Notes under the pieces: model-generated
Seen by the model: the letters and a program-made list of their open reading frames with translations, nothing else
Database searches by the model: none
What the model was told of the DNA's origin: nothing
Shown here: positions 1-64,000 of the stretch, piece by piece
Position numbering within the stretch: the first letter of the stretch is position 1
Layout of the letters: every line of letters starts with the position of its first letter
Origin: Oikopleura dioica
Lineage: Eukaryota > Animalia > Chordata
Assembly (NCBI GenBank): GCA_907165135.1
Contig: OU015567.1
Location: 6,262,001 to 6,326,000, forward strand
DNA length: 64,000 nt
Direction: 5' to 3'
Made by a program: the position numbers and the translations under genes

Positions 1-51
1 TGGTCTTTCTAGCTCAATTTTATCGCACTGTAACCGGGTGAAATTTGTGTA

Positions 52-340
52 ATGAGTAACTACAGGGGACAGATTGCATTTTCTACGAGAGATGTTTACA
101 AAGACAAGGGTCGAGAGGAGGGAGTCAGAAGGAAGAAAATAACCATGGATCCGGAGAAAAGGGCCGGTTCGCCATTCATTTGCGTGCATGAGAAAATCGT
201 GGAGATGGTGAACCTGGGAAAGATCGGAGTTTATCAGGAGCTTGTCAAAGCAATTGCGCGAGAGCAAGAGCGCGCTCAGACACAGGTCTAAATCCAGAGA
301 CAAGGAACTGGCTGAATACAAGCCTGCTAGAAGATCAAAG
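52..340 (+). CDS. Coding-like segment(s), probably a further 5' septin exon; reading frame unresolved
   Basis: 79-aa ORF at 52-291, plus a second frame (RSKSRDKELAEYKPARRS) ending at a GTAAGT donor at 341 that is phase-compatible with exon 517-597. No homology recognised. Confidence 0.3.
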
Positions 341-516
341 TAAGTTCATAAAAATTATTGAAAAACAAAAAATAATTTTTAATAAAAAATTAAAAATCAA
401 TTGCCACTTTTTCATATAAGTGAGTGAGAGGGTGAATAACGAGTAGCCTAATCAGCTAGTCTTTAGTGAGTAAACTCTGGCTTTTGCTTTCTCTTTTATT
501 GACATTAAAATTTAAG

Positions 517-3094
517 TTCACGCAGCAAAAGCCCGTACGAGCTAAATCGAGAGAAGCATATTGCCGATGAAGCTTTGAAAAAGCGCCATTCACTCAAGTA
601 AGTACCGATAATTTAGTCCTCTTTGTCGATCCTTACTCGCCGTGTCAAGTCGTCTTTGTTGGGGTTGGACGCTTTCTTTGAACTTTGATTGATGAATTTT
701 ATTCTTTTTTCTATTTTCTATTCAGATCTCCAACGATCCCGAATCTGAATAGTAGGGAGGGTCGAGGAATGTCCAGAAATGCGACGAGTTTGAATACAAG
801 GACAGTGTTTGATTTTTCCATGAGACCAAAAAGGGTCGACTTCAGAAGATGACTGAAGAAAATGACTTCCAAAGTGACTGTAAAAAAGTGATAAGCGAGC
901 AAATAGAGAGCATAAGAGAGAAAATCGCGGGAATTAAAGTTCCCATTTTGAAAGAGGATGAAAATTTCAACACTGAAAAAAGAGATCAAGAAATCTTCGA
1001 CTTCCCAAAAGACCTGGATCCTGCTGAAGTCAAAGTAACAAAGGTGTGTATCATTGTTATCAGTTAATTTTTGTTGGACAGAACCCAGCGGGAGATACTA
1101 TTTGATGTGGTCGCCGCGGGCAGCGTCAGAAAACCACCCGGTGCTGCCAAATGCATATCTACTAGAATTTTACCCGAATAGTAGTAATACTCTGATTTTA
1201 ATTTATGAAACAATAAACAAGCAATAATGCCAAGAGGAATCGCGAAGGGCTCGATTCTCGGCGAAGAGAAGCCGAAAAAGAATGTTGAGCGCAAGCCAAC
1301 TTTTCTATCCTTCTTCAAGGTATAAACCTAAATAAATAAACAGCCAAATTTTCAAACAGTCATTTTTCTCTATTTAGGAGCCTCCTGTTTCGTACAGGAC
1401 CATTTGCAGACCGGTAATCTGCACGGAAAACAGGTGCAACGAAATATCCTGAACCGATATTCTGACCCTCTTTTTTCAACCTTTTTTACAGATTTTTTCA
1501 AGATTTTTTCAATGATTTTTTTGTCAAGTTGAAGATCAAGTCTCTCAGACTCGCAATTAATTGAATTTTAGGGCGGCGGGTTGGAAATGATTGGCGGTTT
1601 TGTTGGCTTTGCTAATTTGCCGAATCAAGTTCATCGGAAATCTGTGAAGAAGGGTAAATGCCAGATTAATCTTTTAATAAAGCGGCAATAAAACTGCTCC
1701 CAGGCTTCGAGTTCACGATGATGGCGGTGGGCGAAAGTGGACTTGGAAAATCAACGCTCATTAATTCGCTCTTCCTGACGAATCTGTACGAGGAACGAGA
1801 GGTCCCAGAAGGTAAGTGGTCGAAACTGAAGCAACAAATGGAGATTTCAATGGTCAATACGCTTTTGTCAACTTGAAACTTGGAATTTATTAAATTAGAG
1901 TGTTCTGATTTATTAAACACGCTTTTAAGCCGCCATCAAAGCAAAACAGACAGTTTCAATAGAAGCATCGACGGTTGAAATAGAAGAACGCGGTGTTAAG
2001 GTACTCCTAGCCATTAGCCATTTGAGAAGAGTTTTTTGTTCTGACGTCAAATTAATCAAAAAAGACAGAATGACACAAATGATGATTTTTGATAATTTCA
2101 GCTGCGATTGACAGTGGTGGATACTCCCGGTTTCGGAGACGCAATCGATAACAAAAATGCATTTGACCCGATTATAGAATACATCGATAAGCAATTCGAG
2201 GTAAGCCGCTTTCCGTAACGACTTGACAGTTACTGTACCGATCAATCAGAAAGTAGAATTGGAAAAAACTGAATAACGCGAGGAAATACTGACTTTAACC
2301 TTTTCATTAAGAGATACTTACACGATGAGTCTGGACTAAACCGGCGCCATATTGTGGACAATAGGGTTCATTGCTGCTTTTACTTTATCAACCCTTGTGG
2401 ACACGGGTTGCGCCCAATCGACATCGAATTCATGAAAACGCTCCAAACGAGGGTGAACCTTGTTCCACTCATCGCCAAGGCCGATATGCTCACGCCAAAG
2501 GAAATTAAAAAGTTCAAGAAGCGAGTTTTGGAGGAGCTCGGAAAGAATCAAATCCACATTTATCAGGTAGTTGTTTCAAAGATGGATGAGATCTTACGTA
2601 TCCTTAGCTGCCAGACGTGGAAGACGACGAGGACGAAGACTTCAAGCAGCAAACCCAGCAGCTAAAATCAATGATTCCCTTCGCCGTCGTCGGTTCAACT
2701 CAATTGATCGAAGTCAAGGGCAAAAAAGTTCGCGGCCGTCTTTACCCGTGGGGAGTCGTAGAGGTCGAGAATCCAGATCACAACGACTTCACTGGCCTCC
2801 GAACTATGCTCATGTAATTCATGCACTCCCTCAGTGTTAACACTAACCTTCTTATTTAGCTCGCACATGCAGGACCTTCAGGAAGTGACGCACGATCTGC
2901 ACTACGAAAAGTACCGAGCAAGTCGACTTGGCGACGAGCCCGAAGCCCCGATGATGGCTCCCATGGGCTCGCGGCCACCACCCGACGCCGAGAAGGATCG
3001 CATCCTCCACGAAAAGGAGATGGAGCTCCAAAAGATGCAGAAGATGATCGAGCAAATGCAAATGCAGCTGACCATGCAGGAACGCGTTGTTTGA
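517..3094 (+). CDS. Septin, SEPT2 subgroup (SEPT1/2/4/5-like), multi-exon with long N-terminal extension
   Basis: Spliced exons 1572-1653, 1704-1811, 1930-2000, 2102-2200, 2312-2566 and onward read [80 protein letters not shown], then a coiled-coil tail to TGA 3094. Upstream phase-compatible exons lie at 517-597 and 726-1043; the latter needs +1 A at 828-832. Confidence 0.93.
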
Positions 3095-3554
3095 AATCAA
3101 AATAATAGCAATAACAGGTTCAAACTTGCCAAAACTCACGGAATATAAATATTCAAAATGTGAAAAAACAATGCTCAGCAAAAAGCCTCGGCTTCGGCGG
3201 ACAAGAACTCAAAATCTCACAAAGTCTAGTCTTTTTCTTTCACTACCGGTATCGCCTGTCATCTTTTGCCTCCAAATTTCACTAAAACAACCACAGCTCT
3301 TTCAAAATAAACGATTGTTAATCAATTCGCCGGTTCTAATTATGCCTTTCCCGTCAAAAATTGAACAGGTCTAGGCCGTTTCTTTTGACAAAGTCTCTAC
3401 ACGTCCCTGATTACCAACTCTCATCCTTGATATCGATCAGAATTGGTAAATTCAAAATTTGAATATTCGATTTGAATTTATTCTTCGTTTGTCATTTCCA
3501 AAGGGCAGTTTTCCAAAAAGAAGATCAGAATGTATACAACAGTAAATTTGAAAA

Positions 3555-3986
3555 TCAATGGTAGTATGGTGGTTTTCGAATGGTGATGCCGATTTTCTCC
3601 GTGGCCTGGGAAAGATCCTCCATTGTCAGCACGTTCTTGGGCTTGTCCTTGGATTTGCTGCCCGCGTTGCGCATTTCTTTATTGGCTCGGTTGAGGGACA
3701 CCTGGCGCGCGTCGAGCAGAATGTCCGAGATGAACTTAATTGACGGTCAAGTCGATTCAAGTTGGAATAAATACCTTCTGAGCAGCGAGGGAGGCGATTC
3801 GGGCGATTCGCGGATCGTGTTCTGTGTCAAGCCCGGATCTTGTTTGCTCGTGTTTATATTTTTGAGAATTAGGGTTGAGGAATACCTGCTGAGTAGCAAA
3901 TGACTGACGGTATCTGGCAGGACTGGGGTGAACTCATGGACATCGATCAAGAGTTGCTCGATAGGTTGATCAGGATTTACTGGCAT
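3555..3986 (-). CDS. TAF10: TFIID subunit 10
   Basis: Three exons give FTPVLPDTVSHLLLSRSGLDTEHDPRIARIASLAAQKFISDILLDARQ..LTMEDLSQATEKIGITIRKPPYYH, matching the TAF10 histone-fold pattern. Confidence 0.95.
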
Positions 3987-4148
3987 TTCTAGGGCAAAAT
4001 AAGTTGATTCAGGGGGAACTACTGTAATTGAAACTGAATTGATTTCAGAAATCGGCAGAAGAATCAGCAGCTACGAGAATAAATAATCAAGAAAATTAAT
4101 AGAAAATCGCGAGAAAAAAGGTCGAAAACTGTTTACAGTTTCGCAGAG

Positions 4149-5008
4149 TTACAGTCGGAAGTTTCCTCCGCCCGATACAGTGTACGATTCTCCAGTAACG
4201 TACGACGCGCTTAAAAATTCTGTAAATAAACTTATAACAAAGAAGAAACTACCGTTCGTCGTCGGAGAGAAAGGCCACAATGCCACTCATTTCGTCTGGA
4301 ACAGCAAATCGCTTCAGCGCGAATTGCTGCGAAACTTGGTCTTCCATCTCGACGATGGCGCCGGCGAATTTGGTCTTGACGACGCCTGGGCAGACAGTGT
4401 TGACTCTGATGCCCTCATCGGCGAGCTCCATGGCCAGGACTTTTGAAAGCGAAATAAGAGCGGTTTTTGAAACAGAGTAAGCGCCAAGCATGGGCATGGG
4501 CTGATAACCAGCGATGGAGGCGATAGTTGTGATGTTGCTCATTTCGTTTTGGGCGAGATGCGGAACGCATTCTTGAATAAGCTGGAACGCGTTCTTCACG
4601 TTGATCTCGAAGATCTTGTCCCAGGAGGCTTCGGGAGTGTCGAGAATGCTTCCGAAAAATGGATTCACTGCGGCGTTGCTAACAAGAATGTTCAAGCTCT
4701 TGTCTTTTTCCATGACCGTCTCAATCAGCTCATGTCGGTGATCTCTGTTGCCCACGTGACAGACTGAAAATATCAATATTTCGCGCAGAAAGAGAAGAAA
4801 ACGTACCCATTCCATCAACATCCAAATCCATTCCCCGAAGCTCCTCAAGCGCAGAATCGACATTTTCCTGCTTTCTCGACGAGATCCAAACTTTGGCCCC
4901 ATCCTGCGCTAATCGCTTCGCGATAGCGAATCCGATACCATCGGTAGAAGCAGTGACAATCGCAGTTTTGCCGCTCAACGCTTTTGCTACTCGAGAAGTG
5001 AGTCTCAT
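4149..5008 (-). CDS. DHRS4: Short-chain dehydrogenase/reductase, DHRS4-like
   Basis: [21 protein letters not shown] and C-terminal ASYVTGES motifs; two GT-AG introns. Confidence 0.9.
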
Positions 5009-5096
5009 TTTTGTTCTGACAGTCTGAGAACTCAATGATAAGAAAATATGAATCTATTTGTTTATTGAATGAAGTTCAGAATAAATAAATTGAAAT

Positions 5097-5572
5097 TTAT
5101 GCAAGAGGAAAGCCAGTAGCTTGGCTCCATTTCTTCCACTCGACTTCGCCCCAGCTCTCGTTCCACTCTTTCCAGCCGCCTAAAATATCAGTTCTCTTCC
5201 TTGATTTCTGTCGATTACTTCACCTGTGTAATTATAACCATTTTGCGAGTTGAAGAAGGTCTCCCACAAATGAGCAGCGCGATGGGATCTCCTCCCACTC
5301 ATGCAGTAGAAAACAACTTTTTGGTCATCTTTAGGTTTTGGGAAATCAAAGAGCAATTCGAAGTTTTTGTCATTTAGGCCCTCCAAATCTGGGAACTCGC
5401 CAAGGGCGATGTGATTCCAATTAGCGGCTGGAATGGTGCCACCTTTGACCTCGTTGATGTCGCGCACGTCAATGACGACAACATTAGGGTCGACGGAAAG
5501 CTTCACGAATTCCGCCTTGTCGATATTTGTCAACGATCGACGGATTAATGCGGGTCTTACTGCTCTTAGCAT
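5097..5572 (-). CDS. Single-domain rhodanese/thiosulfate sulfurtransferase (TSTD-like) with probable mitochondrial presequence
   Basis: IDVR..E, FYCMSGRRS active-site loop and NYTGGWKEW after one intron; Arg-rich N-terminus MLRAVRPALIRRSL. Confidence 0.85.
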
Positions 5573-5755
5573 GCTCTGAACAAAGACAACAATTATATTT
5601 TTTGTTTTTTAAATAATTTATTAAAATTCTTAAAAGCTTGAACTTTCGGACTCGCGTGCAGCTGGCAATGTAAATGTTTGAGTATCCCGTGAACGGGTGA
5701 AAGCGATTGAAAAATAAAATATTCTAGTTGTTTTAGTGGCAGGAAAGACAGCTTC

Positions 5756-7660
5756 TTAGGGTTCGTCGGAAGGCCGAAATCTTTCTTTTCTGAGCTCTCG
5801 TTTCAAGCTGAAGATTTGTTCTTCGAGAGCGCGCACTGAATCGACATGCTTTGACTTGAGCTGGTTTATTTCTTCTTCGAGAAATTTTTGCTCGTCCAGG
5901 CTGTGCGACAACTCGACTGCTTGCTGCGCAATGATAGCTTCTTTCTGCTTGATGACTTCGTTTTTTTCTTTAATTTCTTCGTTTTTTTCTTTGATTTCTT
6001 CGTTCTGACTCTCGATCACTTCAGTCTTCTGACGATTATCTTCGATGAGATTGTTACGACCAGTGATTCGAACGATTCTGTCGTCGATGAGCGCTCTAAA
6101 ACAAATGTGAGCTAGGCTAAATGATGATTATTTACCTGATCAATTGGGCGTTCAAATCTGCAGACTTCCCAAACGCCTCTGCGGATATTTTGATCAAATT
6201 CGCATTTTTAATTTCATCAGAAAGCGACCCTTCTTTTCCAATCATCCTCTTGGCGTTTTTTACAGAGCATTGGAAAGGTTTAGAAGTCGTATTCGCGGGA
6301 GTAACGGCGGACAATGGCGATCTAGCATCAGGTGTTGACGTTCTGGGTATTTGGGAAAAATTATCTTCGGAGAGAGGTGCCGAAGACTGTGATGGCGTTC
6401 GGATCAAATGAGGCATGCTTGGAGAAAGCAGCTCTCCTTCGGACGATAACTCCATGTTTGAGGGCGGACGACGCAAGTCTAGGCCAGGAAGGGACTCGTC
6501 TTCGCTGATGGGAGTATTGATCTCAAGATGATCATCATTTGCGTCGGAGGAAGTATGCGCCTTCTTAGAGCTACTTCCAACCTGATGTAAGGTCGATGAA
6601 CTTTGTCGCTTTGAGCCAAGAGGAATGAATACTTGAGTGTGAGGAGCTTGAAGGCGACGGGAGGTTCCAGGTTTATTGTTGTTTGGATGATCGAAGTCGA
6701 TGAACTGCTTTGGCAAAGATCCATTCTGGGAGTACGTCGATTCCGTAGAGTAGATTAGGTCGTTCAAGTCTTCTGTGTCACGAGGAATCACTTCGATGTC
6801 TGGAAGTTCGGGATCGACTGGTTCAGTCTTGAAAGCCTCAATTTCCTCGTTCATTTCGCGATGATTTGTATCGCGATGATGATTTGGAGCACGCTTTTCC
6901 AAGCTTTTTCTTGTGAAGAAGTAACTGTCCGGCGGGAAACAATTCGCGAATGAACGAAAGCAAGTCCTCATTTCCTTCACTACTCTTTCACTCGGTTGCG
7001 TTCCGTCACCGAGTGTAAACGTTCCGATACTTTTCAGGTCCTCCTTCATGTTGTGTTTGAAAAGCTTCTTCAAATAAGCCTCCTTTTCTTTGGGCACCTC
7101 AAACTGGAACACACATAGATTCTCTTCGATCGAAAAGCTTTCCGCGTAATTGAAGTTTGAACCATCAATTAGGCTAGTTCTCGTCCGGAGAAAGCTGAGA
7201 AAAGTTTCAAAGTTTAATAACGAGATGATATAAAGTTAACTAAATAAGAGACTTAGAAAATTAAATTTCCACTTCTTTTGAAACCATTCCTATCAATCGC
7301 CCTTGATTTCCAATCGAGGTCGACCTTCAGGAAGAACATATTCTCGAACTCTCCATCGTATTTTCGTACCGGGTAGAAAAGGCTCACTCGACGGCAAGCT
7401 TCGTATGGAATCCACAATTTACTGGGGATTTTTTCAATGGCGTCAGGCAAATATTTTCGAAATCGAGTGGGGATATCGATGTCGAACTGCCTGGGCGCCA
7501 CAGGACTGTGATAGAAGTAGATCCTATTGGAGTCTTCACAATGTCGTACAGCGTTGCCCAGGAAAATCTTCCGAAGCCTGAAGGAGGAGATCGTCGGCTC
7601 TGGCCCAAAGCGTCGATCATAAGACCGCCGATGATGAGACGGTTTTTGATGGTGGTGCAT
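5756..7660 (-). CDS. Uncharacterised protein: ordered N-terminal region, Ser/Pro-rich linker, C-terminal coiled coil (may be two genes)
   Basis: ORFs 7253-7660, 6132-7194 and 5756-~6100. The last two are joined by a GT-AG intron. The first joins in frame only through a GA donor at 7289 (intron 7195-7289). Confidence 0.6.
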
Positions 7661-7831
7661 TGTTGATTCCGAATTACGCCAGTCTGAGAATCCAGAGATT
7701 GAAAACTTCGAAAAATTATTTAAAAGAAGGAAGAAAAATAGATTTCAGTAGAAAAAATAGATCAATAAAAAGAAAGGCTTGGAGGTTGGTGATTTTCGGA
7801 AGATAGAAAAGTTCGGTTTCGCTTGTTTGAG

Positions 7832-9180
7832 CTAAGTTGCGTGTTCCCAGGTGTTGCCCTGGAGACTTTTGACATCGTTGGCCATCTCGAAGTCGGTGCT
7901 GGCTCCGACGTTGAGTGTTGAAAAGTCTAGTGTAGGCATGGATCTAGAATGAGAGTAAGAATGAGCGCTGAAAATTGCTCGTACTTGTTTCCATATCCTG
8001 GTGCTCCCATGCCGGTTTTGATCTGATTCGTCAAGCTCAACTGATGCGGCGTAAGTGGCGCGTCTCGAATGCTTCGGGAAGAATTCAGCGCCATCGCGAA
8101 CTGATTGATCGTCGCCGAGTTCATTTCGTAAGCAGCTGTATCGGTAGGCGGCTAGAAGAAAGAATTTAATTGAGAAAACCAGTGAAAAACTAAACCTTGA
8201 CTTGAATAGATCTTGATTGAGAACGAGACCTGGGCGCGGCCGATTGTGGCCTCGTGTATCGACTTCCCGTCGCAGTATTCGGCCGGCTTATGGTCACAGA
8301 TTTCTTTTGCGTCTTGGTACCGGTCTTTTTGAAATTCGAGTTGTCCAACACATTGTTACGGTGAATTTCAGTCGGATGAGGTGCATTTGAGCGCCATGGT
8401 GGAGGCTCCCAGACCTAAAAAGGACAGTGGTAAAGTTACTTTAGTTATTTTCAAACTTTTACCTTTGCTGGGGGCTTTTGCTTCTTGGGTTTCTTTGTCT
8501 CTCTCGCAGATTTGACCGGATCGGGGATGATCTCTCTTGGAACTGGCTTAACTGCTTGTTCAGTTACTTTCAAAATGTAGAAATGCTTCCAAGCGCCGTG
8601 CTCGAACTGGCTAAAATGAAGTGAATAAATAGCAGCGTTGGTGGATCTAGAAACGCGCGCATCTCCATCTCGAGAAGATCGCTCTTTTCTACGGTAGAAG
8701 CAGCTCACCTTGGCTTGTAGGGCGGGTACCAGCCGAAGCGCAAGCATTTTGGCCTCCAAAGTTCATCCGACTCACTCAGAAACTTCCAGTACCACGAAAC
8801 CTGAGCACATCGCGAAAGCGACCTCGGATCAAGGAACTTCAAGATGTGCAGCGATATCTTGCGAGGCAGCTGCCGAGAGAAATCAATTCTGTCCGTCGGA
8901 AAACGCTCGTCAAGCTTGTCTTGAAGGAGACGAATCTGCTTGTTTGTACAGACTCCTAATAGATTTCCCATAACTTCCGCCCTGAATCGGTTTTTTACGA
9001 AATTGAAATCAACAAGGAGGATTCCTGCCTTTGCTGGCCGTTCCATTTGCTCCACCACTTGGTGACTAAGTCCCTTCTTTCATGAAACATCTGCTCCTTA
9101 GCTTCCCCGTTCGACTGTGGCGTCCAAGTGGACATTTTAATCCCCACAGATTTCGACGTCCCATTCGGCCCAAACGACAT
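7832..9180 (-). CDS. FBXO16: F-box only protein 16
   Basis: KMSTWTP, WWSKWNGQQR, F-box LPRKISLHILKFLDPRSLSRCAQVSWYWK, WKHFYI and PPWRS motifs; one GC-AG intron at 8982-9028. Confidence 0.9.
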
Positions 9181-9445
9181 TTTCTGATAAAAAAATACAC
9201 ATGAAAGCTTGTTTTTGTATATATTTTTAGCGATATTTTCTGTTCGATTTCATTGGGATCAGAATTCATTCAAATTTTGCAGAGTGAAATATTATTCTTT
9301 CGAGCGATATTATCATGAAATAGCTTTAAAACACAACTTGAGTGTGTATTTTTAGAAAGGGCAGTAAAGAAGGAAAATCAGCTCGGAGCATTTTTTTGCA
9401 ATAAATAGCTCGACGAGACTGCAGATGGGGAACGAAATATTAAAA

Positions 9446-12400
9446 TTATTTCTTTTCTTCTTCATCCTCTGGAGAGTAGGCCGGACTAGCGGGGCTATAA
9501 GCCGGGCTAGATGGACTGAAAAGAATGGTAAATATTTGATGGTCGGCAGCTAAAAGTTTACCTGTACGCGGGAGAAGTCGGGCTATAACTTGGACTAGCA
9601 GGAGAATAGTTACTAGGTGAAGTAGGGGAGTAGCCGGATGGCGAAGCAGGGCTTTTGAAAATAGTAAGAAAGAGAGCTTAAAATTTTTGAAAACCTGTAT
9701 TGCGGACTGCTTGGTGAGTAATTAGGTGATGTTGGCGAGTAACTGGGACTGGCCGGTGAATAGGCGGGGCTTGAAGGACTGAATAGAAATTGATAGGAAG
9801 AAAAATTATGTAATTACGAACCTGTAATTGGGACTAGAGGGGGAGTAGGTTGGCGAAGTCGGTGAGTAAGCCTTCGATCCAGGAGTTCCTCCATCGCCGG
9901 GAGTGTATTTTGGTGAAGCGGGTGAATATGATGGCGAGGAGGGGCTGAAAAAGATAGAATACAGATAGACAAGGATGGCAGTGATACCTGTAGGTCGGGC
10001 TGTACTTGGGACTCGACGGGGTGTATGCTGGTGAAGAGGGGGAATACGAAGGCGATGTGGGGCTAAAAATTGGTAGGAAAGTACAAAATAGGGATAATCT
10101 AACCTGTAACTTGGTGACGTAGGGCTGTAATTCGGACTTGTCGGTGAGTAAGAGGGACTTGTCGGCGAATACGACGGCGATGTTGGCGAGTAGCTCGGCG
10201 AAGTTGGACTAGGGAAACGATTAAAGACGAGTTCTGAGATTGAAGTTTTACCTGTAGCTCGGGCTCGTGGGAGAGTAGCTCGGCGACGTCGGGCTATAAG
10301 ATGGCGATGTTGGCGAATAGCTCGGTGAGGTCGGCGAGTAACTGGGCGAAGTCGGAGAATAACTTGGCGAAGTCGGACTGTACGACGGACTGGTGGGACT
10401 GTAGCTCGGAGAAGTCGGACTATAGCTTGGTGAAGTGGGGCTATAGCTTGGCGATGTTGGTGAATAACTTGGAGACGTCGGGCTGTAAGATGGACTGGTT
10501 GGGCTGTAACTCGGAGATGTAGGCGAGTAGCTCGGTGATGTCGGCGAATAACCTGGCCCATCCGGTGAGTAGTTCGGCGAATATCCAGGAGACGCGCCAG
10601 CAGGACTCTGAGGCTGGTAATGCGGACTCTGTGGAATATCTCCGTGCCCGGGAGAGGGCATGAATGGTGATCGAGGCGACATCGCGCCAGGAGAAGCTCC
10701 GGGATAGTTGGGAGTGTAACCGGGCGAGAAGCTGACGTCTTCGCTCTGCGCGGGCGAGAACATACCACCAGGAGTAGCACCACCACGGGGAGTGTACGGC
10801 GTCCATCCAACACCAGAAGGCGTCGCACTTCCATCTGCCCACGGCATCGAAGGAGTAAACGAGCCGGAAGGAGACATTGCTCCGCCAAACATACCGCCCA
10901 TGAAGTTGCCACCGCCATTGCCAGGAACTTCCATCGCATCTTTACATTTTTCAACGTCGAGGACAAGCTGGAAGCAACCAGTTCCACCAGGAATTTGCTG
11001 CCCGAGCATGATGTTTTCAGAAACACCAGTAAGTGGGTCTACTTCTGCAGCAGCCGCAGCAGTCATTAAAATATCGACAGTTTCTTCAAAAGAGCATCGC
11101 ATGAGAGCACCAACGTCTTGTCGATTAACACCGTGTCGAGTAATAGCCATCAAGTGACCGCGCGAGGTCATGACATCGCACAACATAGACATGTGTCTGT
11201 AGTTGACATAAGAACCATCGAAAGAGATGACGTTCGTGATTTCTCGCTCGAGACATTTTCGGACAGCTTCAACACCAAGAATTTCGAAGCACTCGCAAAT
11301 ATCGTTAGAGCTCGTTCTAACAGTATCAATATCTCGCTGAGACAAAACTTTCATTAGCGCCGTTCCGTCAGTTTCAAGGATCCAGTCTTGCTGAGAAGCG
11401 AACTCGCCCTCTTTGTTGATGAAGATTTTCTTTTTCTCTTCTTCCTTTGGCAAGTTCATGTATACACGAGAAATGGATTCAATGCCCTGAAGAGTCATGT
11501 CGGACAAGATATTCGCCTCGATGTATCTCAAGAAGGTGTCGTCTTCCATCTTGTCTGCAGCTTCATCTTCGTCTTCAGCATCTTTTTGCTCGTTGTTCAT
11601 TATTCTGACTCGCAAGACCAGCTAAAAGTACGAATTTAACACTTATCTCGAGAAAGAAACTTTACCTTATCGGCGTTATCATCGTTGAAAATACAGTTGA
11701 GATCATCGCCAAATCCATGGTTGATCTTCTCTGAGATCTGTTCCATTGTCAACTTTTTGTCTGTCATCTTCTTGCGATCGAGCTCAATTCGAAGGAGCCA
11801 GGGAGAAATTCTACTGACATCGAAGTCGGGCATTTCGTAGTAAACTGAGACGAAATCCTGATCTTCTTCAATGACGGAGTTCATCGGATGCGGATCGTAG
11901 AAAATGGCCGTGTTCGCAGTGACGGTTTTCATTGTCGTGTGTTCAAGTCGGCAAAGGACATCTTTGCACATTTCCGCGTCACGCGCATGCTCGCCGAGGA
12001 GGAAGATGGTGACTGAAGGCGTCTTTGGCTTCTTGGTGATGTTGATCAACTCGTTGAGACGAGGGACACCAAGGGTGACGTTCTTCGCGGACACACCAGC
12101 ATAATGGAAAGTGTTCAAGGTCATCTGAGTGGCCGGTTCTCCCAAACTCTGGGCAGCAAGAGCACCAATCATTTCTCCTGGATGCGTGATGGCAGCGTTG
12201 AATTTTGACTCGATTTCACCAATGATGTAGTCGAATGCTTGTGAATTCAGGTAATACTCTTCAATGACACGCTTGGAGCACATGGTCGAGCGCATGTGAA
12301 TGTTGAACAACATAGTAGCGTTGTTCTGAGCTTCGATTGAGAGTGGATCAGTTCCGGACACTACGATAAGACGCTTTGTGAGCTCTTGGACATCCTCGAC

Positions 12401-15400
12401 GATCTTGATTGGGTCTAAGTCAGATTTAGTCTGCTTGGTGAGACTGTAGATTTTCTGAGCGTTGATGATCATGCGCTGCATGTTACAAGGTAGCGCGACT
12501 CGTGTTCGACCACGAGGGAAGATATTTCGCACTGTCTGTCGATCGATACAGAGCTGGTCAAACTCCTCGTCAACTTTGTTGTGGATTTCCGGGTTTGACT
12601 GAATTTCACGGACGACGTCTTCCTGGAGGCGTTTTCGAAGCGTCTTGTCGTTGGTATAGTCGAATCGGAACTTCTTTTCGAACATTCGATCAGAGAGCTT
12701 GATCGTGGACAAGTTCTGGAACTCGACGTGCTCACCGGCGAGACCGTCCTCACCGTATCGGAACTGGATAATGTTGTTGTTGGAAATACGGACTGTTCCG
12801 TCGTATCTGACAACTGCAGACTCCATAGCTTTGACCAGACGACGCTGGATGTAACCAGTTTCTGCAGTTTTGACGGCCGTATCGATCAAACCTTCTCGAC
12901 CTCCCATAGCGTGGAAGAAGAACTCAGTGGGAGTCAAACCGGCAAGGTAGGAGTTCTCGACGAAACCCTTCGATTCGGGTGAGTAATCATCCTTCAAGAA
13001 ATGTGGAAGGGTTCGATGCTCAAAGCCGAAAGGAATTCGCTTTCCTGAAACGTTCTGCTGACCGACGACAGCAATAATCTGCGAAATGTTAATCTTGGAT
13101 CCCTTTGAGCCAGCGTTGACCATGACTTTGAAACTGTTGAATTCGGACAGCGATTTTTGGGCGCAAGAACCAGTCTTGTCACGAGCGTCGTTGAGGATTC
13201 GATTGACCTTGTTTTCGAAGGTAGATCGAAGGGTGTTACCGGGAGTGGGGACGAGCTGATCATTGTGAGCTTGTTCGATGACGTCAAGCACTTCGGCCTT
13301 GGATTTTCGAATTTGCGCCTGGATTTCTTTGTATGTCTGTGCATCAGCAATTGTGTCTCCGATACCGATCGAGTGGCCCTCGATGAGCAGCCAATTGTTG
13401 ATAATTCGCTGGACGTCGCCAAAGAATCGTTTTGTGATTTCAGGGCCCTTTTCGTTGAAAATGACGTGAATGAGCGATCCAGACGATGCACCAAGCGTTT
13501 TCTTACAAACAATGCCCATCACGTGAACACCGTTGACGACTTCAACTCGCGTATCTCCAACTGAGATAAATTTGAATGGACCTTTGTCCTCGTCGTCCGG
13601 ATGCGTTGAGTGATGTCGAGTACAGTTGACTCCTTCTGGCACCATCATCGTGAAGAGCTGTTTTCCTGTCCAGAGGGGTCGTGGCTTGAGAATAGCTGGA
13701 ATAGGGACTCGTCCATCCCACATGGTCTTGAAGAGAACCAAGTTCATGAAATCGGATTTTTCAATGAAAGCATCACGCTTGGTCATCTTTCGCACAGCAG
13801 TTAGAGTATCCTGGACAATACCCATGACAGGTCGGTTACTTTGAGGAGTGACAACGAGTCGGGGGACAAGCGCGAGCTGGAGAATTTCAGCTCTCGTTTC
13901 CATCGACTGAGGAACGTGCAGATTCATTTCGTCTCCGTCAAAATCGGCGTTGTAGGGAGTAGTGACGGACAAGTTCAAACGGAAGGTCGACCAGGGAAGG
14001 ACTTTGACCAAGTGACCCATCATAGACATTTTATGCAGCGTCGGCTGTCGGTTGAAGATAATGACATCGTTGTCGCGGATGTGTCGCTCGACTTTGTAGC
14101 CGATTTGAAGATGCAGATCGGAGGGCTTTGGATGATAACGAAGATCAATACGCTCTCCAGTGTCTCGGATGATGTATTTGGCTCCGGGAAACTTGTTGCA
14201 GCCACGCTCAACAAGACGCTGAAGATGGTCGATGTTGAAAGGGGTCACAATTTCTGGATAGGTCAAGTTGCTGGCGATGGAACGCGGCACACCGACTTGA
14301 TTGATGTTCAAGTTAGGATCTCCTGTAATGACAGTACGCGCGGAGAAATCAACTCGCTTTCCCATCAAGTTTCCTCGAACTCGACCTTCTTTGGCTTTCA
14401 ATCTTTCTGAAATCGACTTGAGCGGTCGGCCTGACTTTTGCATCGATCGTGGCAAACCAGGGAGAGTGTTGTCCATCATTGTCGCCACGTGGAATTGCAA
14501 TTCGAGAACACCTTGTTCAAGAATATGCGCCGCAGCACCGGAGGCCTCGTTTCGGCGGAGCTCCGTATTGACTTTGATGATGTCTGAGTATTTGTGCGTC
14601 ACATCATCCTGGCATCGCAAGCCAGAGCCACCCATGACGACGGATGGTCGAACACAAAGAGGAGCAACGGGCAGGACAGAAATAATCATCCACTCTGGTC
14701 GGGCATACTTGCAGTCCATTCCCAACATTTCAATTTCCTCGTCAGAGATGTTTTTGAAGACTTCAAGGACGCGTTCCGCCGTTACTGTGATTTTCTTCTC
14801 TTGGGTGTCTTCGTTGAGCTTCTTCCATTCAGCCGTGAGCTGGATTCCTGTTCGCCGGTAAATAGGCTGGTGACGACCACAACCGCCATGAGAGGGCTTT
14901 TTGTTCTCATCTGTTGGTTCTCCGTTGTCTTTTTTCTCTGAGAAATCTCCGTCGATTTCGTCACCGCCTTCACAAATGTTCTTTCCTTTGCAGAGATCGT
15001 ACACTCCATCAAGTCGTTTTCTAGGAGTTCCCGCTGTTCTCGCGAGAATGCTTTGCATCTTCGGGTTGTTCTTGTCCACGAGCACCTTTGAGCAGTAGAA
15101 ACAGATGCATCGAAGGATTCGAAGCGTTTTGTTGAAGAAACCAACGTGGAAGACTGGTTTCGCGAGCTCAATATGGCCGAAATGACCAGGGCAATCGTTC
15201 ATGTTTCCAGCGCATGTTTGACAGCGCGAGAATCTGTCGCTTACTCCCTTATTCCGTTTTTAGAGAGGAATTCATATGTTGCTTTTTACCTGTCGGGGAT
15301 CCATGATACCACCGAGCTTTGGCTTTCCATTCTCAGTCGATTCTGGATACATGATGCCGTCTGAGTGCGGCGGCACTGTAACCGACATTCGTTTGATTTC

Positions 15401-15469
15401 ATCCGGGCTCAGAATCCCAAACTGAACCCGTTTGATTTTTCGGAGCGTTACGGAAGACTCGCTCTGCAT
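9446..15469 (-). CDS. POLR2A: RNA polymerase II largest subunit (RPB1)
   Basis: CPGHFGH, NADFDGD and trigger-loop TQMTLNTFH motifs and a YSPTSPS CTD; introns at 15248-15289, 11622-11665 and six within the CTD; ends [13 protein letters not shown] at 9446. Confidence 0.99.
9480..10550 (-). repeat. Coding heptad repeats of the Pol II CTD (~36 units) split by six introns
   Basis: 14 uninterrupted YSPTSPS units at 10550-10257, then degenerate units in exons of 105, 75, 123, 84 and 90 nt plus a terminal exon. Confidence 0.95.
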
Positions 15470-15683
15470 TTTTCGTCGACCTCAATTTTCAGTCTGGAAA
15501 ATAGTGAAACATTAAAAAGGGGTTGGGTTTATTTTTGGTTTGTCAAGTGTATTGGGTTGTTAAATGGCAGTGGGATAACTGAATAGAAAAAAAAACTGTC
15601 GTGACATGGGAATGGCTAGTGAGTATGAATTTGAAATTATTCCTAGGTTGTGAACTAAACGGGAAAAAAGAAAAGAAGCCGCC

Positions 15684-18357
<2,674 letters not shown>

Positions 18358-19040
18358 TCTAGTAAATAAAAAGTTTAAGAATTAAATAATCTTAAAAAAG
18401 AGGATATGCGTAAATATAACAAAGCCTCAACTTTGCTTTATTACTGGCAAATTTCTTGCTGAAATCTGTCTTTTATTGGGCTAAGCACTAACAGTCACTG
18501 TATCAGTTACAGTTTAGCTCGATAAAAGACAGATTTTAGCAAGCAATATGCCCGAAATAAAGCACAATAAAGAGACTAAAGAACATAATTTCGAGAGTCA
18601 AGAAGTATTCATAACTGAAGTTAATCTGTTACTAAACAGTTTCCCCTTCGGAAAACATCCCCAAACTCTAGAAAATAGCTGTAAAAAACTCATTTTTTCA
18701 TGTCGAAAAAGGAATTTTGCTGCGTTTGGTAGTGACTCTCGAGCGCGAATGGCATCCGTCCGCTGATTGGTCCCGCTCGAGCGCTCGTGGTTGCTCAATT
18801 GGATGGCCAGGGGCATTCAAATTGAGAGCGCGCAACTTGAACGATTTCACGCTTCCAAGGGCGCTACTGGAGCTACTGAGAGACGAATAAACGCGAAAAT
18901 ACGGTATTTCGATTCTGCGTGATCCATCACGAAAGAAGACGACTAAAGATAGGTAATAGAATCTTTTTGTTTTATTTTTTATTCTCTACTGACCTCTTTT
19001 GATCTTAGAATAAAATTTAAATTTTCAGAGAGCTGTAAAA
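18358..19040. promoter_or_regulatory. Divergent (bidirectional) promoter region between MCM7 and DNAAF11
   Basis: Head-to-head genes. GC-richer core ~18730-18900 with ATTGG (CCAAT) at 18766 and ~18798 and E2F-like GCGCGAA at ~18743. Motif function is inferred only. Confidence 0.5.
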
Positions 19041-20433
19041 ATGGTGTTTATCACAGAAGAACTCGTCAGAAAACGCGCTGAACACAACGAACTTGAAATT
19101 GGCAGCCTCGAAGAATTGTCTCTCCACCAACTTGACATCGAAAAAATAGAACACATCGACAAATGGTGCAAACAGCTTAAAATTCTCTATCTTCACGTAT
19201 GTACCTGTTCTCTCTTTGATCGCTCATTTTGTCTCAGAGCAACATCATCTTCAAAATCGAGAACGTCAGCAGGATGAAGAAGCTCGAGTACATCAACTTG
19301 ACCCTCAACTGCATCGAAGTGATCGAAGGAATGGAAGGATGCGAAAGTTTGAACAAACTCGATCTCACGGCAAATTTTGTCGGCGACATGAGACACCTCA
19401 AAAATCTCCAGAAAAATGAATTCCTCAAGTAAGCCAAAAATAAATAAGGTTTTATACACGGGTTGCCAATCCGAGCATTTCAGCTAATATTTCCTCTCAG
19501 AACTCTGTATCTAACCGGAAACATTTGCTGCAAATACGAGTATTACCGTGAATACGTAATCACAATCCTGCCACAGCTCAAGGAACTCGACGGAGAAGTA
19601 ATTACAACATCGGAACGACTGGAAGCAAAAAGAATCTTCGAAAAAGTTGAAAATGCAATCGAACGACAATCAGAACTGTACCTAGAAATCCGAGAGAGAC
19701 AGAAGTTCGACTACGAAAGAAAAGCAAAAACGACGGGAGACGAGTTTTGGAACGAGGAAGATGAGGACTCGCCGGAGAATAGAAGAGACATGCGAATTGA
19801 AGCGACGAGGCAGAAAGAAGAAAATAAGGATCACAAGCCGATGTTTGAAAAACCAGATGTAAGCCCCCCTCCCTTAGCTTCTATGTCTCCTTACTCTTCC
19901 TTTTCTAGTACAAGCGCGAAATCCGCTACTTCGCAAAAGACGGTCGACCTCTGAACGTCAACCCGAGCGGCGTAGAATTCACCATTGACGAAGACCAACC
20001 GAAAAACGTCGAGCTTCGGCTGAAGATCCCGAAGTTTATGGACACTGAATTGATCGACATTGACTCCCAGCCGACCTACATCCGATTGAGCATCAACGGC
20101 AAACCCTTCCAAATCGTTTGGAAAGAAGAAGTCAAGCCAGACGATGGAACTGCTCAGCGATCGAAGATTACAGGAGAACTGCTCATTAAAATTCCAAAAC
20201 TCAATCCAGGAAAAGAAAATCCAAAAGAAAAGAAAGAAGCTTCAAGAAAAACTCTCGAACCAGAATCGCAAAAGGAAGAAAAGAAAACAGTCGACTACAG
20301 AAACATCGTCAAAGAAGCAGAACAGGGAAAGAAAGAACAACTTAAAAAGAAGGAAAAACCAAAGACGAGGGCGAACGATGACGATTTCGTCGATGATCTG
20401 GGCATTCCACCTCTTGAAACTGTCAAACGATGA
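19041..20433 (+). CDS. DNAAF11: Dynein axonemal assembly factor 11 (LRRC6/TilB)
   Basis: [37 protein letters not shown]/LRRcap [12 protein letters not shown], and CS-like region [17 protein letters not shown]; three GT-AG introns. Confidence 0.95.
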
Positions 20434-20612
20434 AGAATTATAATTTGTACTAGCCGAATTTATGTCTTTTATACGAATAAAATATTTTCATATCAAAAAT
20501 CCGCCGGAAAAAACGAAAATTTGAATAGATAAATTCAAGTTATCTAACTTTCCTTATATTTTTTTTTGTACAAAAATTGATAAAGGCAGTGGTTACTCTT
20601 TTGAGTCCTCGT

Positions 20613-22045
20613 TCAGTCAACTTGCATCCCATCTTCATCCGAGCCAGGTTCTGGCGGGTCTTCTTCGAATTGAAGCGTTGTAGAAAACTTGGCAAAGCAG
20701 CCACTTGAGCAACAAAACTCTAGTTGAGGAATCACGAAGTTGTTTGGCATTGGCGCCACTGCATCCGTATTTGAGGTGTATCGACGGACATCGTAGCCGG
20801 AAAGGAACATGAACTTTCGGTCGGAAAGGGGTTCGCCGCAGGGGCAAAAGCGAATTGATTCCAGAAGAGAATTTAGGCGAGTGGGGACTTTTTGAGGGTT
20901 GATAGGGAGCTTGTGCTTGAGAATCTTAGCAGCGGCGACCTGAATTCATAATTGAAATTCTGTTACAGATAAGGGTATCACTTTATTATTTCAACAGACC
21001 TGCGCTAATGTCTTCGCAACTGGAATCTTGCTTGTATCCACCTTGAATTTGTGCAGCATTGAAAAAGGGTTGTCCGACAAATCTAGGCTTTGAAAACGAT
21101 GAAATCTCGCAAACTCAGTGAAGAAAATTTTATTCTCTTTCGCCGATAAGATCGTAAGGGAGTTGGGGAGTCGAGCTGGAAGACGTCTGATTTGATTCTT
21201 GTCGATGATGAGGCTTGAAAGCTTCGGAAGAGTGCATAAAGAAGGGAGAGAAGTGAGTTGATTTGACGAAAGATCAAGTTTTTGAAGAGAATCGGCGATG
21301 GGAGAAGATTTCAGCGGTCGAAAAGCTCGCTCGTCCAACTTGTTGTCTGATAAAATAAGCGCCTTGAGACGAAGTTGAAAGAGTTTCGGATTCAGCGTTG
21401 ATAGATTATTCCTTGTCATGTCGAGAACCGTCAAATGACGGAGTTTAAAAAGACGCAGGTCGATTTGCTTCATTCCCAGTCCGTGACAGCGAAATTCTTC
21501 TAGTTCTGCAGGGATTCCGGCTTTTTTAGAAAGCTTGGTTTTGTAATCGTCGCGGGAGAGGATGTTGATCTTGGTCGTTTTTCCAATTTTGATAGGCTTG
21601 TTTGTTGCTGAAGCGAGGACTCCGACTCCGACCAGTGATTTTCCTTCAAACGAAGTTTTCATCGCGGACAGGAGCTTTTTCAACTGCCCTGGATCGGCTT
21701 TGGAAATCATAATGTTCACTAAAACGCGTTAATTCTCCATAGAATGAATCTGATGATACCTGAAGGCTCTTTAAATTCAATCGTCAGCTTTCCCTCATGA
21801 ACGAATTTCGCTAAACATCTGTTGAGATTCGCTTTGAGCGCAAATTTTTCGCCCTTTCCCGATTTCGACTTTTCCGTGTGCACCACCAAATAGCCCGCAC
21901 CATCTTTTTCGAACAAATTTACCGATGCCTTCGCTGGTTTCTTTGTCTAACCAAAAAGTTAGTTCAGGGTCACCTTCATCGTATTTACCGCGTGATTTCC
22001 ACGCTCGTTCCGGAGTGATTGGGCAGCGTGGCACAGAATTCTCAT
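20613..22045 (-). CDS. LRR1: Leucine-rich repeat protein 1 (CUL2 substrate receptor)
   Basis: N-terminal KFVHEGKLTIEFKEP, LRR block LKALILSDNKL/LQKLDLSSNQL, C-terminal CPCG and FCCSSGC zinc-binding motifs; four exons. Confidence 0.88.
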
Positions 22046-22375
22046 CCTTTCATTCTTTTCTTCAGGCCGTGGGGTTCAGAGCATTCTAAAAAGCACATTG
22101 AAAATGATGGGAAAATATTGTTAAATAGTATAAAAATAGGATTGAAAAATGTGAAAATAGTGGTAAAACGGTGCAGAAAAAATTGCTGGCAAGAAGAGAG
22201 AAAATCTGTCCAAAATACTATTGTTAAATAAATATTTCGACTTTCGAAGAGTGCATTCCATTTCGTTTTTTAAAGGTAACGCATGCTATTTTGGAACGAT
22301 CCATCACATGATATTCTTTTTTCGCTTTATTCTTCGAGAATTCTCCAAGAAAGAGACTTTCTAAAGTGAAATAAA

Positions 22376-23869
22376 TTACGGAAATACTGTTGAGAACTTA
22401 CCTATCTTTATGAGGGGCTTAGTGACGGTAACACCATTTATTTCTTTACTGAGAGAAGGATACTCTTGATCGGGGTCGTCGAGATGCTTTAACAGGCGTT
22501 TTACGCAAAATCCCTTGCGCATCTTCTTGTCATAATCGTCTTGGACTAACATGTTATGATAGATGCCAATTTCATGCGTAGTATCCAAGAAGCAAACAAC
22601 TTCATAGCCTTCCTTTTCCGACAAAAATCCAAAGGCGTAAAAGCCATGACGTTCCTCATTGTCGTCATCAAGGTCATGGCCGCTTTCATCGCTGTAGTCG
22701 TCATCGCTGGTCTCTTCATCGTTGTTGTCTTCAATTTTCTCCAGGACCTTCCAGATCGTCAGTCCGAGGCGTTCTTCGACCATGCCAAATTTCAGATGTC
22801 CTGAAATATCCGGAAGATCGTAACGGATCACTCTTCTCTTTGAAAGAATAATATGAAAAGCGATACATCCATTGACGGTTAAGTTCCTTTGCTCAAGATT
22901 GAGGTCGATCCGTAGAATCAAGTTATCATGGTCCATTAAGAGCAGCCGTGGTCTTATGAAGAATTTTGGTTCCATAATCGTTTCTTTCCAAAGAACGTCG
23001 ATCGACGATTTACCGATCCGAACGCATTCAATAAAAACGGTGATCGGATCTGGTTGGTAGATGATTGGAAAGAGAACACTTTCCCGTAGCTCCCCATTTT
23101 GATACAGATCGCTCTTGTATCGAGGGGATTCTTTTGTGTCCTCAGAATCAATATACATTATGACACCTTCTCTTTTGATGGTTCTTGCCGGCTCGCTTGG
23201 TTCCAGTAGATTGAAGACATAATAGGTCTGCTCCCTTCCACGTAGACCATCATGATCTTGGACGATGAGAAATGGTTCGAAGAGAAAGTAAGCGGAAACT
23301 GAGTCAAGGGATCTTGGAAGCTTCAACGGTTGCAAACTGATTCCACTTGATCGTAAAATCTTATAAACATACAAATAATTTCCAAGCGTTGCTCCTTCGT
23401 CTTCAATGCCATTGATACTTGAATTACTGACGATCCAATTACTCCCAAGTTCCACGACCCTACTCGATTCAAAAACGGCCTTTGGAACAGCGGATTCTTT
23501 CTTGATCTCTTCTCGGTGGGAAAAAATTCTAGCAATATCGGACAAACTGTTCGGCTCTCGATCGTATTTTGCCCGGAAGTCGTCTTTCAGTAGATTGATC
23601 ACATAATCGTCGTTAGCCATCAATTTGAGAATCCTCATACAATCACCCGCTTCGATGAGATGGTCCAATGGTCCGTATTCGTCTGAATCGTCCATTGGAA
23701 GAAGTTGATTCTTCGCCGAGGCAAAAACCTTTCCATCAGCTCTCTCAAACACAAGCTTGGCAAGTTGGTTTCCTTTGGGATGATCTGCTATCTCCTTGAG
23801 TATCTTCTCTCTCTTCGGTGTATTTTCTTTCTTTTCAAACAGCTCGTACAGCTTTTTTATTCGATTCAT
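22376..23869 (-). CDS. Orphan ~500-aa intronless family, copy 1 (class A)
   Basis: Long ORF; ATG (MNRIKK) directly after a TTTCAG acceptor; paralogous to copies at 24764, 27829 and 29638. Confidence 0.85.
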   Translation of the reverse strand: MNRIKKLYELFEKKENTPKREKILKEIADHPKGNQLAKLVFERADGKVFASAKNQLLPMDDSDEYGPLDHLIEAGDCMRILKLMANDDYVINLLKDDFRAKYDREPNSLSDIARIFSHREEIKKESAVPKAVFESSRVVELGSNWIVSNSSINGIEDEGATLGNYLYVYKILRSSGISLQPLKLPRSLDSVSAYFLFEPFLIVQDHDGLRGREQTYYVFNLLEPSEPARTIKREGVIMYIDSEDTKESPRYKSDLYQNGELRESVLFPIIYQPDPITVFIECVRIGKSSIDVLWKETIMEPKFFIRPRLLLMDHDNLILRIDLNLEQRNLTVNGCIAFHIILSKRRVIRYDLPDISGHLKFGMVEERLGLTIWKVLEKIEDNNDEETSDDDYSDESGHDLDDDNEERHGFYAFGFLSEKEGYEVVCFLDTTHEIGIYHNMLVQDDYDKKMRKGFCVKRLLKHLDDPDQEYPSLSKEINGVTVTKPLIKIGKFSTVFP

Positions 23870-24138
23870 TCTGAAAAGCTTCAATTCAAGACTCTTGAAC
23901 CAAGATGAAAACTATTCCTCGTCATTATGGTCGATTCAATTATTAAATTTTAATTGATGTACCTTGAAGTAAAGAAGTTAAAGGAATCTGAGATCTTGAA
24001 CGAGTGAAAATAACTTGGTAAAAATTGATTCTAGAAATAGTAAAATATTACCATTGATTGATAATTATCATTTGTCATTTTCAGTACTGATAAGAAATTT
24101 ATACAGGGCAATGGACAGTAATAAATAGAGAATGATAA

Positions 24139-24374
24139 GTTGTCTGATAAAATAAGTGCCTTGAGACGGAGTTGAAAGAGCTTCGGATTCAGAGTTGATA
24201 AATTATTCCTTGTCATGTCCAGAAGCGTCAGATGACGGAGTTTAAAAAGACGCAGGTCGATTTGCTTCATTCCCAGTCCGTGACAGCGAAATTCTGTGTC
24301 GGTAAAATTATATTTACCGCGTGGTTTCCACGCTCGTTCCGGAGGGATTGGGCAGCATGGCACAGAATTCTCAT
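24139..24374 (-). pseudogene. LRR1 5' fragment, internally deleted and truncated
   Basis: Near-identical to LRR1 exon 1 and to the FRCHGLGMKQIDL..LILSDN stretch; the intervening exons are deleted; truncated after TCAGACAAC. Confidence 0.85.
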
Positions 24375-24763
24375 CCTTTCATTCCTTTTTTCGGACCCTG
24401 AACTTCAGAGCATTCTAAAAACAATACTATGAATGACGCGAAAATATTGTGAAAATAATATAAAATATGTGCGGTGAAACTCTACAGAGTCATTCCTTGT
24501 ACAGTACAAAACCGAGTCCGATTGATCTAATAGAACTCAGAGAGAATGAAAAAGCTGCGGAGCGTAGATAACTGGGCAGTGAGATCATGAAAAGAAGATA
24601 GAATATTCTATACCAAATTAGTCCTTTTAGATGAATATTTCGATTTTGCATGGGTATCGTCTATTTCGTCGTTTGCATGAAACGCATCCGATTTTTGACC
24701 GATCATGCACGTGGCGTTCTTTCTTCGCCCTCTTTTTCGAATATTCCCCGAAAAAGAGACTTT

Positions 24764-26307
24764 CTAAATTGGCGTGAATAAATGAAATAATATTGAGATC
24801 TTACCGATTTGAATGTAGGGCTTCGTTTCTGTGATTCCATTTATTTCTTTGGTCAGGAGAGGTTGCTTTTGATCCGTGTCGTTTAACTGATTTATCAGGC
24901 GTCTAACGCAAAGACTTTTGCGCGTTTTCCCCGTGAAATCTTCGTGTATTATCATCTCTCGACTAATGTTAAAAGCTTGATTGTTTTTCGTCAGTTTGAA
25001 GAAGCAAACAACTTCGAACTGGTTTCTTTCTGACAAAAAACCAAAGGTCACAAAGCCGGGATCGTCATTTTTATCGTCATTTTCTTCATCATAGTCTTCA
25101 TCAGCACCGCTGAAGTCTACATCACTGTCGTCTTCATCGCTGCTTTCTTCCTCGTTGCTGTTATCTTCTTCCAGTGAATTCCAAACAACTATCCCGAGGC
25201 GCTCTTTGACCATACCGAATTCAACATTTCCTGGAATCTTGGACAAATCGTAGGGAATGACTTTCCCTTCGGAAAGGATGATATGAAAAGAAAAACATCC
25301 ATTCGTCGCTCTATTTCTTTCGTCAACAATGAAGTTTCGAAGAATCAAATTATCATGGTTCAAAAAGAACGCTAACGGCTGTGTTCCTTCGTACTCTTCC
25401 GGTAAAATGAACGTTTCTTTCCAAAGTATTTTGATCGATGATGAACTTATTTGAGCACACTCGATACAAACACTCATTCCATCTGGTTTATAGATGATAG
25501 GAAAGAGAACACTTTCCCGAAGCTCTCCATTTAGACGTACGTCGCTGTTGTATGTAGACTGAAGACCAGGATCGCTGCATTGAATCGTTATATAATCATA
25601 TTGGCCATATATTTTGATGGTTCTTGGTCGCTTGGTTGGTTGAAGTAGATTGAAAACATAATATTTGTGCTCAACACTATCGAAGGTTATAAAGTAAGGT
25701 TCAAAGAGATAGTTTGGGGGAAGATTCCATCGCATTCCCACGAAAGATCGTTGAAGATGCACTCTCTCCAAACGAATTCCATCCGATCGCAAAATCTTGT
25801 AAACATAGAATCCTCCACTGCTTCGACGATCCTCGTCTACACTGTTGATAATTTCTTTGCTCACTATCCAAGTGCTCCCAATTTTGCTCCGCGCTCCGTT
25901 TCAAAAACAACCCTACGTTTTGCAAGGGATGATTCTTTCTTGATTTCTTCTCGGTCGGCGAGAATTCTGGCGATATCGGACAAGCTGTTTGGTTCTCGAC
26001 CGTATTTGATCCGGAAGTCGTCCTTTAGTAGATTGATCACGTAATCTTCTGTAGCCATCGATTTGAGGATCCTCATGCAACAACCCGCACTTAGGAGACC
26101 ATCGTAGGGACCATATTCATCAGAATCGTCCATCGGAAGAAGTTGATTTTTCGCCGAGGCAAAAACGTTTCCATCAGCTCTCTCAAATACAAGCTTGGAA
26201 AGGAGGTTTCCTTGAGGATGATCTGCTATCTCCCTGAGTATCTTCTCTCTCTTCGGCGTATTTTCTTTCTTTTCAAACAGCTCGTACAGCTTTTTTATTC
26301 GATTCAT
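24764..26307 (-). CDS. Orphan family copy 2 (class B), with a single 1-nt frameshift
   Basis: ORFs 25864-26322 and 24764-25864 join into a full-length paralogue if one G is added to the GGG run at 25877-25879 (restores LGSTWIV). Confidence 0.75.
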
Positions 26308-26436
26308 TCTGAAGAACTTCAATTGAAGACTTTTGAAGTCGAAAATTAGAGCTCGATCCTTTCTCTTCTGTAAGAAAAATGAGCTTTTTTGATCGGCATT
26401 ATCGGTGGATTCAATTATTTAATTCAAATTGATGTA

Positions 26437-26835
26437 AAATAGGTGGTGGTCTAAACTTTGAAGTTCGTATATGCGATAAGAACTTCGGGTGGCCTAAACT
26501 TTGATCGTTCCCATGTGTGACTCTTTGAGAAAGTGGCCTAAACTTTGAATTTCCCCGGAGGCGCTTCTGCCATCGGTGACTAGAGCACTGCCTGCTAAGG
26601 CCACTACGTTTTAAGCAGACCAATAAGGTTTAAGGTTTCATTCAAGGTGATGACACATATGGAACTAGTCAGAGCGCCTCAGGGGAAATTCAAAGTTTAG
26701 ACCACTTTCACACATGGAAAGAATCAAAGATTAGGCCACTTTCTCATAGAATCACACATGGGAAGAATCAAAGTTTAGGCCACACAAAGTTCTTATCGCA
26801 CGTAAGAACTTCAAAGTTTAGACCACCACCTATTT
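26437..26835. mobile_element. Non-autonomous Tc1/mariner-type MITE, 399 bp, TA target-site duplication
   Basis: TIR AAATAGGTGGTGGTCTAAACTTTGAAGTTC / GAACTTCAAAGTTTAGACCACCACCTATTT; TA at 26435-36 and 26836-37; paralogous empty sites GATGTACCT at ~23960 and ~31316. Confidence 0.9.
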
Positions 26836-27015
26836 TACCTTGAAGCAAAGAGGTTGAAGGAATCTAAGATCTTTAACGAGTAAAAATAAATCGGTAAACA
26901 TCGATTCTAGAAATAGTAAAATTTTGGAATTGATCGATAATTATCATTTGCCATTTGAAGTACTGATAAGAAAATTTATACACGGCAATGGACAGTAATA
27001 AATAGAGAATGATAA

Positions 27016-27430
27016 GTTGTCTGATAAAATAAGTGCCTTGAGACGGAGTTGAAAGAGCTTCGGATTCAGCTTTGATAAATTATTCCTTGTCATGTCCAGA
27101 ACTGTCAAATGACGGAGTTTAAAAAGACGCAGGTCGATTTGCTTCATTCCCAGTCCGTGACAGCGAAATTCTTCCAGTTCTGCGGGGTTTCCGGTTTTTT
27201 TTCGAAAGCTTGGTTTTGTAATCGTCGCGGGAGAGGATGTTGATCTTGGTCGTTTTTCTAATTTTGATAGGCTTGTTTGTTGCTGAAGCGAGGACTCCGA
27301 CTCCAACCAGGGATTGAGCGCAAATTTTTCGCCGTTTCCCGATTTCGACTTTTCCGTGTGCACCACCAAGCAGCCCGCGCCATCTTTTTCGAACAAATTA
27401 ACCGACGCCTTCGCTGGTTTCTTCGTCGAA
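27016..27430 (-). pseudogene. Second LRR1 5' fragment, with a different internal deletion
   Basis: FEKDG..EKFAL is fused out of frame to exon-3 sequence; same 3' truncation point as the fragment at 24139. Confidence 0.85.
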
Positions 27431-27828
27431 AGAAAAAGTTAATTCTTGTTGGCAAAATTATTCATTCTTAAATTTTCCAATTTTAACTTTAAAAATTCAA
27501 AATACAAAAATAGAATTAAAAAGTGTAAAAATAGTGGTGAAATGATACATCATTTCACGTACATACGGATCCGGTTGATCCAACAGAATTGAAATATGAA
27601 GAGAAAACTGCAGTGAGAAAATGGGAAAAAAAAAAAGATTTTGCGCACAGAAATAATAAAAATAAGGAAAACAGAAAAAACTGAGTTTTTATTATATAAA
27701 TATTTCGATTTTGCCAGAGGGTCGTCCATTTCGTCGTTTAAATGAAACGCATCCGATTTTTGACCGATCAACGACTTGATCTTCTTTCTTCGCCCTCTTT
27801 TTCGAAAATTCTCCAGGAAAAAGACTTT

Positions 27829-29334
27829 CTAAAGGACATGAATAGACGAAATAATGGTGAGTTTACCAATCTGAACGAAGGGTTTACTAACGGTGACGCC
27901 GTTTATTTCTTTGGTCAGGGAAGGGAGCTTTTGATCCATGTCGACTAGCTGTCTTATCAGGCGTCTTGGGCAATATCTCCTGCGCTCTCTGTTGTCATTT
28001 TGTACGATCATGTCTCGGCGGATCAGAATATCCTGATTCTTTGAAAGCTTGATGAAGCAAACAACTTCGAACTTATTCTTTTCTGAAAAGACGCCAAAGG
28101 TCACTAAGCCAGGACGTTCAAAGGTATCATTTTCTTCATCGAGCTCGTCTCTACTACTGTAGTCTACATCGCTGTCGTCTTCATCACTGCTGTCTTCATG
28201 ATTATTCAAGGGATTCCAAATCGTCAGTCCGAGGCGTCCGTTGACGATTCCAAAATCAAGACTTCCCGAAATATTCGGAAGATCAATTCGAATCACTTTT
28301 CTTTTTGAAAGAATAATATGATAACCGAGGTATCCATGAGTGATTGCATTTTCATCGTAGTTCTCTTCGATATTTAACATCAAGTTGTCATTGTTCAATA
28401 GAGTCACGGATCTGATCAGCTGATCCACATCGTATTCTTCAGGTAGAATAATCGTTTCTTTCCAGAGGATATCGATCGATGATGTACCGATTCGAGCACA
28501 TTCGATGCAAACGCTGACTTCATCTGGATTGTAGATGATTGGAAAGAGAACACTTTCGCGAAGCTCTCCATTGAGACGCAAATCGCTGCCGTAATTACAT
28601 GGAATCGAGATATCTACGTTAAAAGCAGGCATCATTCGACCGTTTCTTCTGATGGTTCTTGGAGGATCGCTTGGTTGCAGTAAATTTAAGACTCTGTAGG
28701 TTCGTTCTCTTCCATCGAAAATAATAAGGAAGGGTTCCAGGAGAAATCTTTTCATTGTGTTGCGGATGAAAGGTCTTGGAATCTCCACTCTCTCCAGAAG
28801 AATTCCATTTCCTCGCAAAATTTTGTAGACAAATACGCCTGCGTTTCCCTGTAGCTCGTCTTCAACGCCATTTATAACAGCACGAGTTATGATCCAGTTA
28901 CTCCCGATTTTCGCTATCCCCTCGGTTTCAAAAACGGCTCTCCGACTCGCTATTGAGGATTCTTTCTCGATTATTTCTCGTTCAGCGAAAATTCTGGCGA
29001 TATCGGACAAGCTGCTCGGCTCACAACCGTATTTGACCCGGAAATCCTCCTTCAGTAGATTGACGACGTAATCCTCCTTAGCCTTCAATTTGAGAATCCT
29101 CATACAATCTCGCGCTTCGAGGAGATGGTCTAAAGGTCCGTATTCGTCTACATCGTCCATTGGAAGAAGTTGATTTTTCGCCGAGGCAAAAACGTTTCCA
29201 TCAGCTCTCTCAAATACAAGCTGGGAAAGGAGGTTTCCTTTAGGATGCTCTGCTATCTCCTTGAGTATCTTCTCTCTCTTCGGCGTATTTTCTTTCTTTT
29301 CATACAGCTCGTACAGCTTTTTTATTCGATTCAT
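27829..29334 (-). CDS. Orphan family copy 3 (class B)
   Basis: Intact 501-aa ORF; C-terminal two-thirds most like copy 2. Confidence 0.88.
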   Translation of the reverse strand: MNRIKKLYELYEKKENTPKREKILKEIAEHPKGNLLSQLVFERADGNVFASAKNQLLPMDDVDEYGPLDHLLEARDCMRILKLKAKEDYVVNLLKEDFRVKYGCEPSSLSDIARIFAEREIIEKESSIASRRAVFETEGIAKIGSNWIITRAVINGVEDELQGNAGVFVYKILRGNGILLERVEIPRPFIRNTMKRFLLEPFLIIFDGRERTYRVLNLLQPSDPPRTIRRNGRMMPAFNVDISIPCNYGSDLRLNGELRESVLFPIIYNPDEVSVCIECARIGTSSIDILWKETIILPEEYDVDQLIRSVTLLNNDNLMLNIEENYDENAITHGYLGYHIILSKRKVIRIDLPNISGSLDFGIVNGRLGLTIWNPLNNHEDSSDEDDSDVDYSSRDELDEENDTFERPGLVTFGVFSEKNKFEVVCFIKLSKNQDILIRRDMIVQNDNRERRRYCPRRLIRQLVDMDQKLPSLTKEINGVTVSKPFVQIGKLTIISSIHVL

Positions 29335-29637
29335 TCTGAAAAACTTCCGTTGAAGAGTCTTAAAGTCAAAAATTATGAAGATTTATGGCGGGAAAATATG
29401 AAAATAAAATGATTGTGTTGAAAAAATACAGAGTGACCTTGTCATTCAACCTCAGAGTCATTCCTTGTGCAGTACAAAACTATCGTTAAATGAATATTTC
29501 GACTTTCGAAGAGTGCATTCCATTTCGTTTTTTATAGGTGACGCATGCGATTTTGGACCGGTCCATCACATGATATTCTTTCTTCGCTTTATTCTTCGAG
29601 AATTCTCCAAGAAAGAGACTTTCTAAAGTGAAATAAA

Positions 29638-31137
29638 TTACGGAAGTACTGTTGAGAACTTACCTATCTTTATGAAGGGCTTTGTGACGGTTACACCATT
29701 TATTTCTTTACTGAGACAAGGATACTCTTGATCGGGGTCGTCGAGATGCTTTAACAGGCGTTTTACGCAAAATCCCTTGCGCATCTTCTTGTCATATTCG
29801 TCTTGGATCAACATATTATGATAGATGCCAAGTTCATGCGCAGTATCCAAGAAGCAAACAACTTCATAGCTTTCCTTTTCCGACAAAAATCCAAAGGCAT
29901 AATAGCCACGATCTTGCTCGTTGTCGTCATCAAAGCCATGGCCGCTTTCGTCGCTATAGTCGTCAACGCTGGTCTCTTCATCGTTGTTGTCTTCAATTTT
30001 CTCTAGGGCCTTCCAGATCGTCAGTCCGAGGCGTTTTTCGACCATGCCAAATTTCAGATATCCTGAAATATCCGGAAGATCGTAACAGATCACTTTTCTT
30101 TTCGAAAGAATAATATGATAAGCGATACATCCATTGACGATCATGTTTCTTTCTTCAATACTGAGGTCGATCCGTAACATCAAGTTATCATGGTCTAGTA
30201 AGTGCAGCCGCGGTCTCATGAAGAATTCTGTTTCCATAATCGTTTCTTTCCAAAGAACCTCGATCGAGGATTTACTGATCCGAACGCATTCAACACAAAT
30301 TTGATAGGTGGTTGGATCTGGTTGGTAGATGATTGGAAAGAGAACACTTTCCCGTAGCTCCCCATTGAAGTACAGATCGCTGTCGTATCGAGGGCATTCT
30401 TTTGTGTCCCCAGCATCAATATACATTATGTCACCTTCCCTTTTGATGGTTCTTGCCGGCTCGCTTGGTTCCAGTAGATTAAAGACATAATAGGTCTGCT
30501 CCATTCCACGTAGACCACCATGATCTAGTACAATCAGAAATGGCTCAAAGAGAAAGTAAGCGGACACTGATTCAAAGGATCTGGGAAGCTTCAACGGTTG
30601 GAGACTGATTCCACTTGATCGTAAAATCTTATAAACATAGAAATGATTCCCAAGTGTTCCTCCTTCGTCTTCTATGCCATTGATTCTTGAATTACTAATG
30701 ATCCAGTTACTCCCAAGTTCCACGACCCTACTCGTTTCAAAAACGGCCTTTGGAACAGCGGATTCTTTCTTGATCTCTTCTCGGTGGGAAAGAATTCTAG
30801 CAATATCGGACAAACTGCTCGGCTCTCGATTGTATTTTGCCCGGAAGTCTTCTTTCAGTAGATTGACGACGTAATCCTCCTTAGCCATCAATTTGAGAAT
30901 CCTCATACAATAGCCCGCTTCGAGGAGATGGTCCAATGGTCCGTATTCGTCTGCATCGTCCATTGGAAGAAGCTGATTTTTCGCCGAGGCAAAAACGTTT
31001 CCATCAGCTCTCTCAAATACAAGCTGGGAAAGGAGGTTTCCTTTAGGATGCTCTGCTATCTCCTTGAGTACCTTCTCTCTCTTCGGCGTATTTTCTTTCT
31101 TTTCAAACAGCTCGTACAGCTTTTTTATTCGATTCAT
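29638..31137 (-). CDS. Orphan family copy 4 (class A)
   Basis: Intact 499-aa ORF; C-terminal two-thirds and 3' flank most like copy 1. Confidence 0.88.
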   Translation of the reverse strand: MNRIKKLYELFEKKENTPKREKVLKEIAEHPKGNLLSQLVFERADGNVFASAKNQLLPMDDADEYGPLDHLLEAGYCMRILKLMAKEDYVVNLLKEDFRAKYNREPSSLSDIARILSHREEIKKESAVPKAVFETSRVVELGSNWIISNSRINGIEDEGGTLGNHFYVYKILRSSGISLQPLKLPRSFESVSAYFLFEPFLIVLDHGGLRGMEQTYYVFNLLEPSEPARTIKREGDIMYIDAGDTKECPRYDSDLYFNGELRESVLFPIIYQPDPTTYQICVECVRISKSSIEVLWKETIMETEFFMRPRLHLLDHDNLMLRIDLSIEERNMIVNGCIAYHIILSKRKVICYDLPDISGYLKFGMVEKRLGLTIWKALEKIEDNNDEETSVDDYSDESGHGFDDDNEQDRGYYAFGFLSEKESYEVVCFLDTAHELGIYHNMLIQDEYDKKMRKGFCVKRLLKHLDDPDQEYPCLSKEINGVTVTKPFIKIGKFSTVLP

Positions 31138-31657
31138 TCTGAAAAACTTTAACTCAAGACTTTTGAAGTCGAAAATTTAAGCTTGATCCTAACATTACTG
31201 TCATGGAAATGGGCTTATTGTGATTGGCATAATAAGGCACGACCATTTTTTCAAAGCAAAAACTATTCCTTATCATTATGGTCGAGTTAATAATTATAAT
31301 ATATTTTAATCGATGTACCTGCGGGCTTGAAGAAGATAAAACTAAAGAATAAAGTGATATAAAAGGTGAAAATAAACTGATTCTAGAAATAGTAACCGTA
31401 AAGCATCGCACTAGAATTTAAATTTGATTGATAATTATCAATTTGAAAATTTATACAGGGCAATTGACAGTAATAAATAGAGAATGATAAGCTTAATTTT
31501 CTCTGGTGACGCTAAAATGTCGCAATTCTTCTCGAAAAGGAAATCCCTCTTTCATAACCAATCAGCGCGCCGTAAAGATTCGAAAAAATTACAGCGAGAA
31601 AAATCACTATTTCGGCCTTGCAGAGAAAGAAAACCATCCAAAAAGAAAAGAAACGAG

Positions 31658-34600
31658 ATGCTGGACGCATTGCTGATCGCAAGAGGAGCAAAAAAGCTCG
31701 CCCCAGAAGTCGGGAAAGCGATTTCTAAGAAAATTGCCCCTTCAAAATGCCCGTTAGAAATTCAGCCAGAGAAAATTCAAGCTATCGCTGGACCGTTTCT
31801 GAAATCTTACTCTGCTCAAGGTTAACTTCTTTGAAAAAACCTGTGTGGAAAACCTGAGTCAACGTCTAGAGACGTTACGCGGCTTTCAAGACCCTGACTC
31901 AGGATTCTACACAGGTTTTTTCCAAGCTCAGTTTATTAATCTACATTTCAGGAAGCTACACTGATTTGTACTTCGACATCCGAAAAAGTCTTCAAGCTCA
32001 AAATCTTCGCACACTCAAAAACGCCATTTTTCCACAACTCCTTCCTTGCTTCTTTCAAAAGAGGATCTTCTCAAAGCCCAAAAGTCCAAATCCGAACGAA
32101 TCCGAAACAAAGTCGAAGCTCGAAAATCCGCTCTTCAATCTGAGGCCCGCCAGAGACACGTTCCTTCAGGTGAATCGAGTGAATTTCCAGCTGTGCTTAC
32201 TGTCCTCTTCTGATTGTCAAAATAAACGCTCAAGAAACTCATTTTCTTCTTCTAGGTCGTCTTGAAAGATCTGTCGCTTTCGGAGCAGGAGCAATAGGCC
32301 TCGCCGCAAACGTTCTCAAAAATCGAATCACCTCTCAGGAGCCAGCTAGCGATCCGATTCTACGAACACTTGGGCTGACGGAAAATGATGTTTCTGAGCT
32401 TGTCGGCTTGCTTTGCAAAATGCGCGGAGCAGCGTTGAAGCTTGGACAGTTTTTGTCGATTCAAGATGATAATTTTATTTCGCCAGAATTACAGGTAAGC
32501 TTCAAATGAAAAATATGCAAACCTGAGTCAGGATTTTTATGACTCGTCGCGGCTTCCTTGATCCTGACTCAGGTATTTTATACAGGTTTCCGATCCTAGA
32601 ATTGACCGTTTTCGAATTTCAGGTCATCTTCGAGCGAGTGCGCCAAACAGCCGATTACATGCCTGAAAAGCAACTTCGAAAACAACTAGACACAGAACTA
32701 CCCGAGAGAGGCGATTTTCTGGCAGTTAGATTTTCTGGCAGTTAGACTTTCTGGCAAAGGCGATTTTCTGGCACTGCCAGAAAATCTAATATGCCAGAAA
32801 ATCTAATTTCAGAAAATCGCCTCTTTAATTTTGAATCTACAGTTAATGTTCCTGGAAGGTAAAAAATGGAGAGAAGAAAAGCTCGGAATTCATCTTCTGA
32901 TTCTTCTGAGGATGATTTCAAAAACTATTTGTGGGGCCGGAAATCGTAAAAACTGCAAGTGCAGTTTTCTTAAGCTCGTCAAGACGAGTCGAATGATGGG
33001 TCTAACTCTTGATAATTCTAAGGATTGACCGGTTTAACGACTGGTTACCGGAAAATCGTTGTCACGTTGTCACCGTTTTTGTTCTAGAAGTGATAATAGA
33101 CTAATGTTTGACACCAGAAATTGTTTCTTATAGTCAGTTCTCCTGCAGGGTAAAAGATGAAGGTTGTATCAATACTGAAGAGAGTTATCACTAAGAACAG
33201 TACATTTTACTAAAATTTTGTTGTTGCTGCACGTTCCTAATTTCTTGTACCATTTTCGCCAAAAATAGTATTTTAGTGATAACTCTCTTCAGAGAATTGA
33301 TTAAACCTTCATCTTTTACCCTGCAGGAGAACTGACTATAAGAGACAATTTCCGGTGTCAAACATTAGTCTATTATCACTTCTAGAACAAAAACGGCCGG
33401 TGACAACGTATTTTCCGGTAATCAGCCGGTAAACCGGTCAATCCTTAGAATTATCAGGAGTTAGACCCATCATTCGACTCGTCTTGACGAGCTTAAGAAA
33501 ACTGCACTTGCAGTTTTTTTACGATTTCCGGCCCCACAAATAGTTTTTTGAAATCATCCTCAAAAGAATCAGAAGATGAATTCCGAGCTTTTCTTCTCTC
33601 CGTTTTTTACCTTCCAGGATCATTAACTGTAGATTCAAAATTAAAGAGGCGATTTTCTGGCAGTTAGATTTTCTGGCATATTAGATTTTCTGGCAGTGCC
33701 AGAAAATCGCCTTTGCCAGAAAGTCTAACTGCCAGAAAATCTAACTGCCAGAAAATCGCCTCTCTCGAACTACCCGGCTGGGAAACCCGCTTTGCCGAAT
33801 TCGATCTTCAACCCTTTGCTGCCGCTTCTATTGGCCAAGTTCATCGAGCCAAGACTTTGGACGGAAAAGATGTTGCCGTCAAGGTCCAATACCCCGGAGT
33901 AGCTCAATCGTTTAATTCTGACATTGATAACTTGGTGATGGTGCTGAGGCCATTCATGGCGCGTTTGCCCGAGCAGTTGTTTTTACCGAAGATCATAGAT
34001 TTTGCGAGAAGAGAGCTGACGAGAGAATGCGATTACGAAAGAGAACTTCAAGCGAATCTTAGAATGAAAGAATACTTCAAGGATGATGAAGAATTCTTCG
34101 TCCCATCCGTCTACCCCGAATTATCAAGCGCCGCAGTCCTGACATCTGATTTCGTCGAAGGGGAAGTGATAGATCGACTAGACATCGATGCCCTCCCACA
34201 AGAAGAACGCGACTTTGTCGGCAAATCGCTCCTGAAACTTTGTATGAATGAAGTTTTTGTTCATCGATTCATGCAGACGGATCCGAACTTTGCTAACTTC
34301 TTGTACCAGCCAGGGTCCTTCAAGCTAAATCTTATCGACATGGGAGCGTGTGTTGGTAAGTTTATAGAACCTTAATCGTCTGGTAGAAGAAGCTCTTTTA
34401 GACTATCCAGCTAAATTTACAACGCCGTATATGCAACTTGTTTATGGAGCAGTAACGCATGACCGTGAACTGGTCTATGAAAAGTCAGTAGAATTGGGCT
34501 TTCTGACAGGAGCTGAGAGCCAAAAATGAAAGACGCTCATGTTGATTCCGTCATGATTGTTGGCGAACCTTACCAGGTACGGTCAAGAACTCTTTCCTGA

Positions 34601-34857
34601 AATCAACCTCAATCTAGCCCGATCCTTACGATTTCCATCAAAACGACATGACCGCAAAGATCGCTGAAAAAGTGCCGACAATGTTCGCCGAGCGCCTCAC
34701 CCCGCCGCCAGAAGAAACTTACACTCTTCACCGAAAACTCTCCGGCGCTTTCTTAATGTGTGGGAAAATTAAAGCCAAAGTATCCTGTAGAAATGACTTT
34801 ATCGAAACTCTTAGTAGGGCGGGTTATCCCGACCTTGCAGCTAGCCTAAAAGAATAA
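31658..34857 (+). CDS. COQ8: COQ8/ADCK3-4 atypical kinase, interrupted by a foldback element
   Basis: LCKMRGAALKLGQ (KxGQ), PFAAASIGQVHRA, VAVKVQYPGVA, MQTDPNFANF and PPPEETYTLHRKLSG motifs. Needs +1 A at 32017-21 and at 34522-26, plus removal of 32704-33766. Confidence 0.93.
31838..31917. repeat. Short intronic copy of the CCTGAGTCAGG palindromic MITE-like family
   Basis: AACCTGTGTGGAAAACCTGAGTCA ... TGACTCAGGATTCTACACAGGTT inverted arms in COQ8 intron 1. Confidence 0.75.
32510..32588. repeat. Short intronic copy of the same palindromic family
   Basis: ACCTGAGTCAGGAT ... ATCCTGACTCAGGT inverted arms in a COQ8 intron. Confidence 0.7.
32704..33766. mobile_element. Foldback/Mutator-like non-autonomous element, 1063 bp, 9-bp TSD
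   Basis: TSD GAACTACCC at 32695-32703 and 33767-33775; ~490-bp inverted arms starting GAGAGAGGCGATTTTCTGGCA; 78-bp spacer at 33195-33272; subterminal ATTTTCTGGCA repeats; no ORF. Confidence 0.95.
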
Positions 34858-36107
34858 AAGATACCATTATCATTCCATAAATATCTAATTGCCTTTTTGT
34901 ATGAGAAAAAGTATTCAATCTGCTTTTTTGACTTGTGTCAAGCTCGTTAGGGCGGCTAGAGAAGAGAAGTGAGTGCGGCTCGTGGGAAGTCAAGGACCAT
35001 AAATTAATGTATTCGAGCAGTTTCCGACGCTTTTTTTGGAAAAGAAAAGAAGAGTTCTCACGCTTCTGAAGTATAAAAAACCGCACTTCGAGCCTCTAAC
35101 TTTCCCTTCCCATGAGGAGGAGGGCGACCCTTAATTGTTCCTAATGCAGGGACTTAATAACTCTGAAAGCAAATGACACATGTGACATGTCGAACATGGG
35201 AATTAAAAACAATCAATTATCATTTGAAAAGCTTTTTAATAGAAGAAGATTTGAATCCTGTAGTTTGTCCCTGCAAAGAGCTGTGGGAAGATCGCGTGGT
35301 CAGATAATTCTGCAAGACAAATAGTAATTTACTATCTATTGAAGCTTATACCCATAAAATGCGTGCCCATTTTTCCGGAGAGATAAATCTTTCCGGGTCT
35401 CACTTTCACTCTCACCCACTTTTTGTATGACAGATACTGTAATTGCTCGTTTTTACGTAGACATATAAAGATGATCATTAAGGACAATTTTCAAAAGAGC
35501 AAAAGAGCCATTTGATTGCGAGTTACGAAGTTAAACGCCATGGGAAACGAGATTAACCAGAAAAAAAACGGCAACAAAAGTTAATAAGAGCGATCTTTTT
35601 CCCATAAAAATCACACTTGAACAGACCAATCTAAATTTCCTGGAAAGCCGCGGATCATAAAACACCGCGGTTATTTTTTTAAAAGCGTAATTACGAATTT
35701 ATTCTCATTTGATTCATGAAACAGGAATTCGCGTTTGCCAAAATGCTGATGATGAGAAACATGACTGGGTGCTTATTCCGGTTTCCCAGGCGCGGCTGGA
35801 GTCACACCAAGGCGCGCTCCACCACCAAAAAGGCGATCAGCATCATTCAAACGCAAAACCGCTTAATCCCTCACTATCGCTCACTATCCCGGTGCAGGGG
35901 CACCTTTTCCCATCCCACCAGTCACCGCCCGGTCACCTGGCGCTCCATTTCATGGAATTACTGCTTTTACTTCTTATCAAGAATATTTTTTCTCATGCGC
36001 TTGCTTTAAAAATATCAAAAGACCATTTCAAAATGAACGAATTCACGGAGGAAGTCCTCAACTGGGTTCAAAACATGAGTCAGGAAAACCAAGCCAGGGC
36101 ACTGTAA

Positions 36108-36245
36108 CGGCTTTGATTAAAAGCCGCGTAGCGGCTTTTCTAAAAACGAAGCCGCGAAGCGGCTTCGCCATTATAAGGATTCAAATCCACTACCTACATA
36201 TTGTAGCGAAGCCGCTTTAAATCCATCGCTTTCTGGACCCTGACT
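36108..36245. repeat. Partial copy of the palindromic family (AAGCCGC-N3-GCGGCTT modules)
   Basis: AAAAGCCGCGTAGCGGCTTTT and GAAGCCGCGAAGCGGCTTCGCCA, then GACCCTGACTC. Confidence 0.65.
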
Positions 36246-36625
36246 CGTGATTTTCTACACAGGCCAGCTCCTACTGTTCCAGAATCGGGGAGCAGTCCTT
36301 CTCCACAAATAACCTAATTTCTTTACTGTCTGAAAATATGCCTCTGAAAATTGGTCTGTGGGAGCGTCGAGCTGCCCTTTAGGTTGACCAGTTGATTGTT
36401 CTGCCGGCGTGGACCGGATGATCCTTTTCCCAGGCAGATTAGCTCGCTCCTGAGTTGATCCGCCGCCGCAAGTTTCGAGATTTATACTCGCTCTTGAGCA
36501 TGGGAACTCAAATAACGAATTCGCGCACCGAATAAAGGCCATAAACTTCGCTTAGAGCACGGAACATTCCAATTCAAAATGAGTTATGAAAATACAGTAT
36601 TTTTCGCTTCTTTCTTTTGAAATAT

Positions 36626-37222
36626 TTATTTATATAAAGTTTGAGGTGTTTGAAATTTTGAGGAGGATTTGACTGTTTTAAAAAAAGGTGAAGCAGCAAA
36701 AAATGGTGTGAGTTGAATTTTTAAACGCGTTTTAATCCGAGTCGTCAAAGTCGCTGGGAACGGGGAGGGTTCGCGGGAGAGACCGAGGAGCTCCATCAGG
36801 TTCTGGATCATTTGCGGGTGCCGGCTCGCGTAGTGGAAGATGGTCCAGCCACCGTGTGAGGCTACGTGCGCGGAGACACCGGTTGATATCAGCGCCTGAA
36901 GAAAAGTGAGTCAAAATTGTTTTTTCCTTTGATAAAATAAGGAGTTCTTAGTGTATCAAGACTTTGGTAACCTTTTCCTGAGAACAGATGTTCTTGTGCA
37001 TTCTAAGTGCGTACCAGCAGGACTGTATAAGGTAAAATATTTATATAAATAATTATTTTTAACAATTAAGGTTCTTACCTTTACAAGTTCAAAATCGTTC
37101 AAAATCACCGCCGCGTGGAGCCCATTCCATCCCCTTTGATCGAAAACGTCAAAATCCACGTTTCGCCGAAACTCGCAATCCTGAAGAATCTGCTTTTGAA
37201 CTTCCTGAAGAACTTGCTCCAT
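36626..37222 (-). CDS. Small ankyrin-repeat protein (ends uncertain)
   Basis: FDQRGWNGLHAAVILNDFELVK spliced (GT-AG) to ALISTGVSAHVASHGGWTIFHYASRHPQMIQNLME gives two ankyrin-like repeats. Confidence 0.65.
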
Positions 37223-37649
37223 TCTCTCGGGCGAATGAGATCTTCTGCGGCTTTGTTTCTTGCGTTTCTGCAGGTGAACTGCGTCCTTCTCTGCTCGATT
37301 CTCAGTGGAGAAACTGGCGGGGTCTCCATTTTCGATGAGTTTCTTTCTCTGGCGGTTGAAAACTGGTTCAAAAACGAGCAAAAGAGTGTGTAGCGTTGAG
37401 CGTTTTTCACGAACACCAGCTTCCCAGAGAGACTCCCGAGATGACTATTAGCCCAATTGAGTTTTTCTGAATTTAAAATAGAAACTTGGACGATAAAGGC
37501 AGCGTCGCGCGGGGTGGTCAGCGCCGCTCGTTGCGCGCGACGCCGCTGAGGGAGCGTCCAACAGCGCCAAATTCAGAAAGAACACCTGCTCAGATGAACG
37601 CAGATGATCCTCCTCCTTCCCGTGCATTTGTAAGACCCAAAACCCTCTC

Positions 37650-37920
37650 CAAACCTGAGTCAGGGTCCTGGAAAAGCAGCGTAGCGGCTTTTCTTTAAAA
37701 ATTAGCCGCAGAGCGGCTCTGAGCTGGGCTCAGCAACTTGAGTCAGGTTTTGAAGAGTTTATATCAAAAGCCGCGTAGCGGCTTCGCCAATATTTTAAAA
37801 TAGAGAAAATTGATTGGTTTGCGAAGCCGCTTTGCGGCTTCGTTAAAAAGCCGCTACGCGGCTTTTCATATAAGCTCTTCAAAACTTGACTCAGGTTTTC
37901 TATACAGGTTGCCGAGCTCA
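37650..37920. repeat. Palindromic MITE-like family copy
   Basis: CCTGAGTCAGGGTCC, TTGAGTCAGG and TTGACTCAGGTTTTCTATACAGGTTGCCGAGC, with internal AAGCCGC modules. Confidence 0.75.
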
Positions 37921-38411
37921 AGCTTTGAGAAAAGGCGATTCCGACCTATTTTTAATTCAGTATTTTAGTTGACTAAAGAGATCGCAAAAGAGTGCATTTT
38001 GAGAGACAAACAAACTAAAAACGGTCTGATAGACTGTACCCTTGTATGTTGGGAAGTAGGGATTTCAGACGGCGCCTGAAAAGCTGTGAGAAATGAGCGA
38101 GTTTGAGAAGGTCATTTTGAGCGAGTCAGATGTAAGAAGACAAAGTGTCACTTATCTGTATCTTGGGCGTGGGAAGGGAAGGAACGGTCAGCGGCGAAAA
38201 TTTTTTCGAGGAGCGGCGGGGTAGCTTTAAACTTGGCAGGAGCCCGGATCCCACGGATACGACATCGCGAAATTAAGGGCGCCAATTTTCAGCAAGGTTC
38301 CCAAGCGAACAGCCGAACATGCCGGAGTCCGGACAACAATGCCGAAACCGGCGAGAAGTTATTTGTCAGATTGGCCTACTTTTCGTGGAACTCGTGATTA
38401 TTCGACCGGAA

Positions 38412-38666
38412 TAGACAACTTCATCTTTCAGGAAAATTCAGCTTGAATGTCAGCTTTGCGGAAATCTGTGAAAAACCTGAGTCAGGGTCCTGAAAGAGCT
38501 TTGGTAAAACGAATATTGCTATTATTTTTTGAATAATTTTCTAATGAATAATTTCTTCTAGTGATTTTTTAAATAAAGCTCAGTTAGGACCCTGGCTCAG
38601 GTTTCTTCACAGGTTTCGGAAAAGCTGACATTCAAGTTCAATTTTCCTGAAAATTGAAGATTGTCT
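38412..38666. repeat. Palindromic MITE-like family copy with extended arms
   Basis: ~80-bp inverted arms: AGACAACTTC..TTGAATGTCAGCTTT..CCTGAGTCAGGGTCCT versus AGGACCCTGGCTCAGG..AAAGCTGACATTCAA..GATTGTCT. Confidence 0.75.
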
Positions 38667-39982
38667 ACTCGACTTGCTGAGCTGAGCAATTTAGCCGGGT
38701 AAAGTTTTACTGTTTTTCTTTTACAAAAGCAATAAAATTTGGAAATTTGTTTATATGGGGACGGGGCGGGTTCTCATGGAGCGTTTCCCGTGTGAACTTT
38801 AAAATTAAGTTATTTACGGCTCTTTTTCTGGCTAAAGCGCGTAATAATCGGCGCCACCTAAGTTATTGAGCAGATAATGTGTCCCAGGCAGTTGTTAGAG
38901 TACCTCTTGGCCAACTTGGTGATTATGATTTCGGCCCTCATTCCCAGGCGAAACAATTCATGAGAAAAAATCCTGAATCCGCAAAATCCAAAAATTAAAC
39001 AGCTGCCGTCCCACCGTCCTAAACGCGCAAATGGCCACATTCAAATCCCATCTTTTTATTATTTTACTAAAGTAAATAAAATCACAAATCATACCAAAAT
39101 AAATGAAGATTCAGCCCTTCTCTAGAATTTTCGAGAGCCAGAGTTAGAGACTCTCAGATCCTCACCTTATCTTTCAATTAAGGACCCCCACCCCTTGTTT
39201 ACCCCAAAATTATTAACAGGGTCCTTAATAAAGATAAATAACTTTAAATTGATGATAAAATGTCAATATCATTCCCTAAATTGTTGATTCGACTCAAAAA
39301 ATCATCAAAATTGACAATTTAGGGCTTTTCCCGACGATTTATCAGCAATTTTGGGCCGCTTTTATAGAATTCAAATTCAATATTCCGGTATGAAAAATTA
39401 TATACATAGTATCTTTGAAAAGTGTGAGAATAACATTTAAAATGCGTGAAGTTTTTAGTACTCTCCCAAGCTCCGGGAGAGCGTGAAATCTAAAGTTTAA
39501 AAAATCCATCAGATGTCACGTGATAAATTATTGACCGGAATGGAGCGATTTTCCCAGTCTCTTGTTGATGAGCACCAGCACTGTATCAATGTCATCTCAC
39601 CGCACATCGAAACAGAATTTATGACAAACACTGCATTCTCGAGCACATGTGTTAATCGTGTGAACGTATTCAGAAGAGTCCCTCTTCAGAGCGCACTCAC
39701 AGCTAGTTTTTTGAACCTTTTACAATTATTCCTCAGAAATAAGAGCGTAGAAATCAGTTTCTACAAAGTAGAATCAATTTATTGAAAAAGAAGTTCTTTC
39801 CTCCTTGATATCAAATGAATTCCGCCACTGCTTTCTATTTCGAAGTGATACCCTTAAAAATCGAAATCGATTTTCTTAAAATATGTTTTAAAAAATGCAT
39901 TTCAAAAATTAGAAGCGCCGTATCATCACAATTTTGGAACGGCTTTGAAAATGTCAAAAGCGTCGTTCTACTTGGACTCTTC

Positions 39983-42039
39983 ATGATGCTAACAAGTGTC
40001 CTACATTTATCAACAGCATGCCAGGGACTTTATAAACCTCCGTCGGCGGAAGTTCATACCCTCATTATCGCTCGTTTTTTCCACGTGGACAGTTTTTTAG
40101 ATGAGAAAAATACTCCTATCCTTTGTTGGATTTTTGAATGCAGAGAAAATCCTCATCGAAAAATGTTCCAAAAAGACATAGAAATCGTCCGAGGATCTGG
40201 CGGATTCATCGACAGTCTGAGCAGAGAGAATATCAAATGCCCTAGTTGGTATCAATCCTGGCAGGGATATGAGCGCTGCTATCCGCAAAAAGAGTTTGAC
40301 TGGTGCTGGGACGTACGGCCGTATTGCTCTAAGGTGGGTTAATTTGCACTGTCTATTATTCAGTGTATATTACTGTCAGAGGGAAAAGCATGTGAGCCAG
40401 AAAATAGTGATAATCGATGATGACACCCTTATTTTCAATAAAACCCTTTTTTCAAGGTAAAAGTGCGATTCACCCACTTTGCGGTAGAAGAGCAATCCAA
40501 ATTCCTCCAAAACTGGCACGGTCTCACTGGCGAAGATGTCTGCATCGATAGCGTGGGAGTCGCATGGGCGAACTCTACGCGCGTCTTTTGCGACGAATCG
40601 CATCAGAACTCCCGGGAATTCACATTCTCCGACAACAAGGAGTACGATCCGAATTTGTTGGGTTGGTTTTCGTGGGTTGAACTCGACGCGGCAGAATTTG
40701 CGATTAGGTTCTCGTCGCGTGAGTTGGGTGCAAGTGGCTCCGCGAGTTTCGTTGGATTTGGGCTTCAGGGAGGTTGCTTTAAAATTTATCCAAGAAAGAA
40801 CAGTAATGAAAACATGATTCAAAGCAAAAATGAAAGTGGGAATGCCTCGACACGATCTTCGATGAATGCTTGAATGAGACGCACTCATGCGATTTTAACC
40901 AAAAGTGCATTGACTTGGATAATGGATTCACTTGCGTAGATCAAGGCTCAAGTTCGGTTATACAGTTTTAAATTCGGCCAAGTAACATTAATATTTTCTG
41001 GGAGGTAGATCAATTTTAAACGGTCACTTTGTCCTGCTGCCCATAAGAAGATACTCTTCCTTGATTTCACCGTGAATTTTAATCGAACTTAACTCAGCCA
41101 AGAAACCATCGATCTGATCCTAGAAGAAGTTCCATCAAGCACGCTGATCAAAGAACGCTCCCTGCAGGTAGAATTATCTGCAGTTTTTCTTAATATTTGA
41201 TATTTTTTAAAGATGAAAGAGTTTGGATGTGCTACTTGCCATCAGAATGCCGACTGCGTGAATAGCAAATGTGTGTGTAGAGATGGTTTTAAAGGCACCG
41301 GCTATTCCTGCGTTCCATTAGGTAATGGTTCATCATATGTTTTTTATCGTCGTTTGCTGCCGGTGATATTGGCCGCAGTCTGCCACTTTTCCAGCCCAAT
41401 AAATATCTTTATAGCTGGAAGATGCAGCAAAAAGGCCAGAAATCCATGCTCAAAAAACGCCATCTGCGAAGAACAACCCGGAAAGGCACCTCCAAAATGC
41501 ACTTGTAAAGAAGGATACACGGGCTCTGGAAAGAAGTGCATCAAAAGCTCGAAAATCTGCAGCGAGGAGTGCGATAAAAACGCGATTTGCATCAACTCCG
41601 AGTGTATTTGCAATGTTGGGTTCAATGGAGATGGACGGACATGCAAAAAATGTAGGTTCGATTCTATCTGATTTTTTGTTAAATCAAATCTACAGTGGCA
41701 TATACTGAAGAGCCCGTGCAGAAGCCAGAGGCTAAATCATCAGCTTGTGTTCTTAGCGAGCCTGAGCCGGGCTCATCATGCTTCCAGACTTTGGAAAGGA
41801 TGAGCGCCTTTGTCACGTGCGAAGACTCGTTCAAGAGCGCGCTCAAAAGGGATAAGCTGATTCTGAAGATGGGCGAGCTCCTCGATCGCTTCTGCATCGA
41901 GCTCGAGGAGAATCGACCGGACAGGTGCGTGGATGTCACAACGCCGATCGCGATTTTGTACAATAAAATGATGAGGGTTTCTTCTTTCTCGCAGTGGCTA
42001 GAGACATTGCGTCAACAGGAATGTTCTACCAGAGAATAA
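39983..42039 (+). CDS. Probable extracellular protein with a divergent CUB-like domain and three EGF-like repeats (exon structure partly unresolved)
   Basis: SGGFIDS..YPQKEFDWCWDV..VRFTHFAVEE..C.DSV..FC pattern; EGF units CHQNADC..CVCRDGFKGTGYSC, CSKNAIC..CTCKEGYTGSGKKC and CDKNAIC..CICNVGFNGDGRTC. Confidence 0.65.
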
Positions 42040-43226
42040 TTAATGACATTCTTTGTTCAAATATACTGGACTGAAATTTTAATGCTAAGAGAACAAGGTG
42101 TGTTTTGGAAGATATCTTCAGAACTAAGTCTTGTACTCTCAAATTTAGCAAGATTTAGCAAGATTTTGCGGTTTGCAGCTGAGAAACTCACCTTCTTCGT
42201 TCGACAAGACATTTGAACATAGGAAGAAAATCATGGAAGAACATTAAAAGATCAAAAACGCCTCCGATATTGCAGAAAGAAAGGCCCGTATAATTTCAAG
42301 CTAGAAAAGCTCGAGCGACTGTATGGTCGAATCACGCTCTAAGAAGACATGCGAGGCAGATGAAAATATGAATCTGGCATATTTTCTGTCTCTTTTTTCC
42401 AAACTGTCAATATGCTAAAATCTGTTATATAATTTAAATTGTTGTCTTACAAAGAATAGACTTACAAAGACCTTACGCTGCCTTATGTTTAATAATAAAA
42501 AGTTCTGACTTATACCATCCAACTCAAATGATAAATGGATAATTCAACGATATCCCCACCAATTCCCGAGTATCAGAATATGATATGCCACCCTCGCGCG
42601 CCCCTGGCGCCCTCCCTCTTTTCTGTCATATCCTGAGGGGCCCGCCCAGCTACCAAACTTCTGTGAGTGATCCACGTTTTCCGTGTTCTCCTCTCGTTTT
42701 CGAGGAAAATGTTCGGGAAGAAGAGAGAACGACCAAAAACGGGTGAAGAGCCCGGACGAAAATTAGAACTTTGCCAGAATGGAGTGAGGAATCAGTCCAA
42801 TCATGCAACTACCTCCTCTCGAGAACAAGGGGAGATTATTGAAGGAAGGGACAAATTAACCCCAGTGGGACGCGTTGACGTATTGATCGAGCGGGCTTAG
42901 ATCGGCCATTTAAACAGTTAAACTTATGCTGATAAATTATTAATGCTGATAAGTCGTTTTTATTATCCTAAAAGAAGCGATTTTACTAGATTTACTAGAT
43001 GTCACTCTTTTCAATTTTCAAAAAAGGCGTCAAAAAATGCTAAAATATATCATTTCCCCGGCGCAGTAGAATCTTTCTGATGGGATTTATTGATTTACAG
43101 TGCATTTCAATGACAAATGTTTACAGTAACACTTCGGCAATGCTATCTACCACGAGCACGTAATACATGCTTAATAATTTATCCGCCAGGCACTTTTCAC
43201 TCGTCATATTCAGAAGCTGATTTCAG

Positions 43227-46200
43227 CGAGTTACAGTTCCTAAAACAGTCACTCTTGATCGAACACTTGGTGGACTGGGAATCTCAATCACAGGTGGTGC
43301 GGACAATCAAATTCTAGAGGGCAATTCTGGTGTCTTTATTACTAATGTAAGTCGCTACTGTAATCGACAGTAGAAGAGATGAACTTGATTAACTTGAAGA
43401 ATAAGGCCCCGTCTGTCTTATCCAATAACTTCGGGGAGCCTTGTAAGTGGATTAGCTTAATGACTGTGCTTTTAAATTAATATTTATATACCTGTCGGAG
43501 TTTTTACTCCGCCCGTCAAAATTGCTGCTCGGGGATTCTCGCCGGGACAGCAGATTCATTCATTCGTGCAGAAGACATGATATACGTTTCCTATCAAATT
43601 AAGAATATTGAGCGAAGAGCGTGCTAGCTGCTGCTGCTGTCGAACTTTTTGTGACGGATTACAGTGAACTGATTTTTGATGGGCACTCTTGAGGGATCGT
43701 TTCTCCCCAGGGGATTATATTCAGCTTGATGCGGATTAAATTGACACTCAATTGAATTAATTCTTTTTCACTTAGTCCAAAAACCTTGTTTTACTTTTGA
43801 GTACATTTGAGCTGCACAAATCATCCTGTTTAAGCAGAGTTGCAAATTGCTGAGCTGAGTGAGCTGAGCTGGCTGAGTGAGCTAAGCAGTTGATCTGATC
43901 TGCTCAGTTCAGCTCAGACAATTTTCACTCTGTTTCATAAAATATGACTGTAGATACCAGGTATACAGGCTGTATTCTTCCTTGATTTCACAAGCAATCG
44001 TTCGCTTCAAGAATTCATAAAGAAAACATTCATTATTTTCTTCGGCAAATATAGCTCAATCAGCAGCCGAGTTGAAATCAAGGATGAACATCTTTCTTTT
44101 GGCAACGTATAAAAATATGTTTAGCAGGATATGCAAAGCATGTTCGCATGAATAACTTACAACGCTTTTCACGCTTTCACATTTTTCCAAAGCCAATAAA
44201 CCTTCCTCTAAGTGGTCTCCGAATCGTCTAGTATCTATTTCTGATTTCCGTTAAAAATAGTTTTTTAACGGACAATTAAGATCATGAAAAATGGCTCGGC
44301 CGCGCTGGACGGACGCCTGCGAGTTGGAGACATGCTTGTAAAGATTGAAAATGATAGTTTGATTAACGAGCGTCACAAGAAGGCGGTAAAGATGCTTCAG
44401 AAGGCGCCGAAAAGGGTGAAGCTCATTGTCAGAAGAAACAGCACATATGTTAGGGTAGGTCAATCAAAGAAGGGATCGAATAAGGGATTCATCATTTCAG
44501 CTCCTGGCCGAAGCAGGAATCATTCGACCAGATGTGAACTCCTTCGCAAACACGAGCCGGCTTCCTAGAATAGAAAAGTTTTGCCAACTCAATTTATTAG
44601 TATCTAAAATAGTAGAATTAAATAATCTTGAAAACTTTTGTCAAGACATGCCTAGAACGATTGAAGTCTCACTCGATGTCTCATCGAAGGAAAGTTGTTC
44701 ACGTGAATAATAGAAGGGTTCTTTAGCAGTTGTGTATAAAGAGACTTATTCCTAAGTTTTTGAGTTCTTCCATGAATGATTAATGGCATGGTTTTTAAAG
44801 TTCATCATTTGCCGAAAAAATACCGCGAGACTCAATCTGATTTGATGACTCTCTTGAGGCGCTGTTCTCAATCGACCAATCAAATTTCTTGACTCGAATT
44901 TCAACCAATTTTTTAGTGGGTTTGATTCGTCTCAAGATTTTAGCTCTCCAGGAAAAGGATGAAAAACGTCACCGTGAAGATCGCCATTTTCGGGTGATAA
45001 GAGTAGTGCTTATCAGTTGCCGCCAAAGGCCCGTAAACATTACGTGAACATGCGAAAAAGGGATTAGGGATAACGATCGCTGGCGGGGTCGGAAATGAAC
45101 ACGTACCGGGCGACTCGTCCATTTTTATCACTTCGATATTTGCCAATGGAAGTGCTTATGGGAACCGTGCGCAAATACACATCTCAATTTTATTTTCTGA
45201 TATTACAGTACTCGTCGAACATAGTTTTAAAAAGCTTCTGAGTTTTCGAATTTCTGCTTTTCATCGCTCCTATCGAGAAAACCTTGCATCTTCCGTATCC
45301 ATTTAGGTGCCCATAATACGAGCCTGCATGTGTGCCCATGTAGCTAGAAACCATCGAAACGAGTGTTAACAGTAATATCCTCATCATCTTTCTTTCTTTG
45401 TGGGATTCTAAGTTGAGTTCTAGCAGTTATATAGAAGCTTTCTTATATAAATTTATGCAAATTTTTTTGGTTGTGTCAAGGTTACCAAATCATCGTCGGA
45501 ATTCGAAAATTCGTTGATGACTAAATATAAATATTTCATACGAGATGATATAATAAAGCATTTGCGCATCGTTGTCTAAGCGTCCTGGAACCTGGAACGC
45601 GACTGCTCTCCATCGACGATCGAGATATAACGCGGGAAATGCACGAAGAAGTCGTCGAAATGCTCAATAACTGCGGCGAGCGCGTCAATTTGAGGATACA
45701 GAGGCCGCCGACTTCGCAAACATTCAATTACGGTTCTGAAAAAAACAATTTATCTAGTTGAAATGGTAGAAGTCTGAACCGGCGAAAGTCTCGTTGAAAA
45801 CGAGTTTGACGATTTGCGGATAGTTCAAATCTGCAGGCTGGCGATGGGGCTTGGCTTTAATATTGTTGGAGGCGAAATGGACAATCAAGGTAGAGAGACC
45901 CTTAGTAAACACGACCACAGTTTGCGGGAAATGCTCAGGAAAAGCTTTCAGCCCCTAAATGGACCATTTCTGACAGTAAACAGACACATACAGTGGCGTC
46001 CTTCCTCCTCGCTTCCCTTATCCGTTCTAGAGGAATTAGGGGGCAAGAAGGAAGGACGCCACTGTATCTTGATTGTAAAATCATTTTTTAGGCATATTTA
46101 TTTCGTATCTACATCCAACCGGCGTAGCAGAATCAACGGGAAAAATTAGAGAAGGCGATCAAATCGTTGCAGTCAACAATATTTCCTTCCTGAACATGAA

Positions 46201-46479
46201 TCATCAAGGTAAGACATCTCCGATCGTAAATTATGCTTCCTCAAATTTTTAAATTTTTTATAAAAAAATATTTTTTTGAAGACGCCGTAAGAATTCTCCG
46301 ATCTGTCGACGAATGCATCGTCATCGAGCTCTCCTACCAGCCCGAAAAGTTTCACAAATTAAAAGTAATGCTCCGAAAGATTTAAAATTTTGACCGAAGA
46401 TATCATTTAGGATGAAATCTGGAAGCTGAGGGAGCAAAATAGAAGAAAAGTTTTACACTGTGATTCTGTAAAATTGTGA
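43227..46479 (+). CDS. DLG-like protein with three PDZ domains; 5' end unresolved, apparently no SH3/GK
   Basis: PDZ1 [20 protein letters not shown]; PDZ2 [24 protein letters not shown]; PDZ3 [26 protein letters not shown]. Same order and signatures as DLG1-4. Confidence 0.8.
45190..45387 (-). CDS. Nested intronless gene for a 65-aa secreted peptide precursor
   Basis: Signal-peptide-like [15 protein letters not shown]; TATA-like TATATAA at ~45427-45450; AATAAA overlapping the stop; lies antisense inside the PDZ2 intron. Confidence 0.6.
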
Positions 46480-46980
46480 TACTGTACATTTTATTCGCTT
46501 TCTATATAAATATTGATTACAGAGAGAAAGAAATTTCTTCTTCAAAATGGAAAAATCAAGGTCTGCTAGACTGAAAAAAACGGTAAAAAATTCAAAAAAT
46601 TTCTAGATGGATCTAATTTTCTGATAAAATCTAAAAGAGCATTTTCAGTTGCTCGAGTTTTGGCGTGTTTTTGTCAAGTCAACTTTTTTTTATTCGAATT
46701 CAAAATTCAAAAAGAGAGAGAGAGAATGAAAGAGGCGGTGTCTCTTCACTTCCGGTGAGCTTTTCATTTAACGCTTTTTGACTGTTAGACAAGTCGTTTT
46801 CTTTTGAATCAAGAGCTATTTCTACGAAAATTCTTACGTGTTACAGAAAGAGGTTTAGTTTGAAATACTGTCAAACAGAAGAGGGGCTCCGTTAATTTTA
46901 ATTATATTTGAAATATTTTACTGATAAGATAACATTGATCAACTAGTTTTAGGCAAGAAATGACTCAGTACTTCTCATAA

Positions 46981-47372
46981 AACTGTGTAGAAAACCTGAG
47001 TCAGGCCCAAAAGTGCTAAAATAGCGTTTTTTACCAAATTTCAGGGTCTGACTCAGGTTTTCTACACATGAAGCCGACCTCAGATTCGTTATGTTTATCT
47101 GGGCTCAGCAACCTGTCTAGAAAGTCTAAGTCAGGGTCTGAAAGAACTGAATTTTGATAGACGAGCGGCTCTTCAGTTCTTTCAGACCCTGACTCAGGTT
47201 TTCTACACAGGTTGCCAAGCCCAGATAAACATAACGAATCTGGGCTCGGCTTTCTGTGTAGAAAACTTGAGTCAGACCCCGAAATTTTATTAAAAAATCG
47301 GCTATTTTAGCTCTATCAGACCCTGACTCAGGCTTTCTACACAGAAAGCCCAGCCCAGATTCGTTATGTTTA
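46981..47372. repeat. Triple nested hairpin array of the CCTGAGTCAGG family
   Basis: Three CTGTGTAGAAAACCTGAGTCAG..CTGACTCAGGTTTTCTACACAG hairpins linked by CCCAGATTCGTTATGTTTAT spacers in alternating orientation. Confidence 0.8.
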
Positions 47373-48209
47373 TAATGCTTAAACTTAGTGTAGTATAAAT
47401 GAGTGGGCTTTATTTATTTTATTTTTAATTGTTATTGAAAGCAGGTGGCACGAGTCGAGCCGTTTCTGAGTTAATTTTTTTTCTGTTTTCATGATCAGAT
47501 TTTATGACCCATGTCGTTAGCTAAAAATGATGCCGGTCGTTATTCAGCTTTTACACTTTTTTCTCTAAGAGTCAGAAATTTCTCAAGTACGTTTCGTAAA
47601 TTAAGAGATTACTTTCATTTTTTAGAGAAATTTGACAAGCAATCGCGGTTTTTTTTATTAAAAATATTAAAAAATATTAAAATTATATTGGAGAGTTATG
47701 CTTTTATTGAAATATTACTGTACTTCAAAATACAGTAACTGTTTGATTCAAAAATAGATAAATAAAATCTTTGGATGAGTTGCCGCGCCACTCGTAAAAT
47801 CGTAAAAACGAGGCAAGTTTATATTTAGCCGCGATGAATTTCAAACTGATTAATCATTCATTTTCAACAGCTTCGCATAAAGAGAAGGGTCTCCATCTTT
47901 CTTGTTAGTTTGCCGGTTGGTCGCTAAGTCCATCCTAGCAACGCCGAAACATCTTTACTTTTTACGTTTCAGACCGTTTTTTCCGATTTCTTTTTCGTTT
48001 TTCGAGGAAGGAAAAACATAAAAAGTTGAAGTATAAATGGCGCCATTGTCAAAATTATCGCTGGTGGTTCCTGTTGCGCTTTACGACCCACGTGGACCTT
48101 CAATAGAGAGAGAAAACGGGTCAACGGGCGACTTTTTCGTTTTTTTCAAGAGTCTGAGAGATTTTACACCATTTCAATATTTTTTTCGACTTCAGGGAAG
48201 CTGCTTTGC

Positions 48210-48540
48210 GGCTACGTTTTTTTAAAGCCGCTTTGCGGCTTTCCTGAAAGCTCTTGCGGAACCCTGACTCAGGTTCCTCATTTCTACACAGACTTCCAAG
48301 CCCAGTAAGTCGACAATCTTTTGAGCCTGGGCTCTGCAACCTGTGTAGAAAACCTGAGTCAGGGTCTAAAATAGCTGAAATGAAAAGCCGCGGCTTTTTG
48401 AAAACGAAGCCGCTTCGCCAAATAATCTGTTGAAAATTCTGGCGAAGCCGCCTCGCGGCTTTGTTTTCAAAAAGCCGCGGCTTATCATTTCGGCTCTTCT
48501 AGACCCTGACTCAGGTTTTCTACATAGGTTGCCGAGCAAA
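48210..48540. repeat. Palindromic MITE-like family copy
   Basis: Arms AACCTGTGTAGAAAACCTGAGTCAGGGTC / GACCCTGACTCAGGTTTTCTACATAGGTTGC with internal AAGCCGC palindromes. Confidence 0.78.
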
Positions 48541-49879
48541 GTTTGGAGGTGCCCTAGTTTAGGATTTTCTAGGAATAAAGTGACTGTAAATATGCATACT
48601 TTGTATTCTTGGTTTCAACCACAAGCCGCCGGCGGGTAGCGTTGCTACGCCTAGGGCAAAATGTAAATTTTTATGAGCATAATTACGCATGTTATTTGGG
48701 CACCATTAAGGCTGTGTCTTGCGCCGGCGGCAATATTCTATGGCGCAGCGTATTTTTCTTTTTTCTTAGCAAATATGAATTAACGGGCCGCTTTTTGCAG
48801 GTAGATGATATTTACTTTAGCGGAGAGCGCTGGAAAGCGCAAATATGAAAACTGCGCGCTGTGGGGCAATGCCGCCCTGCCCAGCCGCCAGAACGGATTT
48901 TTCACACAACCAAAATCAAGAGCCACAAAAGCGAAAAAAAAATAAAATGAAAAAATTAACGAAGACATTTTTCAAGAAAGAGAATTTGGAAAGAGCTGCC
49001 CCACGAGCAAAAAGGGAGCAAATCTTGCTTTGAAATCATCACGTGGTGGAGTCAACGAGTCCTTGAAATTACCGGCTGAGAACAGAAATAGAACCACTCA
49101 GCTGGTATATCAGGATCGTTTCCTACACCCGTGAGCAATCGACGCGAATTTTGGAAAGTTCACGCCCGAGGGCAAGTCGTTATTTGCCCGGAACACGTGT
49201 TCTTAAATGCGTAGGTAGTGCATTTTTGAACATAAAGTTGAATCGTTCAAATTTAAAAAATAAACTGATTTATTTTAAAATTCTTAAATTTCTAAAAAGT
49301 CCGATTAACGATGGTATTCAAGTTCACCACCTGAAGATGCTGAATAAGACTTTCTTCTAGCGGCATATCTAACAGTCTGAAAAGAGGCCACGCAAGATAT
49401 TCTTATTTAGACAAGTCGCGTTTCTACAATTATTACGAGATCAGTCAGCGTGTCAGGACGGAAATTGGATTTTTCCTTCTCACGACTTGGCGAATTGGCG
49501 AGTTTTTCTGATTTGTTTTGAACCGGCCAAGTTGCAAGTTCTTCTTTTGCAATTTTGACAATTTGAGAAAGCGAACTCTTTTCTTATCAATGACTGCAAA
49601 CTTGAAGGTCGCCGGCTCTTATCAGCGAAAAGCTGTGACGAGGAGGATGGCTGTGTGAATCTAACGCGAATCGGATTAGAAACTTATCAGTGTGTGAGAA
49701 CTGAGAACGCTGATTGAACGTCTTTTTCGACTAATATTTAGGCTGTTTTTCAAATTTCTTTATGAAGAAGAAAGTGGCTGTTCCGAAAAAGGGTGTCAAA
49801 ATTATTGCGCCGGAGGCTCGACCAAGAAATCTCCCAGAAAATCGAAATTAATGTCGTAAATGCCCTTTCTGATGTTTGA

Positions 49880-50098
49880 AAAACCTGGGTCAGATTCTGA
49901 AGAGCTAAAATGAAAAGCCACGTAGCGGCTTTTTAAAAACGAAGCCGCTAGGCGGCTTCGCCAGAGATTTAAAAAAGATACGAGTGATTGAATTGCAAAG
50001 CCGCGGCGCGGCTTCGTTTTTAAAAGCCGCTATTTAGCCGCATTTAAGCTCTTCAGAATCTGACTCAGGTTTTTAACACAGGTTGCCGAGCCCAGAAC
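49880..50098. repeat. Palindromic MITE-like family copy
   Basis: AAAAACCTGGGTCAGATTCTGAAGAGCT ... AGCTCTTCAGAATCTGACTCAGGTTTTT arms with internal AAGCCGC modules. Confidence 0.75.
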
Positions 50099-51408
50099 CG
50101 AGGATAAATCGTAATTTCAGCTTATTTATTTTTACAACAACAGAGCTACAATACGACATAATGTGAAACATGGTTAATAATAATACTTACGACATCACAC
50201 GTTTTTTCTTATCCTTGAAGTTGCGACCTAAAAACCGCAAAAACACGGAACACCGGGACTCCAGAAAACTCTAAATGCTGGATTAAGGACAATCAGTACC
50301 GCCACATAAGGCGGCTTACGTCATGTTCTGATACTCGAAAATTTGCAAGTGTCAAATTTTGACGAAATCACGTTCCAAAACGTCTCATGCTTCAAATTCG
50401 GCCCCCTGCTAAATTTTATTAAAATCAAATTACGCCCGCCTCGCATATTGTTAATATTACAAACGCGCAAATATCAAAAAACCGGATGTGTTTCAAACTT
50501 TGATCTTCAGCCGGCAAAATATTTGACCAACTTGCGCATAACTTTTAGTTATCGGATCTTGACTTGACGCAGAATCGTGAACACTTGGGAAATTATGGCT
50601 ATCTTATCTTTTATTGAGCGATAAGCCGATTTCAGAGCGAGAAGTCTGAAGGGTTAGGGCTATCGCTGGATGAGCTGGCTTTGTTGGATTGAAAAATTTG
50701 TTATCAGACGTATATTTTTCTTTGGAGCAGGGGCCAGTAAAAATGGCAACCAACTTCAGAAAAAGAAAGGCGGAAAACTACCCCTGGAAGTGCTTTCTCC
50801 TCAAATCCGTCAACAAAACCGCGGATTTAGCCACTTTACTGTTTGGTATTTTCTTCCTTCCCGATCTCGGTAAAAATCACGGTGGACTTGACAAACTTTT
50901 TCTGAGAGTGTCTGTATAAACAGTTTTGACTTGATCTTGGATTTGACGGATTTGAGGGATCTTTCTGACGTAGCATAAATGCGAGTAAATCCGAGATAGT
51001 CGGTCCTAAAGTCAATTTTAGAATAATAAACAGTCAACTCATCTAACTCTTCGTGAATTCTAAAATCATCGAACTGATACAGTCACTTTTCATTGTGATA
51101 ATTTCATGTAAACATCATTGGCTTCGATTTATAGCTAAAATGGTTCGGAGACAAATGATTTTAAAATGTGTATAAATAGCCATCAATAATCACTTTCCGA
51201 GTCTATCTCTAAAGATTGAATTTATTTCAAGCCATTTTTTTGCCAAACAATCATTCTTTTGCCATTCGTAAAATCCGGCGCAGCGAAAAATAGCGCCCTC
51301 TCGCGCACCAAGGTGGTTTATAAGCGCGTCTCCCGCCGAGATCACCATCAAAAACTACTGATAACGACAGTAGGAAAAGAAACACACTCAATAATAAAAG
51401 AGGAAAAA

Positions 51409-52281
51409 ATGAAACTTTTCGGATTTTTCGCTGTTTCTTCCGCTTTCGCCAACCAAGAACTGTACGAGATGTTCGACAATAGCCAGATCGCCGAGAGTGC
51501 GAGAACAGGAACCAACAACGTGAACCAGTTCACGATGTTCTACGCCCAGATGGCAAATATGCCCAACTTTCTTGATTTCGCCGCCCAAGAATGGAACTAC
51601 GGATGCTGGGGACAAATCGACGGGGTCGAAGCGCGCCCTGGTCATGGAGAAGCGATCGATGTGATTGACCAGCTCTTCCAGGACTGGGTCAAGTGCAAGG
51701 AGTGCATGAGCATGGACTTTACCGACTCCTGTGACATCGACAACGTCGCCTACGAGGTAAGTTAATCTCATTCTAACTTGAAAATTAACTCCTAAAGGTC
51801 GGCATGGATCCCGCAACTGGTCGAATCGAGTGCTCAGGAAACTCAGGCTGCCCAAAAGCTCGATGCGATTGCGATGAGACCCTCGCTTTCGGAATCATCG
51901 AGAACTGGGACTCGTACAATCCAGAAAACGAACCACAGGTAAAATCTCTCTCCTGATATACTCCTCCTGAACCTTTCAAGAATGGCTTTGATTTCGATGC
52001 TTCCTGCCAGCCTCATCCAAAAACGCCAACAAGTGGAGGCGCCGGTGGCTCCTGCACCAACGTTGGCGACAATACCAGACGATGCTGTGGCGAGTATCCA
52101 AAGGAACGGGTCAAAATTATAATTCTAAAAAAAAAGAATGAAAAATTGACCACGAAATTAGCGATTTCCGTACGACGACAAGGCTGGCTGCTTTCTGTGC
52201 TGCGACAGCGCCGGCAAGATTTTCAACATCAACCGACACGGCTGCTGCGGAGATGTTCTTGGTACCGTCGGTTGCGTCTAG
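51409..52281 (+). CDS. Secreted phospholipase A2-like protein with Cys-rich C-terminal extension, probably catalytically inactive
   Basis: Signal peptide; NYGCWG, G.G..IDVIDQ, CDCDETLA and CCGEYPKRFPY motifs; three introns, the last read as GA-AG. Confidence 0.8.
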
Positions 52282-52589
52282 AATGTCTAGACTACTAGAA
52301 TGCTTATGAAACTACTTTCGAAACAATTCCAAAACTGATTCTTTCCACAAATGGAAAATTGAAAAAACATCTTCTGTTTATAAATAATATTTTTTTGCTG
52401 TCAATAAAACTTTTATACAAAATAAGTTCGGTCTCCTCTTTTCCTGCAATTTTTGTATACTGAAAAGAAAAGTCAAAAATCGAATGTTGAGTTTGATAGG
52501 ATTTATTTAGAGAAAAATTATAAAAAAAAGACCATTGTGTTATCCGTAAAAAGGCAGTGAAAAATGTGAAATGTAAATAATGAAGGTAT

Positions 52590-55500
52590 TTAAAATTCTT
52601 CGACTTCAGCTTGAGCAATGCTCTCGTCGATGGAAATGTCCAGCGGTATCGAATCGCCAAATTCAAACTCGAACTCGTCTTTGGACTCTTTTGGCGTCAC
52701 TTTCATTTGAGAAGTGCCGGAGGTTGAAGGTCTTGCTTTCTCAGTGGCCTCGTCTTCGTCCGATGAAACCTGCCATTCGAGACTGAAGTCGTCGGATAGC
52801 ATATGTTGTGAGAGAGTAGGATCACTGTCTTGTGACTTTTGTGGTTTGGGGAAATATGGCGAGACGGAACCAGTTGATGAGTGAGGAGCGTCCAGGTTGT
52901 GTAGATTACGATTAACGAAGCCAGCTGGTCCAGTTCGTTGGTCCATCTCCATTGATTCCGCAGATCGAGTCATCTCCCAGGAACGTCGCTTTGGTTCTGG
53001 AGTTGATACGATCTTTTCATGGGTTTTTATCTATCAATTTTTATCGAGAAATCAAGGAAGAGATTCGACCCATTCCTTCGGCTCCTCAAGATTCGATCTC
53101 CTCTGATTCACAGTACTTGAGTCTCGCTCCAAAGGTCGCTTTTTTGTCGACGGATCTTTAAAAGGTTGGTTCACCTTTGCGTTTGGTTTGTTGAAAAGTG
53201 GAGCCATTTTCTGTGGGAGAATATTCTCTTTGCTTTCCTCTTTTCCGACTTTGACGTGTCGGCGGTTTTTCTGTAGGGTCGACTCTTTTCGGTTGACATT
53301 TCTTGCGTTTTGCTGCGCTGCCCGAGCTTCACTCAAGGGTCTGGGACGGGTGATCTTGCCACGCTTTTGGAAAGCTTCCATTTTCTTGAAAAATGCGCGA
53401 AGTTGGCCTATTGCTTGTTTGCTTGGCTACAGAGGGTTTTAAGACTTGTCTTCAATTAAAAATGAATTACTTTTATTTAATACAATATCAATTAAAACCC
53501 TTGGCAATACTCTATGGTTACGTTTAACCCACTCAGGCATCAGATTAAAAGCATCATTGTTGCCTCTATTTTGGAATCTCGTGTCCATGTAAATAATTGC
53601 GCCAAAATCATTCTTGTGTCGGATAATTCGGCCGACGGCTTGGTTGATTGCTCGAATAGCTTCGATCCCGTACCATTTGTTTCCGTCAGTGATGCCCCGA
53701 CCTGCCTTTTTGCGGTTGTTGAGGTATTCTTTCTTGAGCATCACTTTTGGGTCCTTCGCCGGAGCGTACGGAATTCCTAAATAAAATATTGATTCATTGG
53801 GTTTCCAAGGTGGAATACCTGTAATGATGACGACTCTCCCTCTACAGTCAGCAAAGTCAACACCTTCGGACATTTTTCCTCGACAGACTCCGTTGAAAAT
53901 AGCTCCTTTCACTTCATCAGGACCCTTCTTTTCATCCTCTTCTAGCTCGCGTTCGAAGTTCTCCGTCATCCTTTCGAGTTCGTATTTGCCGCTTGGCTCG
54001 AGAAAGACGGGCACACCGAAGTCGTTTTTGTATGTAGCATTTCTTTTATCCAGCCCCCAGAAATCTTTAGAAATCTTCATCAGAGAATAGGTTGGGTGAA
54101 AAATGAGCATCCCTCCTGGCGAAACTTTTTTCAGCTCTTCTACAAACAGGTTTAACAGAACGATAAAAGAACTCAAGCTTACTAATAATTTCGGCGTATT
54201 TTTGAAACATGTTCCTATCGGTGCGATTTCTGAAGACGTTCAGAAACTCTGCTCCTTCAGTTCCTGTCAAAGTCGCGACGAATAACTGCGCTGGATCGAT
54301 GACGTGAGTGTTAGTCAACTGAATCGTCTTCAGCTGATGTTTTTGATCGAGGCCCAAAGAGTTGATATACTCGTCCAGAGGTGAGAGCGTTCCGGATGTC
54401 AGGATCAGGTTGTACGCCGCCTCACCCTTGAAAAATGCTTTTGGTCGGTGTAATTGAAGATCTGTTTTTACCTTGGTAAGATAGTCAATCGCATAGGATG
54501 CATTGAAGCACCAAATCTTGATCTCCATGTCTGTAGAGTCGTTTTCCTCGGGAACCATTTGAATTCGATAGTTTCTGAAAACCCTTTATACTAACAGAAA
54601 ATAAAACTGCGACTCACTCATATTCTTCTCTGTTCTTTGCAAGTCTAGTCATATCTTCGATCATAAATGCAAACTCCTCAAAGCTCGTTCCCGACAGGCC
54701 CGTGCGATCCTGCCCATCAGAAAAGAACTTCACGACTTGCTCGGCCAAGGCTAGCCATCGTGTGACACCAAATTTGAACATTCCGGCTTGCCTAAGATCT
54801 TGAATGAATTTCGCCACCGGGTAGCCTTTTCCGTCTTTCCCGGCGTTTTGTACATCATCGACGACCTCCATTTGATAGCGGTTGTTCAATCCGTCGATGT
54901 CTAAAAAAGGCTTTCTTTTTATTGAGGAGAAATATTTTACCTCTTGTTAAATCGTCAAGCTCGGCGTGGGTAAATCGTTCCGCACCTGCTTCATTATTTC
55001 GAGCAACTTTATCTCTTGCTTTTGCAAGCTCGTCATGAGCGATTTGCATCATTTTGAGCGTCAAATAATGCGATGAGCTTTCTTCGCAGACTTGCTCGAC
55101 ATTGTGGGCTTCATCGAGAATGATGATCTTGTTGCCGATTTCGAAGCTGTTCCTTCGTCGAATCTTCGTGTCCAAAATGTAGTTGTAGGGCATCAAAAGG
55201 ATTTCAACCGAATCTGCTTTGCCTCGCGAAAGGTAGTAGCTGCAGACTTTTTTCTCCTCCTTTTGTCCAGCGGCTATTGGTCTCTCGCTGCACCACGAGA
55301 CAAGCTCTTCAATGTCCATAATTTCCTCCAACTCTTCTTTGATTTGCCGTTCGTTTTGTCGGTTCTCTTTTTCTTTCAGGAACTTTTTCATATGCTCTTC
55401 GGATCTAGTTTCATCATTTCCAGGAAGTGGAAGAGTTAAAGGCCCCTGATGATCGCGGCCGATGATTCCAAGGACTTTGTCCGCTTCTCTTTTGTGCGGA

Positions 55501-56008
55501 CAACCACCATTCTTCCTCAATCTTCTGCACTCATTCTGCTGCTCCGAATTCGTCTTTATTCGCTTCACTTCGTCGTTGACGCACAGCGAGCTTCTCCCAC
55601 CAACAACAGTCATGTCGATTCTATAGCCGCAGACGTCTCGGAGTTTTCTCAATTCTGATACAACTTGCGTCAGCTGTGAGTGTGTTCGGGATGCGTAGAT
55701 GACACTCGGAACTTTGGATCGTTTCGGATCACTGATGCCCGGAACTTTGAGTTTGTGCGGGTTTTTCTTGGCCCAAACGCGGAAGGCGATTACAGAAGCG
55801 AGGAGGCAAAGGGTCTTTCCGGTACCCGTCGGGGACTCGAGCACAGCATGGTTTCTGCAAAGAAATAAGCAACTTCCAGATATTCTTGAGCTAACCTGTT
55901 CACGAGAGATTCTACACATTTCTCTATGTACGCCTCTTGCGCTGGATACGGATCGTATGGAAAGCGGACATCAACGCCATGAAAATTCAAAGTCTTGAAC
56001 CCCGCCAT
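52590..56008 (-). CDS. RTEL1: Regulator of telomere elongation helicase 1 (Fe-S SF2 helicase)
   Basis: VRFPYDPYPAQ, LESPTGTGKTLCLL, YASRTHSQLTQ, four Fe-S Cys, DEAHN, LTSGTLSP, CRGKMSEGVDF and QAVGRIIRHKNDFG; the N-terminus resembles RTEL1 more than FANCJ/DDX11. Confidence 0.88.
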
Positions 56009-56871
56009 TTTTTTCAACTGACGACTCTTGAGTTCGCACGAAACCGGATTCAAAAAACAACTTATGCTTTTCGCATCTTCTAGAAACTGTTGCGTTAGCT
56101 TCATAAAAATACAGTCCACTAATTATTGAATTTCAGCCTAATTGATTGATGAATGCTTCGATTCAAATTTCTGGATTGAAAATTCGGAAGCTGATGCTCT
56201 TTTTCATGCTGGATGCTAAGTATTCGACTTGGACTTCATGATTTCCTGCTTCAAAATTGCCGAAACCTGCGTGAAGAAAACACGAAAATTGAGAACTACA
56301 TGAACTTGTTCGGATTCAGTAAGTCAGATGAAAGTAGAAAAGGTCAGCGTTACTAAATATACCGTAATAATAATACCGTAGTTATTTTTCCACACTTGAC
56401 AATTGTAATAATTCAATCGTTTCAAACTTATAAAAAATTAGCATGATCGTTTCTTTTTTCTTTTAAAAATTGTGCTAGAGTTTTCTTTTTCTTTTGTTTT
56501 GCCAAGTTTGGGAAAGAGCCGATTTCGATTTTGTTTAGTTTGATAGGGTTTTGTTGAAATATGGAGTTTTTCAAACGCTTTTAGAAAAATAGGGACAAGA
56601 TGTAAATGAGCAGTTGATTATTTGTAATCCAGCCTGTGGATCGTTCAACTCATTTCAGGGGAGATATAAAAAGGGAAAGCCGAGAAGCCAGTCTTGGCGA
56701 AAATGGTTCGTACAGGGGAACTCATCAAAGTTGTTGATTTTGGTGGGCAGGAGAGACAGATTCAATAAATGGAGGACACGCATCGGAAGACCTTCTGACC
56801 CGCAGAATAACCACTTGAATCTGAAGGCGATTTTTAGGCGACGAAATTGTTCGAAATCTCTACCTTTTGGG

Positions 56872-57889
56872 TTAGTTGTTTTGTTGTCGTGGAGGAGCAA
56901 GCTTCGCCCGCTTGGCAAGACATTCTCTCCAAGCCTGCGCGCCCAGAGACTTTTCAAAGTGACTGTCAAGTGATGCCGCCACCTTTAACAAACATATAAG
57001 TAAATGTTCAACGACTCGATTCTCTTACATTCTGATCGACGTAAACTGTGTGTGGCCGTTTCTTCTCCGTTCGTCGAGGAGTCGCGACTGGACTGGCAAC
57101 GATTGGGGAGCCAAGGGAGCGGCGGAAATGACCTTCTACTTTTGCACTGGGAGATTCTTGGTCGGGCACTTTCTTTGGGCGCATTTTGACGAGAGTGATC
57201 TGTTTTGGGACGATTCTGCTCGAGTCCTGGGCGATTAGTTGGGTTGGCACGGCAATTGGCTGCGGACTAGAATTTATTTTAGTTTGATGTTACTATTATG
57301 AAGGCATTCTTGATTTTTGGTTTTTAATGTACCTTTGTTTAGGAGGCGTGGAAACGCAAATCTCTTCTTTGGGAAGAATTATCGCTCGTTCCTCTGTGGG
57401 AGTAGAAACTGCTGATCCAAGACTTGATCCTAAAGCAGAGCCAGGCGAGCTTAACGACGGCACAGGAGAGGACATAGGCGCTAGGGTCAGCTTATTAGGC
57501 GGCACTGGAGGAGCCACGCCGAGCGCACTAGCGTAGGGGCTCAGCCCCAAGCTCGGCGCGCCAGGAAGATATTGCGGGATGAAGACGCTGGCGTAGCGGG
57601 CAGCCTCGGCAGTGCCAATCGGGACCGGTACGTATACGATATTAGTACGCGGGAGATAATGCTGATGTCCAGCAGCGAGCGCGGCGTAGGGCGACTGGAC
57701 GTGTTGTTCAAGCGCGGCGAGGGAGGCCTCCTGGAGCTGTGTTTGGGCAGCGATGGTCTTGAAAAACGATGAGTCAAGGAGAAAGGTCTCGTTTCTTACC
57801 TTTTTCTGTTCCTCCTGCATAAGTTCCCTGTACTGCATGAGTTCCGCCGCGGCGCAGAGATCGGCCAGCCGGTTCTCTGTTCCCATCAT
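56872..57889 (-). CDS. VGLL4: Vestigial-like 4 (two Tondu motifs)
   Basis: KVEGHFRRSLG and SLDSHFEKSLGAQAW correspond to the two TDU motifs; three GT-AG introns; low-complexity N-terminus. Confidence 0.82.
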
Positions 57890-58250
57890 CCCTCCAGGGG
57901 AGTGTGAATCCTATATTCTAAAAGAAAAAATTCAGAAGAGCAAGAAATAATTGAATAAAGCGAATTTGAATTATGAATAGTAAGAATAATGAACGAAAAT
58001 TGAACAGAAAATCGAAAAAAGGTAGAAGCACATTTGTTTTCTCTTGAAAACGGCGAACCAGCGCCGGAAACTTTTAAAATTGAACTCTTATTTTGTGAAA
58101 ACAGGATGATTTTTTGGATTTTGAGATTTTTCCTTGAATGGATGGTGCACAATAAAATTGAGTTATTCGGAAATTGTGAATAAGCGTTTTATGTGACATT
58201 TGCTATTCGGAAACTGAAATCATGAATAGTTGGGTCATTAGAAAGTAATT

Positions 58251-61200
58251 TCACGAGCGCTTGTGTGATTCTCTGTTTTTGATGCTCTTTATCGTTCGCT
58301 CGTACAAATCGCGCTCCTTCATGTACCAGGTCGGCGGCCATCTCTCCTTCTCGATAATCACTCGTTTCGCCTCCGCGAGCTCGAGGAATTGCTCCTTGTG
58401 GAAGGCATCAATCTCGTTGAAGTTGACGGACAAGTGGCGCGTTATGAAGGCGGCGAGTCTTGTCAGAGGCTACTACGATGGGATTTTTGAGGGGATGAGT
58501 CGGTCGCCCGTGGGCACGATGATTCCATGACTCGGACTTTACTCAACTGAATTTAATTTAATATTTGTTCAGTCTGATTGATAGCTCATTCAGCCCACAT
58601 AGTTCATTGTCCTTTATTGTTTAGCCTCTTTCCTATTAGCATGGTGTTGTTCAGCAAGTTCAAGGGCAGTCATACTGAACTGGAGGCCGATATTGGTCGG
58701 GGAGGTTCGAATACGCTCGATGATCTGCGCCTCAAGCTTCGTAAAAACTCCGTCATGCAGAGGCGCGAGGCGGCGGAGATGAGCTGAATCAGCAGCTTCG
58801 TCGGGGTCGACCAGTCCGGCATGACACGTGCGTAGATCCAGCGACAGCACTCGCGCAACTCGTCCTTTGTCAAGTCCGTCATTCGTATTGAAGACAGCGA
58901 TGACTCACGCCAGTGTCCTGATGTAATAAAATTTTAATTTATTCATAAATACTGGTAGTAAAGCCGGTAAAGCTTTCTGGAGGAGACATTTTTAATAGCG
59001 CAGACTTCCGTCAACACTTACCTATTAACATGGCGTTCATGAGTTCAGATCCCGCTGCCAGGAGAATCCTATGAGCCTTGATCGCTCCATCGTCGGCGAT
59101 TAACGTCACATCGGAGTACTTTCCAGTGTTGAACATGTTGAGCCTTGCAGCTCGCGATTCAACTGTGGAAAATATTCTCGGATCATTTGAGTATCCTCTT
59201 GAGTGGTAAATTAGTCGGATGAAATCTTCATCAAACTCTTCCTCTAAAGTGGAATTATAAGTAATTAGTCAGCCGTTTTTCCTTCTTAGAAAGTGCTTAA
59301 AACTAGTCACGTGCTCGTAAAGCCTACATTCTGGATGAATCGGACGCTGCGTCACTGATTTTATTTGCGCAGACGCGAGAGCTAAAATTAAACAAGTGGG
59401 AAACATAATAATAGGAATTTCTATTTTCCTACTAATTTTATCGCCAGGCAGGTGAACTTACCAGAAGAAACTCTGGTCCGAGACGCCAAAATGCAGCGAT
59501 GAAGTGGAATGGAGCATTGGCCACTGTTGCTATCGCTGTATCGCTCGTAGTCAAAGAAAGTGTCAAACGCTGGCAGCTCGCATTCAGGCAGTTCTGGCGA
59601 AGAAGGCGGGGCCGGAAGTGCGAGACGCTTTGATCCCTCGGCCATTTGCGAGTCTGAATCCGGCGGCATCGGAGGGAGAAGAGGCGGCTGTGGCAAGGGA
59701 CGCTAAAAATACATTCATCATTCTTGAAGGCTTTTTTACAACTTTGTTAAAAATAAACCCGGCTGTTAGAGCATTAGACGATGAAAAGTTGTAACTTTAA
59801 ATTGCAAATAATTGACTAAATTGCATACTTTCAGATCTTTGTTTGACAAATCACAGCGAACTACCATTCCTAACGGACCCTTTTTGTCTACACTTCACAT
59901 TCCGGAAGGGACAAAGTGTGTCACTTTCGGTCAGACACTGTAAGTCAAGCACATGTTATCAGGAACTTGGCTCGCGAAAAAATTAGCGCGAAGTGCGCGA
60001 GAAAGCTTCTCGCTTATTATCACATTTATTTTTGGTTAGTTTTTGTCTCTCTCGCAAAATCCAAACAACGTTGACTTTGGCCCAACAACGCGGAATTGGA
60101 TATCCGTTGCGGAATCTGGCTATCTTTTATGCTTCTCTAAATATTGTACTTGTAAGATTTTCTACGAGCTTTTTACTTTTTCGTTGCATCATCATATTTA
60201 TGCTTGCACTTGACGTAAAAAGGTCACGAAGGTGCAGAAGCTCATGCAATTTCGAATGCTTTGATGAGGCTTTCAAGAACAAGTCTTCCAAAAGGGATTA
60301 ACTCGAAAACTACTTTATGATTTTAGCCATAAAGTGTCCAAAAGCCTTGATTGCGGTTTAATTATTAATTACCAAAATGTATTAAAACCCGTTTCCCAGG
60401 CAATAAAAACTTTCCCAGCTATCCGGTATTTATCCATTGATCATTTTTATATTATCATTATCTTATTTTTAAAAAAGCTCCGACAGCGCCAGTCAGCAGT
60501 ATTTTTTAATTCAAGGGTCAGTTAGGTCTAGGCGGAAGGTAGACCTCACGCAGGAGACCGCAGGGATCAACCTGGCCAAGGGCACATTGCTCTCATCTGA
60601 CGGATTAGAATAAATTCAATTAGATACCGTTAGCTAAGCCACCTTAATGAGCCCTTGACAATGGGAGGGTTTTTATTCTCACGTTGGCGTGCCGCACTAA
60701 TTTATTCATCGATAAGTAAAGACTTTTGTCCTCCATCCAGTATCTATTTTGAGAAGAATAAGGCAATGTTTGAGTAGTTACAGGGCGGAATTTCCGCATT
60801 ACCAGACTTGAGTGTCTCAATACCCCAATGTCAAATATTTTCACACTCGTTGGTTACCCAAGTGCTTACAAATGGAGCTTAGGGGGAGAATTAGGGGCTA
60901 TAAATTCCTGGCAATACAAACTAGAAACATTTGGGCGGTGTTTGTCAGCAATTAGGCCCGTAAAAATTCTATTGCGGACAAAGCTGAACCGGAAAGCCCG
61001 TCTTGAATTATTGAAAATCAACAAAAAGCAAAAGCAATTCGCTTGGTTTGTTTTTGTTTTGTTAAAATTCACCAGCGTCAAGGTTTAAAAAACGGCTTAG
61101 CAGTGCTGTAATTTCAAATTTAGGTCGATCAAAAGGGGAAATTGGGATCAAGGAAGAGTACCTTTCTTTTGATGGCTGGACATTTTCATGGTCGTAGAAA

Positions 61201-63894
61201 AGTTTCAAATCTCTTGAATATAATTTCAACCAGCTCTAGGAATGTTAGCTCTTTTGAAGGAGAGGGAGAGAGTGTGTCTCTCAATTTTGGGGGCATCATA
61301 AGCGCCCCCGTCGCCCCACAGCGCTAACGCCAGTACGTGATTCATATGTTTTCTTCGACTATTGAGAAGAAAAAAAAACGAATAAAAGACCATTTGAAAG
61401 CTTCTCTCCGAGGCGCATTCCACTTCATCCCCTCTCTATCGGGCGACCTTCGCGTTTCGCTTATGCTGAGCGCGTCACTCAGCATGTTCTATTCCTCGGG
61501 GCAAAACTCGAAATTATATTAGTAAGGCGCCAGTAAAGTCTTTTGACATTTTTGCCCTCGGAATCGCGGATTTAGAGCTTATCAAATGATTTCATGACAT
61601 TTTTGAATCTGTCTATCCAAAAACATAAACTTAAAAATGATCCGTTTTCATGAAACATTGAAAATCCGCGATTTCGAAATTTTGTTGTTGAAATGAGAAG
61701 ATTCTTCTATTTGAAATCTTCTATTTGAAATTCTGCTACAACAAACAAGGGAAGAAGTGTCCTTGAGGGAGGATTCTTGAATGACATTTAGTATCAATCA
61801 AATAAAGCTCCATTTGATATGAAAATACGAGTTAAAACCGGAAGGGCATCCCGGTTGTTATCAGTTGAGCCACCAACAGACCCGGGCGATAAGCTACTCA
61901 ACTAGGGCATTTAGATAAGCTACTCAGTGAAGGCTACCTCTGAATAAAGGAATAAAACTCGAGGGTTGTTCAAAATTAAAAAAATAAAGACTCGAGCGAT
62001 GATGGTATCATGGGATTTGGGGACAAGGGTGAGGTTTGTTGAGGTGATGCTGAAGTGGACTTGTACTCACCTGGACGGACTTGAGATGGGAGCGCCAAAA
62101 GCGCCTTCTGGTCAGCAGCGCGGCGCGAATGGCATTCGTGAACAGATCTTCAATGCCGTCGCCAGTGACGACCGAAGTTTCGTAGTACGGTAAAGACAGC
62201 TAAAAAAGCAACTTGTTAAAACTCAAAACTTTTCAAAGAAAGAAAAACCAGGAAGGTGTCTCTTTCAACAAGCGGAAGAGCGAAATTGTAATGCGGTGTT
62301 GAAATAAGGTCAGGGCGAATTGAAGCTTTGAACTCAAATAGGGCTTTTCCCGCCTATTCGAGCACTTATTTCTGGAATTTTCTAGTATCTAAACTGTACT
62401 TAGCCGTCCGTCTGGCGGGCCTAACGGAAGCAAAGTCCCAGCTCTTATCAAAACTATCTCGAAGCTATCGAAGCTCAAGAGTGACTGTAACTACCATCAT
62501 TCGAAAATTAAAAGCTCCCGGTCGCCCTTGACGACACCCATCACTATCGAATAATACTGGCATAATGCGAAATTCCGCGGGAAGCAAAGTCGCTGCCGCG
62601 TTAATTAAATATTTTCGAAAATCTTTCAAATATTTTGAAAATTAAGTTCCCTTCAAAAAAAAAAGTCTGAATTGATTTACCTCGGTAGCAACGGCGCGTC
62701 CTTGCCAGGGGTACAAAAGATCATCCTGATAAACCTATCAATCACGTGTTAAATTGTCAGAAAATGGATTCAACCTTGGTGGCAAGCTGACCGCAGCGCG
62801 CGTTGAACTCTTCCAAATTGCAGTGGCGGAGGTCGGCTTTGCACCCAACGACGAAATGAGGCACAGATTTACGATGCTGCCGAGCTTCGTGGATCCAGAA
62901 ATTCTAGTAAGCCGCTCTTCATAGGATTCTATACATGTTCCGGTCGCCCGGAAGTTCAAATGGATCAATTTACAGTGAAAAAGGGCAATTTTCCTGAACA
63001 CTCGCCTCCGGGCAAGTGACATTTGCCCTTTTTGGCTGTTCAATAAATCTCTCTTTCGTGGCAAATAGAAAGCCACAGGGCACGCAAATCCGCTACTGTA
63101 CAAAAACAACAAAGCTTTACGCTCGGAAGTAACACTACAAAAATGACAGTACGAAAATAATTTTTTCTAAAGCGGCGCCTTGATGTTGCGCAGCGAGTTC
63201 TCTGACGCAATGGAAAAGCACAAAAGAACAACATCCGCGTGCCCAAACGCTAAAACAAATTAATTGATCACACGCGCTGCTTCCCCTTGTGAAAATAATC
63301 CGCAGCGACTCCGCCGAGTTAGAAAATAAACGCTTGACAGGTTAAGACTTTCACAAGACGTTATCGCTGATTCGGGGGAGCGCCTTACCGAATCTGCGGT
63401 CGCGATCATGGGCGCCAAATGTATCCCAAAGTCGGTGGCTGTTCCAGAGTTCACAAACTTTCACCTTGAAATCAACAAAGAGAACAGTAGGCCCGAGGTC
63501 AGCTAACAATGGACAATCGCAATCGAGCTTGTTTTAGTGAACTCTGTCCTTACAAGAACATTATCAACCTTCGTATATGAATTGAAGAGCACAGCGGAAT
63601 CTTGTCGATACTAAAACAAATGATATTCAAAAATGAAAGCTCGCTACCATTTATTGTGTAATAAAATACATGATAAGCTGGACTTGGCCGACCTCTGCCG
63701 CTGAGCAAATATTTTCAAACATTCAGCAGGCAGTTCAAAAAAGTGCGAAGGTCTCGAGGATTTACCTGATCGATTGCCCAGACTGATGAAGCATGAGCAG
63801 GAGTGCGAATTTTATCCAGCGAGTAGGTCTTTCGATACGCTCTGGAACAGATCAGCCGTGTTTTTCCAACATTGACATCGCCCACGACGACAAT
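58251..63894 (-). CDS. RHOBTB: RhoBTB atypical GTPase / CUL3 adaptor (5' end beyond window)
   Basis: [58 protein letters not shown]2 KYSDVT..AHRILL and C-terminal [16 protein letters not shown]; needs +1 T at 58743-47. Confidence 0.92.
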
Positions 63895-64000
63895 CTTAAA
63901 GAAAACCTCAATTCTTTTTTAAAGATTCGGAAAATGATCGATGAATCAAAAATAACAAGATCGCGAAAAATTGAATCTATCTAAATATTTTTCGTGTAAT

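Follow-up and report, generated by a model that had tools for sequence, protein, structure and literature searches.

Six introns in the CTD coding region of the Oikopleura dioica RPB1 gene all occupy one and the same position of the heptad repeat. They are probably ordinary, constitutively spliced introns, whose common site reflects a proto-splice preference together with the multiplication of a distal block of the array, the symmetry of the exons between them being a by-product. The gene was analyzed within the window, i.e. the whole 64,000-nucleotide stretch of contig OU015567.1, to which all positions below refer.

The RPB1 gene and its eight introns

The RPB1 gene model, which is that of the Okinawa lineage of O. 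dioica, spans positions 9446..15469 on the minus strand, where all features described here are located. It contains eight GT-AG introns and encodes a product of 1892 aa; the spliced translation agrees at every residue with P0001, the protein annotated in O. dioica OKI2018_I69 (chr2 g5675). The CTD coding region, together with its six introns (9449..10583), comprises 39 Y-S-P units, arranged as 14 consensus YSPTSPS heptads, behind which come a degenerate distal stretch and an acidic tail.

The six introns of the distal CTD (41-46 nt) are each placed right after a Tyr1 codon, in phase 2 of the AGY codon for Ser2, giving TAC-AG/GT...AG/Y-CC (slashes mark the splice sites). Intron 1 (10209..10251, 43 nt) has the boundaries TACAG/GTAAAA..CCTAG/TCC, and the same heptad site is used by intron 2 (10063..10103, 41 nt), intron 3 (9945..9987, 43 nt), intron 4 (9779..9821, 43 nt), intron 5 (9652..9694, 43 nt) and intron 6 (9516..9561, 46 nt). 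The coordinates, lengths, GT-AG ends, heptad site and phase 2 placement given in the preliminary description were confirmed to the base. With GT and AG ends, and with the reading frame restored upon excision, these are U2-type GT-AG spliceosomal introns. It had also been observed that the introns are mutually dissimilar and that other TAC-AGY codons carry none; both observations hold, with pairwise z values of -1.1 to 2.1 against shuffles, and with introns missing from six Tyr-Ser2 pairs of the CTD spelled TACAGY and from five spelled TATAGY.

The five internal CTD exons (whole span 9562..10208) each run from phase 2 to phase 2 and measure 105 nt (10104-10208), 75 nt (9988-10062), 123 nt (9822-9944), 84 nt (9695-9778) and 90 nt (9562-9651). 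All are multiples of three, as previously stated, and the loss of any one of them leaves the frame intact and rejoins Y-S-P, because all the introns share one repeat position.

Two further introns, both in phase 0, interrupt the core of the gene: intron A (15248..15289, 42 nt) after aa 60 and intron B (11622..11665, 44 nt) after aa 1254. The position of intron A is not an ancestral metazoan one, judged by the intron maps of amphioxus, Nematostella and a bird, and that of intron B is not common to other appendicularian-like species. The eight RPB1 introns measure 41-46 nt and lie at positions absent in amphioxus, bird and Nematostella, the three outgroup gene maps being devoid of CTD introns. 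A Takifugu gene model (P0029/L010) was discarded as a comparison because its CTD was translated out of frame, and the truncated UniRef proteins of Ciona (P0019 and P0054) fell outside the CTD intron comparison.

The genome of O. dioica is characterized by introns that are very short (length peak at 47 bp), by mostly lineage-specific intron positions and by high turnover (PMC4122922). The RPB1 introns resemble this genome-wide pattern in their length and in the lack of an outgroup match for their positions, but those of the CTD differ from it in their stability between lineages and between species, which the introns in the core of this gene do not share.

An origin of the introns as two intronised heptads (42 nt) was rejected, since their lengths (39-46 nt within O. 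dioica, 44-73 nt outside it) are not multiples of three and agree with the usual minimal intron size of the genome. The Rogers model of AGGT tandem duplication was also set aside, as the spliced junction is AG/YCC and not AG/GT. No sign of a transposon-derived (introner/MITE) origin, either as terminal inverted repeats or as mutual similarity, was found in the introns of the window, which are 41-46 nt long and unlike one another. The sole foldback seen is nested in intron 1 of an appendicularian-like species (species D, see below).

Choice of the Tyr1/Ser2 site

Under a uniform model, the chance of six introns falling at one heptad position is (1/21)^5 = 2.4e-7. If any AGY serine codon may take an intron, the same-site chance is p = 0.0004-0.002, and if only CAG/ sites are eligible, it is p = 0.004-0.035. 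The Ser5 (13) and Ser7 (15) AGY codons of the window gene received none of the six introns at these 28 codons, and such codons are intron-free in every appendicularian species seen; in the proto-splice test, Ser5/Ser7 AGY sites are not used in proportion to their number (p = 0.0004-0.002).

The introns are also unevenly distributed along the gene. Six of the eight fall within the last 9.6% of the coding sequence (p = 1.9e-5), which corresponds to a density in the CTD about 20-fold above that of the core. All six are confined to the degenerate distal CTD, the homogeneous proximal array being free of introns (p = 0.03), and they are separated by 5, 3, 4, 4 and 4 heptads (regularity p about 0.001).

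According to the proto-splice-site model, said to go back to Dibb and Newman in 1989, introns prefer a MAG/R-like exon sequence and parallel gain may occur. The heptad can encode CAG without a change of the protein solely as TAC+AGY, ACC+AGY or CCC+AGY. Consistent with the model, the six introns, as well as many CTD introns of unrelated eukaryotes, follow an exonic YAG. They deviate from it in two respects: the base after the O. dioica CTD introns is a pyrimidine, whereas the classic consensus has a purine, and the Ser5/Ser7 versions of the site are not used in appendicularians.

The comparison with unrelated eukaryotes included 11 distinct introns of the CTD or linker, derived from plant-like contigs (L057-L069, L073-75, L080, L090 and L093), L046/47, L076/78, L070 and L034. 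The first group we take to be plant-like from the tail of Arabidopsis NRPB1; the second basis for this label is the 74-98% identity of the contigs within the group. Exactly the Y/S2 site in phase 2 is occupied in 5/11 cases and codon 2 in 8/11, a preference with p = 9e-5 under uniform position. Parallel use of the TAYAG/ site was seen in the plant-like contigs (L057-L093), L046, L076, the animal-like L070 and L034, each with one intron at TAYAG/GT..AG/CCC in Ser2. The Tyr1/Ser2 site is thus a putative general proto-splice hot spot, as judged from the preference of these unrelated eukaryotes for it.

Most of these genes have one or two CTD introns, compared with six in O. dioica. Contig L034 contains at least six small CTD introns, located in codon 2 phase 2, codon 2 phase 1, Ser5 phase 2 and codon 7 phase 1; because four different heptad positions are used there, a uniform intron site is peculiar to appendicularians. 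Unlike appendicularians, both L034 and a moss-like group also use the Ser5 site for introns. Atlas searches for L063, L034 and L046 revealed generic Rpb1 clusters in each case. A literature search on CTD intron positions, the reach of which did not extend to the older literature on RPB1 genes of plants and animals, found no paper.

Conservation of the introns and possible duplication of CTD blocks

Five appendicularian-like species (D, E, F, G and I, of which D, E and I are known from metagenomes) form one clade with O. dioica (support 100/99), sister to Ciona. All six intron positions are also present in O. dioica lineages B (L001-L006) and C (L008). Introns 1 and 3-6 were identified in species D (L013), introns 3-6 in species E (L014/L015), and introns 3 and 5 in species I (L026), where the site orthologous to intron 4 is intron-free (TACAGTCC). 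TAYAG/GT introns occur in species F and G, too. Contig P0139/L018 was left out, as its CTD runs into non-coding sequence without a GT, probably because of an assembly break.

The position of intron 1 is common to lineages B and C and species D. Intron 2 is confined to the O. dioica complex, and species D lacks it with an equal number of heptads at this place; since the heptad number is constant with or without it, intron 2 was gained or lost precisely and does not represent a copied block. The core RPB1 introns show no position in common between these appendicularian species. The CTD introns are old and stable, and they are the only RPB1 introns conserved across the sampled appendicularians. 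The preliminary description had named shared positions as evidence against recent gain, and by this criterion recent gain is refuted, because the positions are shared across O. dioica lineages and other appendicularian-like species. The persistence of the CTD introns amid the turnover of the others could mean that selection keeps them, for a reason that is not visible.

Orthologous introns of the window and of lineages B and C have only random similarity (z about 0), with CTD exons that are 84-86% identical. The dissimilarity of the six introns to one another therefore says nothing about their origin, as even orthologous introns are already random between lineages.

The proximal CTD contains a 105-nt (five-heptad) higher-order repeat (10306..10552; TRF period 105, 2.3 copies, 75% matches), in which blocks of five heptads compared at lag 5 have 72-76% identity. 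We regard this repeat as a sign of block duplication in the CTD array; exon 2 is no clear member of it. In the distal part, the residues at heptad position 4 read S-A-T-S after introns 3 and 4, and S-A after intron 6, while the block after intron 5 (A-T-A-T) is off this pattern. The DNA around the six junctions is no more alike than that around other Tyr-Ser2 junctions (p = 0.12-0.42). As expected of repeat-locked introns, one position and phase in the repeat unit is combined with regular spacing. Taken together, the spacing (3-5 heptads), the roughly 20-fold density and the S-A-T-S blocks suggest that block duplication contributed too.

Fibrillar collagen genes, whose 54-bp exons start on a complete Gly codon, provide a known example of repeat-locked introns. 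The RPB1 CTD introns likewise keep to a single position of a short repeated peptide, and the exons between them consist of whole codons and mostly of whole repeats (105 and 84 nt; the others include odd-length units). The two cases differ in that only residue patterns and spacing hint at paralogy among the CTD blocks, the DNA-level tests being not significant.

Splicing and the origin of the introns

Two intron-free, cDNA-like contigs from lineages B and C, L007 (full length, 1894 aa) and L021, contain all six exon-exon junctions without an unspliced donor. RNA reads were all of another cryptic lineage (90-95% alike), and their coverage stops at about 9930, so that they report on introns 4-6 only; for the window's own lineage, splicing is taken from the annotation. 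Joints were recovered for intron 4 (9777>9825 with GCTA between; 4 and 6 reads), intron 5 (9651>9695; 15, 18 and 45 reads in three runs) and intron 6 (9515>9562; 17, 20, 48 and 7 reads in four runs). No exon-skipping joint was found at a threshold of at least 3 reads among exons 6-9 in the four runs of that lineage, with 17-48 junction reads per run and intron. Some unspliced reads at introns 4 and 5 were present in run X9. Retention of any CTD intron leads to a stop or frameshift and not to a shorter functional tail; for intron 1, the resulting TAC AGG TAA places a stop after 14 consensus heptads, exactly as previously described.

The preliminary description had proposed that splicing tunes the CTD between ~36 and ~17 heptads. 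The six-junction cDNA-like contigs, the constitutive joints at introns 4-6 and the lack of a skipping joint there lend this no support. As in cassette exons, the flanking introns have the same phase, but here this is automatic; skipping junctions or exon-less isoforms were not found in RNA (exons 6-9, other lineages). The symmetric frames are no sign of cassette use, because same-site placement makes them inevitable. It is therefore very improbable that exon skipping or intron retention adjusts the length and composition of the CTD as a feedback of splicing on Pol II, even though each internal exon is in frame and restores Y-S-P when removed, the positions are conserved while the gene's other introns turned over, and a few unspliced reads exist in one run. 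A related proposal, that the introns are conserved because regulated retention or skipping by stage or tissue ties RPB1 output or CTD length to splicing capacity in a spliceosome-polymerase loop, is hardly to be expected either. Selection or a mechanical barrier might also preserve the introns without any isoforms, by breaking up a recombination-prone array, by blocking clean cDNA-mediated loss or by aiding expression of a long, nearly intron-less gene. The unique conservation of the CTD introns and their restriction to the degenerate distal part fit such a role, but some species do without introns 1, 2, 4 or 6, and we consider it quite unlikely.

As to how the six introns arose, a single gain in a distal block, copied by tandem duplication to six with similarity subsequently erased and with absences due to precise losses, would account for the identical site, the regular spacing and the local density. 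Blocks with the S-A-T-S, S-A-T-S and S-A patterns begin at introns 3, 4 and 6, multi-heptad blocks show evidence of duplication in this gene, and saturation of intron sequences makes their dissimilarity uninformative. Duplication alone is nevertheless a doubtful explanation: the flanking exons lack significant DNA-level paralogy, block 5 deviates from the pattern, intron 2 is present in O. dioica and absent from species D at an equal heptad count, and duplication is not needed for the shared position, because unrelated eukaryotes use the same site independently. An equally tentative alternative is that separate insertions during appendicularian intron turnover each landed or survived at TAY-AG/Y. 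The hot spot is used in at least five unrelated lineages, sites 1, 2, 4 and 6 are variably occupied among species at a constant heptad number, and intron gain in Oikopleura is high (PMC4122922). Independent gains alone leave unexplained the clustering of six of the eight introns in 10% of the coding sequence, their even spacing, and the non-use of the Ser5/Ser7 AGY codons and of six proximal TACAGY sites.

We favour a combination of proto-splice preference and block multiplication. The heptad codons would give one favoured proto-splice site, in which Tyr (TAY) and Ser (AGY) form YAG/Y, and introns would be gained or tolerated mainly at TAY-AG/Y, since CTD introns of unrelated eukaryotes sit there too. 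In the degenerate distal part, a block of about four heptads that carried an intron may have been multiplied, which would produce both the even spacing and the very high density of introns there. In-frame exons that restore Y-S-P would be a by-product and no device for setting CTD length. Against the site acting alone stand the unused 13 Ser5 and 15 Ser7 AGY codons of appendicularians, and against the duplication part the off-pattern block of intron 5, the presence of intron 2 without a heptad change and the lack of DNA-level support. Both origins put forward in the preliminary description, repeated gain at CAG proto-splice sites and duplication of an intron-bearing unit, are viable with evidence for each.

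The case carries a caution, as in-frame, junction-restoring exons resemble regulatory cassettes, yet they arise automatically from a shared repeat position. CTD gene models are prone to mis-annotation, exemplified by the frameshifted Takifugu model, and knowledge of the preferred intron site is of help. The stability of the CTD introns is a small unexplained fact in a lineage in which every other RPB1 intron has turned over. The CTD presents introns with the same set of sites in each of 39 copies of a 21-nt coding repeat; six introns settle on one of these sites, as do introns of plants, protists and other animals, so that a CTD intron hot spot can be tested directly on all annotated RPB1 genes. 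Although ordinary in kind, this gene is a neat natural case for intron evolution, bearing on how far exon sequence dictates intron sites and on how repeats multiply introns.

Structure of the RPB1 gene and its CTD introns

Splicing of the gene predicted in the window (ATG at 15469, stop codon ending at 9446, minus strand; nine exons) gives an 1892-aa product identical to P0001 (O. dioica OKI2018_I69, chr2 g5675), a DNA-directed RNA polymerase subunit with all RPB1 Pfam domains, and the gene is thus RPB1 of the Okinawa lineage of O. dioica. Two of its eight introns (15248-15289 and 11622-11665, minus strand, both phase 0) lie in the 5.1 kb preceding the first intron of the CTD, and the other six within the final 547 nt of the coding sequence.

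These six, numbered 1-6 (10209-10251, 10063-10103, 9945-9987, 9779-9821, 9652-9694 and 9516-9561, minus strand), lie exactly where the preliminary description placed them, are 41-46 nt long and have GT-AG ends. All occupy the same heptad site, in phase 2 of an AGY Ser2 codon behind Tyr1, with TACAG before and YCC after the intron. The internal exons measure 105, 75, 123, 84 and 90 nt, so skipping any of them retains the frame and a Y-S-P junction, while retention of intron 1 leads immediately to TAA. Eleven other Tyr-Ser2 pairs using AGY are intron-free. The chance of a shared site is 2.4e-7 if position is uniform over the 21-nt repeat, 0.0004-0.002 if any AGY serine codon is eligible (17 Ser2, 13 Ser5 and 15 Ser7), and 0.004-0.035 if only CAG/ sites (slash, splice boundary) are. 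The positional pattern is therefore real, and its surprise hinges strongly on how tightly exon sequence restricts intron sites.

In the core of the gene (RPB1 outside the CTD) a single exon of 3582 nt (11666-15247, minus strand) encodes aa 61 to 1254. The 21-28 ancestral metazoan introns are all missing from the O. dioica core, and its two introns occupy novel positions. The acceptor of the first (15248-15289) is AAG and not YAG, and AAG also ends two of the six CTD introns of another O. dioica lineage, C (L008:6327-6366 and 6861-6901), which fits a permissive acceptor requirement. Same-strand ORFs bearing MCM-helicase-like motifs (15945-18357, minus strand) stop about 500 nt 5′ of the RPB1 ATG, and an F-box gene (8705-9180, minus strand; Pfam hit on the L008 orthologue) begins about 270 nt past the stop codon; this tight same-strand flanking could be operon-like packing. 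When 9330-9460 of the window is compared with lineages B and C (contigs L001 and L008), the C-terminal acidic tail reads EDEEEKK in the former and EDEDENKK in the latter two. Divergence of the 3′ UTR starts right after the stop codon, and further downstream a block, CGTCGAGCTATTTAT...GCTCCGAGCT, is kept in all three lineages.

Age and distribution in appendicularians

Genomic DNA of O. dioica lineages B (L001-L006) and C (L008) was reached via marine-metagenome ORF fragments in the P0001 protein cluster. Both carry all six CTD introns at the positions found in the window. Their CTD exons are 84-86% identical to those of the window, whereas the orthologous introns are no more similar than shuffled sequence (z about 0); the mutual dissimilarity of the six O. 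dioica introns is therefore uninformative about a common origin.

A second protein search yielded ORFs of 71-79% identity ending in ...SPSYR, the read-through of TAC-AG/GT. Their contigs, with one further contig from a metagenome scan, represent species D, E, F, G and I. A tree of the last core domain places them in a clade with O. dioica (100/99), sister to Ciona (100/98-99), and on this placement they are treated as appendicularians; the internal branching order is poorly resolved. Introns 1 and 3-6 have orthologues in species D (L013), as do introns 3-6 in species E (L014/15); in species I (L026) introns 3 and 5 are present, and the intron 4 site is the unbroken TACAGTCC. Additional CTD introns were found in species F and G. 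Every CTD intron of species D, E, F, G and I lies at TAYAG/GT..AG/YCC. The recent gain that had been considered is thus refuted, the positions being common to lineages B and C and to species D, E and I.

The intron 1 orthologue of species D (L013:5986-6325) is 340 nt long versus about 45 nt. It contains a foldback, starting 3 nt past the donor, whose inverted arms (5989-6033 and 6237-6281) are 45 nt long and imperfect. With about 47 nt of ordinary intron remaining, the whole has the appearance of a MITE inside a minimal intron.

When annotated proteins were aligned exactly, with splicing, to their genomes, the RPB1 genes of Branchiostoma, Nematostella and a bird showed 26, 21 and 28 introns, respectively, none of them in the CTD, and none of the O. 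dioica RPB1 intron positions is ancestral. Core introns differ between all species of the appendicularian set, in which conservation of RPB1 introns is confined to those of the CTD.

Recurrence of the site and origin of the introns

The metagenome scan also yielded RPB1 loci from unrelated eukaryotes. A CTD intron of the form TAYAG/GT..AG/CCC within the Ser2 codon was identified in a group labelled plant-like from the Arabidopsis NRPB1 tail and 74-98% identity within the group (L057-L069, L073-75, L080, L090 and L093), in L046/47 and in the GC-rich L076/78; in the animal-like L070 it lies in the Ser2 codon of a heptad-like linker unit. Within the plant-like group, a moss-like subgroup has one extra intron, located at Ser5. 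Another AT-rich contig of animal-like type, L034 (2600-3619), contains at least six CTD introns of 53-60 nt at four heptad positions: the shared site is used once, a point one base before it in codon 2 three times, and Ser5 and codon 7 once each. It is a second intron-dense CTD, yet, unlike that of O. dioica, non-uniform in position. Two CTD "introns" in the Takifugu bimaculatus RPB1 model (L010/P0029) were rejected as an annotation artefact, part of the CTD being translated out of frame (LLPHLP... runs).

Counted per group, the exact Tyr1/Ser2 site is used by 5/11 and codon 2 by 8/11 distinct introns (p = 9e-5 against uniformity), so the Tyr1/Ser2 boundary is a favoured location of CTD introns in general. 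The preference likely arises because TAY followed by AGY is the best exonic YAG/ match that the heptad can encode with the protein unchanged.

A hot spot alone leaves unexplained the concentration of six of eight introns within 10% of the CDS (p = 1.9e-5), their spacing of 5, 3, 4, 4 and 4 heptads (p about 0.001), and the lack of introns at Ser5 and Ser7 AGY codons in appendicularians, as opposed to the use of Ser5 in L034 and the moss-like group. A reasonable second ingredient would be that a block of about four heptads, carrying an intron, was multiplied. Distal heptads form blocks in register with the introns: by their position-4 residues, the block that follows intron 3 reads S-A-(insert)-T-S, those behind introns 4 and 5 read S-A-T-S and A-T-A-T, respectively, and the last, behind intron 6, reads S-A-end. 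The proximal array shows a five-heptad higher-order repeat; blocks thus do duplicate in RPB1, which makes such multiplication plausible.

Duplication would account for the regular spacing and the S-A-T-S-type blocks, but its support is only suggestive: the junction windows share no significant extra likeness at the DNA level, block 5 deviates from the pattern, and O. dioica has intron 2 whereas species D lacks it at equal heptad number, which implies precise gain or loss. We give predominant duplication and predominantly repeated gain about the same weight, and favour a mixture of the two. Both routes had been put forward in the preliminary description; recurrence of the site in unrelated eukaryotes, together with spacing and blocks, supports an origin by hot spot and/or duplication.

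Splicing and CTD length

Two intron-free contigs, L007 (lineage B, full-length 1894-aa ORF) and L021 (lineage C), match every one of the six predicted junctions over exact 30-40-mers and lack all the unspliced donors; they are most simply metatranscriptome cDNA. A lineage-B-like animal provided four RNA runs, which covered introns 4-6 at modest depth. The intron 6 joint (9515>9562) was found in 17, 20, 48 and 7 reads, that of intron 5 (9651>9695) in 15, 18 and 45, and that of intron 4, TATAG/C in this animal versus TACAG/T in the window, in 4 and 6, with more spliced reads among loose ends. No joint between non-adjacent exons reached the listing threshold in these runs over introns 4-6. Only the oligo-dT run X9 contained unspliced reads, 4 and up to 8 at introns 4 and 5 (9652-9821) versus 18 and 4 spliced; the unspliced reads could stem from pre-mRNA, from genomic DNA or from intron retention. 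Since retention of any CTD intron gives a stop or frameshift and no shortened tail, and no skipping joint reached the threshold, the suggestion that splicing tunes CTD length is supported by neither the contigs nor the reads, which represent other lineages, the reads covering three of the six introns; we regard such regulation as highly improbable.

Proto-splice-site bias and parallel intron gain are familiar phenomena, and in collagen genes introns are locked to the repeat unit via exon or block duplication. Our literature search found no account of CTD intron positions, and older gene-structure work, especially on plants, may hold one. Oikopleura is characterized by extreme intron turnover and introns of 47 nt (PMC4122922). 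The interest of the CTD introns lies in the uniformity of their site, in its recurrence across eukaryotes, and in their persistence where all other introns of RPB1 have been replaced.

Follow-up and report, generated by a model that had tools for sequence, protein, structure and literature searches.

A polymorphic foldback transposon in a COQ8 exon of Oikopleura dioica with candidate splice sites in its terminal repeats

Results

The COQ8 gene and its interrupted exon

The window, namely the whole stretch of 64,000 nucleotides of Oikopleura dioica contig OU015567.1 that was analysed, contains a COQ8 gene in which one exon is split by a long palindrome. Its annotated protein is that of OKI2018_I69 chr2, and positions 28658-37857 of the window are identical to the genomic locus L001. 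The gene is organised as follows:

31658-34857, plus strand: COQ8 gene OKI2018_I69.chr2.g5683, single-copy, with the insertion in exon 4
31821-31952, 32170-32255, 32496-32622, 34356-34401 and 34578-34617, plus strand: COQ8 introns, verified by homology
32623-32703, plus strand: 5' part of the interrupted COQ8 exon, 27 aa, conserved in all homologues and skipped in the public model
33776-34355, plus strand: 3' part of the interrupted COQ8 exon, ABC1 kinase-like domain

Once the palindrome and one copy of its flanking target-site duplication (TSD) are removed, the ABC1 exon reads through uninterrupted, and the ABC1 domain matches Pfam PF03109 (1.8e-55). The best named homologues are COQ8A/COQ8B of tunicates and vertebrates; judging from this homology, the host gene is the orthologue of COQ8/ADCK3, an ABC1 atypical kinase. 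The 27 residues of the 5' exon part, with the invariant A215, M218, P219 and Q222 among them, are conserved across 40/40 aligned homologues. In the annotated protein of the public model (g5683.t1), however, the acceptor at 33751 is joined to the upstream donor at 32496, by which this exon piece is skipped, and the g5683 model has two further odd introns. Since two other odd introns are invented and a conserved exon piece is skipped, the public model is weak evidence on splicing; should the element not be spliced out, the model would be faulty with respect to the conserved residues that it skips.

The gene outside the insertion had been described as conserved in a first-pass annotation, and this description stands in part. 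Between the window and the DNA run X1, which carries the same species label, all of the 29 listed exonic differences are synonymous third-position changes, and COQ8 is shown, at the level of its coding sequence, to be under strong purifying selection. An old pseudogene allele is hence ruled out: the gene is constrained, and the element inserted recently. Compared with its orthologues, nonetheless, the reading frame of the assembled COQ8 allele is broken twice, by a net -1 each time, at about 32004-32010 and in the A-run 34522-34526.

Structure of the inserted element

The element and its flanks comprise the following features, none of which is assigned to a strand:

32695-32703: left TSD copy GAACTACCC, 9 bp, COQ8 codons E-L-P
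32704-33766: foldback (palindromic) DNA transposon, non-autonomous, longest ORF at most 73 aa
32704-32826: left terminal module, 16-17-nt subrepeats (..TTTCTGGCA..) as a local palindrome, holding the candidate donor
33644-33766: right terminal module, mirror of the left module, holding CTAAC motifs and the candidate acceptor
33767-33775: right TSD copy GAACTACCC; the start of an X1 contig falls exactly at 33767

The palindrome is near-perfect, measures 1063 bp (about 6,294,704-6,295,766 of OU015567.1, chr2 of OKI2018_I69) and lies within the ABC1/COQ8 exon; both its coordinates and the 9-bp TSD were re-found as first reported. Its arms span the entire 1063 bp, with 100% complementarity over the outer 104 nt and 95-97% in the inner arm blocks, and the left and right arms diverge by 3-5%, plus indels. 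Nine bp is the sole TSD length that leaves the termini symmetrical, and the subrepeat unit of 16-17 nt is present in 5-6 copies at each end of the element (families D1 and D2). When the whole element is folded, as RNA or as DNA, a single hairpin of about 500 bp is predicted (-855 kcal/mol), and the left terminal module folds alone into a hairpin of -75 kcal/mol (z -12.5). The element has no coding capacity, the ORF listing giving nothing longer than 73 aa. In Rfam, the terminal hairpins had only sub-threshold matches, on both strands, to assorted miRNA-precursor models, which is a generic effect of perfect hairpins.

The element belongs to a highly repeated, multicopy family of the foldback type. 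Indeed, its k-mers reach a depth of 500-15,500 in X1, as against about 80-90 for the flanks, an excess of up to about 170-fold, although copy number can be read from such depth only roughly. That run also contains the joint of a deletion derivative (33054 to 33518). No further copies were found within the 64-kb window, a metagenome scan with a 22-mer from the element terminus and a protein query with the longest element ORF gave no match, and neither the terminus itself (GAGAGAGGCG...) nor the subrepeat of 16-17 nt had a counterpart in the collections searched. A looser pattern of three subrepeats hit 120 loci, all of which proved by blastn to be unrelated 15-nt tandem repeats and were rejected as family copies.

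The palindrome-of-palindromes, the subrepeat-built termini and the 9-bp TSD fit the Mutator/Foldback group. Drosophila Foldback (FB) and Mutator-like elements, which have a 9-bp TSD, likewise possess long inverted arms built of short tandem subrepeats, no coding capacity and precise excision or empty sites. The proposed identity as a foldback transposon is borne out by the inverted arms, the 9-bp TSD, the subrepeat termini, the multiple copies and a precise empty site, which is described below.

Polymorphism of the insertion

A contig of X1 joins 32694 to 33767, skipping 1072 bp (the element and one TSD copy), and represents a precise empty site. The depth of this contig is 57.8, compared with 78-90 for single-copy contigs and 39-55 for heterozygous branches, which places the empty-site allele between about half and two-thirds of the depth that single-copy sequence reaches locally. 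Also, the stretch ...ELPGWETRF... is uninterrupted in the Bergen protein and in three genomic contigs of another lineage and is the ancestral state, and a T at 32664 marks the insertion haplotype in the data examined. Given the precise empty-site allele in another sample, the insertion is segregating and can be sheltered by an intact copy. The earlier caveat of a possible heterozygous null allele is accordingly what the DNA favours, through the precise empty site and its depth.

Candidate splice sites

The following candidate signals were located in the terminal modules:

32725-32732, plus strand: candidate 5' splice site, GCA followed by GTTAGATT, with GT at 32725-26
32741, plus strand: second donor copy, GTTAGACT
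33725-33751, plus strand: candidate branch-like CTAAC (33725-29) and 3' splice site CTGCCAG (AG at 33750-51, common to g5683.t1)

Another CTAAC is found at 33741-45, and the candidate AG lies 23 nt past the first branch-like A; the GT, both CTAAC motifs, the AG and the branch spacing are all present as first claimed. Removal of the candidate intron (1027 nt) would leave 21+15 = 36 nt of the element with no stop in any of the three frames, and with the 9-nt TSD this makes 45 nt in frame, or 15 aa added; our re-computation agrees with the original figures. The lengths of the TSD and of the footprint are each divisible by 3, which keeps the duplicated ELP in phase, and, because the outer 104 nt are 100% self-complementary, the same signals are offered in both orientations. 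The candidate donor octamer is identical to the donor of an intron in the CTD region of RPB1, 22 kb away on the minus strand (CAG followed by GTTAGATT at 10103). As had been supposed, that intron is bona fide: it has 41 nt and ends in TTTTTAG at 10063, and its removal restores the YSPTSPS heptads. A GTTA-type donor is used in COQ8 intron 1 as well.

For the 22 possible combinations of a terminal GT with a terminal AG, the length left behind is divisible by 3 in 4 cases compared with about 7 expected, and only the outermost pair is stop-free in all frames. The acceptor CTGCCAG is without a T-run, and the six introns verified by homology or heptads end in TTTCAG, TTCTAG, TTTCAG, TTTTAG, ATCTAG and TTTTTAG; these six form our comparison set, an EM matrix over the ORF-joining GT-AG pairs of the window being too noisy. 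Furthermore, both candidate sites lie inside very stable hairpins, namely the local one for the donor and that of the whole element. The median intron of O. dioica has 49 nt (PMC8008620).

On 32100-34900, three raw oligo-dT RNA runs (X11-X13) gave 2, 5 and 6 reads, none near the junctions; these reads are only 90-95% alike and therefore come from another cryptic lineage. No RNA contig runs holding exon 33776-34372 were listed. A search of the protein collection for transcript-derived or Okinawan ORFs yielded only proteins of other lineages and the annotated model.

In the protein, the insertion point corresponds to a link of three residues that joins a helix and a strand (pLDDT 98) and is followed by an invariant Trp. 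The link is of fixed length across 40 homologues, save for a one-residue gap in two appendicularian (Oikopleura-type) sequences, and the 15-aa insert arising from the candidate splicing would fall within this loop. As far as sequence and structural model can tell, the context of the site, namely the hairpins, the weak acceptor and the fixed-length loop before the invariant Trp, leans against efficient rescue by splicing.

Discussion

The palindrome is a recent, segregating insertion of a multicopy, non-autonomous foldback-type element in COQ8 exon 4, and we consider it on balance probable that this allele has lost most or all of its function. Unspliced transcripts of the insertion allele would reach a stop 13 codons into the element (after ...ELPERGDFLAVRFSGS), and this loss of function would be masked by the intact allele, the species being outbreeding and very heterozygous; the insertion allele may thus persist because it is young and recessive. 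The GT, CTAAC and AG motifs would then be by-products of a GTTAG-containing subrepeat read on both strands, and the insertion haplotype would have been kept by the assembler by chance.

Some observations run counter to this favoured view. The canonical GT...CTAAC...AG set at both ends would always restore the frame, and the candidate donor octamer serves a real RPB1 intron. The spliceosome of O. dioica is also unusually permissive, with 11-12% non-GT/AG introns (PMC8008620, PMC4122922), and most introns of Fritillaria are thought to be derivatives of MITE-like insertions (PMC11282704).

An unlikely alternative would be that the spliceosome removes the element by means of its own termini (donor 32725, branch 33725-29, acceptor 33751), leaving a working COQ8 with 15 additional residues, and that the family is an introner that acts in either orientation and any phase. 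The sites are indeed present with an open footprint that keeps ELP in phase, the self-complementary ends offer like signals both ways, the donor is shared with RPB1 and resembles that of COQ8 intron 1, and AUGUSTUS, with RNA-seq hints, picked the same acceptor at 33751; in addition, transposon-derived introns have precedents in appendicularians and many protists (PMC11282704, PMC9860276). On the other hand, the public model ignores the donor at 32725 and drops the conserved exon piece, no T-run precedes the acceptor, very stable stems enclose both sites, in-frame site pairs are not enriched, and the insertion falls in a confidently modelled loop of fixed length ahead of an invariant Trp. The allele is, furthermore, polymorphic with an intact alternative, and selection therefore need not have tested it. 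It is likewise doubtful that the foldback family as a whole is an active chordate introner, any exonic insertion of which, whatever its orientation and phase, would be spliced down to 36 stop-free nt and the 9-nt TSD; the terminus would serve as donor on one strand, and its reverse complement would supply the branch site beside the acceptor.

Transposons that supply splice sites and turn into introns are already established in other organisms. Introners of Micromonas, Aureococcus, dinoflagellates and others (Huff, Zilberman and Roy 2016; Gozashti et al. 2022, PMC9860276; PMC11282704) are likewise non-autonomous with TIRs and TSD; the COQ8 element, too, is exonic and could supply splice signals, and it would, if spliced, be a direct intron gain. 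Introners are, however, short and have thousands of spliced copies with transcript proof, whereas the COQ8 element is a full palindrome of 1 kb with candidate splice sites. Also, introners usually bring one splice site and take the other from a TSD of 3-8 nt, but both candidate sites of the COQ8 element are inside the TIRs, and 36 nt of element and the 9-nt TSD would therefore remain in the mRNA. The MITE-derived introns of Fritillaria borealis (Henriet et al. 2019, summarised in PMC11282704 and PMC13326754) come from the same animal class and share the TIR/TSD marks and a permissive U2 spliceosome, but they are short introns that have become fixed, have mostly AG-AC/AG-AT ends and are of demonstrated splicing, in contrast to the polymorphic 1-kb GT-AG candidate in COQ8. 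The proliferating, internally symmetrical stwintrons and the sister introns of Hypoxylaceae fungi (PMC8469720) resemble the COQ8 element in their long terminal inverted repeats and possible double-stranded intron RNA; they have no TSD, which excludes a mechanism of DNA transposition for them (PMC8469720), and their splicing is verified, while a clear TSD flanks the COQ8 element, which is a candidate for splicing.

Quite unlikely, too, is a partial or aberrant rescue by other site pairs that would give a hypomorphic or non-functional protein at a reduced level. The candidates are 32496/33751 (skip of the exon piece), 32741/33719 (+93 nt) and a local mini-intron, 32725-32812, that ends in TTTCAG. 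Such cryptic splicing has models elsewhere: exonic Ds was reportedly removed from pre-mRNA in this way in Wessler's work, and several cryptic splice pairs are said to have been used by Tc1 in exons of C. elegans, as found by Rushforth and Anderson in 1996. In maize Ds1/dSpm and C. elegans Tc1, splice sites in or near the termini take out the bulk of the element and leave a short footprint and leaky alleles (Ds1: PMC5432752), and exonic Ds1 is typically spliced via several cryptic pairs (PMC5432752). These cases were shown by cDNA sequencing, with footprints that vary and are often out of frame, whereas the outermost candidate pair of the COQ8 element is always in frame. At COQ8, the protein of the public model is exactly the 32496/33751 variant, three canonical GT-AG pairs are in-frame and stop-free, and a strong TTTCAG is present at 32807-32812 in the left terminal module; the 32496/33751 skip would, however, lose the 27 residues conserved in 40/40 homologues.

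An assembly artefact, in which the palindrome would come from Nanopore foldback reads or mis-assembly, is very improbable and was ruled out: although the assembly relies on Nanopore data and was purged from 99 Mb of haplotigs (PMC8008620) and COQ8 has two possible indel errors, the 9-bp TSD is perfect, the arms differ by 3-5% plus indels and are thus not a read folded on itself, and the sequence family is highly repeated in the independent run X1, where the graph branches exactly at the TSD.

In conclusion, we have identified a real, multicopy and recent foldback insertion in a constrained COQ8 exon that is equipped with a candidate in-frame GT...CTAAC...AG set; this much of the first-pass interpretation is supported, and the use of the set in splicing is putative. 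If the element is not spliced, it would be an ordinary recessive gene-breaking insertion of mainly practical value, and the reference haplotype of the OKI2018_I69 assembly would carry disrupted alleles of essential genes. If, alternatively, it is spliced in frame in carriers, carriers would offer a chordate case of intron gain that is still polymorphic and under way, caused by a DNA transposon bringing both splice sites; it could be traced in populations of an animal that is kept in the laboratory and completes its life cycle in two weeks, and would help account for the 76% of Oikopleura introns that are lineage-specific (PMC4122922).

Results

Deleting the foldback element and one copy of its target-site duplication (TSD) in silico gave a continuously open exon, and the exon portion 3′ of the element matched Pfam ABC1 (1.8e-55). 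The downstream exon, searched against protein representatives, hit a 90%-identical protein, and a second search with that protein retrieved the public model protein P0153 (Oidioi.mRNA.OKI2018_I69.chr2.g5683.t1), a protein of Bergen O. dioica (P0152), and tunicate and vertebrate COQ8A/B. The P0153 locus (GCA_907165135.1, OU015567.1:6290658-6299857) is base-for-base the same as window 28658-37857; this places the window on chr2 of the reference individual from Okinawa, with the element at ~6,294,704-6,295,766 on OU015567.1.

Reading of the sequence at 32400-34100 and a repeat scan agreed with the first-pass annotation, which had described a 1063-bp palindrome splitting a COQ8 exon with a duplicated target: the TSD GAACTACCC occurs at 32695-32703 and 33767-33775, and the 1063 bp between its copies (32704-33766) are nearly all self-complementary. 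Pairing between the arms is perfect over the outer 104 nt; further inward, three blocks of 104-115 nt, separated by small indels, pair at 95-97%. Each end carries 5 or 6 copies of a 16-17-nt unit with TTTCTGGCA, an arrangement that makes the terminal ~120 nt a palindrome by itself. The left end alone folds at -75 kcal/mol (z = -12.5 against shuffles), and the whole element folds into a single ~500-bp hairpin (-855 kcal/mol). The longest ORF within the element is at most 73 aa.

The terminal hairpins (32719-32812 and 33647-33761) gave sub-threshold Rfam matches to several miRNA-precursor models on both strands (best score, 41.8 bits; gathering score, 100), which we regard as a generic effect of perfect hairpins. 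The element termini, when transcribed, are shaped like Drosha/Dicer substrates.

The site is found without the element elsewhere, which we take as the ancestral state. The Bergen protein and genomic contigs L002-L004 of another O. dioica lineage (~77% nucleotide identity) read ELPGWETRF uninterrupted. In Logan contigs of X1, a DNA run labelled as the same species, 32694 is joined to 33767, with exactly 1072 bp (the element plus one TSD copy) missing, at a depth of 57.8; in the flanks, single-copy contigs have depths of 78-90 and heterozygous branches 39-55. A second contig starts exactly at 33767. At 32664, moreover, depth splits into 57.8 for C (the empty-site contig) and 54.9 for T (the letter in the window). 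X1 thus contains the empty allele, at roughly half to two-thirds of single-copy depth. We infer that the filled allele is also present, the filled junction being absent among the contigs listed. X1 does not derive from the assembled animal; ~2% of its flank positions differ from the window at full depth. Element k-mers in X1 reach depths of 500-15,500 (depth reflects copy number only approximately), and one deletion derivative joins 33054 to 33518, with 12 other letters in place of the central 463 bp; the foldback family is thus highly repeated and heterogeneous. Several X1 contigs depart from the window copy at 32910 and 33558, and the family is therefore modular. Pattern scans of metagenomes with the terminus sequence and a protein search with the longest element ORF yielded no further copies.

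All 29 of the listed exonic differences between the window and X1 contigs are at third codon positions and synonymous, which rules out an old pseudogene on the insertion haplotype; judging from these sequences, purifying selection on COQ8 is strong in the X1/window population. The earlier statement that the rest of the gene looks conserved holds only in part, as the assembled allele has two frame breaks relative to the Bergen protein and L002:

~32004-32010: COQ8 frame break 1, net -1, against Bergen and L002
34522-34527: COQ8 frame break 2, net -1, window CAAAA-ATG against CAAAAGATG in the other lineage

These are either residual Nanopore/assembly errors or real lesions; X1 contigs are ambiguous at 34522-34527, and their coverage excludes ~32004-32010. 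Neighbouring ORFs (four of ~500 aa, plus one of 238 aa that matches leucine-rich repeats (LRR)) have no frame breaks.

The public model g5683.t1, annotated by AUGUSTUS with RNA-seq hints (PMC8008620), skirts each break by an odd, unlikely intron (~31985-32061 and ~34450-34520), and these introns remove conserved residues such as VTHDRELVYEKSVELGFLTGAESQ. At the element, it joins the upstream donor at 32496 to AG 33750-51, so that the upstream intron, an exon piece and the transposon form one 1256-nt intron (32496-33751), and a conserved 27-residue piece (32623-32703) is missing. Given the other contortions, P0153 lends little support to any real junction.

Among the RNA contig runs listed, none matched the 597-nt COQ8 exon, and the protein-collection search found no transcript-derived COQ8 protein. 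Three raw oligo-dT RNA runs had 2, 5 and 6 reads at COQ8 (90-95% likeness), none of them near the element; these runs are of a different cryptic lineage.

Two observations concern the surroundings. COQ8 introns 1 (31821-31952) and 3 (32496-32622) share a ~72-nt palindromic MITE-like insert (AAACCTGAGTCA...CCTGACTCAGG...ACAGGTTT), one copy in each, and align over their full length at 80% mean column identity; intron 3 is missing from L002-L004, which have uninterrupted ELQVIFERV, and would be of the usual size (~55 nt) minus the insert. Also, for L002 ORFs adjoining COQ8 (Pfam PH_LRR1, faint LRR), matches of 78-98% lie in window 20616-21922 (minus strand), with 86% for the 238-aa LRR ORF. Since partial matches to these ORFs fall at 23869-24294 and 27016-27402, inside the tandem ~500-aa "orphan" genes, the latter may encode LRR1-type leucine-rich-repeat proteins.

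Discussion

We consider it secure that a multicopy foldback transposon has entered a constrained essential-type gene and that the insertion is young and segregating. As to its effect, we lean towards an insertion allele that is largely loss-of-function: an intact COQ8 allele would shelter it. Heterozygosity in O. dioica is ~3.6% (PMC8008620), and the assembler retained one haplotype.

Precise in-frame splicing of the element, as proposed in the first-pass annotation, appears rather unlikely. The sequence elements of that proposal were borne out: a GT at 32725 within GCA|GTTAGATT, a branch-like CTAAC at 33725-29, and an AG at 33750-51, 23 nt 3′ of the branch-like A. Splicing 32725/33751 would retain 21+15 nt of the element, open in all three frames, which with the 9-nt TSD add 15 residues; because footprint and TSD are each divisible by three and the outer 104 nt form a perfect palindrome, the predicted outcome does not depend on phase or orientation. 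The donor is credible, since its octamer is, as claimed, identical to that of the 41-nt RPB1 CTD intron (minus strand, 10103 to 10063), removal of which restores YSPTSPS heptads, and COQ8 intron 1 starts with GTTAAC. The acceptor CTGCCAG, however, has no T-run, unlike the 3′ ends of six verified introns (TTTCAG, TTCTAG, TTTCAG, TTTTAG, ATCTAG and TTTTTAG). Both candidate sites fold into very stable stems, and the local 120-nt hairpin is predicted to have already sequestered the donor before the far arm is transcribed. The candidate intron would also be 1027 nt long, against a median of 49 nt in O. dioica (PMC8008620). In the terminal 130 nt, 4/22 GT x AG pairs leave a multiple of three where ~7 are expected, and frame preservation as such is hence not beyond chance. 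Furthermore, the 15 residues would fall in a three-residue link from a helix to a short helix/strand (pLDDT 98 in the predicted structure), directly before an invariant Trp; the link is constant in length across 40 diverse COQ8 proteins except for a one-residue gap in two appendicularian (Oikopleura-type) sequences.

Other splice outcomes, probably damaging, are unlikely, and an artefact is highly improbable.

The origin of introns from transposons that bring or recruit splice sites is well established. The nematode Tc1 produces leaky alleles when it is spliced. Introners occur in algae, stramenopiles and dinoflagellates (PMC11282704, PMC9860276), introns of the appendicularian Fritillaria derive from MITEs (PMC11282704), and splicing of maize Ds1 gives leaky alleles (PMC5432752). 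Foldback elements in Oikopleura were not mentioned in the literature searched. If splicing of the COQ8 element were true, it would vary this theme in three respects: both splice sites would lie within the palindromic TIR, the donor motif GTTAG would serve on the opposite arm as the branch motif CTAAC, and the footprint would be fixed irrespective of phase and orientation.
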